Position numbers and translations under genes: made by a program
The notes under the pieces: model-generated
The model's database searches: none
The model's input: the letters and a program-made list of their open reading frames with translations, nothing else
Told to the model about the DNA's origin: nothing
From: an uncultured Chitinophagales bacterium
GTDB taxonomy: Bacteria; Bacteroidota; Ignavibacteria; UBA10030; F1-140-MAGs086
Reading direction: 5' to 3'
DNA length: 64,000 nt
Assembly: GCA_964358705.1 (NCBI GenBank)
Contig: CAYHPL010000012.1
Coordinates: 39,247 to 103,246 of the forward strand
In this document: positions 1-64,000 of the stretch, in pieces
Layout: each line of letters starts with the position of its first letter
Numbering within the stretch: position 1 is the first letter of the stretch

Positions 1-1028
1 TGCTGACAGGAGTTACAGAAATGAAGCCGCGCTGGAAACGTATTCTTGAAACGGTGGATGGAGAAATCGGTGAAGCGCTCGGAGAGTTGTACGTGCAGAA
101 AGCATTCGGCGGCAATGCAAAAATGCGCGCGAAAGAAATGGTAGAAAATCTTCGCAAAGCATTGCACGAACGCATTCAAAATCTTGAATGGATGAGCAAA
201 GAAACCAAAAAGCAGGCAATACGAAAACTCGAAGCGTTTGGCGTAAAGATTGGCTATCCGGATAAGTGGCGCGATTATTCTTCTCTTGAAATCACCCGCG
301 ATTCGTATGTAAAAAATGTGATACGTGCAGAGCAATTTGAATTTAAACGTAACCTTGCGCAAATAGGAAAACCTGTTGACCGCAATGAATGGGGAATGAC
401 GCCGCCGACAGTAAATGCATATTACAATCCTTCGATGAATGAAATAGTTTTTCCTGCAGGAATTTTACAGCCGCCGTTTTTCGATGCGAATGCTGATGAC
501 GCAATTAATTATGGTGGAATCGGTGCAGTAATCGGACACGAAATGACGCACGGTTTTGATGACCAGGGAAGAAAATTTGATGCGGATGGAAATTTAAAAG
601 ATTGGTGGACAGAAGATGATGCGAAAAATTATATTGAGCGTTCATCAGTTATCGAAAAGCAATTCAATGAATACGTCGGCATTGATACGATTCACGTGAA
701 CGGAAAATTAACACTTGGCGAAAATACTGCCGACCTTGGCGGATTGACGGTAGCATTTGCTGCGTTTAAAAATGCGCAAGGAATAAATAAGCGAGTGGAA
801 ATGATTGATGGATTTACACCCGAACAGCGATTCTTTCTTTCGTGGGCGCAGGTGTGGCGGCAAAATATCCGCGACGAAGCATTGCGTTTGCGTTTGAATA
901 CCGACTCACATTCGCCCGGACGATTTCGCGGATTTGGTCCGTTGACGAATATGGATGAATTTCAGAAAGCATTCAATATTCCTGATGGTTCAGTAATGAT
1001 TCGCAAAGAGCGTGCGAAAATCTGGTAA
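1..1028 (+). CDS. M13 family zinc metallopeptidase (PepO/neprilysin-like), C-terminal part. The gene starts upstream of the window.
   Basis: Frame is open back to position 3 with no stop. It contains HEMTHGFDDQG (HExxH), the NAYYNP..NEIVFPAGILQ block and a GENTADLGG motif typical of M13 peptidases. Terminator hairpin lies downstream at 1051-1083. Confidence 0.8.
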   Translation, partial: LTGVTEMKPRWKRILETVDGEIGEALGELYVQKAFGGNAKMRAKEMVENLRKALHERIQNLEWMSKETKKQAIRKLEAFGVKIGYPDKWRDYSSLEITRDSYVKNVIRAEQFEFKRNLAQIGKPVDRNEWGMTPPTVNAYYNPSMNEIVFPAGILQPPFFDANADDAINYGGIGAVIGHEMTHGFDDQGRKFDADGNLKDWWTEDDAKNYIERSSVIEKQFNEYVGIDTIHVNGKLTLGENTADLGGLTVAFAAFKNAQGINKRVEMIDGFTPEQRFFLSWAQVWRQNIRDEALRLRLNTDSHSPGRFRGFGPLTNMDEFQKAFNIPDGSVMIRKERAKIW

Positions 1029-1050
1029 CAGAACAGAATGTATATGGCAA

Positions 1051-1083
1051 AGAGCGAAATAATTTTTTCGCTCTTTTTTTTTC
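1051..1083 (+). terminator. Rho-independent terminator after the M13 peptidase gene
   Basis: Stem agagcgaaa/ttcgctct (1051-1059 and 1067-1074) followed by a T9 run at 1075-1083. Confidence 0.6.
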
Positions 1084-1152
1084 TACAAAATTACTTGTCA
1101 ATATTTCGGTTGTGTATGTTCGCAATGCTGTGTAATTTTAATCAAAAATTTT

Positions 1153-2190
1153 ATGCTCACCAACGAAACAATGTATAACGCCCTGCTGCGAAAAGATAGT
1201 TCGTACGAAGGAATATTTTTTGCCGCAATTACCACAACAGGAATTTTCTGTCGTCCCACCTGCACGGCACGAAAACCGAAAAAGGAAAATGTCCTTTTCT
1301 TTTCCACAACAACTGAAGCGTTGCAGAGCGGATATCGTCCGTGCAAGGTTTGTTATCCGTTAGAAAAGTTAGGAGAAACTCCGGCGCCGATAAAAAAGAT
1401 TCTGCGGGAAATCGGCAGTAATCCGCTCACTAAAATTTCCGATGAAGAAATTCGTGCGCGTGGCATTGAACCGAATGCGATGCGGCGATGGTTCAAGAAA
1501 AATTATGGCGCAACATTTCAATCGTATCAGCGAATGTTGCGGATGAATCTCGCGCTGAAAAAACTGAACGAGGGCGAAAATGTTTCTTCCGTTGCTTTCG
1601 ATGCGGGATATTCTTCCCTGAGCGGATTCACCGATTCATTCAAAGCGATTGTCGGAGTTTCTCCATCGCAGAGTAAAACAACAAATCTCATACACTCTAT
1701 TCGCCTCGAAACGCCGCTTGGTCCGATGATTGCGTGCGCAACAGAAAAAGGAATTTGCTTGCTGGAATTTTCCGACAGAAGAATGCTTGCAACGCAATTG
1801 AAAACACTGATGCGCTCATTCGATGCGAAAATTATTCACGGCGCAAACAAACACATCGAAATGTTACAGCAGCAACTTGAAGAATATTTTGAAGGGAAGA
1901 GAAAGAAATTTACTCTGCCGTTACTCACGCCGGGGACAGATTTTCAGCAATCGGTGTGGAAGGAATTGCAGAATATTTCGTACGGAACGACGCGCTCCTA
2001 TAAACAGCAGGCGCTCGCTTTGGATAAGGGAGAAGCAGTTCGCGCAGTCGCAAATGCAAACGGAATGAACAGAATTTCGATTGTGATTCCGTGTCATCGT
2101 GTAATCGGCGAAGACGGGCATTTAACCGGATACGGCGGCGGCTTATGGAGAAAAAAATGGTTGCTGGATTTGGAGAAGAAAAATTTGTAA
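1153..2190 (+). CDS. ada: Bifunctional Ada-like protein: N-terminal Ada zinc methylphosphotriester-repair domain, AraC-type HTH, and C-terminal O6-methylguanine-DNA methyltransferase
   Basis: N-terminal FCRPTCTARKPKKENV Cys cluster (Ada Zn domain). AraC HTH region in the middle. C-terminal IPCHRVIG active-site motif (PCHR) of MGMT/Ogt. Confidence 0.8.
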   Translation: MLTNETMYNALLRKDSSYEGIFFAAITTTGIFCRPTCTARKPKKENVLFFSTTTEALQSGYRPCKVCYPLEKLGETPAPIKKILREIGSNPLTKISDEEIRARGIEPNAMRRWFKKNYGATFQSYQRMLRMNLALKKLNEGENVSSVAFDAGYSSLSGFTDSFKAIVGVSPSQSKTTNLIHSIRLETPLGPMIACATEKGICLLEFSDRRMLATQLKTLMRSFDAKIIHGANKHIEMLQQQLEEYFEGKRKKFTLPLLTPGTDFQQSVWKELQNISYGTTRSYKQQALALDKGEAVRAVANANGMNRISIVIPCHRVIGEDGHLTGYGGGLWRKKWLLDLEKKNL

Positions 2191-2228
2191 TTGCTAAAGT
2201 CGGTGTTGAAATCTCTGAAAAAGCCCAT

Positions 2229-2302
2229 TTGTCATTCCGCATATAATGTGGAATCTATCAAACTTCAATTGATTCCTCCCAACTTATCGAGGGGAATGAC
2301 AA
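2229..2302 (+). terminator. Large nested hairpin (terminator-like) between ada and the DUF1569 gene
   Basis: Outer 10 bp inverted repeat ttgtcattcc (2229-2238) / ggaatgacaa (2293-2302). Inner ATTCC/GGAAT stems at 2234-2240/2248-2254 and 2250-2255/2271-2276. Followed by a T-rich tract (aataattttta..ctgatttttt). Confidence 0.35.
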
Positions 2303-2395
2303 TAATTTTTACCTGATTTTTTCAAAGTCTCTTGGTATGCATAAAATCCTCATAGAAAGTTTTTGTATTTTTCTCCAGAAAAAAAATAAACAACT

Positions 2396-2845
2396 ATGAA
2401 AAACTTATTTGAAAAAAATACGCTCACCGAAATTCTCCAGCGTTGTGAAAAACTTCAGCCATCAGCGCAACGGCAATGGGGAAAAATGGATGTTGCGCAA
2501 ATGCTCGCTCACTGTTGCGCAACAATGGAAGTCGCAACGGGACAAAAATTTCCTCCGCGCCTTTTTATCGGAAAACTCATCGGAAGATTTGCGAAGCCGT
2601 CATTTATTGGAGAGAAACCTTTTCCGCACAACAGTCCGACGGATAAAAGTTTTATAGTAACAGATGTGCGCGATTTTAAAAAGGAAAAAGAGCGATTGGT
2701 GCAATTAGTAAAGCAATTCGCAGAAGGTGGAGCAGCAAAATGTACAAAGCATCCTCATTCATTTTTCGGTTCGCTTACGCCGCAGGAGTGGAGCATCGGA
2801 ATGTACAAACATCTCGACCATCATTTGCGTCAGTTTGGCGGATAA
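2396..2845 (+). CDS. DUF1569 / DinB-superfamily-like small protein
   Basis: 149 aa with His-rich motifs (MLAHCC, HPHSFFG, HLDHHLRQFGG) characteristic of DUF1569/DinB-like four-helix bundle proteins. Confidence 0.5.
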   Translation: MKNLFEKNTLTEILQRCEKLQPSAQRQWGKMDVAQMLAHCCATMEVATGQKFPPRLFIGKLIGRFAKPSFIGEKPFPHNSPTDKSFIVTDVRDFKKEKERLVQLVKQFAEGGAAKCTKHPHSFFGSLTPQEWSIGMYKHLDHHLRQFGG

Positions 2846-2881
2846 AAATTTATTGCAATGTTTTTTCTTTGCAATAAATTT

Positions 2882-4111
2882 TTATTCGTAGCGCAATGCA
2901 TCAATCGGAACGAGATTGGCGGCTTTCCATGCGGGATACACACCGAAACCAATTCCAACAACGGAACAAATACCCAATCCAATCATTGCCCAATCGAATG
3001 GTATAATCGGCGGTGTTTCCATAAGCAATGCGGCAATGTTTCCTCCTAAAATGCCGAGCAGAACACCGATAATTCCACCGAATTCAGAAAGAATAACTGC
3101 TTCGATAATGAACTGACGGAGAATATCATTTTTGCGTGCGCCTAATGCTTTGCGGATTCCGATTTCTCTCGTGCGCTCAGTTACGGAGACGAGCATAATA
3201 TTCATAATGCCAATACCGGCGGCAAGCAATGCAATGGAAGAAATAAAAATAATTCCCCACTTCACATATTTTGTAAAATTATTGAATTGTTCGATGAGCG
3301 AATCATTCGACCAGAAAGCAAAATCATCTTCCTGATTGGGTCGTAAATGTCTGATGGTGCGAAATACATAATGCACCTGGTCATATACGTCATCGTATGT
3401 TTCGCGCGATGCGGCTTTCACCATAATATTGTAACTGCGCTCTTTCCCGAATTTATTGCGCATTGCAGTGATAGGAATTGCAATGTGATTATCCTGATTA
3501 CCTCCCATCGCGCTGCCACGCTCTTCAAATACGCCGATGACTTCAAATTTTGTTCCCTCAATGCTGATGAAATTACCGAGAGAAAAAGAATGAGGAAAAA
3601 GTTTTTTCGATACTTTTGCGCCCAGACAAATTACATTGCGCTGATGTTCAACATCATCATCAGAAATACCGCGTCCATCTTCAATCATCCAGTTATTTGT
3701 AACAAGTCCGTCGGGATTTTCGCCGTAAATTAAAACGTCGGGATTCGTTTCGGCATACTCAGATTTTAATTTTTTTCCATTCTCAAATGCTTCAATGCCG
3801 ATAAACTGCGCAAGTGTTGCTCGCTCTTTCAATTCCATCGCTTGCTCAAACGTAATGTCTTTTCTGTTGCGGAATTGCGAACGGTCTCTGCGTCCGCCTC
3901 CCATTGTGTTAGGAAATTTTTGCACCTGAAATGTATTTGCGCCTAATCCGCTCAAATCATTTTCGATGGAGCGCTGCAATACTCCCATTGCAGTCATTAC
4001 GCCAATAATAGAAAACACGCCGACAACAATACCGAGCAGCGTTAATATTGAACGGAGTTTATTGGTTCGGATTGCGGTAAATGCGATGCCGAGAACTTCC
4101 TGAAAAAGCAT
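2882..4111 (-). CDS. ABC transporter permease, FtsX/MacB family (efflux)
   Basis: 409 aa. N-terminal TM helix, large periplasmic domain, C-terminal FtsX 4-TM region ending in ...DALRYE. Paralogue of the next gene. Confidence 0.8.
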   Translation of the reverse strand: MLFQEVLGIAFTAIRTNKLRSILTLLGIVVGVFSIIGVMTAMGVLQRSIENDLSGLGANTFQVQKFPNTMGGGRRDRSQFRNRKDITFEQAMELKERATLAQFIGIEAFENGKKLKSEYAETNPDVLIYGENPDGLVTNNWMIEDGRGISDDDVEHQRNVICLGAKVSKKLFPHSFSLGNFISIEGTKFEVIGVFEERGSAMGGNQDNHIAIPITAMRNKFGKERSYNIMVKAASRETYDDVYDQVHYVFRTIRHLRPNQEDDFAFWSNDSLIEQFNNFTKYVKWGIIFISSIALLAAGIGIMNIMLVSVTERTREIGIRKALGARKNDILRQFIIEAVILSEFGGIIGVLLGILGGNIAALLMETPPIIPFDWAMIGLGICSVVGIGFGVYPAWKAANLVPIDALRYE

Positions 4112-4188
4112 AAAAAAATTATAAGTTAAAAATTGTGAGTCAAGAGTTTTATGAACTAAAATTCTGCATTGCTTTTTGGAAAAATTAT

Positions 4189-5406
4189 TTACTCGTAGCG
4201 CAATGCATCAACGGGATCTAATTTTGAAGCTTTATTTGCAGGGAGAATTCCGGAAATCAATCCGACAACCATTGAAACAAAAAGAGAAAGCCCGACAACA
4301 GAAAGTGGCATTGCTGTGGGAAGAAATTCATTGATGAGCAAACTGAGCGGAAATGCGATGAGAATTCCCACTACGCCGCCAATCATACAAATAGTTGCGG
4401 CTTCAATGAGAAACTGGAAAAGAATTGTTCTGCGTTTTGCGCCGATTGCTTTGCGGATTCCTATTTCTTTCGTACGCTCGGTAACAGAAACAAACATAAT
4501 ATTCATTATGCCGATTGCGCCGACAAAGAGCGACATTCCTGTAATAAACAATCCGATGCCGTAAATGACAACAGCAATCTGGTCAAACGTGCGTGTGAGA
4601 AGTTCCTGCTGATTAATCGCGAAATCATCATCATCCCCTGGCTTGTTGTGCCGTACTTTTCTCATTATGCCGCGAATTTCCTCTTTCGCATCGTCAATAT
4701 TTACGCCGGGAGCAACCTTCGCCGCGATGGTTACCCACTGTCTTGTTCCAAACATATTGAAGAATTTTTTTATCGGAATCAGCACGCGATTATCAAGCGA
4801 CATTCCCAAAAAATTTCCCTGCTTTTCCAACACTGCAATAACAAGAAATGATTCACCTTTTATTTTTACCTGTTTATCAAGAGGGCTTTCGTTGCGAAAA
4901 AGTTTTTCTGCAATTTCAAATCCGAGTATAACAACCGGACGCGCTCCTTCCGCATCTTCCGCGCTGATAAATCTTCCTGTTGCAGGCGCCATGCCGCTGA
5001 CTTCGTAATATTTTTCGTCCACGCCTGCAATGAGAATATCTTCCACAGATTTTTCTCCGCGCTTAACTGTACTGCGTGTTCCACCTGTTGGTGAAACTAT
5101 GGAAATGAGTGTTGCCTGACGTTCGAGAGCATTTGCCTGAGCAAGCGTTAAATCTTTTCTGTTGCGCAATGTCCACCATTCGTTACCGGTGAACCACGGC
5201 ATTTTTTGCACGTACAACACATCTGCGCCTATTTTGGAAACACTTTCATTGAGCCAGCGATTCAATCCTTCAATTGCTGTTGCCATCAGTGTTACAGAAA
5301 CAATGCCGATAACAATGCCAAGCGTTGTCAGCATCGAACGGAGTTTATTCGCTTTGATTGCCGTGAAAGCAATTTGAAGTCCTTCAGATATTTCCCAGAA
5401 ACGCAT
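4189..5406 (-). CDS. ABC transporter permease, FtsX/MacB family (efflux), paralogue
   Basis: 405 aa with the same architecture and the C-terminal ...DALRYE motif. Confidence 0.8.
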   Translation of the reverse strand: MRFWEISEGLQIAFTAIKANKLRSMLTTLGIVIGIVSVTLMATAIEGLNRWLNESVSKIGADVLYVQKMPWFTGNEWWTLRNRKDLTLAQANALERQATLISIVSPTGGTRSTVKRGEKSVEDILIAGVDEKYYEVSGMAPATGRFISAEDAEGARPVVILGFEIAEKLFRNESPLDKQVKIKGESFLVIAVLEKQGNFLGMSLDNRVLIPIKKFFNMFGTRQWVTIAAKVAPGVNIDDAKEEIRGIMRKVRHNKPGDDDDFAINQQELLTRTFDQIAVVIYGIGLFITGMSLFVGAIGIMNIMFVSVTERTKEIGIRKAIGAKRRTILFQFLIEAATICMIGGVVGILIAFPLSLLINEFLPTAMPLSVVGLSLFVSMVVGLISGILPANKASKLDPVDALRYE

Positions 5407-5447
5407 GTAAAATTATAATTAGTACTTGAATTCTTTGCAGAAATTTT

Positions 5448-6146
5448 TTATTTCTGCTTTTCATCTTTTTCGACAAGACCATCGCGCAGACTTACAACGC
5501 GATGTGCGTGTTTTGCAATATCATGTTCGTGTGTAACCAGCACAATTGTATTTCCTTGAGCATGCAGTTCTTCAAACAGCGCCATAATTTCTTCGCCTGT
5601 TTTTGAATCAAGATTTCCTGTTGGTTCATCAGCAAGAATGATGGATGGTTTTGTTACCAATGCGCGCGCAATTGCAACACGCTGACGCTGCCCACCGGAA
5701 AGTTCATTCGGTTTATGATGTGCGCGGTCTGAAAGTCCGACATGTTCCAATGCTTCAAATGCTCTCTGGCGGCGGTCGGATTTACTGATGCCGCCGTATA
5801 TCAATGGCAATTCAACATTGTGCAGTGCATCGGAACGCGCAAGAAGATTAAATGTCTGAAATACAAACCCGATTTCTTTATTCCGGATTTTTGCAAGTTC
5901 ATTATCATTTAAATCGTGTACATTTTGGTTGTTGAGTTCATATTCACCTTTGGTCGGCGTATCAAGACAACCTATAATATTCATTAACGTAGATTTTCCT
6001 GAGCCCGACGGACCCATAATCGCAATGTATTCGTTTCGCTGAATGGAAACGCTTACGCCGCGCAAGGCATGCACTTCCTGCACTCCACCCATATCGTATG
6101 ATTTTGTAATATCCTGTAATCTGATAACGATGTTATTGCTGGTCAC
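5448..6146 (-). CDS. ABC transporter ATP-binding protein (MacB/LolD-type)
   Basis: Walker [13 protein letters not shown] signature [15 protein letters not shown], Walker [12 protein letters not shown]. Overlaps the upstream membrane-fusion protein (MFP) gene by 4 nt. Confidence 0.9.
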
Positions 6147-7444
6147 TTTTTTTCTCCGTTCATAATTTTTTTTTCGTTATCTACTTTCACTTTTGAGCCG
6201 CTTTCCAAATCGCGGTTTATTGCTTTGTAACTTCCTGAAACAACGGCATCGCTTTCACTTAATCCTTCAATAATTTCTATGAATGAATCATCGCTGATGC
6301 CTGAAGTTACATTTTGCATTTTCACTGTATCACCCGAAACAATAAAAACAACTTCCATTGGTTTATTATCTTCTTTTTTCTTCTTTGCAGAAGTTGCCTC
6401 TTCCATTTCCTCTTCGGAATCGCCGCCTTCTTTCATTTCACCCATTGGTTTTTTCATCCGCGATGTTACGCATTGAATCGGCACAGTGAGAATATTTGGT
6501 TTTGTATCTGTTTCAATTGTTGCTGTTGTTGACATTCCGGGGCGAAAATTTTCATCGCTTAATAAACGGATACGCACTTCAAAATTTGTTATTTCCTGTT
6601 GTGTGCCAAATCCCGATGTCTTTGCTGTGTTTGCAATTTCATACACTATGCCGTTGAATTTTTTTCCCGGAAATGCGTCAACTTCAAGCCGCGAAGTATC
6701 ACCAACGGTAATGGTAATTACATCTGTCTCTCCGACATCAACACGCGCTTCCATTTTCGATAAATCTGCAACGGTGAGAATATGTGTTCCCTGTGTAAAT
6801 GTGCTTCCGCTGACACGTTCGCCGACTTCACTGATAAGTTCACTTATCGTTCCTGTCATCGGTGCGAACACCGTTGTTTTGTTGAGTGATTCGTGGGAAT
6901 TTTTTAGAGATGCTTCTGCTTGTTGAATTGCAAAACGCTGACTTTCATACGATGCTTTGGAAATATCCCACGCTGTTTTTGCCGCATCCAAATCCTGCGG
7001 TGAAGCGAGTTTTTTCTCAAATAATCCTTTGATGCGATTGTAATCATTTTCCGCTTTTTTGTATTGCGCTTCCTGAATCTGCAGAGATGATTTTTGTGAG
7101 TTGACCATTGCTTCCTGCTGTGTTACCTGTGCCTGATATTGGTCAGGTTTTATGCGAACAAGCAAATCACCTTTGTTCACATGGTCTCCTTCTTTCACGG
7201 CGATTTCAATAATTTCTCCGCTCACTTCTGCATTGATTTTTACCATTTTTTCCGGTTGAATTTTTCCGATTGCGGTTACAGATTGCGTTATGGTTCGTCG
7301 CTGCGCCTTTTCTGTCTGGACGATAATTTCGGGTTTTTTGTTTTTATTCATCACCCACATCGTAACGAGTCCTGCAACGACAAGTACGATAATTGACCAG
7401 ATAATAATTTTTTTCTTCGATCGTTTTTTATTGGAATTTGCCAT
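6143..7444 (-). CDS. Efflux RND/ABC periplasmic adaptor subunit (HlyD/MacA membrane fusion protein)
   Basis: 433 aa. N-terminal TM anchor, long coiled-coil segment, and C-terminal beta-barrel/lipoyl-like region typical of MFPs. Operon position between TolC and the ABC ATPase. Confidence 0.8.
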
Positions 7445-7483
7445 AAATATTTTTTATAAATATAATTTCTAAAATTTGCGATG

Positions 7484-8836
7484 TTATTTTAAGATGCCGA
7501 TGGTATAATCAAATTGCTTCTTTGCGGCGATGTAACTGTACACTGCATTTACTTTATTGTTCACCGCAGATGTATAATTTGCATCTGCAATAAGTTTATC
7601 AAGAAGAGTTCCTGCGCCAAGGTTGTATTTTTCTTCTGCTATTCTTCTGTCTTCAATCGCGGAGCGAACTCCTGTCTGACTGACTTCAACTGACTTTCGT
7701 GCTGCGTCAACATCGAGCAATGCTTTTTGTATTTCTACACTTACCTGCCGCTCTTTTAAATGAACTGCTTCTTCTGCATTGCGAATTTCTATTGCTGCCT
7801 GCTGAATAGAATTATCAGTGCGGAAATTATTAAAAATCGGGTAAGACAAATTCAAGCCAAACGAAAGCGAACTGTAATCTGTGAGTTCGGATAATTTTCC
7901 TGCGCCGTATCCATACGAGCCATTCGCAGAAAGTGTTGGATAGCGAACTCCTTGCGTAATGGAAAGCGAAAGTCGTGCTGCGGACAAATTTTGTTTTGCG
8001 CTCAAATAATCAGCGCGTGTTGCAAGCGATTGCGATAAGAGTTGTGAAAAATTCTGTTGTTGCATTGCCGCAGATGAAAGTTCTGTGGAATCAATGCTTT
8101 TGGGAATTGAATTATCTGCAAACATATATTTTTCTTCTGCGCCCAACCCCAAATAAAAGACGAGTTCCAATTGTGCTTTATCAAATTCATTTTGTGTTTG
8201 TATCAAAAGCAATTCATCGTTGGAAACGATAACCTGCTGACGATACACATCTGCAATTGCAACACCGCCAAGCCGATTCGATTCTTCAATGCGTTTCAAT
8301 TGTTCTTTGCTGCGTGTAAGATTGTCTTTGCGAACCAGTAACAACTGTTCGTTCCGTAAAACATCTAAATACAATCGTATCGTTTGAAATGTTGTTGTTT
8401 GCTTCTGTCGCTCTAAAAGATTTTCCGAAGATGCAATTCCCGCATTTGCCTGTTCAATATTTGCATAATTTGCAAATCCATTGAAGAGAATGACATTTCC
8501 GCCAATATCTGCGGAATATGTGCGCGATGATGAAGTGCCGCCTGTTGAACCAAACGGTGTCGTTACTGTTGGCGATGTATTTGCGCGATAATTCCATCCT
8601 GCGGATGCATCCAGACTTGGATATAACGCTCCGCGTGCTACTGTTGCGCTGCTTTGCTGCGATGCTAATGAGTTCCGTGAAGTTATCATTTGTGTGTTTT
8701 TTTCAAGTGCAGAAGAAATTGCATCAGCAAGAGTAATTTTTTTCTCCTGCGCATTCATTGTTGCCGCGTCAAAAAAGAGAACTGCAAATAAAACGACGGA
8801 TAGTAAAATACAGCGTATATTTTTAAATATGTTCAT
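7484..8836 (-). CDS. TolC family outer membrane efflux protein
   Basis: 450 aa. Signal peptide plus two TolC-type repeats. First gene of the minus-strand efflux operon. Confidence 0.8.
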   Translation of the reverse strand: MNIFKNIRCILLSVVLFAVLFFDAATMNAQEKKITLADAISSALEKNTQMITSRNSLASQQSSATVARGALYPSLDASAGWNYRANTSPTVTTPFGSTGGTSSSRTYSADIGGNVILFNGFANYANIEQANAGIASSENLLERQKQTTTFQTIRLYLDVLRNEQLLLVRKDNLTRSKEQLKRIEESNRLGGVAIADVYRQQVIVSNDELLLIQTQNEFDKAQLELVFYLGLGAEEKYMFADNSIPKSIDSTELSSAAMQQQNFSQLLSQSLATRADYLSAKQNLSAARLSLSITQGVRYPTLSANGSYGYGAGKLSELTDYSSLSFGLNLSYPIFNNFRTDNSIQQAAIEIRNAEEAVHLKERQVSVEIQKALLDVDAARKSVEVSQTGVRSAIEDRRIAEEKYNLGAGTLLDKLIADANYTSAVNNKVNAVYSYIAAKKQFDYTIGILK

Positions 8837-8936
8837 TGATTCAGTGATTTTTTATAGAAACAAAAAGATTAGACTAAAAATTGTATATATAAGTTGCAAA
8901 GAAAATAAAATTATTTTCTTTAAAAAACTGCAGGCG

Positions 8937-10373
8937 TTAGACTGCTCGTTCGTGGAAAATTACCTCATCTTTCACCGTTAAAAGAAAACGCAATGCCGCA
9001 TCGTGATCATTTGGGATTCTTCCTTCAAGAATTTCCTCTTCTATCAACATTTTAAGTTTTCCGACAAGTTTTCCCGGTGGGATATTGCACACGCTCATTA
9101 TTTCTTCTCCCATTACGGGTGGACGCCACGCGCGCAACTGGTCGCGTTCTTCCACTTCCTTCATTTTTTCTACAACAATGTCGTAGTTATTCAGGTATTC
9201 TGCAACGCGGTCGGGATTTTGTGAAGTAATATCTGCGCGGCACAAGAGCATTAAATCATCAGTATCTTCGCCACATTCAAAAAGTAAACGGCGGATTGCG
9301 GCATCCGTAACTTCCACTTTCACCAAAACCATCGGGCGAAGATGAAGGCGCACAAGTTTTTCAACGTACGCCAAATGCTCCAGCGGCAGACGCAGTTTTT
9401 TAAAAATTCTTTTTTGCATCCGTGCACCGATTTCTTCATGTCCGTGAAATGTCCATCCGACATTTTCATCGAATGCTTTCGTGCGCGGTTTTGCAATATC
9501 GTGCATTAACGCAGTAAAACGCAGCCAGACATTTTCCGTTTGCAGCGCAATATTATCCACAACTTTCAGCGTGTGAAAAAATACATCTTTGTGATGGTAA
9601 TCTTTCCGCTGTTCCTGCCCGACCATTTGCGCAACTTCCGGAAAAATTATTTCGAGAAGTTTCGTTTTAAGAAGCAGGCGCAAACCCACAGATGGTTTTG
9701 GCGATGCAAGAATTTTAAAAAATTCATCCGTAATTCTTTCCTGCGAAATGATACTGATACGTTCGCGCATCGCACAAATCGCTTCGAATGTATTCTCTTC
9801 GATGGCAAATTGTAATTCCGAAGCAAAACGGATTGCGCGCATCATCCGCAATGGGTCGTCGCTGAATGTTGCAGATGGTTCCAGCGGCGTACGGAGAATT
9901 TTTCTTTCAATATCATCACGTCCCGAAAAGACATCAACAATTTCTCCGTAGTTTTCTTTATTCAATGAAACAGCAAGCGCATTAATTGTAAAATCACGTC
10001 GCGATAAATCTTCTTCAATTGTTCCGGTTTCTACCGATGGTTTTCGTGAATGTTGCTCGTACTGTTCTTTTCTTGCTCCGACAAATTCCACTTTTGATTC
10101 TTCGCCGTTCTTTTCCAACGGTAGATATACTTGCGCAGTGCCGAATTTTTCGAACGTTACAACATTCTTTTTTCGAAACACTTTGGCGACTTTCTTTGCA
10201 AATGCTACACCATCGCCCGTTACAACAATATCTATATCGAACTTACTGCGATTGCGTTTCATTATTGCATCGCGCACAAATCCGCCAACGACAAATGCTT
10301 GCACGCTTTCTTTATCAGCAATTTCGCCGATGCGTTTCAGTAATGGAGTGTTGGAGAGTTGGAGTTTTTTCAC
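8937..10373 (-). CDS. cca: CCA tRNA nucleotidyltransferase / poly(A) polymerase family with HD domain
   Basis: GGFVRDAIM (GGxVRD) polymerase-beta head motif near the N-terminus. HD domain with a central YHHKDVFFHTL motif. Confidence 0.75.
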   Translation of the reverse strand: MKKLQLSNTPLLKRIGEIADKESVQAFVVGGFVRDAIMKRNRSKFDIDIVVTGDGVAFAKKVAKVFRKKNVVTFEKFGTAQVYLPLEKNGEESKVEFVGARKEQYEQHSRKPSVETGTIEEDLSRRDFTINALAVSLNKENYGEIVDVFSGRDDIERKILRTPLEPSATFSDDPLRMMRAIRFASELQFAIEENTFEAICAMRERISIISQERITDEFFKILASPKPSVGLRLLLKTKLLEIIFPEVAQMVGQEQRKDYHHKDVFFHTLKVVDNIALQTENVWLRFTALMHDIAKPRTKAFDENVGWTFHGHEEIGARMQKRIFKKLRLPLEHLAYVEKLVRLHLRPMVLVKVEVTDAAIRRLLFECGEDTDDLMLLCRADITSQNPDRVAEYLNNYDIVVEKMKEVEERDQLRAWRPPVMGEEIMSVCNIPPGKLVGKLKMLIEEEILEGRIPNDHDAALRFLLTVKDEVIFHERAV

Positions 10374-10399
10374 TTGAAATTGTTTGGATTATTGAAAAA

Positions 10400-10705
10400 T
10401 CATTTGTCTTTGTTTAAAACCAATCTTCTAAGATGTTCATCAAAAGAAACTTTGTTCATTAATTTTTTGACGACCTCTCCATGTTTTTCAGTTAAATCTT
10501 TTTCTTCGACACTCCAATCAACAACTGATAAAATCTTTTCTGATTCATTGATTATATCCGTTGTTCTATGAACTGGTGCAGATGTAAAACCGACAATCAT
10601 AGTTTCAGATGGTTGATGCATTATCATTAAATATCTATCAGAACCGAAACTATTGACGAGATAATAAATTCCCTTAATCCTTGATTTTTTTATGATGGTT
10701 TTCAT
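10400..10705 (-). CDS. Hypothetical protein
   Basis: 101 aa ORF directly downstream of the RM gene fragments. It is in the same reading frame as ORF 10709-11488 and separated from it by a single TAA. Confidence 0.3.
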   Translation of the reverse strand: MKTIIKKSRIKGIYYLVNSFGSDRYLMIMHQPSETMIVGFTSAPVHRTTDIINESEKILSVVDWSVEEKDLTEKHGEVVKKLMNKVSFDEHLRRLVLNKDK

Positions 10706-10708
10706 GTC

Positions 10709-11488
10709 TTATTTATAAGGAATTAAATCTTTCTCAACTTTTTGAAATACTGTATCAATTTTTTTCTGCAGTGGAATCGTTAATGTAATCGCCGCAACGA
10801 TTTTGCAATACGTTGACGAATCATTCATCTCTCTTCCTTTTCTCCAATCCAAATATCGTTTCAATATTTGATAACCTCCGATGTGATATTCCCAAACGAA
10901 TTTTGAAATGCCTTCAAAGTATTGTGTATTGTTGATATAAATGCGTTTCGATTTTTCATCGTATATTATTTTTTCGATGACGTTACTTCCTTTGCCAAAA
11001 TACTTGACGATGTGTTTCGATTCTACTTTGTCGAAATGCAAATGCAATTCCGTAAGTTCTTCTCCCAACTCAGCCATTTGCAAAAATACTTTGTAATCAT
11101 TGGTGAATGGAATTCGCGGGAAATCTATTTTCAAAAACTCTGCATATTTTTCTCTGTAAATATTACTATACAACACACCATACACGTAGTATAAAATTTG
11201 TTCGGGTGTAATTTTTTCCTTGTCAGTTTTTTCTAATTGCTCAAATACAATAGGAGCAATGTTTGGTACTTTATCTCTTTGTGAACCGTATGTCGGCAAT
11301 GGTTCAAAGAGCATTATTATATTATAATTTTTACGCTTTTTTTCTTCCGAAGGTTTATAAACATAAAGAGGAAAAAGAAGTTCACCACCACGATAGAATA
11401 AGTTGAAATCTATTATCTTTTCAGACACGAAAGCCAAATTCCAGAACATTTCTTGACCAACGACTTGACCTTGTCTTCCAATTGTCAA
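10709..11488 (-). pseudogene. C-terminal (target-recognition/helical) portion of an MmeI-like Type IIL/IIG restriction-modification enzyme. Separated from the upstream part by a frameshift.
   Basis: Contains the C-terminal ...VWEYHIGGYQILKRYLDWRKGREM motif recalled from MmeI/PglX-family enzymes. Begins with TTG overlapping the TGA of the upstream ORF (TTGA). An A7 tract sits at the junction. Confidence 0.5.
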
Positions 11489-13866
11489 ACCGATGTTTTT
11501 TTCAACATATGTTGCATTGTGTCATATATAGGTCGCTCTATAACCCATTTTGAATAGTAAATATGTCTTACGTCAAAAGGGCGATACAATATCTCTTTGA
11601 AATGTTCTTCCCACTCTGTTCCTTGTGATAATTCTTTTCTAAATTTATTCAATTTGAATGTCGATGTATCTTTCAAGCGATACGCACTTCTGATAAAATC
11701 ATCGTCCAATCTTTTCACGTCTCTAAATTGGCTGATTCGAGTCTTGAGCTTTTCAAGGTCAATATCAATCGCGAAATGATCGCGTGCAGTAACTATTCCA
11801 ACATTGTTTACAGGGAAAATTTCATTTACCTTCATCCATTTATTGTAATGCTCAATCTCTTTTGTATCTCGCTGAATGAAAAAATACCAAGGTGTTTCCG
11901 GTTTTAGTTTCTCATAATTCTTTACCTTCAAACTATGTTTATTAAGCCAATCGTATTTTTCTTCCCGCAATCCGAATAAATCAGTGTGAAATATTTTGCA
12001 ACCGATTTCATTTTCCTTTTTTACACAAATCGCAATTGCAGTTCCTTGTCGTATATCAAAAACATTTTCGTCTTTACTTCCGTCGGGTGCAGTTTCTTTT
12101 TTCAAACTGTTGCCATGCAAATCAAGAATGTAAATTTCGTTGAACGTATTCATCAAACTTTGTCTCATCCCGCGAAACGTAGGATTGTCGAGATAACTGT
12201 GATTCGTAATCATTCCCACAATTCCTTTTCCCGCTTTCTGAATTTTCCATTGCGCGAAGCGAAGAAATTTTACATAGTCGTCTTGCAACCAAAGTTTCTT
12301 TTCCCCGAGCGACTCGCCGTTCACTTTGTAAAAACTCAACGCACCATCCAAATCTTCTTTCAATAAATTTTTCGTCCAACCATTCATGTTTGCAGAAATT
12401 CCCGAATACGGCGGATTGCCAACAATAACGAGAATCGGTTCTTTCTTTTTCAGATTTCCCGCAAGATGACTTTCTTCGCTCAACGATTCCAGCCCCGGTA
12501 TTGACGATTGACTTAAATCTACAACATCGAGCGTGTTGGTAAGATACAGTTTGAAACGCTCATCATCTTTCATTTTGTAGCCGAGTTCTTCAAGTAAAAA
12601 ACTGATTTTGATATGACCGATTGCATACGGAGCCATCATTAACTCAAAGGAATAAAAATTTTTGAGAATATGATTACTGATGAATTTATGCAAACCACCA
12701 TCACCATACTTATCGGTAAATTCTTTCACGGCAAGTTTAATCGCTTCTGCTGGAAAAGTGAGCGTTCCACCGGCAGGGTCAAGCAACGTAACTTCTTTGG
12801 AAGCAAGTCCATCTGCCAAATCAAAATGCGTTTGTAAAAGTTGATGAACGGAACGAACAATGTACCGCACAACGGGTTCGGGAGTATAATACACGCCGCG
12901 CTTCTCTCTTGTTTTCGGGTCGTACACATTGAGAAACGTTTCGTAAAAATGCACTATCGGGTCTTCACCTTTTCCTTTTGTAAAGTATTGATGGAGAATA
13001 GTTTTTACATCCGCAACGTTCAGCACTTCGGCAATGTCATCAATAATCACTTCCATTTGTTTCGGAAGATTGCCGAGTGAAATAAATTGAAACACGTCAC
13101 GCAAAATTCCTATTGTTTGTGGAATTAAATCGAAAGCAAGTTTTCTGCTAAATCCATTTACGCTTCGTGTTCGCGCGGCAAATAATCCGTATGTAACCGT
13201 TTGCGAATAAATATCCGCGAAATCATTTTTGTTCAGATTTGCAATCAGATATTTTTTGAACGCATCGAAGAAACCGAACAATCTTCCGTGTCCTTTTTGC
13301 TCTTCTTCGAGTTCAATCGTGATGACTTCATCGCGGAGAAAACGAGTTCGCTTTGCAAGTTCAACAGCGAGATGTTCGGCAGTAAAAACTTTCGGGAGAG
13401 AAAACGAGAAAAATTTTTCAAGTAGTGAAAGAAATTTTTCTTCGTTTTCAATCGGTGGAATTGTTTGTAATTTTTTTGCAATAAACGGACGAGCGATTTG
13501 TGCTCTATCAATACACTCACCATTACGATACAAACGGAACTCGTAAAAATTAGTGAGGATGAGATTAGGAAATATTTCTCGATAACGTTTGAGTTGTTCT
13601 GTTGTTTCTGTTTGGTCGAGATTTTTATCGGGAGTTTTCGCTTCGATATATCCAACAATACTTTGCTTGCCATCCCAAATTCTGAAATCCGGATTTCCCG
13701 CTTCTGTCTTTTTCGGAAGTGTAGTAATTTCGATTTGTTTTCTTCTTACTGACGAAGCAAAATTTTCAATGAACGTAGATAGAAATTGATAATAACTTTC
13801 TTCCCGCGCATCTCCACGTGCAGTAGTTTCGGAAATTCTATGTAAATATTCTTTTAACAATGACAA
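11485..13866 (-). CDS. MmeI-like Type IIL/IIG restriction-modification enzyme, N-terminal part: PD-ExK nuclease domain plus gamma-class N6-adenine DNA methyltransferase
   Basis: N-terminal NPDFRIWDGKQSIVGYIEAKTPD (PD...EAK nuclease motif as in MmeI). GVYYTPEPVVRYIV (motif X/I region). LDPAGGTLTF (SAM binding). VGNPPYSG (motif IV, NPPY). 793 aa, ends at the A7 tract. Confidence 0.7.
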   Translation of the reverse strand: MSLLKEYLHRISETTARGDAREESYYQFLSTFIENFASSVRRKQIEITTLPKKTEAGNPDFRIWDGKQSIVGYIEAKTPDKNLDQTETTEQLKRYREIFPNLILTNFYEFRLYRNGECIDRAQIARPFIAKKLQTIPPIENEEKFLSLLEKFFSFSLPKVFTAEHLAVELAKRTRFLRDEVITIELEEEQKGHGRLFGFFDAFKKYLIANLNKNDFADIYSQTVTYGLFAARTRSVNGFSRKLAFDLIPQTIGILRDVFQFISLGNLPKQMEVIIDDIAEVLNVADVKTILHQYFTKGKGEDPIVHFYETFLNVYDPKTREKRGVYYTPEPVVRYIVRSVHQLLQTHFDLADGLASKEVTLLDPAGGTLTFPAEAIKLAVKEFTDKYGDGGLHKFISNHILKNFYSFELMMAPYAIGHIKISFLLEELGYKMKDDERFKLYLTNTLDVVDLSQSSIPGLESLSEESHLAGNLKKKEPILVIVGNPPYSGISANMNGWTKNLLKEDLDGALSFYKVNGESLGEKKLWLQDDYVKFLRFAQWKIQKAGKGIVGMITNHSYLDNPTFRGMRQSLMNTFNEIYILDLHGNSLKKETAPDGSKDENVFDIRQGTAIAICVKKENEIGCKIFHTDLFGLREEKYDWLNKHSLKVKNYEKLKPETPWYFFIQRDTKEIEHYNKWMKVNEIFPVNNVGIVTARDHFAIDIDLEKLKTRISQFRDVKRLDDDFIRSAYRLKDTSTFKLNKFRKELSQGTEWEEHFKEILYRPFDVRHIYYSKWVIERPIYDTMQHMLKKTSV

Positions 13867-13880
13867 ATTACCAATTACTA

Positions 13881-14882
13881 CTAACTCTTCACGTATTTTT
13901 GTCTTTCAATTCTCACAAGTATTTCACTCGCAACTTCCAGCGCTTGCTTTCCTTCTTCTGCTGTAACTCTGGGCGTTGTATTTTCCTGAATACATCGGAT
14001 AAATTCTTCCAACTCGTATTTGAGCGGATTTATTTGCTGAATAGATGGCTGCTCAAACACAATATTACGCTTCACTGTTCCTTTATCTATTGCGCCGAGC
14101 ATCATCATCCGCGATTCCATCGGTATTTGTTCATCAAGCAATCGAAATACTTCCGCGCTTCCTTCCAAAAAATCCACGCCAATGTATGCATCTGATTGAA
14201 ACATTCTCATCTTGCGCATTTTCTTTTGTGAAATTCTGCTCGCGGTAACATTCGCAACACATCCGTTCGTAAATGTTATTCGCGCATTGGCAATATCCAC
14301 AGAATCGGAAACAACAGCGACACCATTCGCATCAATTTGCGCAACGGGAGATTGCACCAAACTTAAAATTATATCAATGTCGTGAATCATTAAATCAAGA
14401 ACGACTGCAACATCGGCACCACGTGGAGTAAACTGCGCAAGACGATGTGCTTCAATAAACATCGGCTGAAGATTATATTGTTCAATTGCAAGCAATGCGG
14501 GGTTGAATCGCTCGATATGTCCCACTTGAATTTTACAATTATTTTTTTGTGCAAGCACAATCAATTCTTCCGCTTCATTTGGTGTTGTCGTAATCGGTTT
14601 TTCGATGAAACAGTGAATTCCTTTTTTCAACGCAAGTTTTGCAATTTCAAAATGGAAACGTGTGTTTGCTGCAATTGTTACTGCATTTACATTTTCCAAT
14701 AAATTTTCTACGGAAGAAAATGATTGCACATTATACTTCGTTGCAATCTCATTGCGCTTTTGCTCATCCACATCATATACGCCAATAAAATTTGCGGAAG
14801 AAATTTCCGCGAGCATTTTTGCGTGTAATGAACCAAGATGTCCAACGCCGATTACTGCAATATTTGTTTTCATTTCTCTCAT
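13881..14882 (-). CDS. Gfo/Idh/MocA family NAD(P)-dependent oxidoreductase
   Basis: N-terminal Rossmann IAVIGVGHLGSLHAKM. 333 aa. Confidence 0.75.
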   Translation of the reverse strand: MREMKTNIAVIGVGHLGSLHAKMLAEISSANFIGVYDVDEQKRNEIATKYNVQSFSSVENLLENVNAVTIAANTRFHFEIAKLALKKGIHCFIEKPITTTPNEAEELIVLAQKNNCKIQVGHIERFNPALLAIEQYNLQPMFIEAHRLAQFTPRGADVAVVLDLMIHDIDIILSLVQSPVAQIDANGVAVVSDSVDIANARITFTNGCVANVTASRISQKKMRKMRMFQSDAYIGVDFLEGSAEVFRLLDEQIPMESRMMMLGAIDKGTVKRNIVFEQPSIQQINPLKYELEEFIRCIQENTTPRVTAEEGKQALEVASEILVRIERQKYVKS

Positions 14883-15634
14883 TTATATTCATCATGCTGA
14901 ACTTGTTTCAGCATCTCTTTCGATTCAACCAAAGTTCCCGAAACAAGTTCGGGATGACGAATCGTCTGTTTCAAAACTATTTCTTCAATCCACTGAGTAA
15001 ATTTTTGTACGGAATAAAATTTCAACGACGGATTCAGAAGTTCAATTTCTTCTTTCGCATACGAATCCCACAATGCAACAGCACACGGAACGCCGGTCTC
15101 TTCAGCCGCCTTGATATCTGAAATTGCATCGCCGACCATCAACGTTTCTTCAGGCGCAAGCGAAAGAGCATCGAGAATTATTTGTATTCCTTCGCCGGAT
15201 GGTTTTGATTTTGTTACATCGTGTCCGGTAATGATAATATCAAAATATTTTTTGATGTCGAACAATTCAAGCGAAATGCCGACGGAAACTTTTCCTTTTC
15301 CTGTGAACATAGCAACAAGAATGTTATTCGCGCTAAGAAATTCTAAAAGTTCAATGACGCCATCATACAGAGAAGATAGCGCATTGTGCTGTTCGCGGTA
15401 AAAATTCCAGAATACATTTCTTGCTTCATCAAAATGTTCTTTTCCGACGAGCATTTCTATCACTTTCTCTTCGGTCGGTCCGAACATTCTTGTAATTTCA
15501 AGTGGAGTAAATTGTTTGTGGAGATATTTTTCAGCAACGCAATTAAATGATGCATAGATAAGTTCATTCGATTGCGTAATTGTTCCGTCCATATCAAAAA
15601 TTACGGCGGAGAGTGCAGGAAGGCGTGTCATCAA
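14879..15634 (-). CDS. HAD family hydrolase (phosphatase)
   Basis: VIFDMDGTI motif I (DxDGT). 251 aa. Overlaps the oxidoreductase gene by 4 nt. Confidence 0.75.
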   Translation of the reverse strand: MMTRLPALSAVIFDMDGTITQSNELIYASFNCVAEKYLHKQFTPLEITRMFGPTEEKVIEMLVGKEHFDEARNVFWNFYREQHNALSSLYDGVIELLEFLSANNILVAMFTGKGKVSVGISLELFDIKKYFDIIITGHDVTKSKPSGEGIQIILDALSLAPEETLMVGDAISDIKAAEETGVPCAVALWDSYAKEEIELLNPSLKFYSVQKFTQWIEEIVLKQTIRHPELVSGTLVESKEMLKQVQHDEYK

Positions 15635-15761
15635 AAAAAATTCAGTGGTATTTCAAATTAACGGCGGAAAATATATAGAAAAGCAAATCGGGAGTAAAAT
15701 TGTATTTATAAGCGAGAATAGATATTTTTACGAAGAATTTTACAATGAAAAAATTACCACT

Positions 15762-16793
15762 ATGAATTACACTTTATTTGGAAACAGCGGATTGAGGGTT
15801 TCTGAGCTTTGCCTCGGAACAATGACATTCGGAGAAGAATGGGGATGGGGCGCGTCGCGAGAAGAATCAAAAAAAATATTTGAAGCATTTTCAAATGCAG
15901 GGGGCAATTTTTTAGATACTGCAAACCGCTATACAGATGGAACAAGCGAAAAATTTGTCGGAGAATTTATTCATTCACAGCGCGAATATTTTGTTCTCGC
16001 TACAAAATATTCTCTTTCGATGAAACACGGCGACCCGAATGCACACGGGAATCATCGAAAAAATCTTGTGCAATCGCTTGACGCAAGTTTAAAACGATTA
16101 AACACAGATTATATTGATGTCTATTGGCTTCACGCATGGGATTTTCTAACGCCCGTTGAAGAAGTAATGCGTGCTTTGGATGACCAGATTCGAGCAGGAA
16201 AAATTCTTTACATAGGAATTTCCGACACGCCGGCGTGGATTGTTGCGCGTGCAAATACACTTGCGCAAATGCGCGGCTGGACTTCTTTTGTCGGCTTGCA
16301 AATCGAATACAGTCTGATTCAACGAACAGTAGAAAGCGATTTGCTTCCTATGGCGCAGGCATTTTCGATGGCAGTAACTCCCTGGGCAACATTAGGAAGC
16401 GGATTGCTTTCCGGAAAATTTTCGCGACAAAATGATAAACGAAGTGCAACACGATTGAAAGAGGGAAGTCCTCGATTCACGGAAAGAAATTTTGCCATTG
16501 CGCGCACAGTAGATGCAATTGCTGATGAAATTGGAAAATCGTCTTCACAAGTTGCTATCAATTGGGTGAGAAATCAAAAAGGGAATATTATTCCGCTCAT
16601 TGGTGCAAGAACGGTCGAGCAATTGAATGATAATCTCGGTTGTCTTAACTTTGAACTATCAGCAGAACAATTGCAAAGATTGGATGAAGTCAGTAAAATT
16701 GAATTAGGATTTCCGCACGAGTTTCTTTCGTCTGATAATATCAAGGAAATTGTCTATGGCGGAACGTTGGAGAAAATTAAGAAGAGTGTGTAA
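15762..16793 (+). CDS. Aldo/keto reductase family oxidoreductase
   Basis: MNYTLFGNSGLRVSELCLGTMTFG N-terminus typical of the AKR family. The ORF-track start at 15645 is probably an over-extension. Confidence 0.8.
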   Translation: MNYTLFGNSGLRVSELCLGTMTFGEEWGWGASREESKKIFEAFSNAGGNFLDTANRYTDGTSEKFVGEFIHSQREYFVLATKYSLSMKHGDPNAHGNHRKNLVQSLDASLKRLNTDYIDVYWLHAWDFLTPVEEVMRALDDQIRAGKILYIGISDTPAWIVARANTLAQMRGWTSFVGLQIEYSLIQRTVESDLLPMAQAFSMAVTPWATLGSGLLSGKFSRQNDKRSATRLKEGSPRFTERNFAIARTVDAIADEIGKSSSQVAINWVRNQKGNIIPLIGARTVEQLNDNLGCLNFELSAEQLQRLDEVSKIELGFPHEFLSSDNIKEIVYGGTLEKIKKSV

Positions 16794-16813
16794 AAAATAT
16801 TTTAAAAATTCGC

Positions 16814-16842
16814 TTGACAGGTATTTATCAAATAAGTATATT
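16814..16842 (+). promoter_or_regulatory. Sigma70-like promoter upstream of the TetR gene
   Basis: TTGACA (16814-16819), 17 nt spacer, TATATT (16837-16842). Confidence 0.35.
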
Positions 16843-16883
16843 TCGTCCACAAAATTAACAGTGTTTAGTATTTAATCGTTGTA

Positions 16884-17489
16884 ATGGGAATTATTGAAAG
16901 AAAAGAGCGCGAAAAAAGCGAAATGAAGCAATTCATTCTTGATGCGGCTATGAATCTTTTTATCGAAGAAGGGTTTGAGAACGTATCAATTCGCAGAATT
17001 GCTGATAAAATTGAATACAGTCCCGCAACAATTTACCTTTATTTTAAAGATAAAGATGAGATTTTATATACACTTCATGTTGCTGGCTTTGAGATTTTGC
17101 ATAAAAAACAAAAAGCAGTTCAAACAGAAAGTGATGTGTTGCTGCGTTTAAAAAAACATGCAGAAGCGTACGTTTCATTTGGAATTGAAAACCCGGAATA
17201 TTATCAGTTGATGTTTATTATGCCCGGACCAATTGCAAAAATAACGATGGCTAATGAATGGAGTTGCGGAATCCGCTCGTATGATTTACTGAAGGAAAAT
17301 ATTAAAGACGCGATGGGAAAAAATCAAATTCCGCAAGGAGATGTAGAAATTGCGGCGTTTGGATTTTGGTCTTTTGTGCATGGCATAGTTTCGTTACTCA
17401 TTCGCCATCTCACATTTTTTCCACAGGAAAGTCGCTTGCCAATGTCATTTGCAGCGATAGATTATTTTATGCAGACGGTAAAAAAATAA
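16884..17489 (+). CDS. TetR/AcrR family transcriptional regulator
   Basis: N-terminal HTH (ILDAAMNLFIEEGFENVSIRRIADKIEYSPATIYLYF). 201 aa. Confidence 0.85.
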   Translation: MGIIERKEREKSEMKQFILDAAMNLFIEEGFENVSIRRIADKIEYSPATIYLYFKDKDEILYTLHVAGFEILHKKQKAVQTESDVLLRLKKHAEAYVSFGIENPEYYQLMFIMPGPIAKITMANEWSCGIRSYDLLKENIKDAMGKNQIPQGDVEIAAFGFWSFVHGIVSLLIRHLTFFPQESRLPMSFAAIDYFMQTVKK

Positions 17490-17562
17490 AATTTTTTGCC
17501 CCTCAACTGAACAATGTTTATTTAAAAATCATCCAATAATTTATATACCATATTTATTCTTT

Positions 17563-19962
17563 ATGAAAAAAAATCACTTATGCTTTTTACTTTTACTTCA
17601 ATTCATATTTTTTATTATTCCGCAATATTCCTTTTCTGTAGAATCTGAAAAAGGAATCATAACCGGAAAAATAATTGATAAAATTACCAAACAACCATTG
17701 CCCGGCGCAAACATAATTATTGCAGGAACAAACGTCGGAACCTCAACAAATGCAGAGGGAATTTTTACATTGAAAAAATTAGATGAAAACGTGTACAAAC
17801 TCCGCGTAGCTTTCATCGGTTACAGTCCGCATATCGAAACAGATGTTCGCGTTATCCGCAACAAAATAACAAATGTAAAAGATATTGAGTTGATGGAATC
17901 TTCCTTCACATCAGATTCTGTAACAATTATCGCGGGATATTTTCGCAATGAAGAAATTGCGCCTGTTTCCAATTATTCCTATTCGCGGGAAGAAATCCGC
18001 AGAAATCCCGGCGCAGCGGGAGATATATTCCGAGCAATAGAAACACTTCCCGGCGTAACGAGCAGCGGCGGCGGAGAGTTTTCTGCATTTTCCGTGCGCG
18101 GTGGAAGTCCGAGAGAAAATATCGTCATCATTGATAATATTCCATTTGATAAAGTTTCGCATTTCGATGGAGGAACAGAAGAGCAAGAAGCACAGGGAGG
18201 ACGATTCAGTGTTTTTGCACCCGGACTAATTGATGACGCAAATTTTCAAGCGGGTGGTTTTGCTGCAAAATACGGAGGAAAAAATTCTTCCTTTGTTGAT
18301 TTAAAAATTAAAGAAGGAAATAAAGAAACACCGACAATAAACGGAACGTATGATTTAATTGGCTGGGAAGTGAATTATGACGGACCAACGTATGTTGAGA
18401 AAAATACATCGCTGCTTTTTTCTGCGCGCCATCAGGATTTTCAAAATGTTTTGGAAATGACGGACCAGAAAGATATGGGCAATCCGAGTTTTTCGGATTA
18501 TATTTTAAAAACAACAACAGAAGTTGATGCGAGAAATAAAATTTCATTTCTCGGCGTCTATGCGCCGGAAAAATTTGTCCGCAATGTGGAGCACATTTAT
18601 GCACGCAAAGATAATCTTTTTGAAACGCAATTGCAGGATGTTACAGAAACAAAATCTCTCTACGGAATAAACTGGCGTTCACTGACAAGCGCTTCAAGTT
18701 ATTTTCAAAATACGTTGTACTATAAAAAAACACAATCAGATTTTTTTGGCGGACGGGCATATACGGATGCGCAAAGCGGCATAATTCCAACGCGGGAAAA
18801 TGTACACACACGTGAGCATATTTTTGATATGAACAACAGCGAAATGCAAACAGGAATTAAATCGGAACTGACATACACGTTTAAAAATTCCGGAACACTG
18901 ACGAGCGGTTTTGATTTCAGCAGGATTTCTTTCGACTATAATTTTGTGCAAAACGGATTGGATACATTGTACTACTTTGACAAAGATGATTTTCGTCCGA
19001 ATCCATCGCAGTATTTTATCATTCGCGACCCGCTATTTGTCAATACACATTATGAGGATAATAAACTCCATGCTGCCGCATTCACAGAATTTAATTGTAT
19101 GCCGGTTACAAAATTGAATATCAATTCGGGAATCCGCTATGAATGGAATGAGTTCAATAAAAAAAATTATGTATCACCGCGCTTAAGTTTGCGTTTTCAA
19201 ATGAATGAAATAACAACATTAAATTTTGCGACAGGAATTTATTATCAGGCGCCGGAATTACGCATCATTTCTCAGCATCGCGATAATGGCTTGCTTAACA
19301 ATGAACGCTCGACACATTTTATTTTCGGTGTTACAAATTATCTTTCGGAAGATGTAAAAGTCACTACGGAAATTTATTACAAATTACTTGATGATATTAT
19401 TGTGCGTCCTGACAGAACAACATACAATCGCACAAATGCAGGAGACGGATACGCACGCGGTATTGATGTTGGCATAGTGAAAAAATTTATAGATAAATGG
19501 TACGGACAAATTAATTACTCGTACTCTGAAAGCAAACGCAACGACCACAACGGCGAAGGAGAATACAATTCTGATTTCAGCCAGCCGCATAATTTTAATA
19601 TTCTCGTCGGCTATGAATTGAACAGCGAATGGTCATTTTCTACAAAGTGGAAATATGCAACGGGAAGACCAAAAGATTCATTTATTACGCACAGCAATGT
19701 GCATAACAATGTAAATTTTCTCCGCTATGCAAAAGAAATTACGAGCAATAATGCAGAGCGGCTTCCTGATTTTCACACGTGGAATATTCGCGTTGATTAT
19801 CGCAAACAATTGGGACGTTTTGCACTTGTTACGTTTCTTGATATTCTCAATGTGTACAATCATTTGAATGTAACAGAGGAACGTTTCATAGAGCGCAATG
19901 GAGAAATTGAAGCGCAGGGATTTAAAATTATTCCGACGTTTGGTTTAAAATTAGAAATGTAA
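17563..19962 (+). CDS. TonB-dependent outer membrane receptor with N-terminal carboxypeptidase-regulatory-like domain
   Basis: Signal peptide. CarbopepD_reg-like segment (GKIIDKITKQPLPGANIIIAGTNVGTSTNAEGIF). Plug-domain motif (IETLPGVTSSGG...FSVRGGSPREN). 799 aa beta-barrel. Confidence 0.75.
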   Translation: MKKNHLCFLLLLQFIFFIIPQYSFSVESEKGIITGKIIDKITKQPLPGANIIIAGTNVGTSTNAEGIFTLKKLDENVYKLRVAFIGYSPHIETDVRVIRNKITNVKDIELMESSFTSDSVTIIAGYFRNEEIAPVSNYSYSREEIRRNPGAAGDIFRAIETLPGVTSSGGGEFSAFSVRGGSPRENIVIIDNIPFDKVSHFDGGTEEQEAQGGRFSVFAPGLIDDANFQAGGFAAKYGGKNSSFVDLKIKEGNKETPTINGTYDLIGWEVNYDGPTYVEKNTSLLFSARHQDFQNVLEMTDQKDMGNPSFSDYILKTTTEVDARNKISFLGVYAPEKFVRNVEHIYARKDNLFETQLQDVTETKSLYGINWRSLTSASSYFQNTLYYKKTQSDFFGGRAYTDAQSGIIPTRENVHTREHIFDMNNSEMQTGIKSELTYTFKNSGTLTSGFDFSRISFDYNFVQNGLDTLYYFDKDDFRPNPSQYFIIRDPLFVNTHYEDNKLHAAAFTEFNCMPVTKLNINSGIRYEWNEFNKKNYVSPRLSLRFQMNEITTLNFATGIYYQAPELRIISQHRDNGLLNNERSTHFIFGVTNYLSEDVKVTTEIYYKLLDDIIVRPDRTTYNRTNAGDGYARGIDVGIVKKFIDKWYGQINYSYSESKRNDHNGEGEYNSDFSQPHNFNILVGYELNSEWSFSTKWKYATGRPKDSFITHSNVHNNVNFLRYAKEITSNNAERLPDFHTWNIRVDYRKQLGRFALVTFLDILNVYNHLNVTEERFIERNGEIEAQGFKIIPTFGLKLEM

Positions 19963-19992
19963 AAGCAGTAAATTTATCCACAAAAATTATTT

Positions 19993-20970
19993 ATGACGAC
20001 CAGAAGAAAATTTTTAAGCCAACTCGGAATAACTGCAACTTCTCCTGCAATTTTATTCTCGCAGGGAAAAGAAAAACAGAAAGAACATTCGCGCTGGGAA
20101 ATGATTTTTAACAGCGATGATACCAAACCCGCATTATGCAAGCCGACGCCAAAATTGTGGAGCGATTCTACAATTACAGCCGCGTGGATTGGACACGCAA
20201 CTGTACTCATCAATTTTTTCGGTACAACAATTATCACCGACCCGGTTTTTGCCGAATGTGTCGGAATAAATCTTTTTGGTTTTTTGAAAATAGGTCCGAA
20301 ACGCCTCGTTGCGCCTGCGCTGACTATTGATGAACTGCCAAAAATTGATTTGATTCTTCTCTCGCACGCGCACTTTGACCATCTCGATATTTCTTCCTTG
20401 AAAAAATTTGATGAAAATATTCCTGTTGTAATGGCAAAAAATACTGCGGATGTGCTGCAGAATCTGGATTTTAAAAAAGTAAAAGAATTGGATTGGGGAG
20501 AAAAATTTTTTGTTGCAGGTTTGGAAATTGAAGCGCATCGGGTGAAACATTTTGGATGGCGTTATCCATGGGAGACAGACCGTTCGCGCGGAAATATGGA
20601 GGGAAGAAGTTTTAGTGCGTATCTCATTTCTAAAAACGGAAAACATATTTTTTTTGGCGGCGATACAGCATATCAGGAATATTTTAAACCGATTGGCGAG
20701 CGAAATATTGAAATAGAACTTGCAATAATGCCAATCGGCGCGTACAATCCGTGGATAAGCGTTCACGCAAATCCCGAACAAGCAGTGCAAATGGCGCAAC
20801 ATCTCAATGCAAAAAATATTCTTCCGATTCACTGGCACACATACACACTCAGCAGTGAACCAATTGCAGAGCCGCTTGAGCGTTTAAAAGATGCTTCATT
20901 GCAATCGAATATTTCCATTGCATTGGAAACAATCGGGCAGGAATGGAAATGGAAAGAGAACGGAGCGTAA
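19993..20970 (+). CDS. MBL-fold metallo-hydrolase with a twin-arginine (Tat) signal
   Basis: MTTRRKFLSQLGITATS Tat-like leader. LLSHAHFDHLD metallo-beta-lactamase motif. Confidence 0.7.
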   Translation: MTTRRKFLSQLGITATSPAILFSQGKEKQKEHSRWEMIFNSDDTKPALCKPTPKLWSDSTITAAWIGHATVLINFFGTTIITDPVFAECVGINLFGFLKIGPKRLVAPALTIDELPKIDLILLSHAHFDHLDISSLKKFDENIPVVMAKNTADVLQNLDFKKVKELDWGEKFFVAGLEIEAHRVKHFGWRYPWETDRSRGNMEGRSFSAYLISKNGKHIFFGGDTAYQEYFKPIGERNIEIELAIMPIGAYNPWISVHANPEQAVQMAQHLNAKNILPIHWHTYTLSSEPIAEPLERLKDASLQSNISIALETIGQEWKWKENGA

Positions 20971-21074
20971 ATTACTCCGCATAAAAAAATTATTCTCTCT
21001 TTCCTTTCATTTGTATTTTCTCCATCACATCCGCGCTAACTTCAAACTTTCCGTATATTCTGCCGCACTTTTTT

Positions 21075-21542
21075 ATGCCGGTATTTTTATCCCAATACAT
21101 CGAAGTATGTCTTTTCAGACGAAAAGAAAACAGCGCGCAGTATTTACTTTTACAACGCTCTGCAACGGAAAAAGTATATCCTGCCATGTGGCAAATTGTT
21201 ACAGCAAAAATTGAAGAAGGTGAAACTGCTTTGCAGACAGCACAACGTGAGATTGCGGAAGAAACTTCCCTCGCGCCGCTTGCAATGTGGAATGTTCCTT
21301 TTGTCAATTCGTTTTACGATATAAAACGCGATGCTATCAGTTTTATTCCGTTTTTCGCAGCAGAAGTTTCGTCAAATGCAATGCCTGTACTTTCTGACGA
21401 ACATCAGCAATTCGCGTGGCTTTCGTATGAAGAAGCGAAAGAAATACTTGTATGGAACGGACAAAGGCAAGGACTTTCAATTGTGCAGGAATTTATTGTC
21501 GGCAAAAAAGATGCAGAAAAATTTTCACGAATAATTATTTGA
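21075..21542 (+). CDS. NUDIX hydrolase
   Basis: Nudix box GETALQTAQREIAEETSL (GX5EX7REUXEEXGU). Confidence 0.7.
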   Translation: MPVFLSQYIEVCLFRRKENSAQYLLLQRSATEKVYPAMWQIVTAKIEEGETALQTAQREIAEETSLAPLAMWNVPFVNSFYDIKRDAISFIPFFAAEVSSNAMPVLSDEHQQFAWLSYEEAKEILVWNGQRQGLSIVQEFIVGKKDAEKFSRIII

Positions 21543-21672
21543 GTAGGGTAGTATATTAGTAAAGGTAGTACGTTAGTCGCAAAAAAAAATTCATCATCTC
21601 TCAAATACTAACCTACTAATTTACTTACATACTCAACGACTCAACAACTTTTTACACTTACTACTTTATTAC

Positions 21673-22581
21673 ATGAGTTTACTTGTTGTCGGTTCTATTG
21701 GCATAGATACGATTGAAACGCCGTTTGGCAATGCGGAAAATGTTGTCGGCGGTTCTGCAATTTATATTTCGCTTGCTGCGAGCTATTTTTCTCCGATACG
21801 ATTGGTTGGCGTCTGCGGTGATGATTTTCCTAAAGAAGCAATTCAACTTCTCAAACGCAAAAATGTAGATTTGGAAGGAATGGAAATTGTGAAAGGCGGA
21901 AAAACTTTTCGCTGGGGCGGAAAATATCATTACGATATGAATATGCGCGATACGCTGTTCACGGATTTAAATGTGTTCCACACATTCGACCCGAAAATTC
22001 CTCCATCATACACGAACAGCAACTACGTTTGTCTCGGAAACATTGACCCCGTACTGCAACTGCGTGTGGTGAAACAATTGCAACAGCCAAAACTCGTTGT
22101 CTGCGATACTATGAATTTCTGGATAGAAGGAAAACCGACCGAACTGAAACAAACACTTCAGTATGTAGATGTGCTTGTTGCAAATGATTCCGAAGCGCGC
22201 TTGCTTTCCGGCGAACCAAATTTATTCCGCGCTGCTAAAATTATTCGCGAAATGGGACCGAAAATTATTATCATAAAAAAAGGTGAACACGGCGCACTGC
22301 TGATTACTGAAAATACCACATTTGTTGCGCCTGCATTTCCATTGGAAAATATTCACGACCCAACCGGTGCAGGCGATTGTTTTGCGGGTGGATTTACAGG
22401 ATGGCTTGCAAAAACAGATGATATTTCCGATGAAAATCTGAAACGCGCTGTGATTTACGGAAGTACGCTCGCATCATTTTGCGTTGAAAAATTTTCTATT
22501 GACCGCATTAAGGAACTTACCCACTTTGAAATTCAAACACGCTATCGAGGTTTCCGTGCGCTGACACAGTTTGAAGAATAA
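21673..22581 (+). CDS. PfkB family carbohydrate/nucleoside kinase
   Basis: Ribokinase-like fold with the C-terminal DPTGAGDCFAGGF motif. Confidence 0.8.
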   Translation: MSLLVVGSIGIDTIETPFGNAENVVGGSAIYISLAASYFSPIRLVGVCGDDFPKEAIQLLKRKNVDLEGMEIVKGGKTFRWGGKYHYDMNMRDTLFTDLNVFHTFDPKIPPSYTNSNYVCLGNIDPVLQLRVVKQLQQPKLVVCDTMNFWIEGKPTELKQTLQYVDVLVANDSEARLLSGEPNLFRAAKIIREMGPKIIIIKKGEHGALLITENTTFVAPAFPLENIHDPTGAGDCFAGGFTGWLAKTDDISDENLKRAVIYGSTLASFCVEKFSIDRIKELTHFEIQTRYRGFRALTQFEE

Positions 22582-22610
22582 AAGTATTTTTTTTTTGAAA
22601 GGAATATGTT

Positions 22611-23132
22611 ATGAAAAACTTTTTCTCGTTGTTGTTGCTCTGTTGTACAATAAGCACAGCAGGATTCTCTCAATCGGATGATTCTACACAAAGCGCGCAC
22701 AGAGGAAAAGCGCGCGTGGAACTCTCCGGTCCGCGTTTCGGAATTTCCGTTATTACCGGAGATGATGCAAAAGATGTACGCGATGAACTTGATATTGCGC
22801 CGGTGATGCTGCAATTCGGCTGGCAGTATGAAATTCAGTTTGTTTCTGAAAAAGAAGATTTCACCATTCTTTCAGAATTTATTCCGCTTGTCGGAGGAGT
22901 GGAGCAAGGAGTTTTTTTGCCGAGTCTCAGCGGACTCATCGGCTATCGTTCCAATTCGGGATTTGAATTTGGTTTCGGACCCAATCTTTCTATAACAGGA
23001 GCCGCGCTTGTTATTGCAGCAGGAAAAAACCTGCAGACATCTTCATTAAATTTTCCATTAAATTTCGCACTTGTTTTTGCAAAAGGCGGAGTGCGTGCAT
23101 CGGTACTTATTGGTGTGAGTACAATTGAGTGA
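22611..23132 (+). CDS. Hypothetical exported protein (small outer-membrane beta-barrel-like)
   Basis: Signal peptide (MKNFFSLLLLCCTISTAGFSQ), alternating hydrophobic pattern. Strong terminator downstream. Confidence 0.5.
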   Translation: MKNFFSLLLLCCTISTAGFSQSDDSTQSAHRGKARVELSGPRFGISVITGDDAKDVRDELDIAPVMLQFGWQYEIQFVSEKEDFTILSEFIPLVGGVEQGVFLPSLSGLIGYRSNSGFEFGFGPNLSITGAALVIAAGKNLQTSSLNFPLNFALVFAKGGVRASVLIGVSTIE

Positions 23133-23161
23133 AGAAAACTGTTTCATAGTGAATTTTAATA

Positions 23162-23190
23162 AAACGACTCACATTGAGTCGTTTTTTTTA
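23162..23190 (+). terminator. Rho-independent terminator
   Basis: Stem acgactca/tgagtcgt followed by T8. Confidence 0.7.
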
Positions 23191-23312
23191 TATTAAAGCG
23201 ATACCAATTCAATTGTCCGATTTTCACAAATTTTTTTTTCCCCCTTTCTGCAACTTTTTTTCTGAAAATCAAGTCTATACAAGAGTTTTTTTACCACAAA
23301 CTATTTCCTCCA

Positions 23313-24707
23313 ATGAAAAACTTAGTTACCATCAGCATACTCTTATTCTTTTGCGCAATTCCGGTAGTTGCGCAGGAAGGTCTTGATAAAGTAAAAGCGG
23401 AAATTGATTCTTCCGTTAACGAAATTTCTGATTCGTACAAAGGAAAATTCGACAGTTACTTTGTGCAGACTGATTCCACCAACGATACAGCATCTGAATA
23501 TCGCCTTTCCATAAAAAATCCCTATTGGAATAAACACCTCTCCCGCTACAGTTTATATTCTTTTTCTCCTGATAATGGGATTCAACGCAATCAGGCATTT
23601 CTTTTTCCATGGGAATCCGACGCGGATAATTTCAACATGCGCTACAATCGCGTAGAAGGATTATTTCTCGGATGGAACTATCCGCAAAAATATTTTTGGA
23701 ATACCGAGCGCTTTAAATTTTTCGGTTCGTTCGGCTACGGATTTCAATCGCATTTGTGGCGCTATGGCTGGGGGATTTCAACGCAGTTTGGTTTTGATGA
23801 ACAACTTCTCGAAATCGGCGCAGAAAATCACAGCGTAACGGATACAAAAGACCAGTGGATAGTCAGTGAAGATGAAAATACTGTCGCGGCTATGTTCACT
23901 AAAAATGATTACCGCGATTATTTTGAACGCAAGGGGTTTTCACTGTGGACAGGTTTGTATCATCGCGATGAAAATTCTGATATGCAGGCGCGTGTTGCTT
24001 TTATGAATGATGATTATGCTTCACTCGAAGAAATATCACGCTGGTCATTATTCCGCAAGACAAAAAGTTTCAGAGAAAATCCTACTATTGATGATGGAAA
24101 AATAAAAAGTCTTGTTACCACTCTTGAATATCACAGTTCAGACGAAGGACGATATTTTTCGCGCGGATGGAGTGCTGCCGCAAGTGGTGAGTATTCCGGA
24201 AATATTTTTAAGAAGGATGATTTTAATTTCAATCGTTACATTCTTGATGTTCGGCGTTATCAACCATTGGGCAATTTTCTTATGCTGAATTTTCGCGTGC
24301 GCGCAGGAACATCCACAGGAGTTTTGCCTCTGCAAAAATCATTTGATATTGGCGGCATTAGTACGTTGCCGGGATTTGCGTACAAAGCAGGAAGCGGCAA
24401 CCGTATGTTTCTTGGCAATGTTGAGTACATTATGAACGCCAGAATTTTTGACGATGAAGAAATTTTTCCATCGTGGTTGCTGAGAAACAGCAATATCATT
24501 CTCTTCTTCGATGCGGGCTATACGGCGCAGGTTTCTCCATTTGAAAAATTTTCGGAGGGATTTGAGAGAATGACGTTCGATACGTTCCGCTCCGATTATG
24601 GTTTTGCAGTGGGCAGCCGCGATGGAAAATTACGTCTCGGTTTTGCATGGAGAACAGATATTGCAACTTCACCAAATGTATTTCTTCGTTTGCAACGACC
24701 ATTTTAA
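23313..24707 (+). CDS. Outer membrane beta-barrel protein (Omp85/surface-antigen-like C-terminal region)
   Basis: Signal peptide, 464 aa, beta-strand-rich C-terminal half, terminal Phe (…LRLQRPF). Confidence 0.4.
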   Translation: MKNLVTISILLFFCAIPVVAQEGLDKVKAEIDSSVNEISDSYKGKFDSYFVQTDSTNDTASEYRLSIKNPYWNKHLSRYSLYSFSPDNGIQRNQAFLFPWESDADNFNMRYNRVEGLFLGWNYPQKYFWNTERFKFFGSFGYGFQSHLWRYGWGISTQFGFDEQLLEIGAENHSVTDTKDQWIVSEDENTVAAMFTKNDYRDYFERKGFSLWTGLYHRDENSDMQARVAFMNDDYASLEEISRWSLFRKTKSFRENPTIDDGKIKSLVTTLEYHSSDEGRYFSRGWSAAASGEYSGNIFKKDDFNFNRYILDVRRYQPLGNFLMLNFRVRAGTSTGVLPLQKSFDIGGISTLPGFAYKAGSGNRMFLGNVEYIMNARIFDDEEIFPSWLLRNSNIILFFDAGYTAQVSPFEKFSEGFERMTFDTFRSDYGFAVGSRDGKLRLGFAWRTDIATSPNVFLRLQRPF

Positions 24708-24740
24708 ACTCTTTTGAAATTCGATAATCGCCTATCGAAG

Positions 24741-24816
24741 CGGTTACAATCCAAAGCGAAAGTACAGAATTCTTTTTGTATCTTTTCCGCCGAAAGTTGT
24801 AACCGTTTTTGTTTTT
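24741..24816 (+). terminator. Terminator-like long-loop hairpin plus T-tract
   Basis: cggttacaa (24741-24749) pairs with ttgtaaccg (24797-24805), followed by tttttgtttttt. Confidence 0.3.
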
Positions 24817-25078
24817 TATACAATTACACAGCACATTGAAAAAAGAAATTATTTTTACCACACTTGAAGAGCAGGGAAAAAGTGTACGCGAGTATTCAAA
24901 AAGACTTTCGTACGTGGGGCGGCTTGCGTTGTTGCAGGAACTTATTTACACAACACACGGAGATATTCAGCCATCTTCCGACGGAGAATTGCACATTTTT
25001 GAAAAAGATGACGATGAAACATTCAATGAGTTTTTTGCAAGAGTAAAAAGAGAAAGAAAAAATGCGGCTCATCAGTGA
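24809..25078 (+). CDS. Hypothetical small protein
   Basis: 89 aa ORF with no recognisable motif. Directly precedes the nucleotidyltransferase fragment. Confidence 0.25.
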   Translation: MFFIQLHSTLKKEIIFTTLEEQGKSVREYSKRLSYVGRLALLQELIYTTHGDIQPSSDGELHIFEKDDDETFNEFFARVKRERKNAAHQ

Positions 25079-25202
25079 AACGTTTCAGAAATTTTTAACG
25101 CTGCTGAACAGCAATGACGTGGAATATTTGGTTATCGGTGGTTACGCGGTGAATTTCTATGGTTACTCGCGCTTCCGGACGACACAAAGATTTGGATGAT
25201 TT
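25062..25202 (+). pseudogene. Truncated N-terminal fragment of a nucleotidyltransferase-family protein (MntA/AbiEii-like)
   Basis: Encodes MRLISETFQKFLTLLNSNDVEYLVIGGYAVNFYGYSRF. The frame then breaks, and the +1 frame continues ...TDDTKIW, resembling the conserved RxTxDxDxW region. No full-length ORF. Confidence 0.4.
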
Positions 25203-25264
25203 GGAAAATTTATAGGAATAAATTTTTGATAAATCTTTTTTACAACTAAAACTCTCAAACTACT

Positions 25265-26692
25265 ATGAAACTTATACTCACAATTTTATTTTTCTCCACA
25301 CTTTCCTTCTCTCAATCCTTTGAGAAATATTTCTCCACTACAACAATGCGTGTAGATTATTTTCATACGGGAACAAAAGGGCAGGAAACAATTTCGCTCG
25401 ACAAAACCTATGAAGAGGGCGAGTGGAGCGGAAGCAAAACTCATCTGCTTGACGAACTCAATTTCGGCGAGTATTTTGTAAAAATATTTGATGTGCAATC
25501 GAACGCGCTCATCTTTTCGCGTGGATATTCTTCTGTGTTTTTTGAATGGAGCACAACGGATGAAGCAATAAACGGCGTATGGCGAACCTTTCACGAAACA
25601 GTGCGGCTTCCGTTTCCGAAACAAAAAATTCAACTCACCATTTCCCGCAGAAATCAATTTGTCGGCGAAGGGGAGATGATGTCCTTTCGTGAAATTTTTG
25701 CTACGGTAATTGACCCGAATAATTCTTCGCAAATAAATCGCGAGAAAAGAAAAAATGCATTGCAGGTTTTTGATGTGCTGAATAACGGCAAGCCGGAAAA
25801 TAAAGTTGATATACTTATTCTTGGCGATGGCTACGCAAAAAGCGATATGAAAAAATTTGAAACAGATGCGCAGCATTTTGCAGATGAAATATTCAAAGCG
25901 TCACCATTCAGCAAGCACAAAAAAGATTTTAATATTCGCGCGCTCGAAGTCATCTCAGAAGAATCCGGCATTGATAAACCCGGAAAAAATATCTGGAAAA
26001 ATACTGCGCTCGGAAGTCAATATGATTTTTTCGGTTCTGCACGCTACATACTTACGCAGGAAAATCGCGCAATGCGTGATATTGCAGGCGCTGTGCCGTA
26101 CGATTTCATTACGATATTAATTAATGACGACAGATACGGCGGCGGCGGCATTTATAATTTATACACAACGTGTTATACAAAAACAGACAAGGCGGGAATG
26201 GAATGGCAAATGGATTATGTGTATGTGCACGAATTCGGACATAGTTTTGGCGGGCTTGGTGATGAGTACTATTCGTCGCAGGTTTCGTACAATGATTTTT
26301 ATCCGAAAGGGACTGAACCATGGGAGCCAAACGTAACGCCGAACACAAATAAAGAAACGCTGAAGTGGAAAAATTTTGTTGAGAAAGAAACGCCCGTTCC
26401 AACGCATTGGGAAAAATCTGAATATGACAGTCTCGGAAAAGAACGTGGAAAACTTGACCGTCTTGCATTGGATTACTATGAAAAACGTATGCCGCTGTAT
26501 GAGCGCGAACAACAAATTTTAAAATCATCAAAGTATGCGGGAAAAGTCGGAGCATTTGAAGGTGCGGGTTATGTGAGCAAAGGAATGTACCGTCCGTCCA
26601 TTGATTGCAGAATGTTTTCGCTGAGTGTAATAGATTTCGACCCGGTTTGCTCAGCGGCGATTGAAAAGGTGATAGAGTTGTATGCGAAGTAG
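25265..26692 (+). CDS. M64 family (IgA-peptidase-like) zinc metallopeptidase, secreted
   Basis: Signal peptide. HEFGHSFGGLGDEY HExxH motif characteristic of peptidase family M64. Confidence 0.75.
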   Translation: MKLILTILFFSTLSFSQSFEKYFSTTTMRVDYFHTGTKGQETISLDKTYEEGEWSGSKTHLLDELNFGEYFVKIFDVQSNALIFSRGYSSVFFEWSTTDEAINGVWRTFHETVRLPFPKQKIQLTISRRNQFVGEGEMMSFREIFATVIDPNNSSQINREKRKNALQVFDVLNNGKPENKVDILILGDGYAKSDMKKFETDAQHFADEIFKASPFSKHKKDFNIRALEVISEESGIDKPGKNIWKNTALGSQYDFFGSARYILTQENRAMRDIAGAVPYDFITILINDDRYGGGGIYNLYTTCYTKTDKAGMEWQMDYVYVHEFGHSFGGLGDEYYSSQVSYNDFYPKGTEPWEPNVTPNTNKETLKWKNFVEKETPVPTHWEKSEYDSLGKERGKLDRLALDYYEKRMPLYEREQQILKSSKYAGKVGAFEGAGYVSKGMYRPSIDCRMFSLSVIDFDPVCSAAIEKVIELYAK

Positions 26693-26751
26693 GGAAAATT
26701 TGTTGACCTTAAAAGATAATTTTAATGATTTTTTTATTTAGAGATAATTCA

Positions 26752-29700
26752 ATGAAGCACGAGAATTTTTTTAGTTTAAAGGCGTTACTTTCAATAGTCA
26801 TTACAATCATAATAGTGTTATTGATCTGTTTTGAACAAAGTATTTCAAAAAATAAAGTGAGAAAGAACAATCTCTTTAAAAATAATAAGATTAAAAGCGA
26901 TGTTATTGAAAAGGATACAATGGTATTAAGAAAAAGTTCCGTTCTTAATATTGGCAATGTCTCTGCGCGTATCTCTAACGGTGCAACACTTGGATATGAT
27001 AGATGGGGAGAAAGCTATGAATTTCCAAGAAGAAGCGGCATTACATATCATTGGACTATTGCGCCTCTTATTGGAGCAATGAAAAAAGATTCTTTAGGAT
27101 TAGTGACAAAGAAATTTGTCGCAAGTGGTACTCGTGGTGCGGCACGCTTTAGTGAAGAAGAATTTTCACCATTAATCGGATATGATGCTGGTTACGAAAA
27201 TGCAGGTCAAAATATTGGTATTGCGTTTAGTGATAAACCAGAATCTTGGCCGACCAATTGGCCTTTAGGACCCAATGAATTCCCAGTTGATTCTACTGGT
27301 CGTTTTACTTATCCATCATTCAAAGGTATAGCAAACGGTACCGTAATGGCTCCAAGAGAGGCATATTTTGTTGTATGCGATAATGATTCGAGCTCTGGCT
27401 ACTTTAATGTACCGCAGCCGATGAATATCAGAGTTGATGTGTGGGCAATGCAATATGAACAGAGGGACATAGTAAATAAAAATGTCATTATTTATCGCCA
27501 TGTTATTCGTAATATAGGAACAGACACACTTTTCAATGTTTATGTAGGCGTGCACGATGATCCGGATTGCCCTGAGCAAGGTACTGCAGAATGGACGGAT
27601 GATTTTGCCGCGTTTATAAAAGAAGGAGAAGATGTTTCGGGGTATCCGCAAAAGAGCGATTCACTTTTGTGGAATTTCGTTTACACGTGGGATGGAGATA
27701 ATCTTTCAGCTGGGTTTGTCGAAGATGGAGTTGGCTGGGCGGGAATAAAATTTTTGGAAACACCTCAAAACCTCATAACAGGTCAACAGAGTGGAATAAC
27801 GACTCTGCAAGTATTTGAATATAGCAATTCACCACAAACGGAAGAGGGAGAATATGAGCAACTCGCAGCAGGAATTATACCTCCGGATAATATTTTCCCA
27901 CACCCTAACGATTATACTCAAACACCGAATTCTTATGGGCCTGATGTTACTGTCGTTGCATCATCAGGACCTTATACAATTTTTCCAGGAGAAAAACTTC
28001 AATACAGCTATGCGGTCATTCATGGAAAAAACAAAAATGAATTATTTCAGACTGCAATGAATTGTCAGATGATTTTCAAGCAAAATTTTCATGCACAATC
28101 AATTTATATGCAGAGTTTTACCGTTGACTACATTTCTCCTTTAATGACTATAATCCGTTGTGTGATAAATGCAGAAAACTCAGATGCTGCTTCTATAAAC
28201 TGTTACTTTAAAAAATACGATTCTGTTGTAGTATCACAAATGCTGCTGTACGATGACGGAAATCATGATGATGGAGAAGCAGGAGATAAAATTTTTGGAA
28301 ATTCATTATCTCTTCTTCCTCAAAATGCTGGATTAAAACTTGATGTGGATGTTCTGTTCTTAAATAATTATAATTACACGTCGTATGATGTTATGCAAAA
28401 TATAAGTACGGCTGATGTAGATATTTCTAACTTAATTGTTGCATCAGATAATCTCAACGACGATGGTATTGTAAACCCGGGAGAAAATATTCGTTACACG
28501 TTTACACTTTCAAATAACTCCAACGAAAATTTTTCGCATTTACAGTTGCAATCATCAGTAGAATCCAAAAAAATATTAATTGCTAACCTTAGTGCGCAGT
28601 CAATATTGAATTTTATCTATGATTCAACCAATGCACAGTCTTATTTCTCTTTTAATGTCCCATCGAATTATTCTGATTCTATTTTTTCAATAATTATAAC
28701 CATGAGTGATTCAAATCAGAATCAATGGCTAGACACATTGAAGTTTCTTGTAATTCCATCTACATTGCAACATTATGGAAGTACCATAAACCATATTGGC
28801 GGTTATAGTGATTGGGAGTTTAAAGTGCGGATTGTTGATTCTACCATTGCCATCAATCACTCCTATGAAATCACTATCAATGATTCAATTGATTCATTGG
28901 GTAACAAAGGGTTTACCTTGAAAGATATAACAACAGGAGCACTCTTGTTACAAAACTCTGCACTTCCCGATGAATTTGCACATAATATCCCAGTTATTGA
29001 TGGATTTAAAATAATGCGAGGAGACAAATGGGGCTCCATAGGCCTGTGGAATGATTCCGTACGTTGGCTTGGAGAAAACGGTTCTTTATGGTTCCGTGGT
29101 TTTCGCTTTAAAGATGATTTCGATTTGTATTCAGCATTCAATGGAGGAGTTACAATTGGTTCTTCACTTTCTCTGTATTCTACACCATTTGGAAATTTTA
29201 TTTCGTCATCATTTCGACCAAGCGAATCATATACGGTTAAAATCTTATTTGATACGAGCAATACGCAGAAGGCATACAGATTACGTAGGTCATCAAATGG
29301 ATATACTATTCAATCGTCAAATCCGTTTGTTTCTTTACCGTTCACTGTTTGGGATATTCAGAATTCATCAAACCCAAGACAACTGACCGTTGCGTGGATA
29401 GATTCATGGCCAATTGTGAATGGAAATAGTATTTGGGATCCTGCCATTGGAAATGATCGCAATGAAATAATATTCATTTATAATAAATCATATGACTCAA
29501 CGGGATTATTACAATTTAGTATGCCTCCTAATGCCATTCCAAATGAAGCAACAATAGGATTTAAAGCAGATATAATGTATGGGCTTTCACTTGCTATAGA
29601 TTCAGGACATGCGTTAAACGAAAATTCTGGAGCCTTATATCTGCGTCCCTATATGTCAATTACATCTCGTGATACATTTACATTTAATCCGACAATATTG

Positions 29701-29988
29701 AATGTTTCATATATCGAAGTTCCATTGAATTTTGCATTATATCAAAATTATCCCAATCCGTTTAATCCGATTACAACAATCCGTTTTTCAATACCCCAAC
29801 AAGAACACATTAAAATAAAAATTTATGATATACTTGGCAAAGAAATCGTAACTATAATTAATGATATGATGGAAATGGGTGAATATCAAATTCAATTTCA
29901 CGCTGGAAATTTTGCTTCCGGAATATATTTCTATCGCTTAGAAGCGGGAAAATTTTTTGATACAAAAAAAATGTTGTTGCTAAAGTAA
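26752..29988 (+). CDS. Large secreted protein with T9SS C-terminal sorting domain (function unknown)
   Basis: Signal peptide. C-terminal LYQNYPNPFNPITTIRFSIPQQEHIKIKIYDILGKEIVTI...GIYFYRLEAGKFFDTKKMLLLK T9SS CTD. ~1078 aa. Confidence 0.75.
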   Translation: MKHENFFSLKALLSIVITIIIVLLICFEQSISKNKVRKNNLFKNNKIKSDVIEKDTMVLRKSSVLNIGNVSARISNGATLGYDRWGESYEFPRRSGITYHWTIAPLIGAMKKDSLGLVTKKFVASGTRGAARFSEEEFSPLIGYDAGYENAGQNIGIAFSDKPESWPTNWPLGPNEFPVDSTGRFTYPSFKGIANGTVMAPREAYFVVCDNDSSSGYFNVPQPMNIRVDVWAMQYEQRDIVNKNVIIYRHVIRNIGTDTLFNVYVGVHDDPDCPEQGTAEWTDDFAAFIKEGEDVSGYPQKSDSLLWNFVYTWDGDNLSAGFVEDGVGWAGIKFLETPQNLITGQQSGITTLQVFEYSNSPQTEEGEYEQLAAGIIPPDNIFPHPNDYTQTPNSYGPDVTVVASSGPYTIFPGEKLQYSYAVIHGKNKNELFQTAMNCQMIFKQNFHAQSIYMQSFTVDYISPLMTIIRCVINAENSDAASINCYFKKYDSVVVSQMLLYDDGNHDDGEAGDKIFGNSLSLLPQNAGLKLDVDVLFLNNYNYTSYDVMQNISTADVDISNLIVASDNLNDDGIVNPGENIRYTFTLSNNSNENFSHLQLQSSVESKKILIANLSAQSILNFIYDSTNAQSYFSFNVPSNYSDSIFSIIITMSDSNQNQWLDTLKFLVIPSTLQHYGSTINHIGGYSDWEFKVRIVDSTIAINHSYEITINDSIDSLGNKGFTLKDITTGALLLQNSALPDEFAHNIPVIDGFKIMRGDKWGSIGLWNDSVRWLGENGSLWFRGFRFKDDFDLYSAFNGGVTIGSSLSLYSTPFGNFISSSFRPSESYTVKILFDTSNTQKAYRLRRSSNGYTIQSSNPFVSLPFTVWDIQNSSNPRQLTVAWIDSWPIVNGNSIWDPAIGNDRNEIIFIYNKSYDSTGLLQFSMPPNAIPNEATIGFKADIMYGLSLAIDSGHALNENSGALYLRPYMSITSRDTFTFNPTILNVSYIEVPLNFALYQNYPNPFNPITTIRFSIPQQEHIKIKIYDILGKEIVTIINDMMEMGEYQIQFHAGNFASGIYFYRLEAGKFFDTKKMLLLK

Positions 29989-30007
29989 AAATAATGGAAC
30001 CATTCCA

Positions 30008-32533
30008 TCACCTCTTCCTCTCACTCGCACCAATTTCGCGCAACACATCTTTTTTGGTGAAAGAATTTTTGCTCATAACATTGCGCACAACACCGTAGAG
30101 ATTTTCGCGCAGTTCATCATCAATATCGAGAGATGTGAGAACGATGATGGGAATTTCGCGCGTCATCGGATTTTCGTACAGCGCGTGCGCAACTTCAATG
30201 CCCGTTGTATCAGGCAACATCATATCAAGTATGATTAAATCAGGATGCTCCGTTTCTGCAAGACGCAATCCTTGTTTTCCTGTTTCGCCGCGCATAACAG
30301 AAAGCCCCTCGTTATGCAACATAACATCAATGAGTTCTGCAAAATTATCATCATCATCAATCAGAAGCACTTTGGAAGTGTGTGAAGTTTGCACGGAAGA
30401 AAGCATCGCGCGTTTTACTGCGGCAAGTAATTCTTCTTTCACAACCGGTTTCACAAAATATTCCGCCGCGCCAAGTGTGAATCCCAATGTGCGCTGGTCG
30501 GAAACGGAAACAATAATGACCGGAATATCTTTCAGTGAAGGATGTTCTTTCAGTTCTTTCAACACAGTCCAGCCGTTGCGCACGGGAAGATACACATCCA
30601 GTGTAATAACATCGGGATGAAATTCCTTTGCCATCTCCATTGCTTCTGCACCATTGCGCGCACACTCTGTTTGAAATCCCGCGCTGTGAAAATAATTCTG
30701 TAAAATCTGCAATGAATCATTGTTATCTTCCACAAGCAACGCGAGCGGTTTGCGCTGTATTCCTGTTTCATCCATTGCAGGATGATACTTCGCGGAAAAA
30801 TCTGCGAGTAATTTACTCAGCATTATTTCATCATCGTGGCGTATCGTTGCATCGGTACTGACGAGAATCGGAATGCGGAGCGAGAACACTGTCGAAATTC
30901 CTTCTTCGCTTTCCACCCAAATTTTTCCTCCGTGTAATTCGACAAGCCGTTTCGTAATTGCAAGCCCAAGTCCGGTTCCTTCTTTCTGTGTTCCGCGTAC
31001 CTGATGAAACGGCTGAAACAATTTTCCGATTTCTTCGCGCGGTATTCCTTTTCCTTCATCGCGTACAGAAACGAGCATATCATTTTCTTCGCGCGACATT
31101 GCAATCGTTATCATGCCGTTTTCGTGCGAATACTTAATCGCATTCGTTGTCAGATTCACAAGTATTTGCTGGAAACGTGTCTGGTCAACAAACAATACAT
31201 CAAGGTCGGAAGAGAGTTGATAATGCAATGCAATATTTTTTTCGCTCAACTTTGCCTGAAGAATGCGTTGCAGTGTTTCGGTAAAATGCGTTGCGGGATA
31301 ATTCATTCTGTGCAGTTCCATTGTTCCCGCTTCAATTTTTGATAAATCGAGAATGTCATCAATAAGATGCTGCAAATGTTTTCCACTGACGATAATGCTT
31401 TTCATAAAATCCTGCACTTGCGCCTGTTCCATTGTTGGTAAATCGTTTGCAAGCAATTCAGAAAATCCGACAATCGAAGCGAGTGGTGCGCGTAAATCGT
31501 GGCTGAACATTGCGAGAAAGCGTTTCAACGTTGTATTTGCTTCTGCCGTTTTCTGCGCTTCGAGTTCCACCTGCATTTTTTGATGCATTACTTCTTCCAT
31601 CAATCTCTTGCGGCTCATTCCCGTTGCAAGTTCATTTGCAATGAGTGTGAGAATGTGCAATTCTTCATTCACAAAATCAACATCTTTTTTCGTGAGCGCT
31701 TCGAGTACGCCCTGCAATTCTCCCTGTACAATCAAAGGAAGTACCACGAGCGATTTCATTCCGAGTATTTCCACATCGCTGAGAAATTTTTCGGTGAGTG
31801 TGCCGCGTAAAAGAATATCCGTTACAATCGGTGTATGTTCACGTGCTGCTTGCTGAGGAAGAGATTCCGGTTGTTCATTGCCATTGAGTGAATCAGAAAT
31901 ATTCTGCAATATTTTTTTTTCATCAAATTGAAGCGCGACAGGAAGATGGAGCGGAATATTTGCCTGCATTACTGCTTCTGTGTTTGGCGCGACGAGATGC
32001 AATACAGACGAGGAATGTTCAAAACGATAAATGCAGACAAATTGCGATGGAATTTCGAGAAACGCTGCAATGCTTTTTCCTGCATCGGCGCAAAGTTGCT
32101 CAAATGATTCTGCATTATTCAGTGCGTGGGATACTGCGATGAGGGCTTGCTGCTGCTGTCGTTGCCGTTGCTCTTCGCTGATGTCGTGAAAGAAAACAAC
32201 AATGCCGTTTTCCATTGGAAAAATGCGCACATCAAAAAATAAATCCACGCGGTCATCTTTATAGGAAGAAACGCAACTCTGCGGAATTTTGGATTCCATT
32301 GCCGCGCGGTATTTTTCACCGAGTTCTGCGTCTTTTGCATTCGGAAAAATTTCAAATACATTTTTTCCGAGCACATCTTCGCGCACATATCCCGCGCCCT
32401 CCTCTGCGGCTTTATTCCAGTACGTAAAACAATACTGTTCATCAAGCGCAAAAAATCCATCGGTGATTCCTTCGAGAATTTGTTTGTAATCCTGCAGGAG
32501 ATTATTTGAATTGTAGAGCGGTGAGTAGATCAT
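30008..32533 (-). CDS. Hybrid sensor histidine kinase/response regulator (PAS-GAF-HisKA-HATPase-REC-REC)
   Basis: FSHDLRAPL H-box. HATPase motifs (RDEGKGIP, GTGLGLAI). Two receiver domains with conserved DDD/DxxLPD motifs. Confidence 0.85.
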   Translation of the reverse strand: MIYSPLYNSNNLLQDYKQILEGITDGFFALDEQYCFTYWNKAAEEGAGYVREDVLGKNVFEIFPNAKDAELGEKYRAAMESKIPQSCVSSYKDDRVDLFFDVRIFPMENGIVVFFHDISEEQRQRQQQQALIAVSHALNNAESFEQLCADAGKSIAAFLEIPSQFVCIYRFEHSSSVLHLVAPNTEAVMQANIPLHLPVALQFDEKKILQNISDSLNGNEQPESLPQQAAREHTPIVTDILLRGTLTEKFLSDVEILGMKSLVVLPLIVQGELQGVLEALTKKDVDFVNEELHILTLIANELATGMSRKRLMEEVMHQKMQVELEAQKTAEANTTLKRFLAMFSHDLRAPLASIVGFSELLANDLPTMEQAQVQDFMKSIIVSGKHLQHLIDDILDLSKIEAGTMELHRMNYPATHFTETLQRILQAKLSEKNIALHYQLSSDLDVLFVDQTRFQQILVNLTTNAIKYSHENGMITIAMSREENDMLVSVRDEGKGIPREEIGKLFQPFHQVRGTQKEGTGLGLAITKRLVELHGGKIWVESEEGISTVFSLRIPILVSTDATIRHDDEIMLSKLLADFSAKYHPAMDETGIQRKPLALLVEDNNDSLQILQNYFHSAGFQTECARNGAEAMEMAKEFHPDVITLDVYLPVRNGWTVLKELKEHPSLKDIPVIIVSVSDQRTLGFTLGAAEYFVKPVVKEELLAAVKRAMLSSVQTSHTSKVLLIDDDDNFAELIDVMLHNEGLSVMRGETGKQGLRLAETEHPDLIILDMMLPDTTGIEVAHALYENPMTREIPIIVLTSLDIDDELRENLYGVVRNVMSKNSFTKKDVLREIGASERKR

Positions 32534-32632
32534 AGGAAAATGGTTGTGTTAAAGGTTTGTCTGTTTGTGCACATAAAAATCGCGGCAAAATTTATCGAAA
32601 TCCTTCAACAACTTTCGCAGAAAATCATTCTC

Positions 32633-32674
32633 TTAAAAAAAATTATGAATGAGCGGGATGTGCTATTCATTCAT
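32633..32674 (-). terminator. Rho-independent terminator closing the long minus-strand operon
   Basis: On the minus strand ATGAATGAA..13 nt..TTCATTCAT is followed by AATTTTTTTT. Lies 13 nt after the DUF2461 stop. Confidence 0.65.
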
Positions 32675-32686
32675 CTCTTTGTAATA

Positions 32687-33403
32687 TTATCCCGCTTTTC
32701 CCAGCGCTTCATTTAAGAAGCGCACGAGCGGTAATCCGTCTGCATACACAGCAACGACATTGGCGATAAATTTTTTGGAATAACATTCTTTCTCTTCCCA
32801 CGTAACCATCGTAAAAAATTGTTTGAGTTTCAGCCATTCTGCCATCGGGTGGTCAACACTGTATCCCATCGGAATGCGTTGCAATTTTTCTCCTTCAATT
32901 TTTCCTCCGAATCTTTTTTTGAATTGCTTGCTTTGTATGATGGTAAGAAATTCATCAGCGTTGTTTGCAACAGCGGAGCGGATGAGTTTTAACTGCGCTC
33001 CGTCCGGCATATAAATTCCGCCGCCGAGAAAAATTTTCCCCGGTTCAATGTGCAGATAAAATCCTGCGCTGTTTTGCCAGTGTCCTTTCGGATGAAAGAT
33101 TGCCGCCGCGTGTGTTTTGTATGGAGTTTTATCTTTGCTGAATCTCGTATCGCGGTAAATGCGAAACATAGAGCGTTTCACATCCGCTTCAATATCCGGC
33201 GCGTGATGCTGAAACTCTGCCTTCATTGCAACAATCAATGAGAGCATCGGAAGTTTTACATTTTCTTCGTATGCAATTTTATGCTCTGTAAACCACTCGC
33301 GGGTGTTATTTTTTTTCAATTGTTTTAAAAATGCAATTCCCTCTTTGGGAAATCCTTCAAAAGGTGGATACATTGCTATTTCAGGAAGAAGGGGAGTTTT
33401 CAT
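32687..33403 (-). CDS. DUF2461 / TIGR02453 family protein
   Basis: Conserved ...IYRDTRFSKDKTPYKTHAAAIF... block typical of TIGR02453. Start placed at MKTPLL. Confidence 0.65.
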   Translation of the reverse strand: MKTPLLPEIAMYPPFEGFPKEGIAFLKQLKKNNTREWFTEHKIAYEENVKLPMLSLIVAMKAEFQHHAPDIEADVKRSMFRIYRDTRFSKDKTPYKTHAAAIFHPKGHWQNSAGFYLHIEPGKIFLGGGIYMPDGAQLKLIRSAVANNADEFLTIIQSKQFKKRFGGKIEGEKLQRIPMGYSVDHPMAEWLKLKQFFTMVTWEEKECYSKKFIANVVAVYADGLPLVRFLNEALGKAG

Positions 33404-33425
33404 ACGTGTAATTTTTTTATGGTGA

Positions 33426-34010
33426 TTATTTTCTTTCAATGAGCGCCATACCGCATTTCGGACAGGATTCTGCTTTATCAGAAATAATTTCCGGATGCAT
33501 CGGACATACATACAGCATTTGTTGCTGCACCATCGTTTCTTCAATGACAAAAAATTTCCATTCATTCCCGATTTTTTTCCGCACATCAGAATAAACTGCG
33601 CTTATTTCCATTGGCTCTGCAATATTTTTGAGTTTCATTTTTATCGAATATTTTCCGAATCCGGATACAATACTATCCGCAAGAATACGATATTCAACGG
33701 GTTCAATGTGCATTTCCAGAATTTGCTCTACCTGTGAAAATGCATCGCGCATCCATTTCTTATTTGCATCATAGCCGCGATAAATATTACCCAACGCATC
33801 TACCCACAGCAATTCATCCGATTGCACAAGATGACTGCTCGCCGCTTCTGCGTTATGATTTTTATAAGCATCAAACATCAGCGAATCGAGAATTCTGTTC
33901 TCTGCAATTATTTGCTCCTTTGGCACGCGAGCAGATTCATCTTGCCCGCAGCCGGAGTAAAATAAAACGGATGTACACATAACAGTGTATAAGAAAATAA
34001 GATAGTTCAT
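33426..34010 (-). CDS. Lipoprotein with NTF2-like (SnoaL/DUF4440-like) domain and C-terminal heavy-metal-binding domain (HMBD)
   Basis: Lipobox LFYSGC. C-terminal YVCPMHPEIISDKAESCPKCGMALIE (YxCPMHP..CPxCGMxL HMBD motif). Confidence 0.6.
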   Translation of the reverse strand: MNYLIFLYTVMCTSVLFYSGCGQDESARVPKEQIIAENRILDSLMFDAYKNHNAEAASSHLVQSDELLWVDALGNIYRGYDANKKWMRDAFSQVEQILEMHIEPVEYRILADSIVSGFGKYSIKMKLKNIAEPMEISAVYSDVRKKIGNEWKFFVIEETMVQQQMLYVCPMHPEIISDKAESCPKCGMALIERK

Positions 34011-34036
34011 ATAAGAAGTATAGTTAAGTGATGGGA

Positions 34037-35257
34037 TTATTTAAAAAATGTATCGGGCTCTATCCATTGTGTTCGCACCATTATTTCTTTTCCCGGTGTT
34101 GTCCATGCAATAAATATTTTTCCATTGTACGATGCCATTTTCGGATAGCCGCTTCCGCGTGATGCATCAATGACAGAAATAATTTTTGAATTTGTTTTTC
34201 TTCCATCAGGAAATATTTTGCGTATACGCAATTCAGTGTCCTCTTTATTTTGCTCAAGCCAACTGACGAGAACACCTCCCTCTCTGAGCCAAACAGCGTG
34301 TACACGTCCGAGTGAAAGAGAATCATCAACACGCATCGGAGATGAAAAAGTTTTTCCTTCATCCGCAGAAAAAACGATGCGCACTTCGGGAGAATTATCG
34401 GGCGCGGTGAACCAGACAACAGCAACATTTTTTCCTTCTCCTGCAAGCGAGGGACCATTTACAGGACAACCGGCAATATTCCAGTTATCATTATATATCG
34501 CTTTTGGTGCACTCCATTTTCCGTTTTCATACCGGACGACATTTATGTTCCGAATTTCTTCTGCGCTTCTGTCGCGATAGGCAACGATAACGCCGTTCTC
34601 CGTTTTCAATGCTGATGTCGGACAACACTCGCATACACGGGAATCAAGTATCATTTCATTTGCTGAAAATGAAGTTGAAGTAAATGAAGCAGAGTATAAA
34701 TACATATCGCCTCCATGCTGTTCATCGTGCGATGATTCTTCTTCGCTTTCCTGCGGCATAAATCTTCCATCAAGCCAAACCATTCCGTGCGTATTTTCCG
34801 GCGTTCGGTAAAACGAAACAAATCCGTGCTCGCCATGGCTTGAATCTTTGTGTGCGATTATTCCACCCGTCCACGTTTTTCCGTGATTGTAAGAAAAACT
34901 TACTTTCACATTGTAATCGTACGTTCCTCGTCCGCTTTTTTCAAGATAATGCACCGCAAGCGTATCGCCTCCAAGAGAGTAGAGCGAAGGAAAATCCGCC
35001 CAATTCAAAAAAAAGTTGCTCGAGGATACAATTGTTACTGGCGAACTCCATTGTTCTTTGTTCAATTCAGAAAAAAGCAAGTGTTTATCTGCGCCATTTA
35101 CTTCGAACCACGTCATTGCAAGATGGTTGTTCTCCACGAGGAGATTTGGAAATTTACTTCCGCTTTTTACAGGTGGTGTTTGTCCGAACAGCACACTCGT
35201 TGTTGTAAATACGCAGAATAGTAATGGAAGCACGATACTTGTGAGAACATATTTCAT
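34037..35257 (-). CDS. Secreted BNR/Asp-box repeat protein (sialidase-like beta-propeller)
   Basis: Signal peptide. Asp-box-like SYNHGKTW and SADEGKTF. An unusual CECC motif. Confidence 0.55.
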   Translation of the reverse strand: MKYVLTSIVLPLLFCVFTTTSVLFGQTPPVKSGSKFPNLLVENNHLAMTWFEVNGADKHLLFSELNKEQWSSPVTIVSSSNFFLNWADFPSLYSLGGDTLAVHYLEKSGRGTYDYNVKVSFSYNHGKTWTGGIIAHKDSSHGEHGFVSFYRTPENTHGMVWLDGRFMPQESEEESSHDEQHGGDMYLYSASFTSTSFSANEMILDSRVCECCPTSALKTENGVIVAYRDRSAEEIRNINVVRYENGKWSAPKAIYNDNWNIAGCPVNGPSLAGEGKNVAVVWFTAPDNSPEVRIVFSADEGKTFSSPMRVDDSLSLGRVHAVWLREGGVLVSWLEQNKEDTELRIRKIFPDGRKTNSKIISVIDASRGSGYPKMASYNGKIFIAWTTPGKEIMVRTQWIEPDTFFK

Positions 35258-35299
35258 ATTGGTAAAATTCGGTTGTAGAATATTATTGGAAATAATTTT

Positions 35300-36691
35300 T
35301 TATTCTGCAGAAATTAACTTTGATGCAAGTACAGAAAATATTTCTGTTGCATCAATACGTTTTGGCAAAGGAGTGCTACAGATGAGTACGGGAAAATCAC
35401 TGTCATCTTCCGGTATTCTTCCGTGTGAACCTTTGACCAACGTTGCGTCAAGTGGAATTACATCCATCAAATACCGAAAGCCGAGTTTCTTTTTCAGGAG
35501 TTTCATTCCAACCGTGAACAGAGGCAGGGAAATATTTGGATTGAGAATAAGTTCAGCCGGGTCATAGCCGGGTTTACGATGGATGTCAACTGTTCTTGCA
35601 AAATCCGGTGCAAGATTGTCATCCAGCCAGTAATAATATGTGAACCATGAATTTTTATCAGCAATACAAATGAAATCTCCCGCACGCTCGTGTTGCAGAT
35701 GGTATGTATTTTTTCCTTTTTCATCGAGAATTGTTTCGATGCCTTTTATTCGTTCAAGAATTGCTCGTACTTGGGAAATTTTATTTTTATCATTTACATA
35801 CACATGTGCAATCTGATGGTCGGCAACAGCAAATGCCGCGCTTGCACCTGCGTCGAGAAGTTCCAATCCCTGTTCATCGCGAACTGCGAGCATATTATTT
35901 TCACGAAGAATTCTGTTGATATGTACGGGAGAATGTACATCGGTGATGCCGTATTCGGAAAGAAGAATCACTTCGACATCGCGGGACTCGTAAAATTTTA
36001 CTAACTCTTCACAAACAGTATCAATTTCAATTAAATCTTTTTGAATGAGAGAAAAATTATTTCCGTAGCGCTGAAGATTGTAGTCGAGATGGGGAAGATA
36101 AATCAATGTCAATGTTGGCGAATACATTTCTTCCGTAATCACAGAAGCATCTGCAATCCACTGCGATGAACGAATTGAAGTTTTCGGACCCCAGAAATCG
36201 AAGAGCGGAAATATGCCAAGTTTATTTTGCAATATATTGCGAAGTGTGGCAGGCGAAGTATAAATGTCGGGAAGTTTTTTTCCGTCAGCGTGATATTGCG
36301 GGCGTGGCGTTAAGGAATACTCAACCGCAGAATACATATTATACCACCAGAATAAATTAGCGCACGTAAATGCGGGATTATTTTCTTTGAGTATTTCCCA
36401 GATTTTTTTTGTCTGTACAAGTTTATTCGACTGCCGCCAGAACTTTACTTCACACTCGTCTTTAAAATACCATCCGTTGCCAACTATGCCGTGTTCATCG
36501 GGGTATTTCCCCGTAAGAAATGTTGCCTGCGCAGAGCACGTAACAGCAGGAAGCATCGGCTGAATAACACTGATATTTCTTTTTGCAGTTAACGCAGAAA
36601 GAAACGGAGTGTGAACGCCGATAAGTTTTTTTGTGAGTCCGACAATGTTTATTACAACAATTCTTTTCATTGCAAATGTTGTAAAGTCCAT
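35300..36691 (-). CDS. eboF: EboF-like alkaline phosphatase family protein (nucleotide pyrophosphatase/phosphodiesterase)
   Basis: AlkP-core metal-site region (…LPAVTCSAQATFLTGKYPDEHGIVGNGWY…). Last gene of the ebo cluster order. Start may be the internal MKRIVV (36670), giving an ATGA overlap with eboE. Confidence 0.65.
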   Translation of the reverse strand: MDFTTFAMKRIVVINIVGLTKKLIGVHTPFLSALTAKRNISVIQPMLPAVTCSAQATFLTGKYPDEHGIVGNGWYFKDECEVKFWRQSNKLVQTKKIWEILKENNPAFTCANLFWWYNMYSAVEYSLTPRPQYHADGKKLPDIYTSPATLRNILQNKLGIFPLFDFWGPKTSIRSSQWIADASVITEEMYSPTLTLIYLPHLDYNLQRYGNNFSLIQKDLIEIDTVCEELVKFYESRDVEVILLSEYGITDVHSPVHINRILRENNMLAVRDEQGLELLDAGASAAFAVADHQIAHVYVNDKNKISQVRAILERIKGIETILDEKGKNTYHLQHERAGDFICIADKNSWFTYYYWLDDNLAPDFARTVDIHRKPGYDPAELILNPNISLPLFTVGMKLLKKKLGFRYLMDVIPLDATLVKGSHGRIPEDDSDFPVLICSTPLPKRIDATEIFSVLASKLISAE

Positions 36692-37833
36692 TCCAATTCA
36701 CGTGAAATAGATTCTTCGAGAGGAAGACGCTCTGTTGGCGGCAGAACTTCCCATGTGTATGTTTCTACTTCGAAATGATTGGTAAATTTATTCATACGTT
36801 GTTTGTAGAATAGTGCAAGAATATCTTCCTGCGTGGAATTAATTGTACCATACGATTGCATAAAAACAGGAATGTGATAGTGTATTCTCCATTCGTTTGC
36901 ATCCGTTGTAAAAATATTCTCAAGCGCTTGATGTAAATCCTGATAATGCAAAAATTCTCCGGAAGATTTTTTTTCAATTGTCTGATGAAGGTATGAAGAT
37001 TCAGCAAACGGCAGGAGAATTTCGTACAATTTTTTTCTTTCATCTTTTTCTTTCGGAAGAAATACATTGAGCGCTGCGCTGATTTGCACTTTGCCAATTT
37101 GAATTCCTTCATTGGTAAATTTTTGTATTGCCTCGTCTGGTAGTTCATATCCAACGGCAAAATGGCACGCATCATAACAAATGCGAATATGTTCGCGTAT
37201 TATTTCTTCATCTTCTCCCAATAAATAATTTTTGAAAAAATCTATCGCTTCATCTGTGTTTTCAATTACACCGTCTGCTTCGGGTTCTATGTCAAGATGA
37301 AGAACTTGTCCTGATTCTTTTTTTATTTGATGAAGCGCATTCGCGACAATTTTGATATTGTTTGCAGACGATGCGAAAACATTTTTAACATCGTTTTCAT
37401 TTTTACACCAATGTCTGTACGATAATGGTGAAGTGGAAATACCGCCATCAATACCAGCGGGAAGAAGTTGTGAAAGAATGTGAAACATTCGTAAGGTAAA
37501 ATCTTTTCTTGCATCCGTGCTCCAGTCCGGAGCGTGTACATTATCTTTCACGACGACATTGTGAAAACCGCCAAATACAAATCCATTGATGGTAAAAACA
37601 TAGAGGTCGTTTTCATGAAGCCAGTCTTTAAAAGACTCTAATGTGCTGTTGAAAAGAAGTTCTCTGCTTGCAATATCTGAAAGACGCAATCCTACACCGA
37701 AAGCGTTATGCGGTGAAATTTTTTTTTTAATGCGTGGGACAGAAATTTTCAATGCAGAAAAAATATCTTCCCAATGCTCTCCTGAATGGATATTGGTGCA
37801 ATAGGTGAGATGTGCTGATGAGCTAATTTTCAT
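36667..37833 (-). CDS. eboE: EboE-like TIM-barrel protein (xylose isomerase-like; metabolite traffic protein EboE)
   Basis: ~390 aa with N-terminal YCTNIHSGE. Position between the DHQS-like gene and the phosphodiesterase gene, as in the ebo operon. Confidence 0.6.
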   Translation of the reverse strand: MKISSSAHLTYCTNIHSGEHWEDIFSALKISVPRIKKKISPHNAFGVGLRLSDIASRELLFNSTLESFKDWLHENDLYVFTINGFVFGGFHNVVVKDNVHAPDWSTDARKDFTLRMFHILSQLLPAGIDGGISTSPLSYRHWCKNENDVKNVFASSANNIKIVANALHQIKKESGQVLHLDIEPEADGVIENTDEAIDFFKNYLLGEDEEIIREHIRICYDACHFAVGYELPDEAIQKFTNEGIQIGKVQISAALNVFLPKEKDERKKLYEILLPFAESSYLHQTIEKKSSGEFLHYQDLHQALENIFTTDANEWRIHYHIPVFMQSYGTINSTQEDILALFYKQRMNKFTNHFEVETYTWEVLPPTERLPLEESISRELEWTLQHLQ

Positions 37834-38959
37834 TGCGAAGCAGTGCAACAGATTTTTTAATTAAACGCTTATCCATCGAATGTGTTTCAATTCCTGTGCC
37901 GATTTTTTTCAGCAGCATAATTGTAAGAACGCCGCCAAGATGCTCGCGGAATTCATCAAGTCCTTTCAATAATTCAGGATTATCAAATGCTTCCTGATAA
38001 ATTTTGAATCCGAAATTTTTTAATGCAGAAAGTATGTTTCGCCAATCCCGCTCTTCAAGTATTCCGCTCAGATAAGAATACGTGCTGTCAAGAGCGATTC
38101 CGCAGGCAACCGCTTCACCGTGCCTGATTTTAAAATTGGTAATTTGTTCAAGTTTGTGCGCAGACCAATGGCCAAAATCAAGCGGTCGCGATGTACCTGA
38201 TTCAAATGGGTCTTTTCCTGCTATGTGATTGATATGGATTTCCGCGCAGCGATGAATGAGTTGTTGCATAGCATTCATATCACGACGGAGAAGTTGTTCT
38301 GTTTGCGATTCAATAAATCTGAAAAAATTTGCATCTTTGATTAATCCGACTTTTATCGCTTCAGCAATTCCCGAACGCCAGTCGCGAAAGTCAAGAGAAG
38401 TGATAAATGAAAAATCGTTGATGACAGCAAACGGAGGAGAAAATGTTCCAAGGAAATTTTTTTTTCCGAAATAATTAATACCGTTTTTCACACCAATGCC
38501 GGCATCATTTTGCGAAAGCACTGTTGTGGGAATTCTGATGAGACGTATGCCGCGATGTGCAACAGATGCGGCGAATCCAACAGTATCAATCAGCGCTCCG
38601 CCTCCAACTGCGACAATATACGAATGGCGGCAAATGCCGTATTGTTCAACGAGAGAAATAATTTTTTCGAATGATGTTTTATTTCTCTTTGATTTTTCTC
38701 CGCCGGGAAGCGTGAGCGGGCGGCAACACAATTCAAAAACATCTTTATTTTTTTTGCAGTAAGAAGTAATTGCATCGCTGAGTTTTGGAAACCATCGTTC
38801 CACTTCGCTGTCAATAAAGAAAATAATTTTTCTTCTCTCGTTGCGATTATCCGTTGCAACAACATCGCGAAGCGAAGAATTATGTACATCAAAAATATTT
38901 TCGGTAAATACAACCGGATAAGTAAACGTTACGGAAAATTTTTGGAATATCGTTTGCAT
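37823..38959 (-). CDS. eboD: EboD-like 3-dehydroquinate synthase family protein
   Basis: DHQS-family motifs VGGGALIDTVGFAA, RGIRLIRIPTTVLSQNDAGIGVKNGIN. Confidence 0.75.
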   Translation of the reverse strand: MQTIFQKFSVTFTYPVVFTENIFDVHNSSLRDVVATDNRNERRKIIFFIDSEVERWFPKLSDAITSYCKKNKDVFELCCRPLTLPGGEKSKRNKTSFEKIISLVEQYGICRHSYIVAVGGGALIDTVGFAASVAHRGIRLIRIPTTVLSQNDAGIGVKNGINYFGKKNFLGTFSPPFAVINDFSFITSLDFRDWRSGIAEAIKVGLIKDANFFRFIESQTEQLLRRDMNAMQQLIHRCAEIHINHIAGKDPFESGTSRPLDFGHWSAHKLEQITNFKIRHGEAVACGIALDSTYSYLSGILEERDWRNILSALKNFGFKIYQEAFDNPELLKGLDEFREHLGGVLTIMLLKKIGTGIETHSMDKRLIKKSVALLRNEN

Positions 38960-38995
38960 TTAAAAAGTAGTGTTCAAAAAAATAGATGAGGGTTT

Positions 38996-39910
38996 TCAGG
39001 TAATTGCAAAAATACGAGAGAGAAAAACGGAAACAGGCAGCAAGGCGGAGATAAGAATACCATATTCAACGCCTGCAAAACCCGCCGCAAGAGAAGCGTT
39101 CATTAAAATTATTGAGAGAACACCGTACTGCACTGCAATGCGGATTTTTTCGGCTGACGGTTCTTTGGTTGCGTTTACAAGCGGTACAAGAGTACATCCG
39201 CTGAAAAGTATAATAAAAGCAAATGCATTTGTTAAATTGAAAACAGGGAGAAGAGCGTATGAAATAAGAGCGAGTATTACTACGTTAAAGAGTGCGAGCG
39301 CTGGAAATAAATTTCTTTTTGTCGCTCCGTGCACTTCTTTTTTGCTCACCAATGTAACTGCGGAAATAAAAACTAAAGGAGCAAAACCGAGAAACCAGAA
39401 TGAAGTTAATTTTTCTGCAATAATGCTCATTCCCAAAAAAAGATTTCCTGCGCGGCACATTCCCATATTTAATGGTGCCAATAGTGTGTGTTTGAAAAAT
39501 GCGTTGTAACCAAGCGCGAGAAGCGCTACCGCAAAAGCAATTGATGCGCTCAATATTGAATTCTGATACGCTGCATAAATTCCCAAAAGAAGAAGTACTA
39601 TGCCAAATATACTTGCTGTTGTTACCGTAGCAAGTCCTCGTGGAATCGGTCGCTCGGGACGTTCTTTTTTATCAAGTTCTGCATCAAACACATCATTGAA
39701 AATAATTCCGCCTGCGTACAGACATGTTGTTGAAAGAATGAGCCAGCTGATTTTTGATGACAATGAAATTGGAAAATAATTTTCCTGTGCAGTAAAAATA
39801 CCGGAGACTGCAACTCCCGCAAGAATATCGGATATTGCTGTAATTATGTTAGCAGGACGTGCAAGTCGTATGTATGCAACAACTTTTTCTCCCAACGTCG
39901 GAGTATTCAT
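38996..39910 (-). CDS. eboC: EboC-like UbiA family prenyltransferase
   Basis: Polytopic membrane protein with NDVFDAELDKKERPERPIPRG (NDxxDxxxD prenyltransferase motif). Confidence 0.8.
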   Translation of the reverse strand: MNTPTLGEKVVAYIRLARPANIITAISDILAGVAVSGIFTAQENYFPISLSSKISWLILSTTCLYAGGIIFNDVFDAELDKKERPERPIPRGLATVTTASIFGIVLLLLGIYAAYQNSILSASIAFAVALLALGYNAFFKHTLLAPLNMGMCRAGNLFLGMSIIAEKLTSFWFLGFAPLVFISAVTLVSKKEVHGATKRNLFPALALFNVVILALISYALLPVFNLTNAFAFIILFSGCTLVPLVNATKEPSAEKIRIAVQYGVLSIILMNASLAAGFAGVEYGILISALLPVSVFLSRIFAIT

Positions 39911-40815
39911 GAAATGATTTTCGATTGTTTTCTTTCATGAAGTGGTGATTGCCCTCCGCGTAATATTGTGCTTCCTTCAAATTTTCTTGTGCGGTCAATG
40001 GTTTCGGTTTTCATCCAATCTGCTTCCTGCATTTGTCCGCTTTGTCCGAATGCAAGCAATGCGTTGTTATAACACACATTCTGAACATCTTCTTCTGCAA
40101 TGCCGCGCTCAAGCATCAGTGACGCAGTTTTTGGTAATGCAAGCGGGTCACTGATTCCCCAATCTGCGGCGCTGTTTATCATAATGTTTTTGCTGCCATA
40201 CATTTTTACAATTTCTACCATACGCTCGTTTCCCATTTTTGTAAACGGATAAATAGTAAATGCAGCCCAAAATCCGCGCTCAAGAACTTCCTTCACTGTT
40301 TCTTCATTGTTGTGGTCAACGATTACCATATTTGGCGGAATATTGTGTTCGTTGCAAACATCCATACTGCGCGATGTTCCTTTCTTTTTATCGCGGTGAG
40401 GTGTATGAATCTGTACGGGCAACTTTATTTCTTTTGATAGTTCAAGTTGCAGGCGAAAATATTTATCTTCCGCATCTGTTTGGTCATCATAGCCGATTTC
40501 CCCGACGCCGACAACACCTTCTTTGCAAAGATACAGCGGAAGAATTTCCATTACCTGTTCAGCGAGCACTTCATTATTTGCCTCTTTGGAATTAATACCG
40601 ATTGTGCAGTAATGTTTTATGCCAAATTGCGATGCGCGAAATCGTTCCCATCCGATGAGTGAACTAAAATAATCACGAAACGTTCCAATTTCTGTTCGCG
40701 GCTGTCCTAACCAAAATGCCGGTTCGATGATTGCTACAATTCCGGCTTCAAACATTACTTCATAATCGTCTGTCGTTCGTGAAGTCATGTGAACGTGCGG
40801 GTCAATAAATTTCAT
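39907..40815 (-). CDS. eboB: EboB-like TatD family hydrolase
   Basis: MKFIDPHVHM metal-binding N-terminus of TatD-family TIM-barrel hydrolases. 4 nt overlap with eboC. Confidence 0.75.
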   Translation of the reverse strand: MKFIDPHVHMTSRTTDDYEVMFEAGIVAIIEPAFWLGQPRTEIGTFRDYFSSLIGWERFRASQFGIKHYCTIGINSKEANNEVLAEQVMEILPLYLCKEGVVGVGEIGYDDQTDAEDKYFRLQLELSKEIKLPVQIHTPHRDKKKGTSRSMDVCNEHNIPPNMVIVDHNNEETVKEVLERGFWAAFTIYPFTKMGNERMVEIVKMYGSKNIMINSAADWGISDPLALPKTASLMLERGIAEEDVQNVCYNNALLAFGQSGQMQEADWMKTETIDRTRKFEGSTILRGGQSPLHERKQSKIIS

Positions 40816-40841
40816 AAATCACTGATACAAATAAAAAAAAA

Positions 40842-41810
40842 TTATGGATTCAAAGTAAGTATTTCTTTTCCGAGCGCATTCCATGAAAAAGAATCGTTGA
40901 GATTTTCATTCTGCAATGTGATGAGATTTTTTTTTGCTTCGGGAAAATTGCATTGCGTACAAACAAGCGCTGCCGCTTTTTGTTCGAGAATATTGTTGCT
41001 CATTGCCAGTTTGTGAATGTCTGTAATATTCTTTTCGTCCACAAACGGAACGACACATCGCCAAAGTTCCGGCGTTACTGTTCTTCCCGCCGCCCAGCGT
41101 TCATGCACATAATCAATAAGTGTATCACAGAGACTCTTATTCACTCGTTCATCAATGCCAATTATGCGGAACAACGGACGATTAATAAAAATAGCTTTTA
41201 ATACCAATTGATTCCACGCATTTTCAGAAAAGAAATCCGCTGGGTACGGATTTTCAAGTGCGATTGCATCGAAGACATCACGCATATTGGAGCGCACGCC
41301 TTCTGCGGCAAGTAAAACAAATTCTTCCGGAAATGGCAGTAACGGCAATGAAGAATAAATTGCCGCTAACTCTGCAATATCCGCAGAAGTAATAAGAGAG
41401 CGCACAGATTGCACAAAAGCAGAATCATTTTCTCTGAAGTAGCTCAGCAAAAAAATAATTCTTGCCGCTCTGTCTACAGTATATAAAGTTGGATTCCAGT
41501 TTTTGCGAAGAAAATTTGCTTCTTCTAATCGTTGAGAACTAAAATGTAGTTTTTCTTTTCCAACAAAACGAGGGGCAGCGCTAAACGCAAGATAAAATTC
41601 TTTTTGCGAAAAAATTGCACTGCTTTTTTCTCTCAGCCACTGTGTGCCATCTTGCGGCGATACAGCAGATACTGATTGGAGCAAAAAATCTTTTACTTCA
41701 TTCAAATCGCACTGGTAAATATTTTCGTTCATTCTGTATGTTCTTATTGTACTGATAATCAGGGACGACAAAAAAAATGCAGAGTCTGACAATAAAATCG
41801 GACTCTGCAT
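40842..41810 (-). CDS. eboA: EboA family protein
   Basis: ~300 aa hypothetical protein at the head of the TatD-UbiA-DHQS-TIM-AlkP series. The assignment rests on operon position. Confidence 0.5.
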   Translation of the reverse strand: MQSPILLSDSAFFLSSLIISTIRTYRMNENIYQCDLNEVKDFLLQSVSAVSPQDGTQWLREKSSAIFSQKEFYLAFSAAPRFVGKEKLHFSSQRLEEANFLRKNWNPTLYTVDRAARIIFLLSYFRENDSAFVQSVRSLITSADIAELAAIYSSLPLLPFPEEFVLLAAEGVRSNMRDVFDAIALENPYPADFFSENAWNQLVLKAIFINRPLFRIIGIDERVNKSLCDTLIDYVHERWAAGRTVTPELWRCVVPFVDEKNITDIHKLAMSNNILEQKAAALVCTQCNFPEAKKNLITLQNENLNDSFSWNALGKEILTLNP

Positions 41811-41818
41811 TTATATTG

Positions 41819-43270
41819 TTACTTTACGTTCTTGAGAATTGTTAATAAAAATTTCCAGAATTTATCTACCGTATCAATGTGCAGTCTTTCATCCGGTGAA
41901 TGAACGCCTTCCATTGTTGGTCCGAAAGAAACCATATCCATACCGGGACAACGTTCACCAATAATACCGCATTCCAATCCTGCATGAATTGCTTTTACTG
42001 CGGCATTTTTTTTGTAAAGAGATTTGTAGGAAGTCTGCGCGACTTTTAAAATTTCGGATTGCATATTCGGTTTCCATCCGGGATAACCATCAGATGTTGT
42101 TATGTTTGCTCCGCCAAGTTCAAAAATATTACGAACGGTTTCACAAATTTCTTCAATTTCCGATGCAACGGAACTGCGCTGACTTGTTGCAATTGCTATT
42201 GTTTTCTTATCCGTCGTAATTACTGCAACATTCGTTGAAGTTTCAACGAGCCCGGAAATATCCGCGCTCAATTTCATTACGCCGTGCGGTAATGCGGAAA
42301 TGGTTTGCATCACTTTTTTCTGTACGGATTTCTTCACAACTTTTCCCTTTGATTTAACAGATACGATGGAAATTGTTAAATCCGGTTCTGCAGTAGAAAG
42401 TTCTGCCTTGATTATTTTTTGCATTTCTTCCACAACGAGCATTGCATTATTCACAGATTTTTTCGGAACAAACAGCAACGCATCACATTCGCGCGGAATT
42501 GCATTGCGCTTATTTCCGCCATTGATAGTTGAAAGTCGTGCGCCCAATGCAGAAAGTTTTACAAGAACGCGATTCAGTATTTTTATTGCATTGCCGCGTC
42601 CCTTATCAATTTCCAATCCGGAATGTCCGCCTTTTAACCCGAATACTTTCAATTGCATAGCGGAAGTATTTGCGGGAGAATTTTCCGCTTCTGTATTCCA
42701 CGTTCCGGTGGTGTCGCGACCGCCGGAACAGCCAACGTACAACGCGCCTTCTTCTTCGCTGTCAAGATTCATCATTGTTTTGCTTTGCACAAAATCGCGC
42801 GCTAAATTGCTTGCGCCGGTCAATCCTGTTTCTTCATCAATGGTGAAAAGAAGTTCAAGCGGACCGTGTTCAAGCGATTTGTCTTCCGCAATCGCAAGCA
42901 TTGTTGCAACTGCGATGCCATTATCCGCGCCGAGTGTTGTGCCGTTTGCCATCAGCATATTGCCGTTTACGACAAGTTCAATGGCGTCTTTCATAAAATC
43001 AAATTTCTTGTCAGAATTTTTTTCGCACACCATATCAAGATGTCCCTGCAAGCAGAGCATCTTTACATTTTCTTTTCCCTTCGAAGCAGATTTTGTAATC
43101 AATACGTTGCCGAACGAATCTTTTTTTGCCGGTAAGCCGAGTTTTTTTGCTGTATCGAGAACGTATGCGATGATGCGTTCTTCGTGTTTGGATGGACGTG
43201 GAACTTTTGCGATTTCCGCAAAATATTTCCATACGAGTTTTGGTTGTAAACCTTCAATTGCATTTGCCAT
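41819..43270 (-). CDS. pepD: Aminoacyl-histidine dipeptidase (Xaa-His dipeptidase, M20C family)
   Basis: N-terminus MANAIEGLQPKLVWKYFAEIAKVPRPSKHEERI matches PepD. 483 aa M20 fold. Only 8 nt upstream of eboA. Confidence 0.8.
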   Translation of the reverse strand: MANAIEGLQPKLVWKYFAEIAKVPRPSKHEERIIAYVLDTAKKLGLPAKKDSFGNVLITKSASKGKENVKMLCLQGHLDMVCEKNSDKKFDFMKDAIELVVNGNMLMANGTTLGADNGIAVATMLAIAEDKSLEHGPLELLFTIDEETGLTGASNLARDFVQSKTMMNLDSEEEGALYVGCSGGRDTTGTWNTEAENSPANTSAMQLKVFGLKGGHSGLEIDKGRGNAIKILNRVLVKLSALGARLSTINGGNKRNAIPRECDALLFVPKKSVNNAMLVVEEMQKIIKAELSTAEPDLTISIVSVKSKGKVVKKSVQKKVMQTISALPHGVMKLSADISGLVETSTNVAVITTDKKTIAIATSQRSSVASEIEEICETVRNIFELGGANITTSDGYPGWKPNMQSEILKVAQTSYKSLYKKNAAVKAIHAGLECGIIGERCPGMDMVSFGPTMEGVHSPDERLHIDTVDKFWKFLLTILKNVK

Positions 43271-43295
43271 AATTGTGTGTTAAGTTAAGTTGTGT

Positions 43296-43367
43296 GGGAG
43301 AAAATTGTTATAAAAAAGCGGGAGAAAACTACTGAAAAATGAAGGGAGAATCAAATAGTTTTTGCGC
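43296..43367 (+). repeat. 24 bp-periodic direct repeats with GGGAGAA cores
   Basis: GGGAGAA at 43296, 43320 and 43344 (exactly 24 bp apart) with ~17/24 identity between units. Lies 25-100 nt upstream of the pepD start (opposite strand). Confidence 0.5.
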
Positions 43368-43759
43368 GAAAAGAGAAAATATTCAGCGGTGGGATTTTTT
43401 GAAAGATATTTTTATACCAACATCAAATCTTTTCTCATAATTGCTCAATGTCTCTTTAGCAAGTTGAATGACTTATACTCCGCTTCCTATTACAGAAGCG
43501 TGCGTACATAGTATGAATTGCCAGCCCAACAATATTCTGCCTTCCTCCTTTTTGCTTACTAATTTTTTTTCCTATCTTTTGCCCGCCAAAATTCACATTT
43601 AATATGCCTCAACTTATAATTTTATAAAAAAATACTATGCACGAATAAATGAACTCTACAAGCAGCAATCTCCGACAAATTAAACGGAAAAAAAGCGAAG
43701 GAATATCTCAGGAATGAGAATTTATTGAGGAATCCATATTTTTTTCACATCGGTTTTGA

Positions 43760-43830
43760 CCCCTGACTTCAAATAATGCGGTCGAAGTCAAGATTCTTGA
43801 GGTTGAAGTAAAGTTTTTTGACTTCGATGT
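43760..43830 (+). repeat. Three alternating-orientation copies of a TTGACTTCG motif (nested inverted repeats)
   Basis: tgacttcaa (43764-43772), cgaagtcaag (43783-43792), ttgacttcg (43818-43826). Forms a 7 bp and a 9 bp perfect inverted-repeat pair. Confidence 0.5.
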
Positions 43831-43860
43831 CAGATTACTTGATGTTGATGGTTAATACCC

Positions 43861-43888
43861 GTAGGGAACAGTCGCGACTGTTCCCTAC
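43861..43888. promoter_or_regulatory. Perfect 28 bp palindrome (operator-like) 65 nt upstream of the HEAT-MTase gene
   Basis: gtagggaacagtcg|cgactgttccctac is fully self-complementary. No flanking T-tract on either strand, so it is unlikely to be a terminator. Confidence 0.5.
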
Positions 43889-43953
43889 AAGGATGTAGAA
43901 ACCTGCATTAATCCAACAGGATTTGTATGGATTTGTAATATATTTAAAGAAAA

Positions 43954-45327
43954 ATGCTAACAAAAGAATATATAAAAGAACTAAAGACCATCGGCAACGG
44001 TGCAATAGGACACCTTGTTAAAGAGTATAGGGATAGCGGTTCATTAACTTTTATTCTTGAAAGTTTAGGACATCTTCCAAGTGATTTTGATGGTACTTTT
44101 CTACCCGACTTATTACATCACAAAAGTTCATCAGTTCGACTTTGGGCTATTAAAACACTTGGCAAACTTGATAATGACGACTATTTAAAAATTTTGCGAC
44201 AAGCAGCGTTCACAGAAAAAGACACGAATGTCAGACGTGAAGCCGTTTCTTCAATTGGAAGAATGAGAAGTAAAAAAGGCCAAACAATTCTTTTTGAAAT
44301 TTTGCAAGACCAAGACCCGAAAGTGATAAGTCAAGCAATCAGAGGGCTTTTAGTTTTCAAAGGCGACAAAGAAGTTGATGAACATTTAAAGCCACTTATA
44401 AATCACCCAAATGAAATGGTGAGGACGGTTATTTATAAAGAATATTTTGCAGAAAAAAAAGTCCAAACAGAACAACCTCATAAGGAAAGTTTCGACTATT
44501 TAAAAAATGTTGTAGTAAATGCGGACACTATTGAAACGATGAAATTGCTCAAAGAAGAAAGCGTTCATTTAACTTTCACATCTCCGCCATATTACAATGC
44601 AAGGGACTATTCAATTTATCCGAGTTACAAGCATTACATAGAATTTCTTGCAGAAGTTTTCAGAGAAGTTTATCGTATCACTAAAGAAGGAAGATTTTTA
44701 ATTCTCAACACATCTCCAATCATAATTCCAAGAATAAGTCGTTCACATTCAAGCAAGCGTTATCCAATTCCGTTTGACATTCATCCATACTTAATGGAAA
44801 TGGGATGGGATTTCATTGATGATATTGTATGGTTGAAACCAGAAGCAAGTGTAAAAAATCGCATTGGTGGTTTTATGCAACACCGAAAACCATTAGGATA
44901 CAAACCAAATTCTGTAACTGAATATTTAATGGTGTATCGCAAGGGTACAGAAAAACTTTTGGATTGGAACATCAAACAATACGATTGGAAGACAGTGAAA
45001 GAAAGTAAAGTTGCAGATGGTTACGAAACAAATAATGTTTGGAAAATAGACCCTTGCTTTGATAAAATTCATTCAGCCGTTTTTCCTGTTGAACTATGCA
45101 AACGAGTAATTCAATATTACTCCTTCAAAGGTGATTTAGTTTTTGACCCATTTGGAGGAAGCGGGACAGTAGGCAAGACCGCAAAAAGTTTAGTCAGGTA
45201 TTTTTTCCTTACGGAAAAAGACAAAAAATATTTTGATTATATGAAATCCAAAAAATCAAATGGAATGTTTGATGAGCATCCTACCAAATTTTTAACCCTT
45301 AACGATTTTCATCAAACAATAAAATGA
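43954..45327 (+). CDS. DNA methyltransferase (beta-class N6A/N4C amino-MTase) with N-terminal HEAT/PBS-lyase-like repeat domain
   Basis: C-terminal half has motif IV FTSPPYYNA (SPPY) preceding motif I VFDPFGGSGTVGKTA, the beta-class order. N-terminal ~170 aa has repeated ~30-aa units (SSVRLWAIKTLGKL, TNVRREAVSSIGRM, DPKVISQAIRGL, NEMVRTVIY) typical of HEAT-like repeats. Confidence 0.65.
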   Translation: MLTKEYIKELKTIGNGAIGHLVKEYRDSGSLTFILESLGHLPSDFDGTFLPDLLHHKSSSVRLWAIKTLGKLDNDDYLKILRQAAFTEKDTNVRREAVSSIGRMRSKKGQTILFEILQDQDPKVISQAIRGLLVFKGDKEVDEHLKPLINHPNEMVRTVIYKEYFAEKKVQTEQPHKESFDYLKNVVVNADTIETMKLLKEESVHLTFTSPPYYNARDYSIYPSYKHYIEFLAEVFREVYRITKEGRFLILNTSPIIIPRISRSHSSKRYPIPFDIHPYLMEMGWDFIDDIVWLKPEASVKNRIGGFMQHRKPLGYKPNSVTEYLMVYRKGTEKLLDWNIKQYDWKTVKESKVADGYETNNVWKIDPCFDKIHSAVFPVELCKRVIQYYSFKGDLVFDPFGGSGTVGKTAKSLVRYFFLTEKDKKYFDYMKSKKSNGMFDEHPTKFLTLNDFHQTIK

Positions 45328-46229
45328 CACTAACAGAACAAGTAGCCAAAAACATTATAAAAAAACTTTTGAAAGGTGCTGATTACCGAATTGAAGTTGT
45401 AACCCTCATCAATGCGGAATTTTTGCAATTCGCAATAGAGTTTTTCAAAAAAATTATTGATGCTAAACTTCAAAGCAAAAACATAACTGTTGATTGGTAT
45501 AAGGAAGCGTTTCTTAATCCGAAATTACCAGCAAATGAAATTGCAATCAATTCAGGATTGAACAAAAAGACCATTCACAATATGTTCAATTCATCTACAA
45601 AGGAAATTGTGATTGATGCAGCAAATGAACATTACGATATTCTTTATCAAAGCATAAAAGATTTAGTTGAAACTGAACACGAATTAGATTTAACTCTCAC
45701 TATAAAATTCAAAGGTGTTTCAGTTGACTTGAATGTAAGTGAAAGTTTAATCGTGATTAATACACTTGCAGTAAAACGAGCTGAACTTCGTGGTGGACTT
45801 TGGAGCACGGCAGGGAAGAGAGTTGAAAATCCGTTAATGCAAACACTTTGTAAATTGTATTCAGTAAACGAAGAAAATTACAGAGCAAAATTTGTCAAAG
45901 ACAAAGCAAAAGGATTTGATAGAGAGATAGATTTTTATTTGCTCAAAGATAGAAAAGAATTTTTGTGCGAAGTAAAATTAATGGGTAGCGGAAATCCTGA
46001 AAGTGCTGATGCTGTAATTGCAAGAGCAACAAATGTTTTTGTTGCAGACAAACTCTCACTTCAAAATAAAAGTCAACTTGAAAGTTTGAAAATAAATTGG
46101 ATTGAATTGCGAAGTGAAAACGGTTGGAAGCGTTTTAAAATCGCATTGGAAAATTTAGAAATACCACATAAGGATTATAACGGAAATTTAGATAATGACC
46201 TTGATAAAATATTTGCGGAGATATTTTGA
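45324..46229 (+). CDS. Putative PD-(D/E)xK nuclease (candidate cognate restriction endonuclease)
   Basis: 301 aa. Start overlaps the MTase stop (ATGA). GFDREIDFYLL...EFLCEVKLMG fits a D...E-x-K catalytic motif. No other recognisable family signature. Confidence 0.35.
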   Translation: MTLTEQVAKNIIKKLLKGADYRIEVVTLINAEFLQFAIEFFKKIIDAKLQSKNITVDWYKEAFLNPKLPANEIAINSGLNKKTIHNMFNSSTKEIVIDAANEHYDILYQSIKDLVETEHELDLTLTIKFKGVSVDLNVSESLIVINTLAVKRAELRGGLWSTAGKRVENPLMQTLCKLYSVNEENYRAKFVKDKAKGFDREIDFYLLKDRKEFLCEVKLMGSGNPESADAVIARATNVFVADKLSLQNKSQLESLKINWIELRSENGWKRFKIALENLEIPHKDYNGNLDNDLDKIFAEIF

Positions 46230-46592
46230 CAACACGACAATGAAAGTAAATCGCCTTGAACAAACTTCCTACGAACTTCAAACAGTAGTGCTTCGTGGGA
46301 ACAGTACGGCAGCAGATAACATAAGATTAAAAGAAATTTTAAAAAGAAGGCTTTGTCCGGTAATCAAACAGTGGTGCATCTAAACCCTTCTTTTTTTTAC
46401 TTCATTAATCCCTTCTTCGTTATGCACAACCTTATTGGCGATAGTGCGAACTTTGAACGAGCATTTTATAACAATTAAACAAACATGACAGAACTTTTAT
46501 TGAACAGGCAACGCTTCGTGTCTTTCGCAGGAAATTCATTTTCCACAAAAAACATAAAGAAACAAATTGCACAAGAAAAATCATAAATAACA

Positions 46593-46624
46593 AAGGTCAA
46601 GCAGAAAAATTTCGGCTTGACCTT
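46593..46624. terminator. 10 bp perfect-stem hairpin between converging genes (possible bidirectional terminator)
   Basis: aaggtcaagc ..12 nt.. gcttgacctt. Weak T-tract on the minus-strand side only. Confidence 0.35.
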
Positions 46625-46646
46625 AATTACGTAACTGTTGAAAAAA

Positions 46647-48500
46647 TTATTTTATGAGCATCAATTTTTTTGTCTGTACGAAACTCTGCTCGTTGTCGTC
46701 TTCGATTTGTAATCGGTAAAAATATACACCTGTTGCAAATCCATGAGCATTCCATTCTATGGAATGAGTTCCGTTCTCCAATTCTTCCTGCTCGATAAGT
46801 GTTGCCACTTTCTCGCCGAGAACATTGTACAGCGATAGGTTCACGACCGCAGAGCGTTCTAATACGAACTCTATTTGAGTCGTTGGATTAAATGGATTTG
46901 GATAGTTTTGTAATAAAGTGAAATCTTCAACGCTTTGCTCAACAAAGTTTGAAACAGATTTCGCTACCGGAATAGAATATTTAACCAAAAATGAATCAAC
47001 AATTGCATACAATGTATTATTGGTACCACGTTCCATATACATCAAAGAATCATCGAAATCAAGTATATCCGTATTGTTTCCGTTAGCATCAAAGACATAA
47101 ATTGAATCTCCGCCGTTCAAACGAACATAGCAATTTTCGTCATCATCAATAGTAATATCTCTTATAGCATCGTAATCTTGTGTATGAATTTCCTTCGTCC
47201 ATACGGGTTTCAATTTTTTCATATCAAACTTCATCAGAGTAGGACGATACGCTCCTTGAATTCGAATACCATTTTTGTTGAATTTTCTTTCATCAAACGC
47301 TCCACCGATAAAAATGTTCTCTTTCGAACTCATCTCTGCATCGTGAATACCGTTATAACGATTTGAGCGAATTTGCTTATTCACTTTTACTTCCTCTTTT
47401 CCTTTCCCTTTATACAGCTTTAGTTTCATTTTAGAAGAAGAGTTTGATGTAATAATACCCCAGTCAACGGCGTCTGTTAGTTTTCCTTTCCCGCCGGCAG
47501 AACTTATTTTTCGTTCTTTATCGGAATAGTCGCCTAGATAGACTGAATTTCCAGCGCTATCGGTAAAGGAAAATTCAAATGAAAAATCTTCTTCATTTTC
47601 GTCTTCGTCGTTTGTAGAATATTTTCCATCAAATTTTCCTACGGTGACGGATTTTGAATTTGATAGTTGTGTCCCGTCATCGTCATTAATTTCGATTCTA
47701 TTCATATCGTTTCTTTTTTTCTTTTTCGTTTGTTGGTCGGTAACAATGGTATTTGTAAAAGCAGTAACGACAATATTTCCTGTAGCCTTTTGAGTCGCAC
47801 GAATCAATTTATCGCTCACATCGGTTGTCAAACTTTTTTCAAATGAAACCACGCCCGATGGGAGAACTTTTTTTATTTTGTTGCCGCTTCGTAGTAAGAG
47901 ATTATCATTACCATCAATATTTAATATCTCTCCGTTTATAGAGAATTTCTCATCGCCCAGTGAATCGAAACATACCGTGTTTCCATCAATCGTCAGATAA
48001 ACATCGTCTAATGAATCATTCCAGAAAATGTGTTTTGATTTATCAGATTCAGCATCTTGCCTCCATAAAATAATTCCATCAGGACTTATTTTAAATAAAC
48101 TATCCTGCGATAAACAAAGCACATCTCCGTTGTCAAGTACCATAATCTTTACCTCATGTTCGTCATCATCATCAGACGGGTCATCATTGTCGTCATCGTC
48201 TAATGGATTATCATAATCTTCAGGGTCGTCGTTATCGTTATCGTCATCGTTTCCGTCATTATCGTTATCGTCGTCATCATCATCATCATCGTCGCTGCTG
48301 ACATCAGTAGAGTCGTCATCATCGCTGTCGTCGTCACTCGGGTCATCGTCGTCTCCCCCCGTAGTGTCATCTAATGATTGGTGTAATTCTTTCTGCATTC
48401 CTATTTTTACCCGCCACAATTCAGTTTGTGCTTCTGAAGTGTTTTGGAGAAAACAAGTAAAGAGAAAAAAGAGTACAATAAGTAATATTAAGTTTTTCAT
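46647..48500 (-). CDS. T9SS C-terminal-sorted secreted protein with an extreme poly-Asp acidic tract
   Basis: Signal peptide. ~70-residue D/N/S-rich tract (…DDDDDDDDDNDNDGNDDDNDNDD…). C-terminal LQNYPNPFNPTTQIEF...GVYFYRLQ T9SS CTD. Confidence 0.75.
   Translation of the reverse strand: MKNLILLIVLFFLFTCFLQNTSEAQTELWRVKIGMQKELHQSLDDTTGGDDDDPSDDDSDDDDSTDVSSDDDDDDDDDNDNDGNDDDNDNDDPEDYDNPLDDDDNDDPSDDDDEHEVKIMVLDNGDVLCLSQDSLFKISPDGIILWRQDAESDKSKHIFWNDSLDDVYLTIDGNTVCFDSLGDEKFSINGEILNIDGNDNLLLRSGNKIKKVLPSGVVSFEKSLTTDVSDKLIRATQKATGNIVVTAFTNTIVTDQQTKKKKRNDMNRIEINDDDGTQLSNSKSVTVGKFDGKYSTNDEDENEEDFSFEFSFTDSAGNSVYLGDYSDKERKISSAGGKGKLTDAVDWGIITSNSSSKMKLKLYKGKGKEEVKVNKQIRSNRYNGIHDAEMSSKENIFIGGAFDERKFNKNGIRIQGAYRPTLMKFDMKKLKPVWTKEIHTQDYDAIRDITIDDDENCYVRLNGGDSIYVFDANGNNTDILDFDDSLMYMERGTNNTLYAIVDSFLVKYSIPVAKSVSNFVEQSVEDFTLLQNYPNPFNPTTQIEFVLERSAVVNLSLYNVLGEKVATLIEQEELENGTHSIEWNAHGFATGVYFYRLQIEDDNEQSFVQTKKLMLIK
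48150..48370. repeat. GAY/GTC trinucleotide-rich low-complexity run encoding the poly-Asp tract
   Basis: Plus strand reads gtcatcatcatcagacgggtcatcattgtcgtcatcgtc... over ~200 nt. Confidence 0.7.
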
Positions 48501-48692
48501 AAGTAGTGTCTAATTTAATTGTGATTGGTAAAAATCTTAGTTAAATATAATTAAGATAAATAGGTGTGAATGTGTTCTGTATCACGAAAGACATCATTGT
48601 TATCAAAATAACTTATTGTTGCACTTTTGGGCAATTAGATTCAATTAATAAATGCAACTGAAGCGCAAATGTAGTGTTAAGTACTTTTTCTC

Positions 48693-49061
48693 TCACGTCA
48701 CTCGCACCACAAATCCATCTTTTTCCATTTTCAAAATAAACACTGCGATGCGTCCGTAAATAGTATCTTCGGTTTCGTTGAATTGTACGCGCATCTTCTC
48801 TGCAATTTCGATGAGCGTCGTGTTGCCGTCGCAATTGTTCCATATAAAACTTCCACGTTCATCAAGTTTTACGCGAAAGTTTTTTTTCTTGAGCAGCGGA
48901 ACGAGCCATTGCACCATAAACGCATTGCGGAATTTCGGAATAAGAAGAACTATATTGCCGTTTGTTCCTGTTTCATATTGCAGATTGCGGCGATACGTTA
49001 ATTCAAAAATATTTTCTTCGGAGGTATTTTCTATTGTGTCAGTCATAGTATAAAAAAACAA
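48693..49061 (-). CDS. PqqD-family-like small protein (RiPP-recognition-element-like)
   Basis: …VKLDERGSFIWNNCDGNTTLIEIAEKMRVQFNETEDTIYGRIAVFILKMEKDGFVV fits the PqqD pattern (IW..DG..T..EI...L...F......D...F...L...G.V). Likely start is the internal M (49046). Confidence 0.45.
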   Translation of the reverse strand: MFFYTMTDTIENTSEENIFELTYRRNLQYETGTNGNIVLLIPKFRNAFMVQWLVPLLKKKNFRVKLDERGSFIWNNCDGNTTLIEIAEKMRVQFNETEDTIYGRIAVFILKMEKDGFVVRVT

Positions 49062-49115
49062 TTGGACGTTATCGCACTGACAACGTCCAATGTATTACTG
49101 TGTGTAAATAAAAAA

Positions 49116-51167
49116 TTACATTACTGCAATCGGTGGCGCCGGGTCATCCGGTTTTCCTGCATTCTTTACAGGAATATTTATAAGAATCCAACCGATAATT
49201 CCCAAAATTACGAGACTCGTAATGAATGACGGCTCTTGGAAAATCGCAAAGAGTTTTACTTCGCCAAATGCCAATGCGGCAAAGAGCAATCCAATCAATG
49301 CTTCGCCTGCAATCAAACCTGATGCGAGAAGAACGCCGGTATTTTCCACGCGCGCCTTTTGTGCATCGTTGTGTCCTTTTCGTGCATTCATTTTTTCAAC
49401 AAGTCCTTTGAAAATTCCACCGAGGAAAATTGCAAACGTTGTTTCGAGCGGCAAATACATACCAACACTGACAAGCATAGGGCTGCGAACCTGCATCAAT
49501 ATAAATCCTAAGCCCATCAACATTCCGACAACGATAAGGGGCCATGCCATTTGTCCGCCAACAATTCCTTGCGAAAGTAATGCCATCAAACTCGCTTGCG
49601 GCGCAGGAAGATTTTTTCCACCAAATCCTGTTCCACCGCTGTAAATATCGCCTTGATGCAAAACAATCAATGGGAGAAACATTACTGCTGAAGCAAGTCC
49701 AACGCCAATCAAATCGCCGATTTCCATTTTCCATGGAGTACCGCCGAGAATGTGTCCGACTTTTAAATCTTGCAACATCTCACCAGCAACTGCGGCAGAA
49801 ACGCAAACAACTGCAGCAACACCAAGAACTGCGGCAACACCTGTTTGACCTGTCATTCCGAGCGCAACCATCAACAATGCAGCAACAAGCAGTGTAGAAA
49901 GCGTCAATCCGCTGATAGGATTATTTGATGAACCGATTGTTCCTACGAGATAACCTGAAACAGCAGCAAAGAAAAATCCCGCAATAATCATCACAACGGT
50001 TGCAACCAAAGCCGCTCCTACATTTTGTGCGAAGTGATTGTATATGAAAAACGTTAATACGGCAGTGCCAAGAATTCCAATCATAATCCACTTGAAATTC
50101 AAATCTTGTTCGGTGCGTTCATTTACTTGTTCACCTGCGGCTGCTTTTTTTACATCGCTGATGGAACGACTGATACCTGCAATCAAACTCTTTCTCATTC
50201 TGAATAACGTAAATCCAGCGCTTACTAACATTCCTCCGATTGCAATTGGTCGCACAATGAAACGCCATACGCTTGTTGCCATTGCAATCCAATCACCGTC
50301 GGTGGGAGTCATTCCGGGATTTGAAACCAGCCAGTTCTCCAGTAAATTCGGTGCAAGGAAATATGTAATTATGGGAACGAACAATCCCCACGCAAGCAAT
50401 CCGCCGCTGAAGTTGAGTGAAGCAAGTTTTGGTCCGATGATGTAGCCGACGCCGATATATGCGGGACTGATTCCGGGAGAACTCAATACAATTCCACCGG
50501 GCATATTTTTCTTCGATTCGATGATAAGTTTTTTATCAACCAGCGTTTGCAGAATAAGCGGGAATGAAACGAATTTTTCCCACGATGTTGCAAAGAATTT
50601 AAATTGACCGAGTGACTGGACGAGCGCACCAAATCCCATTGCGGTGAATAAAAATTTTGCTCCTGTTCCGCCTGCGCGTCCTGCTTTATGAATTTCAGAA
50701 GCGGCAACAGATTCGGGAAATGGAAGGTCAACATCTTCTACCATTACACGACGAAGAAGCGCAACGAACATGATGCCGAGAACGCCGCCTGCAAGCATAA
50801 TAAATGTTGATTCAAGGTAATGTCCTGTTGTTGCAAACTCGGGCCAAATTCCTGCAATATAAAATGCGGGAATAGTGAAAATTGCGCCGGCAGCAACGGA
50901 TTCACCAATTGAGCCGACGGTACGAGCAAAGTTTTCTTCGAGAATACTTCCTTTCATTACACGCAATAATGCCATACCGATAACTGCGGCGGGATATGTA
51001 GCGGCAATGGTCATTCCTGCTTTTAAACCGAGATAAGCATTCGCCGCGCCAAGCACGACGCACATTATCAATCCGATGACGAGCGCACGCACGGTGAATT
51101 CCTTCATATCAGTATTCGCCGATACGAACGGCATAAATTTTGAAGGTGTTTTTGATTGTTCAGCCAT
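49116..51167 (-). CDS. OPT family oligopeptide transporter
   Basis: 683 aa polytopic membrane protein with the N-terminus ...FTVRALVIGLIMCVVLGAANAYLGLKAGMTIAATYPAAVIGMALL typical of bacterial OPT transporters. Confidence 0.75.
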   Translation of the reverse strand: MAEQSKTPSKFMPFVSANTDMKEFTVRALVIGLIMCVVLGAANAYLGLKAGMTIAATYPAAVIGMALLRVMKGSILEENFARTVGSIGESVAAGAIFTIPAFYIAGIWPEFATTGHYLESTFIMLAGGVLGIMFVALLRRVMVEDVDLPFPESVAASEIHKAGRAGGTGAKFLFTAMGFGALVQSLGQFKFFATSWEKFVSFPLILQTLVDKKLIIESKKNMPGGIVLSSPGISPAYIGVGYIIGPKLASLNFSGGLLAWGLFVPIITYFLAPNLLENWLVSNPGMTPTDGDWIAMATSVWRFIVRPIAIGGMLVSAGFTLFRMRKSLIAGISRSISDVKKAAAGEQVNERTEQDLNFKWIMIGILGTAVLTFFIYNHFAQNVGAALVATVVMIIAGFFFAAVSGYLVGTIGSSNNPISGLTLSTLLVAALLMVALGMTGQTGVAAVLGVAAVVCVSAAVAGEMLQDLKVGHILGGTPWKMEIGDLIGVGLASAVMFLPLIVLHQGDIYSGGTGFGGKNLPAPQASLMALLSQGIVGGQMAWPLIVVGMLMGLGFILMQVRSPMLVSVGMYLPLETTFAIFLGGIFKGLVEKMNARKGHNDAQKARVENTGVLLASGLIAGEALIGLLFAALAFGEVKLFAIFQEPSFITSLVILGIIGWILINIPVKNAGKPDDPAPPIAVM

Positions 51168-51223
51168 AATTTTTTCCTATGATGGTGTGAAAATAGAATT
51201 GTGAGTTAAAAAATAAAATTTAT

Positions 51224-52132
51224 TTAGTGCGCATCTTTCATTCCGAAAATTGCTTTAAATACATAGCCGGCTATTTCAGGATTTTCTTTGAAGCGCCGGA
51301 TTGAATATTTGTGCCAATGCTCACCGTAAGGTACATAGATGCGAATACGGTCATTATTCGCTACGATTTTATCGCGTAAATCTTCGCGGACGCCGAGAAG
51401 CATCTGAAATTCGTATTCTTTTTTCTGCAACTGATATTGTTTGATGAGCGAATGTGCCGCATCTATCAAAACATAATCGTGTGTTGCAATGCCGACGTAT
51501 GTTTTTGCCGCAAACATCATTGCAAGAAGTTTGGTAAAATTATCCTGAATTTCTTTTCGCTTTTTAAACGCAATGGATTCCGGTTCAATATAAATTCCTT
51601 TGCAGAGACGCACGTTTCCTTTGTCAGCAATGATTTGTTTTATGTCGTCTTCACTTCGTCTCAAATACGCCTGTATTACGATTCCCGTATGCGGAAAATC
51701 TTTTAACACAGAACGATAAATTTTTAATGTGGCATCGGTGCACGTATGGTCTTCCATATCAATGCGGGTAAAATATCCGTACTCTTTTGCTTTGCTCAGA
51801 ATGCTACGCAGATTTTCCTCGCACAATCCAACATCGAGTTTTAATCCGAGTTGCGAAAGTTTTACCGACAAATTTGCATCAATGGATGATTGATGAATTG
51901 CCGTCAGTGTTTCGATGCACTTTGTGCGGAAAAAAATTGTCTCGTTGCGGTGCGTAACATCTTCACCGAGCACATCTACTGTCGCCATTATTTTTTTTTG
52001 ATTTAACGAGCGTACAACGCGCGTAACGTCTTCAAGATTTTTTCCTGCAATATAGCGGCGAGCAAACATCCACATTATCGGTTTTGGCACTGCAGGCAAA
52101 ACAGTGTTGACGGCTTGATTGAGAAATTTCAT
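51224..52132 (-). CDS. Proline dehydrogenase family protein
   Basis: 302 aa TIM-barrel with ProDH-like conserved blocks (…ATVDVLGEDV…, …YVPYGEHW…). Confidence 0.7.
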   Translation of the reverse strand: MKFLNQAVNTVLPAVPKPIMWMFARRYIAGKNLEDVTRVVRSLNQKKIMATVDVLGEDVTHRNETIFFRTKCIETLTAIHQSSIDANLSVKLSQLGLKLDVGLCEENLRSILSKAKEYGYFTRIDMEDHTCTDATLKIYRSVLKDFPHTGIVIQAYLRRSEDDIKQIIADKGNVRLCKGIYIEPESIAFKKRKEIQDNFTKLLAMMFAAKTYVGIATHDYVLIDAAHSLIKQYQLQKKEYEFQMLLGVREDLRDKIVANNDRIRIYVPYGEHWHKYSIRRFKENPEIAGYVFKAIFGMKDAH

Positions 52133-52243
52133 CTCAGAGACAACTAATAACTACGTTGAGAACAATTTACGATAATATCATATCGTATCTTAAAAAAATA
52201 ATGACACAATATAAGAGATTTTGGAATTTGCAGTTGAAAAATT

Positions 52244-53719
52244 TCAATTTTTCTTTTTCCACGTCGTGCCGTCTTTTGTGTCTTCAAGCGTGATGTTCAA
52301 TTCGTTGAGACCATCGCGGATTTTGTCGGAAAGTTTCCAAAGTTTTTCTGCGCGGAGTTCTTTGCGTAATGCAATGAGAATGTTCATCAATTCGTTTTCT
52401 GATGTTCCGCCTGAAGTTGTATTTTCTATTTCTACGGGAATTATTCCTAAAACATTTTCACCGACTTCTGTAAAAAAATTATCTATTTCTTGTAATTGCT
52501 CTTTGTTTACATTTCCGCTCGCAAGCAGTGAATTTACTTCTCTGCTGAAGTCAAACAGCATTGCAACTACTTGCGGTGTGTTGAAATCATCGTTCATCGC
52601 TTCGGTGAATTGTAATTTGTAATTTGTCATTTGCAATTTGTTACCCACTTCAAACGCCGCGCTCCAATCTCCACGCTCTTTGCTTTCCGCTCTCTTCCTT
52701 CTTACATTGCGGACTGTATTCAAAAGTTTCTCGTATCCTTTTGCGGCGCTTGCGATTGCTTCTTCGGAGAAATCAAGCGTGCTGCGATAGTGGCTTTGTA
52801 AAATAAAGAAACGAAGTTCAAGCGGATGGAATTTTTGAAATAAATCTTTCAGTGTGGTGAAGTTGCCGAGTGACTTGCTCATTTTTTGTCCATTCACTGT
52901 GACGAGATTGTTGTGCAGAAAGTATTTTGCAAATGGTTTTTCATTTGCGCAGACACTTTGTGCGATTTCACATTCGTGATGCGGAAATTGGTTATCCATT
53001 CCACCGCCGTGAATATCAAATGTTTCGCCGAGATATTTCATTGACATTGCGGAACATTCTACGTGCCATCCGGGAAAACCTTTGCCCCATGGGCTTGTCC
53101 ATTGCATAATGTGTTCGGGTTCTGCGCGTTTCCATAAAGCGAAATCGTTGGGATGTCGTTTTTCGCTTCTCGATTCTACGCGCGTACCCGTTTCTGATTC
53201 TTCGATGGTGCGGTTGGAAAGTTTTCCATAATCGGGAAATGTTGCAACATCGAAATATACGGAGCCATTGGATTCGTACGCAAATCCTTTTTTGATGAGT
53301 GTTTGTACGAGTTCAATCTGCTCGATGATGTGTCCTGTAGCGCGCGGAGAAATATCGGGACGGAGAACATTGAGTTTGTCCATATCTTCAAAGTAACTGC
53401 GCGTGTAAAACTCTGCTACTTCCATCGGGTGTTTGTGTTCTGCGCGGCTTTGTTTCAACATTCTGTCTTCACCTTCATTTGTTTCGCCGAGAAGATGTCC
53501 GACATCGGTGATGTTCTGTACATACGTGACGTTGTAACCGATGTAACGCAAATAGCGGACAATCACATCGAACGAGACGTAACTTTTTCCGTGTCCGATG
53601 TGCGAGTGTCCATATACCGTTGGACCGCAGACGTACATTCCGACATGTTTTCCGTTTTCGTCAAGCGGATGGAATTCTTCTTTGCGGCGCGTGAGGGTGT
53701 TGTAGAGGTGGAGATGCAT
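52244..53719 (-). CDS. cysS: Cysteine--tRNA ligase
   Basis: HIGH motif GHSHIGHG, KMSKS motif QKMSKSLGN, CysRS N-terminal MHLHLYNTLTRRKEEF. Confidence 0.9.
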   Translation of the reverse strand: MHLHLYNTLTRRKEEFHPLDENGKHVGMYVCGPTVYGHSHIGHGKSYVSFDVIVRYLRYIGYNVTYVQNITDVGHLLGETNEGEDRMLKQSRAEHKHPMEVAEFYTRSYFEDMDKLNVLRPDISPRATGHIIEQIELVQTLIKKGFAYESNGSVYFDVATFPDYGKLSNRTIEESETGTRVESRSEKRHPNDFALWKRAEPEHIMQWTSPWGKGFPGWHVECSAMSMKYLGETFDIHGGGMDNQFPHHECEIAQSVCANEKPFAKYFLHNNLVTVNGQKMSKSLGNFTTLKDLFQKFHPLELRFFILQSHYRSTLDFSEEAIASAAKGYEKLLNTVRNVRRKRAESKERGDWSAAFEVGNKLQMTNYKLQFTEAMNDDFNTPQVVAMLFDFSREVNSLLASGNVNKEQLQEIDNFFTEVGENVLGIIPVEIENTTSGGTSENELMNILIALRKELRAEKLWKLSDKIRDGLNELNITLEDTKDGTTWKKKN

Positions 53720-53754
53720 TGAGATTAAGTAGCTAATTTTTAGTAATTATTTTT

Positions 53755-55482
53755 CTACTGGTTTGTTACAGGTTTTATATTTTCGAGTATGAAATAAAGT
53801 TTTTCTGACACTTCAGGATCTATTTTTTCCATAGGTAAATAGTCAATTAAGTCAACATAATTTCTTTTTGATGAATTACCACGATAACCCATGTATTTGT
53901 AAAATGCTTTCAGTATTTTTTCAATTTCAATACTTGCTTTTACATCTGACCAATACGAATCATTTTCATCTCTTTTTGCGACACCGGGCAAGACATCGTC
54001 CAGAGCATTTTCCATCGCTTCTTTTCTTTGATTTGCTTCTGACGTACCGAATAAATCGTTTGAAACAATTCCAATAGCCCAACTGAGCATTACCTGTCGG
54101 CTAAAAAAATAATTTTCAATTTCGTTCTTTTTCCATTTAGTCTCATTCAATCCTTTTAGGTCGCCAATTGAGAACTGAATGTTATCATATAAAGCAATTC
54201 CTATCAAATCAGGTTTTGCATCTTTTAATCCTGTGAAATGACTGCGTGCCTGAGTTGGGTCGTTAGTATTAATTGTTTTATGAAAACAATTTTCCAGTTT
54301 GTCTAACACGGGATGATTTAACTTTTCTGCAAACTTTTTTAAAATTGGTAAGTCAGTGCCTCCCTCCAGATATAATATCCATCCATTTTGTTGTGCCAAA
54401 ACGTATTCTTCAAACCCAATGGTTCTAAGTGCTTTTAATATTTCGTTTAGATTATTACCATTATAAAATTTTGGTCTGGAGTGTGGATAAAGGACAATTA
54501 TGTTATCCTTTGAATTAGCCGCTTTACGTAATACAACTTCTGAATGACTTGCAATTAATAATTGAGAACCTTTTTTCTGAGCCATTTCGGACAATAATTC
54601 ATAGACCTGTTCTTGCTTTAATATTTCCAAATGAGCATCTGGTTCATCAAGCAAAACGATGCATTTAGGTTTTATCAGTAAATAAGCAAGCAAAAGTATA
54701 ATTTGCTGCATACCTCTTCCTGATGAAGTCATTTCTAACTCATTTCCTTTTGCATCAATGTATTTCAACTTAATAATGCCTTTGTTATCTAATTCGGGCT
54801 TAATCAGTTCAACCCAAAAAAGTTTCTTCAGCTTTTCTGTCATTAATTTCCAGTCCTCAATTGGATCACGCCCCTTTGATAATATTTCACTTTCTGGATT
54901 TACAACCTGGTAACATAAATTTCCTAAAACCTCTGCCGTTCTTCCTTCGCCCATTCTGTATTCAACAGTAGAAAACAATAATTTCTCTTCCTCTAATTTT
55001 AGCCCCGACATTGGAGGAAGAAATGCCACATTTATTTTTTGGAGCAATTCCACATCATCATTTGCAATATTATTTTCAATATCTGATAATGGTTTTACAT
55101 AAATAGTTTCTTCACTGTCATACCTGAATTCCAATCCACAAATCCAATCTTTCCCTTCATCAATCCCCTTTACACTAATCTCAATATGAACATCTTTTGT
55201 GGAAGCTCGTGTGAAGAGGTTGGTCCATATAAACTTGCTTTTTGAAACAGGAATAGCAAACAAATCCTTTTTGTTCATTACTGCACCGGTCCTAATTTGT
55301 GCTTTTGAATTTTGCTTTTTTTCAACCCATTTTTTTGCACCATAATTCCATAACGCCAATGCTTGTAACGCAGTTGTTTTGCCCGAGTTATTTGGTCCTA
55401 TAAATACAACATTCCCTTCTAAAGGCATCCAATCAGTTTCTTCCAATGCCTTAAAATTTTTAATCTTAATTGCGGTAATCAT
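53755..55482 (-). CDS. OLD/PARIS-like ABC-ATPase with C-terminal Toprim-like region (putative ATP-dependent nuclease)
   Basis: N-terminal Walker A FIGPNNSGKTTALQAL, Walker B LLDEPDAHLE, D-loop/H-loop LLIASHSEVV. C-terminal ILYLEGGTD (Toprim motif-1-like hhhhEGxxD) and ALYDN. 575 aa. No partner gene. Confidence 0.5.
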   Translation of the reverse strand: MITAIKIKNFKALEETDWMPLEGNVVFIGPNNSGKTTALQALALWNYGAKKWVEKKQNSKAQIRTGAVMNKKDLFAIPVSKSKFIWTNLFTRASTKDVHIEISVKGIDEGKDWICGLEFRYDSEETIYVKPLSDIENNIANDDVELLQKINVAFLPPMSGLKLEEEKLLFSTVEYRMGEGRTAEVLGNLCYQVVNPESEILSKGRDPIEDWKLMTEKLKKLFWVELIKPELDNKGIIKLKYIDAKGNELEMTSSGRGMQQIILLLAYLLIKPKCIVLLDEPDAHLEILKQEQVYELLSEMAQKKGSQLLIASHSEVVLRKAANSKDNIIVLYPHSRPKFYNGNNLNEILKALRTIGFEEYVLAQQNGWILYLEGGTDLPILKKFAEKLNHPVLDKLENCFHKTINTNDPTQARSHFTGLKDAKPDLIGIALYDNIQFSIGDLKGLNETKWKKNEIENYFFSRQVMLSWAIGIVSNDLFGTSEANQRKEAMENALDDVLPGVAKRDENDSYWSDVKASIEIEKILKAFYKYMGYRGNSSKRNYVDLIDYLPMEKIDPEVSEKLYFILENIKPVTNQ

Positions 55483-55504
55483 TATAGTATTTTAAAAATT
55501 ATTT

Positions 55505-57649
55505 TTACGGAACTATCCCTTGCTGCATCAAAATATATGCGTAATCAAATGCAACTTCTTTCAGTCGGTCGTATCTGCCGGAAGAGCCGCCGTGTCCGCT
55601 TCCCATATTGATTTTCACCAGCACCGTGTTAATATCTGTTTTCATTGAGCGGATTTTTGCAGCGAATTTTGTTCCTTCCCAATAGCCAACGCGCGGGTCA
55701 TTCAATCCGACTTTCACAAGCAGATTCGGATACAGCTGCGGCATTACATTTGTGTACGGGCAATACGATTTCATATACTCGTAAGCAATTTTTTCGTTTG
55801 GATTTCCCCATTCAAGATATTCACCTGTTGTGAGAGGAAGTGATGCATCGAGCATCGTATTCATTACATCAACAAAAGGAACTTGCGCAAGAACTGCTTT
55901 AAATAAATCCGGTCGCATATTTGTTACTGCTCCCATCAGCAAGCCGCCCGCACTTCCTCCTTCAATCGTGAGATGTTCTTTTGAAGTATATTTTTTTTCT
56001 ATCAGATATTCTGCGCAGGAAATAAAATCTGTAAATGTATTTCTTTTGTTGAGTAATTTACCATCATCGTACCATTCCCTTCCCATATCGCCGCTGCCGC
56101 GAATGTGTGCAATCGCAAAAATAAATCCGCGATTCAATAAACTTAAACGATTGGAACTGAACGTTGGATAGGTAACAGAGCCGTATGAACCATAGCCGTA
56201 TAAATGCAATGGCGTATTTGAGTTTATTGTAATGCCTTTTTTATACACAAGTGAAATTGGAATTTGTTTTCCGTCTGCCGCCGTAGCATAAATTCTTTCC
56301 GATTGGTATTGTGTCTGGTCATAGCCACCAATAACTTCCTGCTGCTTCAAAAGAGTTTTTTCTTTCGTGTCGAGATTGTAATCGTAAATGGAATTTGGCG
56401 TTACGAGCGATTGATAACTGAAGCGATACACATTTGTTTCGAAAACGCGATTCACATTTTGAAAAACAGAATACACCGGCTCTGCAAATGCAATGTAATG
56501 CGTTGCATTTGTTTTGAAATTTGTAACGCGCACTTTCTGCACGCCTTTCTCGCGTTCAAAAGCAACAAAATGATGTGCAAAAAAATCTACTCCTTCCAGT
56601 GTTACATCCGTTCGCGACGGAATTACTTCTCTCCAATTTTTTTCTGATGGATCTGAAACCGGCGCAGCAACCAATTTGAATGTCTTTGCATTTTTATTTG
56701 TCAGGAAATAAAAATTATCACCGTTGTGGCTTACAGAGTATTCGTGTCCGTGCTCTCGCGGAAAAATAATGGAAAATTTTCCTTCAGGATTTTTTGCAGA
56801 AAGATACATCCATTCATTCGCATCACTTGCGCCTGCGCTCGCAAAAATATATTCATCACTTTCCGAACGGGAAATATCAAGCGAATACAGCGGGTCAGTT
56901 TCTTCGACAAGCAATTCATCGTTTGCAACATTGCTGCCGAGATGATGACGAAATACACGATACGGACGCCATGCAGAATCGCGTGTTGAATAGAAGATTG
57001 TTGCATTATCCATCGCCCATACTACGGAAACAACATCATCCACTCTGTCATTTAATAACGAACCGTCATTCATGTTTTTTACAAAGAGAATAAAATTTTC
57101 ATGTCCGCTGGTGTCTGCGGAATATGCTACAAATTTTCCATCGGGGCTTATTGTCGTTTCACCGAAGCGAAAATAACTATACTGTTTTCCCAATTCATTT
57201 TGGTCCAAATAAATTTCTTCCGGCGCATTAAGATTATTTTTCTTTCTGCAATAGAACGGATATTGTTTTCCTTTCTCTGTTCGTGTATAATAAAAATAGT
57301 CGCCTTCACGATACGGCACATTGACATCGGTTTCCTTAATGCGGCTGAGCATTTCATTGTACAGACTTTCCTGCAACGCTTCCGTGGATTTCATTACAAC
57401 ATCGGTGTATGTATTTTCCGATTTGAGATACTCAATGACGTCAGGATTTTCTTTGTCGCGAATCCAGAAATAGTTATCTGTGCGAATATCATTGAATACC
57501 GTATCTGCTTTTGGAATTATTTTTGCGGCAGGAGGCGTGAGTGCATCTTTCTTCTCTTGTGCATAAACAACAAATGAAAATAGAGTTATTGCAAACAATA
57601 CGTTTAAAATTAATTTGTTCTTCATTGGAGTTGTAAGGATAATGTTCAT
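55505..57649 (-). CDS. S9 family prolyl oligopeptidase / oligopeptidase B-like serine peptidase
   Basis: Signal peptide, beta-propeller N-domain, catalytic domain with GGSAGGLL (GxSxGG nucleophile elbow). Confidence 0.8.
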   Translation of the reverse strand: MNIILTTPMKNKLILNVLFAITLFSFVVYAQEKKDALTPPAAKIIPKADTVFNDIRTDNYFWIRDKENPDVIEYLKSENTYTDVVMKSTEALQESLYNEMLSRIKETDVNVPYREGDYFYYTRTEKGKQYPFYCRKKNNLNAPEEIYLDQNELGKQYSYFRFGETTISPDGKFVAYSADTSGHENFILFVKNMNDGSLLNDRVDDVVSVVWAMDNATIFYSTRDSAWRPYRVFRHHLGSNVANDELLVEETDPLYSLDISRSESDEYIFASAGASDANEWMYLSAKNPEGKFSIIFPREHGHEYSVSHNGDNFYFLTNKNAKTFKLVAAPVSDPSEKNWREVIPSRTDVTLEGVDFFAHHFVAFEREKGVQKVRVTNFKTNATHYIAFAEPVYSVFQNVNRVFETNVYRFSYQSLVTPNSIYDYNLDTKEKTLLKQQEVIGGYDQTQYQSERIYATAADGKQIPISLVYKKGITINSNTPLHLYGYGSYGSVTYPTFSSNRLSLLNRGFIFAIAHIRGSGDMGREWYDDGKLLNKRNTFTDFISCAEYLIEKKYTSKEHLTIEGGSAGGLLMGAVTNMRPDLFKAVLAQVPFVDVMNTMLDASLPLTTGEYLEWGNPNEKIAYEYMKSYCPYTNVMPQLYPNLLVKVGLNDPRVGYWEGTKFAAKIRSMKTDINTVLVKINMGSGHGGSSGRYDRLKEVAFDYAYILMQQGIVP

Positions 57650-57660
57650 AAATATTTATT

Positions 57661-59394
57661 CTAATTTTTCATCAATTCCCGCGCGCTGTTCATCGCTGCT
57701 GCGGTAATTTTTTCGCCACTCAATAGTGTTGCGACTGCTTCAACGCGCTGTTCCTCGGTAAGCGTGCGCACTGATGTAGTTGTTTTCAATTTCGTTTCAG
57801 TTTTTTCTACGACAAAATGCGCATCTGCAAGTCCGGCAATTTGCGGTAAATGTGTTATTGCAATTACCTGATGATGGTGCGAAAGTTGTTGCAAACTCTT
57901 TCCGACTGCTTGCGCGACACGTCCGCTTACACCAATATCAATCTCGTCAAAAATTAAAACCGGTGTCGTATCAATCTTTGCAAGCGATGATTTCAGTGAT
58001 AGCATAATGCGCGAAATTTCTCCACCGGATGCAACATCAATCAATGGTTTCGGCTCTTCACCTTTATTGGTGGAAACAAAAAATTCGATTTCGTCATAGC
58101 CGTGCGGAAATAATTCAACACGTTTTTTCCCAACATTCGCATATAATTCTTGTAAAGAATTGCCGCGACGATTCATTACGCTTTCAATTTCCTTTTGAAA
58201 GAGAGTTGTTTCGAAAACGCCGTTTACAATTCCCAATTCTTTCAATGATGTTTCAATGGCTTTATTTAATTTTTTTGCAGAAAATATTCTCTTTTCGGAA
58301 TTCTGTTTCGCAAGTTTTTCACATTCGTTTCTTCTTTTTTCGAACTCCACTGAAAGTTTTTGAATTTCTGTTTCAAAATTTTCTACAAGTGCGATTTCTT
58401 TTTCGAGTTCCACTTTTTTGCGCAGTACAGTTTCAAGTGTGCCGCCGAATTTTTTCTTCACAAGAGAAATTTCTCCTGCACGTATCCGCAACGCATCAAT
58501 TTTCTTTTCATCAAATTCAAGCGTGCTGCGATAGCGTTGAATGGAGTTTGCGCTTTCGTTCACGCTTGCTGATGCAGAGATAATCTCTTTTGCAATTTCG
58601 AAAAACGATTCATCGAGTTGTAAAAGTTCATCGAGTTTTTTTTGCACAAGTTTGAGTTGCACAGCAATTGCATTCTCGTTATCGTAGAGCATTTCATACA
58701 GTGATGTTGTCAATTCAAAAATCTTTTCGCCGTTTTGTAGTCGATGGATTTCCTTTTCCAATATTTCATCTTCACCGGATTGCGGGTTCACTTTTTCAAT
58801 TTCTGTCAATTGAAATTGAAACAGCGACAGTTTTTCTTTCAATTGCGTCTCACGCTCTTCCAGTATTTTTTTCTCGTGTAAAATTTTTCTTGCAGAATAA
58901 AATACTTCAGAATAGCGCTGTAATTCATTTTCTATGCCGGCAAACAGGTCAAGATATTCGCGATGCTTTTCTTTATGCAAGAGGGACTGATGTTCGTGTT
59001 GTCCGTGCAAATCCACAAGTTCATCACCAATCGCTTTGAGCGCGGAAACTGATACCTGCGCATCGTTCATAAAGCATCTGCTTGTTCCTTTGTTTGAAAT
59101 TTCCCGTCGCAATAAAATTTCAGGGGAAAACTCCAGTTCATTCTGTTCAAAAAAAGATTTGAGATGCGCGATGTGCGATGTGTGTAAATGAAATTGGGCT
59201 TCGATAATTGCTTTCTCACTGCCGCGGCGAATAATTTCGGAATTTGCCCGCTCGCCGATTGCCAGACTCAACGCATCAATGAGAATTGATTTTCCTGCGC
59301 CGGTTTCGCCGGTAATAATATTCAACCCCGACCGAAACTCAATAGTGAGTTCTTCAATCAGCGCAAAGTTTTTTATGTAGAGAGTTGTGAGCAA
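57661..59394 (-). CDS. recN: DNA repair protein RecN
   Basis: N-terminal MLTTLYIKNFALIEELTIEF...ITGETGAGKSILIDAL Walker A. Coiled-coil middle. 577 aa. Confidence 0.9.
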   Translation of the reverse strand: MLTTLYIKNFALIEELTIEFRSGLNIITGETGAGKSILIDALSLAIGERANSEIIRRGSEKAIIEAQFHLHTSHIAHLKSFFEQNELEFSPEILLRREISNKGTSRCFMNDAQVSVSALKAIGDELVDLHGQHEHQSLLHKEKHREYLDLFAGIENELQRYSEVFYSARKILHEKKILEERETQLKEKLSLFQFQLTEIEKVNPQSGEDEILEKEIHRLQNGEKIFELTTSLYEMLYDNENAIAVQLKLVQKKLDELLQLDESFFEIAKEIISASASVNESANSIQRYRSTLEFDEKKIDALRIRAGEISLVKKKFGGTLETVLRKKVELEKEIALVENFETEIQKLSVEFEKRRNECEKLAKQNSEKRIFSAKKLNKAIETSLKELGIVNGVFETTLFQKEIESVMNRRGNSLQELYANVGKKRVELFPHGYDEIEFFVSTNKGEEPKPLIDVASGGEISRIMLSLKSSLAKIDTTPVLIFDEIDIGVSGRVAQAVGKSLQQLSHHHQVIAITHLPQIAGLADAHFVVEKTETKLKTTTSVRTLTEEQRVEAVATLLSGEKITAAAMNSARELMKN

Positions 59395-59451
59395 TAGTTA
59401 TGTTTTTAGAAAATTGCGGCGTGAATTTACTGAATTTCCTGAAGAGCAGAA

Positions 59452-59488
59452 ATAAAAAACGGCGTTCCCTTTTTTCTGAAACGCCGTC
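59452..59488 (-). terminator. Rho-independent terminator (minus strand) after the amidohydrolase gene
   Basis: acggcgtt (59459-59466) pairs with aacgccgt (59480-59487). On the minus strand the hairpin is followed by TTTTTTAT. Confidence 0.6.
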
Positions 59489-59577
59489 TTAATCATTTGT
59501 CTTTCCGTGCTTGACACGGAATCTATTTTTTTAAACGGAAAAAGATTCCCGCTTTTGCGGGAATGACAAGTTCCTTG

Positions 59578-60906
59578 TTACTCTTTGCCGTATTTCATTT
59601 TATATTTTTCGTACAGTTGTGTGTGGCGGCTGGAAAGGTCAATTTTTTTTCCTTCGATAAATTCCATTTCCACATTTGTGCGAATGTCGAGTATATCGCC
59701 ATTGGTTATTATGAGCGTTGCATCTTTTCCAACTTCCAACGAGCCCATTCTATCAGCAACGCCAAAAATTTGCGCGGGATACAATGTAATTGCTTTTAAT
59801 CCTTCTTCATACGGAAGTCCGTGCGCGACAGCAGTTGCGGCTTGGTAGGGAAGATTTCTATAATTGCCGTCGCCGCCTTCATCAGCAGTGATGCAATACT
59901 GAATTCCTGCATCGTGTAATTTTTTGGGAAGAAGAAATGGCTCGTCGTATGCGTCATCATTTTTTTCTGGCAATCGGTGTATTGAAGCGGCAAGCACAGG
60001 AATATTTTTCTTCTTCAATAATTCCGTTACGCGCCACGCATCATTTCCGTTGCCAATAATAATTTTGATATCCATTTCTTCTGCCCACGCAACAGCGGCT
60101 TCAATCTGGAGCATATCACTTGCCCACACAAGTACGGGAGCTTTTTTCTCCAGAAAAGGAATCATTGCTTCCCAGCGTGAATCATTATTGTGATACGGTG
60201 TTCCGCTTTTTACTTCACTCTGTTTTGCTTTCCAATATGCTTTTGCGTCATTGAAAGCATCGCGTAATTCGTTCAATGATTTATCGCGGTCTTTTTTCTG
60301 CTCTTCTTCGCTGCGCTGTTCAAACCGTGAAGTGCTTAAACGCATCGAAGGAAAATTTACTATCAAAGCCGCTCGCGATTTCACTGTCATATCTTCGTAC
60401 GTCCAGCCATCAAGATTTATTATTGCTCCAGTACCGGAAATAATTCCTCCTTGCGGTGCGGTGAAAGCAGTGGTAATTCCGTTTACTCGCGTAACAGGAA
60501 TCAATTCACTTTCGGGATTTACTGCAACTTCCGCGCGGACGTTGGGATTTATGCGTCCTGTTTCGCTCATATCTCTTGTTGCACGCACTGCACCAATTTC
60601 ATTTAAACCAAGCGTCGTTGATGCGCTGAATAATCCGGGATAAATATGTTTGCCTTTGCAATCAATGCGCTCGTATCCGGACGGCAATGGAAATCCTTTG
60701 CTGACGGTTTCTATTCTTCCTTCTTTAAAAGTGAGAATTCCATTTTCAATTGTTTCGCCGCTTACGGTATGAATTGTTGCTCCGATTAACGCAATAGGGC
60801 GCGATTGTTTTTTTGCGGGAACAGGTCGTTTTACGGCGATTGAATCATTGGGAATTGTTACGTTGAAGCAACACATGAACAAAAAGCAGAACAGGATTTT
60901 TTTCAT
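59578..60906 (-). CDS. Amidohydrolase family protein, secreted
   Basis: Signal peptide. 442 aa metal-dependent hydrolase fold (…HIYPGLF… …LKKKNIPVLAASIH…). Confidence 0.65.
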   Translation of the reverse strand: MKKILFCFLFMCCFNVTIPNDSIAVKRPVPAKKQSRPIALIGATIHTVSGETIENGILTFKEGRIETVSKGFPLPSGYERIDCKGKHIYPGLFSASTTLGLNEIGAVRATRDMSETGRINPNVRAEVAVNPESELIPVTRVNGITTAFTAPQGGIISGTGAIINLDGWTYEDMTVKSRAALIVNFPSMRLSTSRFEQRSEEEQKKDRDKSLNELRDAFNDAKAYWKAKQSEVKSGTPYHNNDSRWEAMIPFLEKKAPVLVWASDMLQIEAAVAWAEEMDIKIIIGNGNDAWRVTELLKKKNIPVLAASIHRLPEKNDDAYDEPFLLPKKLHDAGIQYCITADEGGDGNYRNLPYQAATAVAHGLPYEEGLKAITLYPAQIFGVADRMGSLEVGKDATLIITNGDILDIRTNVEMEFIEGKKIDLSSRHTQLYEKYKMKYGKE

Positions 60907-60951
60907 AACATTAAATAAACAAAGTTGAAATAAGTGAGTACGGTTAAAAAA

Positions 60952-63432
60952 TTATTTGAGCACAACCATTTTTTTTGTTGCAACAAAAGTTCCGGCAGTA
61001 AGTTTGTAAAAATACATTCCGCTTGAAAATTTTGCAGCGTCAAATTCAATACGGTAATTGCCGGCTTCTTTCTTTTCATTATTTAAAAGCGTTGCCACAT
61101 CTCTTCCGAGAATATCGTAAATTTTTAAAGTTACAAATGACGAATTACTAATGATAAATGACAATGTGGTTTGCGGATTGAACGGATTGGGATAATTTTG
61201 TTCCAATGAAAATGCAGCCGGTACAGCAGAAATATTTTGTTCCACGTTTGAAGGTGTTCCAAAATAATTGATGATGCGCTGCATAACGCTTTTGCGGCTT
61301 TGCAACTGACTGATAGATTCAAATCCGAATCCGAAAATCAAAACTTTACTGCGATGATTCGCGCCAATACTATCAATACGCACAGCAGCAATTCCATTAT
61401 TTCCGGTTGAACCGTAGCCAATAACCGGAATTGCATTGGGATTTGCAATAGCAAGCACGTCTCGCGAATATTGATTATTTGCTCCCGCGCCAAGTGTTGT
61501 AAATTGAATATTGCCAAATACTCCTCCTGCGGGAAGCGATTTGCATTGCGCGAGTGTTGTATTTGAATCAAACACTACGCCAAACGAATCTGCGAAGAGC
61601 GGAGAAGTAGAATTTTGCTCAATAATATTTTGTCCGGTAAAAAAAATATTTCCACCTGCATTAATGTACGATGTCAGACTGTCAATTTCCTCAGAAGAAA
61701 AAGGGGAATTTTTTGTGCCATCGGAATAAATTATCAGATTTCTTTTTACAAGATTTCCCTGCGAATAAGGAGGAAGCCCGCGCGTAGGTGTGTTCCATCG
61801 GAATGTTGAAATTCCTAAATCATTCAATGGCAATTCGAAATAAGAAAAATAGTTATTTGTATCAGCATTGACGAGAAGTACATCTGCGGGAGAAAGATGT
61901 ACTTGAAACGGCGTAAGAGTTGTATCAATATAAATGTTTGAGAAAATTCTATTGCCGAACGGATAGTCAGAAGAAATAATTTCGAGTTTTGAATATTGTA
62001 TAATTGGTTCATAAGAAATATACAGTGAATCAAAAAATATGTTTCCGTTTTCATCTGCTGAATCGCTGATAATGTGCGTGCCAATGCTTGTTGCAATAGT
62101 CAAACGCGCTTCACTAAACGGATGCGTGCTTGTTCCGGAATCACTAATGGTAATATGAAATTGTGTTTGAGGAAGTTTGTCAAGAAAAACATCTTCTATT
62201 ATAGTGGTATTCGGTGTGTAGGTAAATTGGATTTCCTTTGTGTAATACGGATACGATTGTATTTTTGCAAACGGTGTAATCATAGAATCGCCTTTCATTC
62301 TGCTGAAGGTGTACATTCCTTTTGTAATTGCAAGATTTTCAATTTCTCCGGTAGAAAGATTTGTTACGGTACCGTTTTTTATTGTATCAAGCGTAACTGC
62401 ATCGCGGATAACACAAATAATATTCGTTCGCGATTGTTGCAATGAAAAAATCCCGCTCGTATCCGATGAACCCGCAACCCACACAACATTTGAATCTGCG
62501 GGGTGAACTTTAATGCTCCATAAATCTTCATCTGTTAATCCGCGATGAATCGGAGACCAGTTATCGCCACCGTCCGTTGTCCGATATACGGTGCTGAATG
62601 TTTCCGAAAAAGAACCGGCATACAAAACGGAAGGGTTTTGCTTATCAATATCAAGCGACCAGATGTTTATTCCCTGCAACGATGTAAGAAACCAATGCTC
62701 TCCGCCATCTGTTGTTTTCCATACTCCGATTGTATTTGCAGTTCCTGCATACGCTGCAGCATACGCAATTAATGGATTGTTGTTATCAATTACAATACGT
62801 GGAATTTCAAGTGAGCCAGATGGCTTTACTTCGTACCACGATACGCCTTCGTCAGTGGATTTTGCAATTCTTCCGCTTCCTGCGCCTGCGTATAAAATAT
62901 TTCCGCTGTCAGGACGAATTGCCAGTGCGCAAAGTGCGCTTCCAGCATCACCCTGATACTGCCACGTCGCCCCGCGGTCAGAGGAACGATAGACACTCGC
63001 GTCATTAAAATTTCCTGCGTACATTGTATCAGGATGTTGCGGGTCGTATGAAAATGCCTCGCCATCAATTCCGTAATCTTCAAGGACAATGCTCCAGACA
63101 TTTCCGTTATCGGTTGTTCTTAAAAGCCCGCCGGAAAACGATGCACAGAACAATGTATTGGTGTCGGATGGATGAACGAGAATTTCACGAATGAAATTGA
63201 TATCCGGCGTACTGTGCGGTTGCCACGTTTGCCCGGAATTATACGAAACATTTATTGTTCCCCCTGAAATTTCTGCATAAACAGTAGAGGGATTCAGCGG
63301 ATTGACAGCAACAGTAAATCCTACCGCAGACGTTTTCTTTTTCCAAAAATACACTTGTGATGTAAGTTGTTCTGTCAGAAAAAGGAACGACAGCGAGAGC
63401 AATATTAATTTAATACGATAAGCGGTGTACAC
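60952..63432 (-). CDS. T9SS C-terminal-sorted BNR/Asp-box repeat protein (sortilin/Ycf48-like beta-propeller)
   Basis: Six Asp-boxes (SYNSGQTW, TTDNGNVW, SSDRGATW, STDEGVSW, TTDGGEHW, TTDGGDNW). C-terminal LEQNYPNPFNPQTTLSF T9SS CTD. Confidence 0.8.
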   Translation of the reverse strand: MYTAYRIKLILLSLSFLFLTEQLTSQVYFWKKKTSAVGFTVAVNPLNPSTVYAEISGGTINVSYNSGQTWQPHSTPDINFIREILVHPSDTNTLFCASFSGGLLRTTDNGNVWSIVLEDYGIDGEAFSYDPQHPDTMYAGNFNDASVYRSSDRGATWQYQGDAGSALCALAIRPDSGNILYAGAGSGRIAKSTDEGVSWYEVKPSGSLEIPRIVIDNNNPLIAYAAAYAGTANTIGVWKTTDGGEHWFLTSLQGINIWSLDIDKQNPSVLYAGSFSETFSTVYRTTDGGDNWSPIHRGLTDEDLWSIKVHPADSNVVWVAGSSDTSGIFSLQQSRTNIICVIRDAVTLDTIKNGTVTNLSTGEIENLAITKGMYTFSRMKGDSMITPFAKIQSYPYYTKEIQFTYTPNTTIIEDVFLDKLPQTQFHITISDSGTSTHPFSEARLTIATSIGTHIISDSADENGNIFFDSLYISYEPIIQYSKLEIISSDYPFGNRIFSNIYIDTTLTPFQVHLSPADVLLVNADTNNYFSYFELPLNDLGISTFRWNTPTRGLPPYSQGNLVKRNLIIYSDGTKNSPFSSEEIDSLTSYINAGGNIFFTGQNIIEQNSTSPLFADSFGVVFDSNTTLAQCKSLPAGGVFGNIQFTTLGAGANNQYSRDVLAIANPNAIPVIGYGSTGNNGIAAVRIDSIGANHRSKVLIFGFGFESISQLQSRKSVMQRIINYFGTPSNVEQNISAVPAAFSLEQNYPNPFNPQTTLSFIISNSSFVTLKIYDILGRDVATLLNNEKKEAGNYRIEFDAAKFSSGMYFYKLTAGTFVATKKMVVLK

Positions 63433-63574
63433 AGTTTAGTGGGGGAGTTCTTACAATATTTCGTGAAACGGCATGCGAATATAATGAGAATTTACCGTTA
63501 ATAAAACAGGACAGTATCTATCTCTAAAACCAAAATAGTTATGACTTAATTGAAACAAAACAGTTTCTCGGTAA

Positions 63575-64000
63575 TTACTTTAAAATTGCAACAACTTCCT
63601 GCTGACGCGGTTCGCCCGGAACGATGACTTCGTAATTTTTTGAAACGTACACATTCAATTCGCTGCGAATACCAAAATCGCCCATAAAATAAATTCCTGG
63701 TTCAATAGAGAATGAAGTTTCAGGAATAATTGTTCGTTCATCGCGTGTTTCAAGATTATCCATATTTGCTCCGCTGCCATGCAAATCTTCCGTAATGGAA
63801 TGACCAGTACGGTGAATGAAAAATTCTCCGTATCCGTGTTGTTCAATATGCTTTCTGGCAACATCATCAACATCGCAGCCGCGCACCATTTTTTTTGCAG
63901 CGAATGATTGTTTCAAAAAATCAACAGCAGCATCGCGAGCATCTCGTACAATGGTAAAAATTTTCGTGTATTTTTCCGGAACTTCTTTTCCTAAAAATCC
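63575..64000 (-). CDS. M24 family metallopeptidase (Xaa-Pro aminopeptidase/dipeptidase), C-terminal part. The gene starts beyond the window end.
   Basis: FIHRTGHSITEDLHG and EPGIYF metal-ligand motifs of the pita-bread fold. Frame stays open to position 64000. Confidence 0.75.
   Translation of the reverse strand, partial: GFLGKEVPEKYTKIFTIVRDARDAAVDFLKQSFAAKKMVRGCDVDDVARKHIEQHGYGEFFIHRTGHSITEDLHGSGANMDNLETRDERTIIPETSFSIEPGIYFMGDFGIRSELNVYVSKNYEVIVPGEPRQQEVVAILK

Follow-up and report, generated by a model that had tools for sequence, protein, structure and literature searches.

The question raised by this locus is why a gene for an ABC ATPase fused to a Toprim-like domain interrupts a run of housekeeping genes, and what its product may do there. 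ABC ATPase-Toprim proteins, among them OLD, Gabija, PARIS and HEC-04, figure prominently in anti-phage immunity, and the triggers and substrates of these defences are only now being worked out.

The gene and its place at the peptidase-cysS junction

In the window, i.e., the whole 64 kb stretch of DNA that was analysed, the gene is complete as judged from the ORF list and the translation, with an ATG start and a stop codon at 53755-53757. Its surroundings, in which the neighbouring genes were identified using Pfam and the repeat copies by a repeat search, are as follows:

51224-52132, minus strand: Pro_dh gene
52244-53719, minus strand: cysS
53738-53754, no strand assigned: downstream repeat copy (TTTTAGTAATTATTTTT), abutting the stop codon of the fusion gene
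53755-55482, minus strand: ABC ATPase-Toprim fusion gene, 575 aa
55490-55506, no strand assigned: upstream copy of the bracketing repeat, 17 nt (TTTTAAAAATTATTTTT; family D3)
55505-57649, minus strand: S9 peptidase gene (prolyl-oligopeptidase/PtrB-type)
57661-59394, minus strand: recN, the true RecN of the window

The ATPase-Toprim gene is separated by 22 nt from the stop of the S9 peptidase gene and by 35 nt from the start of cysS, and it stands alone between these two neighbours; neither a helicase nor a reverse-transcriptase or other partner gene was found beside it when the flanking genes were inspected in the ORF list and with Pfam. A sequence-only reading of this DNA had described the same 575-aa ORF, its gaps of 22-35 nt, the housekeeping neighbours (proline dehydrogenase, cysS, S9 peptidase and recN) and the lack of an adjacent helicase or partner, and our analysis agrees with it on each of these points. 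The gene has a GC content of 0.337 (window mean 0.40), which corresponds to z = -2.1 when it is compared with the 40 other ORFs of at least 200 aa in the window. A promoter and terminator scan gave no signal over background. Moreover, an identical 575-aa ATPase-Toprim protein was found on other metagenome contigs, beside the same neighbouring genes.

Comparison with relatives showed that the order recN-S9 peptidase-cysS is kept, while the ATPase-Toprim gene was found in none of the 38 related loci. The peptidase and cysS genes lie on one strand in 14 relatives, in six of which they are directly adjacent with gaps of 12-91 nt. The same junction in other relatives holds a type III RM system, toxin-antitoxin-like PIN/DUF2283/DUF2204 genes or a second S9 peptidase gene. 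The gene is thus a lineage-specific, horizontally acquired insertion, as the earlier suggestion of a single-gene insertion into a housekeeping run had anticipated; conservation at this position across the lineage, which would have pointed the other way, was not observed. The junction itself is a variable hotspot of the small defence and toxin-antitoxin type, and a clean example of one in an uncultured lineage.

These observations also bear on the reading in which the protein is a housekeeping ATPase for DNA repair or chromosome maintenance, i.e., a paralogue of the RecF/RecN/SbcC kind acting together with the product of the nearby recN. The SMC_N match reaches 48.9 bits against a cut-off of 40, and recN is the second gene upstream, in the same orientation. 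However, none of the 38 related loci, in which recN-peptidase-cysS is retained, has the gene, the gene is poor in GC, its homologues are spread patchily over unrelated neighbourhoods, the structural model lacks a coiled-coil insert and the best structural relatives are defence proteins, which makes such a housekeeping role very improbable.

The two copies of the repeat that brackets the gene form an imperfect direct repeat, identical at 15 of 17 positions and spaced 1752 nt apart; the repeat is AT-rich and may have arisen by chance. Its AAAAATAATTTTTAAA motif is found immediately 5' of the cysS ATG in a relative without the insert (L013). We also considered whether the window gene could be the remnant of a Mod-X-Res cassette. 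This idea was unsupported: the type III system that occupies this hotspot in L019 and the one flanking the closest embedded homologue (L005) share no more than a distant relationship.

The ATPase domain and the Toprim-like C-terminus

[quoted passage not shown] The features below, all on the minus strand, were located using the translation unless stated otherwise:

54493-55482, minus strand: ABC/SMC-type ATPase domain, residues 1-330 (Pfam, PADLOC, full-length model matches)
55375-55398, minus strand: Walker A GPNNSGKT (K35), residues 29-36
54628-54654, minus strand: Walker B and D-loop LLDEPDAHL (D279, E280, D282), residues 277-285
54541-54552, minus strand: H-loop ASHS (H313), residues 311-314
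54103-54387, minus strand: predicted Toprim core, residues 366-460, four beta strands alternating with helices (AlphaFold secondary structure, Foldseek, BLASTP)
54352-54366, minus strand: Toprim motif 1 EGGTD (E373, D377; E-x3-D)
54184-54186, minus strand: D433, the sole acidic residue left of the Toprim DxD (homologue alignment)
54109-54123, minus strand: EIENY motif (E454, E456, N457, Y458)
53758-54102, minus strand: C-terminal helical domain, residues 461-575 (helices 462-568 in the AlphaFold model)

The N-terminal assignment is certain from the sequence. Pfam returned AAA_21 (1.6e-19), AAA_15 (3e-17) and SMC_N (7e-13), of which AAA_15 and AAA_21 exceed their cut-offs, and the ATPase call lies far beyond chance. 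The PADLOC models for NsnB, AriA, mad3, PtuA and GajA span residues 1-333, and the AbiLi profile also matches the N-terminus. Additionally, the full-length AlphaFold model resembles OLD, PtuA, GajA and SMC heads. The features that characterise an OLD-type ATPase (the Walker A Lys, the Walker B acidic residues and the H-loop His) are all present. Among 81 homologues from several phyla, on which all conservation counts are based, G29, N31, G34 and K35 of Walker A and D279, E280, P281, D282 and H284 of Walker B are invariant, whereas in the H-loop H313 occurs in 80 and S314 in all 81. A signature-like SSGRGxQQ motif is retained, with G257 and Q260 invariant.

An ABC transporter nucleotide-binding subunit could be suspected from JGI annotations like 'ABC-type lipoprotein export system ATPase subunit' and from weak NCBIfam and PDB matches to transporter nucleotide-binding domains over residues 250-330. 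The chance of this is negligible: ABC_tran scored 21.1 bits, under its cut-off of 25 and without a significant stretch, the NCBIfam matches all fell an order of magnitude under their cut-offs, no permease or binding-protein gene adjoins the gene in the window or in the homologous loci, and the protein carries a 245-residue C-terminus with a predicted Toprim fold.

That C-terminus was modelled well (pLDDT 87.9, pTM 0.83), and the model has an OLD-type Toprim fold. In a Foldseek search its seven best PDB matches were OLD Toprim regions, including that of Thermus OLD, and then AriB of PARIS; the C-terminal regions of the helicase-linked OLD proteins of Burkholderia and Xanthomonas were the best of these. 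GajA structures also matched in the structure searches, and the full-length model was closest to the single-gene ('class 1') Thermus OLD (6p74, E 3e-13), followed by PtuA and GajA. The Toprim resemblance that had been proposed from the motifs alone was thus upheld by the model and its OLD and AriB matches. In addition, one PADLOC profile alone, fused AriAB (PDLC02981), continued from Walker B into the Toprim core. It matched the full-length protein with an E-value of 1.4e-15, pairing residues 274-498 in a single stretch with profile positions 332-555, about one third of its 694 positions; its scores were low, 55 bits for the full-length protein and 31.5 bits for the fragment 240-575.

Sequence models did not recognise the region by itself. 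Pfam and PADLOC returned nothing relevant for residues 323-575 alone, and neither Toprim-type Pfam models, including OLD-like_TOPRIM (PF20469), nor DUF4435 (PF14491) matched the C-termini of the protein and 24 homologues at E-values up to 10. The PADLOC Old profile matched the protein via the ATPase N-terminus only. The sole PDB-sequence profile match of the C-terminus, a cullin-5 helix, was spurious. Among BFVD viral structures there was no significant match (an RloB-like protein stood at rank 7, probability 0.35). A link was, however, found by BLASTP to a 598-aa prophage-type AriAB-like fusion, collinear over residues 26-460 (25% identity, E 3e-26); this protein is encoded beside a phage baseplate-like gene, its best PADLOC match is AriAB and it has a canonical DRD with which D433 aligns. 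It was dropped as a sequence bridge to solved AriB, because its C-terminus matched no PDB sequence.

The motifs reported earlier (GPNNSGKT, LLDEPDAHL, ASHS, ILYLEGGTD and ALYDN) were all recovered at their places in the translation, the last two as residues 369-377 and 430-434. The second acidic motif had been called degenerate, which proved to be a trait of the family: D433 is kept, and residue 435, the second Asp of the DxD, is Ile in this protein and Leu or Ile in 72 of the 81 homologues, with Asp in only two. E373, D377, D433, E454, E456, N457 and Y458 each occur in all 81 homologues; H390 and H415 are likewise invariant, and K515 and K539 are each found in 80. By position and motif order, EIENY appears to correspond to the metal-B motif of OLD, (S/T/D)-x-E. 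Compared with the OLD two-metal site (Glu and DxD; Asp/Glu and (S/T/D)xE), the site is incomplete, with five of the six ligand positions acidic.

An alternative is that the Toprim-like domain has lost its cutting activity and serves for binding or oligomerisation only, as in the RecR type, in a protein that is still driven by its ATPase and may act either in defence or in the cell. The replacement of the second Asp and the failure of every Toprim sequence model to recognise the domain speak for it, and there are precedents: the Toprim domain of E. coli YbjD is reported to be dispensable for defence and archaeal Cran1 to have a cellular role. On the other hand, the five acidic residues, together with N457, Y458, H390 and H415, are invariant at 38-77% identity, and with K515 and K539 nearly so they are conserved in the manner of a functional active site. 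AriB, too, has no DxD but a D-x-E, and E454 adds a carboxylate where OLD has Ser, Thr or Asp. We therefore regard a non-cutting protein as unlikely.

Known systems and a proposed mechanism

The single-gene OLD class comprises P2 Old, Thermus scotoductus (Ts) OLD, Vibrio cholerae OLD and E. coli YbjD, and members of this class have been validated in phage interference; defence by related ATPase-Toprim proteins has likewise been confirmed in experiments. Class 1 OLD and our protein have in common the ATPase, the Toprim fold, the E-x3-D and a downstream x-E motif resembling metal B. The E-x3-D/E spacing is seen in Ts OLD (E377/D381), P2 Old (E398/E402) and AriB (E26/D30), and the OLD metal-B residues are S478/E480 in Ts OLD and D541/E543 in P2 Old. 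The invariant ATPase and Toprim residues correspond to mutationally validated sites of OLD and AriB. In contrast to class 1 OLD, the C-terminus gives no OLD-like_TOPRIM sequence match, the DxD is reduced to D-x-(L/I), and H390, H415 and ExENY are extra invariant residues of the family. The ABC signature, which is degenerate in class 1 OLD, is kept here as SSGRGxQQ. Thermus OLD also lacks a C-terminal helical domain, whereas our protein and the helicase-linked OLD proteins have one; in the latter, it supplies a catalytic Lys.

In PARIS, the acidic layout is alike: E26, D30, D88, E90 and E122 of AriB, with a D-x-E instead of a strict DxD, stand against E373, D377, D433, no acidic residue and E454/E456. 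AriB is among the top fold matches, and the 598-aa prophage-type proteins link both groups. Our protein differs from PARIS in having no DUF4435 match and no long coiled-coil inserts in the ATPase. PARIS of E. coli is activated by anti-restriction proteins (Ocr, Stp) and cleaves tRNA. Gabija and the helicase-linked OLD systems share the ATPase-Toprim architecture, and GajA profiles and structures match the protein, but these systems need an adjacent UvrD-like helicase (GajB or OLD-linked), which is not found beside the gene.

HEC-04/IbfA follows the same two-domain, single-gene logic and was likewise found through its embedding in other defence systems: it occurs in Hma systems and on IncI1 plasmids, and mutants in Walker A and in the Toprim E/D/D residues abolish defence. 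IbfA, however, has 518 aa and a canonical E...DxD (E319, D375, D377), whereas our protein has D-x-I and, instead of IncI1 carriage, no match in PLSDB at E 1e-10. HEC-04 was not among the 25 best PADLOC matches of either the full-length protein or the fragment, and close kinship to IbfA/HEC-04 was rejected in view of the missing plasmid match.

Taken with the insertion, the architecture and fold favour the earlier reading of a phage-defence effector, and by analogy we infer the defence function, trigger, substrate and abortive outcome. The protein is probably an ATP-gated, OLD/PARIS-like immune protein that was horizontally acquired into the hotspot and combines an ATPase sensor and switch with a Toprim nuclease in one polypeptide; an abortive-infection nuclease of the OLD/PARIS kind is its most likely nature. 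The model of an ATPase-silenced nuclease follows P2 Old, Vibrio OLD, PARIS and HEC-04/IbfA. The N-terminal ABC ATPase would act as sensor and switch and hold the nuclease in check until infection is signalled, possibly by a phage protein, an anti-restriction protein, aberrant DNA or a loss of RecBCD function. Once ATP is bound or hydrolysed, the Toprim domain would be set free to cleave tRNA or DNA, and phage growth would stop, probably through abortive infection.

The family and its link to restriction-modification genes

The homologues make up about 1000 clusters at 50% identity, with full-length members of 550-615 aa, and are found in Bacteroidota, Planctomycetota, Fibrobacterota and other groups. 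Their distribution is patchy and their gene contexts are unrelated; the window copy, with an overall identity to homologues of 38-77%, retains every conserved residue. A tblastn search of 72,556 plasmids (PLSDB, E 1e-10) gave no match, nor did one against phages, and the gene was not found on P4-type satellites. The family went undetected with the models tested (PADLOC, Pfam Toprim and NCBIfam). The kinship with OLD, PARIS and Gabija that had been read from the motifs holds for architecture and fold and does not extend to membership: because no curated OLD, DUF4435, PARIS or Gabija model is reached, this is a separate, unnamed and widespread family related to the OLD/PARIS anti-phage proteins. 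With it, a naturally occurring variant of the Toprim metal site is available. In the source databases, members are labelled 'AAA family ATPase' or mislabelled as transporter subunits.

RM-type genes adjoin a family member in 21 of the 84 loci whose neighbourhoods were counted, so that the earlier description of the gene as solitary is valid for this window and not for the family, about one quarter of which is embedded in RM-type operons. In several loci the order is Mod-X-Res with 4-nt overlaps of stop and start codons, and operons with this order include those in L005 (6130-12327) and L069 (3015-10553); a type I system (L095), a type IIG system (L119) and an SNF2/DUF1156 context (L061) were also found. 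The RM-linked members are scattered over at least seven places of the family tree, in which the closest outgroup of the subclade of our protein sits inside a type III system. A UvrD helicase was present in only one of the 84 loci (L066).

Nesting of an ABC-ATPase-controlled nuclease in an RM operon is shared with PrrC/RloC, RloA-RloB (AbiL) and MAD3-MAD4 of MADS. PrrC resides in EcoprrI, and its release follows inhibition of the restriction enzyme by phage Stp. AbiL and MADS3-4 each consist of an AAA15/21 ATPase and a Toprim nuclease. Unlike our protein, PrrC/RloC have a non-Toprim anticodon nuclease domain, and AbiL and MADS are two-gene systems, whereas here both parts are encoded by one gene. 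Embedded family members are mostly found within type III Mod-X-Res operons, and the copy in this window stands outside any such operon.

The same loci could suggest an accessory RM subunit that loads, regulates or backs up type III or type I enzymes, the window copy being an orphan that cooperates with RM enzymes from other loci or is being lost. The overlapping Mod-X-Res arrangement, the other RM-like contexts, the embedded outgroup and the two RM-type loci in the same 64 kb speak for this. Nevertheless, about three quarters of the loci have no RM neighbour, the partners belong to unrelated RM types, a mixture more in keeping with an independent module that has become embedded than with a dedicated subunit, the window copy keeps all conserved residues and embedded ABC-ATPase systems such as HEC-04 work alone when cloned. 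An accessory subunit is thus quite improbable.

The repeated nesting between Mod and Res offers a testable idea of how second-line defences are wired to restriction systems. As a tentative proposal, which we hold to be doubtful, the family may act as a 'restriction guard' that monitors restriction complexes of type III, and also those of type I, type IIG and other methylase-helicase kinds, or else phage proteins that inactivate these complexes, with the nuclease firing once restriction is neutralised. If so, the anti-anti-restriction logic of PrrC and PARIS would extend to type III systems, with a nuclease that uses one Asp and not a DxD, and free-standing copies would be portable sensors for the other RM systems of the cell; the window contains two RM-type loci.

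The window protein and its predicted fold

The window gene is an ordinary, intact and solitary member of an ATPase-Toprim clade. It lies in a run of housekeeping genes, which are listed below with the motifs of its translation.

51224-52132, minus strand, proline dehydrogenase (downstream of the window gene)
52244-53719, minus strand, cysS (downstream neighbour)
53755-55482, minus strand, the window gene, a 575-residue ORF
55505-57649, minus strand, S9 peptidase of the prolyl-oligopeptidase/PtrB type (upstream neighbour)
57661-59394, minus strand, RecN (upstream)
Downstream, minus strand, OPT transporter gene
Residues 29-36, Walker A, GPNNSGKT
Residues 277-285, Walker B/D-loop, LLDEPDAHL
Residues 311-314, ASHS
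Residues 369-377, ILYLEGGTD
Residues 430-434, ALYDN

All five motifs quoted in the sequence-only reading were found in the translation where it had placed them, and the ORF coordinates agree with its housekeeping neighbours (cysS, S9 peptidase, recN and proline dehydrogenase) and its gaps of 22-35 nt, with 22 nt separating the peptidase stop codon from the window gene and 35 nt separating the end of the gene from cysS.

Residues 1-330 constitute an ABC/SMC-type ATPase (Pfam: AAA_21 1.6e-19, AAA_15 3e-17, SMC_N 7e-13). In PADLOC, the N-terminal two thirds matched the ATPases of Menshen (NsnB), PARIS (AriA), MADS (mad3), Septu (PtuA), Gabija (GajA), AbiL and Old, while no NCBIfam model came near its cut-off (the best was MAD3, 42 bits versus a cut-off of 420). 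The C-terminal 245-250 residues searched alone had no match in Pfam or PADLOC, and 25 homologous C-termini had no Toprim-like match in Pfam. The sole result of a profile search of PDB sequences, cullin-5, was rejected as a chance helical similarity.

Structure prediction resolves the C-terminus where the sequence models fail, with a predicted Toprim fold of the OLD type. The model of this domain, which was built with 25 homologues (mean pLDDT 87.9, pTM 0.83), has four beta strands that alternate with helices, and a helical bundle comes after them. Foldseek ranked seven OLD or AriB entries of the PDB first: the OLD C-terminal regions of Burkholderia and Xanthomonas led, full-length Thermus OLD came next and two PARIS AriB chains closed the seven, with GajA structures shortly below; the scores were weak (best E 2e-3, TM 0.39-0.48) and no unrelated fold competed among the PDB matches. 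The full-length model (pLDDT 84.9) matched Thermus OLD best (E 3e-13, 637 columns aligned), with PtuA and GajA next. The predicted fold agrees with the sequence evidence, since the fused-AriAB profile of PADLOC was the only one to span Walker B through the Toprim core in one stretch (residues 274-498), and since residues 26-460 of the window protein align collinearly with the ATPase-Toprim fusions of three IMG/VR viral contigs (25% identity, E 3e-26). Together, these results uphold the Toprim-like C-terminus that had been proposed earlier.

L134, 5995-7788, ATPase-Toprim fusion on a viral contig
L135, 5923-7719, ATPase-Toprim fusion on a viral contig
L138, 5923-7722, ATPase-Toprim fusion on a viral contig

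These fusions (597-599 aa) carry VEGVSD, a canonical DRD and WRRRH(I/V)ENY(F), and a phage baseplate-like gene adjoins them in L135 and L138. Fused AriAB was their best (L135) or second-best (L134) PADLOC match, at 74-88 bits; in Pfam, they had no DUF4435 match and only a sub-threshold match to DUF3226. They are apparently a sister group of the window family that is carried by phages.

Family architecture and the metal site

A word-indexed search with the window protein returned thousands of matches, with full-length homologues of about 565-625 aa and 41-77% identity that were labelled as Bacteroidota (Sediminibacterium, Chitinophagales, Bacteroidales), Planctomycetota and Fibrobacterota. The profile of the C-terminal domain alone, which was run against 1.84 billion representatives, matched 1025 proteins at E <=1e-3, 672 at <=1e-10 and 236 at <=1e-30. 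Among the matches listed, every full-length protein was about 550-615 aa long and had the domain near residues 320-580, so the architecture is fixed. A tblastn search of 72,556 plasmids and 50,697 phage records found no match, and only two full-length copies turned up in IMG/VR.

Among 81 distinct members (38-77% identity), the ATPase residues K35, D279/E280 and D282 were invariant and H313 was kept in 80. In the Toprim region, E373, D377, D433, E454, E456, N457, Y458, H390 and H415 were invariant, and K515 and K539 were each present in 80 of the 81. Mutagenesis reported for OLD proteins assigned metal A to a Glu and DxD (Ts E377/D431/D433; P2 E398/D453/D455), metal B to an Asp/Glu and (S/T/D)-x-E (Ts D381/S478/E480; P2 E402/D541/E543), and additionally a Lys or Arg to the site; the AriB site comprises E26, D30, D88, E90 and E122. 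Based on motif order and pairwise alignment with a viral-contig homologue rather than on 3D superposition, the window protein shares with OLD the E-x3-D pair and the first Asp of DxD, but it has E-x-E in place of (S/T/D)-x-E and Ile in place of the second Asp. The latter position is Leu or Ile in 72 of the 81 members and Asp in only two; thus, the second acidic motif, which had been described as degenerate and is so, is a fixed character of the family and not decay of the window copy. The most plausible of four rival explanations is that the Toprim region is non-catalytic and that the ATPase carries the function, for which YbjD and Cran1 are precedents. That the other residues are so strictly conserved speaks for a metal site that is modified and probably still working.

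Insertion between the peptidase gene and cysS

Searching for relatives of the S9 peptidase in one genome per species yielded 38 loci, the closest of which (58-69% identity) came from Ignavibacteria-type MAGs labelled Ignavibacteria, Bacteroidota or 'Chlorobiaceae'. Mapping the window proteins onto these loci showed that the recN-peptidase-cysS synteny is retained in the lineage. The sequence-only reading, which had suggested a single-gene insertion, had proposed this comparison: the peptidase gene and cysS are directly adjacent in six relatives (L013, L015, L018, L022, L036 and L039; gap 12-91 nt), and a homologue of the ATPase gene is present in none of the 38 loci. Other relatives carry different inserts at the junction: a complete type III restriction-modification (RM) system with a 553-aa N6_N4 methylase and an 832-aa ResIII protein (L019, junction 1769-6305), toxin-antitoxin-type genes (PIN, DUF2283 and small ORFs in L017, junction 2197-3376; a DUF2204 nucleotidyltransferase and DUF2283-like ORFs in L038, junction 12107-13211), a second S9 peptidase gene (L012) or inserts of 0.5-0.6 kb (L014, L028, L035 and L041). 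The junction is a cargo hotspot in these Ignavibacteria-type relatives.

The absence of the gene from relatives also bears on two other rivals, a repair ATPase linked to recN (third of the four in plausibility) and an ABC-transporter subunit (fourth). The position near recN recalls the former, and homologues are annotated as 'AAA family ATPase' or, wrongly, as ABC-transporter subunits; however, both are contradicted by this absence, the lack of partner genes, the fold and the sub-threshold scores.

GC is 0.33-0.34 inside the window gene versus 0.38-0.46 in its flanks, the third-lowest value among the 41 window ORFs of >=200 aa (z = -2.1). Moreover, a 17-nt imperfect direct repeat (15/17; 53738-53754 and 55490-55506; coding strand AAAAATAATT(T/A)(T/C)TAAAA) brackets the gene exactly, and the same motif lies directly 5' of the cysS start codon in the insert-free L013 (~12190-12207). 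This hints at a cysS leader or insertion target that was duplicated at insertion, although the repeat may have arisen by chance, as the sequence is AT-rich and similar chance repeats are present in the region.

Links to restriction-modification and putative function

The neighbourhoods of 84 loci that carry family members were mostly unrelated to each other and housekeeping in appearance (TonB-type receptor, SecA, CTP synthase, SusCD locus, transporters and oxidoreductases, among others), as one sees with a single gene that is mobile. In two related members (L108, 2586-5963; L120, 2339-5902), secA is the same-strand upstream neighbour, seemingly a second site next to a housekeeping gene at which insertion has recurred. 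In a single case among the 84 (L066, 3967-5925), a UvrD/Rep-type helicase gene precedes the family member on its own strand at a distance of 57 nt, a pair that recalls helicase-linked OLD and Gabija.

RM-type neighbours were found in at least 21 of the 84 loci, a lower bound since many contigs are short. Type III Mod (N6_N4_Mtase), Res (ResIII) or both occurred in 14, typically in the order Mod-X-Res, X being the family member, with 4-nt overlaps (L005/L006, L069, L083, L086, L104 and L106). Other members adjoin a type I HsdM-S fusion and HsdR (L095), an Eco57I/MmeI-type IIG enzyme (L119), a Dam-class methylase (L058), or a SNF2-NOV_C helicase, a DUF1156 protein or both (L061, L087, L089 and L114); the last group resembles a defence-like methylase-helicase operon that is distinct from the classical RM types. 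In L061 (1980-10589), the SNF2-family helicase with NOV_C has 1193 aa and the DUF1156 protein 963 aa. On a neighbour-joining tree, RM-linked members occupy at least seven separate places, and the subclade with the window gene has as its sister the L005/L006 protein, which is embedded in a type III system (68% identical). Nothing pointed to the window gene as the remnant of a decayed Mod-X-Res cassette; the type III system in the L019 hotspot is not closely related to that of L005.

A dedicated RM accessory subunit, the second most plausible rival, would account for this nesting; the window copy itself is solitary. The best-supported reading is that the window protein would be an OLD/PARIS-like nuclease in which the ATPase gates the Toprim domain, so that one gene could serve as the whole immune module. 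In P2 Old, which was reported to cleave the tRNA-Thr anticodon stem after ATP hydrolysis, the ATPase and Toprim residues are both required. A class 1 OLD from Vibrio introduces nicks into DNA, and a phage protein inhibits it. In PARIS, AriA senses Ocr and the AriB tRNase is released. HEC-04/IbfA is an ATPase-Toprim fusion that came to light because it is embedded in Hma systems, and it depends on its Walker A and Toprim E/D/D residues. PrrC is nested in a type I system and fires once phage Stp blocks restriction. Because Mod-X-Res nesting recurs, the family may be a second-line module of the PrrC/PARIS/HEC-04 kind that is wired to RM; we infer its trigger and substrate likewise.

By analogy, the window protein probably resembles the OLD family in its working, yet it falls outside the curated definitions. 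It differs from OLD in having no OLD-like_TOPRIM match and an incomplete DxD, from PARIS in having no DUF4435 match and only a weak, partial AriAB match, and from IbfA in having no similarity to the IbfA plasmid genes; it is not Gabija because it has no helicase partner. Architectures are used here instead of class numbers, since 'class 2' denotes helicase-linked OLD in some papers and Gabija in others. The members form a clade of ATPase-Toprim proteins that has no name; its marks are an altered metal site, a helical domain at the C-terminus and a distinctive tendency to nest in type III RM operons. The ATPase-Toprim theme is already well known, but the tested models overlook this family, and its RM linkage opens a concrete experimental route.

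The window also contains RM-type genes:

10709-11488, minus strand, type ISP C-terminal specificity domain (2e-53; GC 0.326)
11485-13866, minus strand, 793-aa ORF matching the LlaBIII and LlaGI methyltransferase region (E 2e-39)
43954-45327, plus strand, N6_N4 DNA methylase with N-terminal HEAT repeats
45324-46229, plus strand, CfrBI-type restriction endonuclease (PF09516, 1.6e-24)

The first two ORFs overlap and jointly resemble part of a type ISP/IIL RM enzyme; no match to its nuclease-helicase part was found for them, and the enzyme, split in two, may be frameshifted or degenerate. The last two, which overlap by 4 nt, form a type II RM pair about 7.5 kb from the window gene; in GC content they rank lowest (0.318) and fourth-lowest (0.341) of the window ORFs of >=200 aa.
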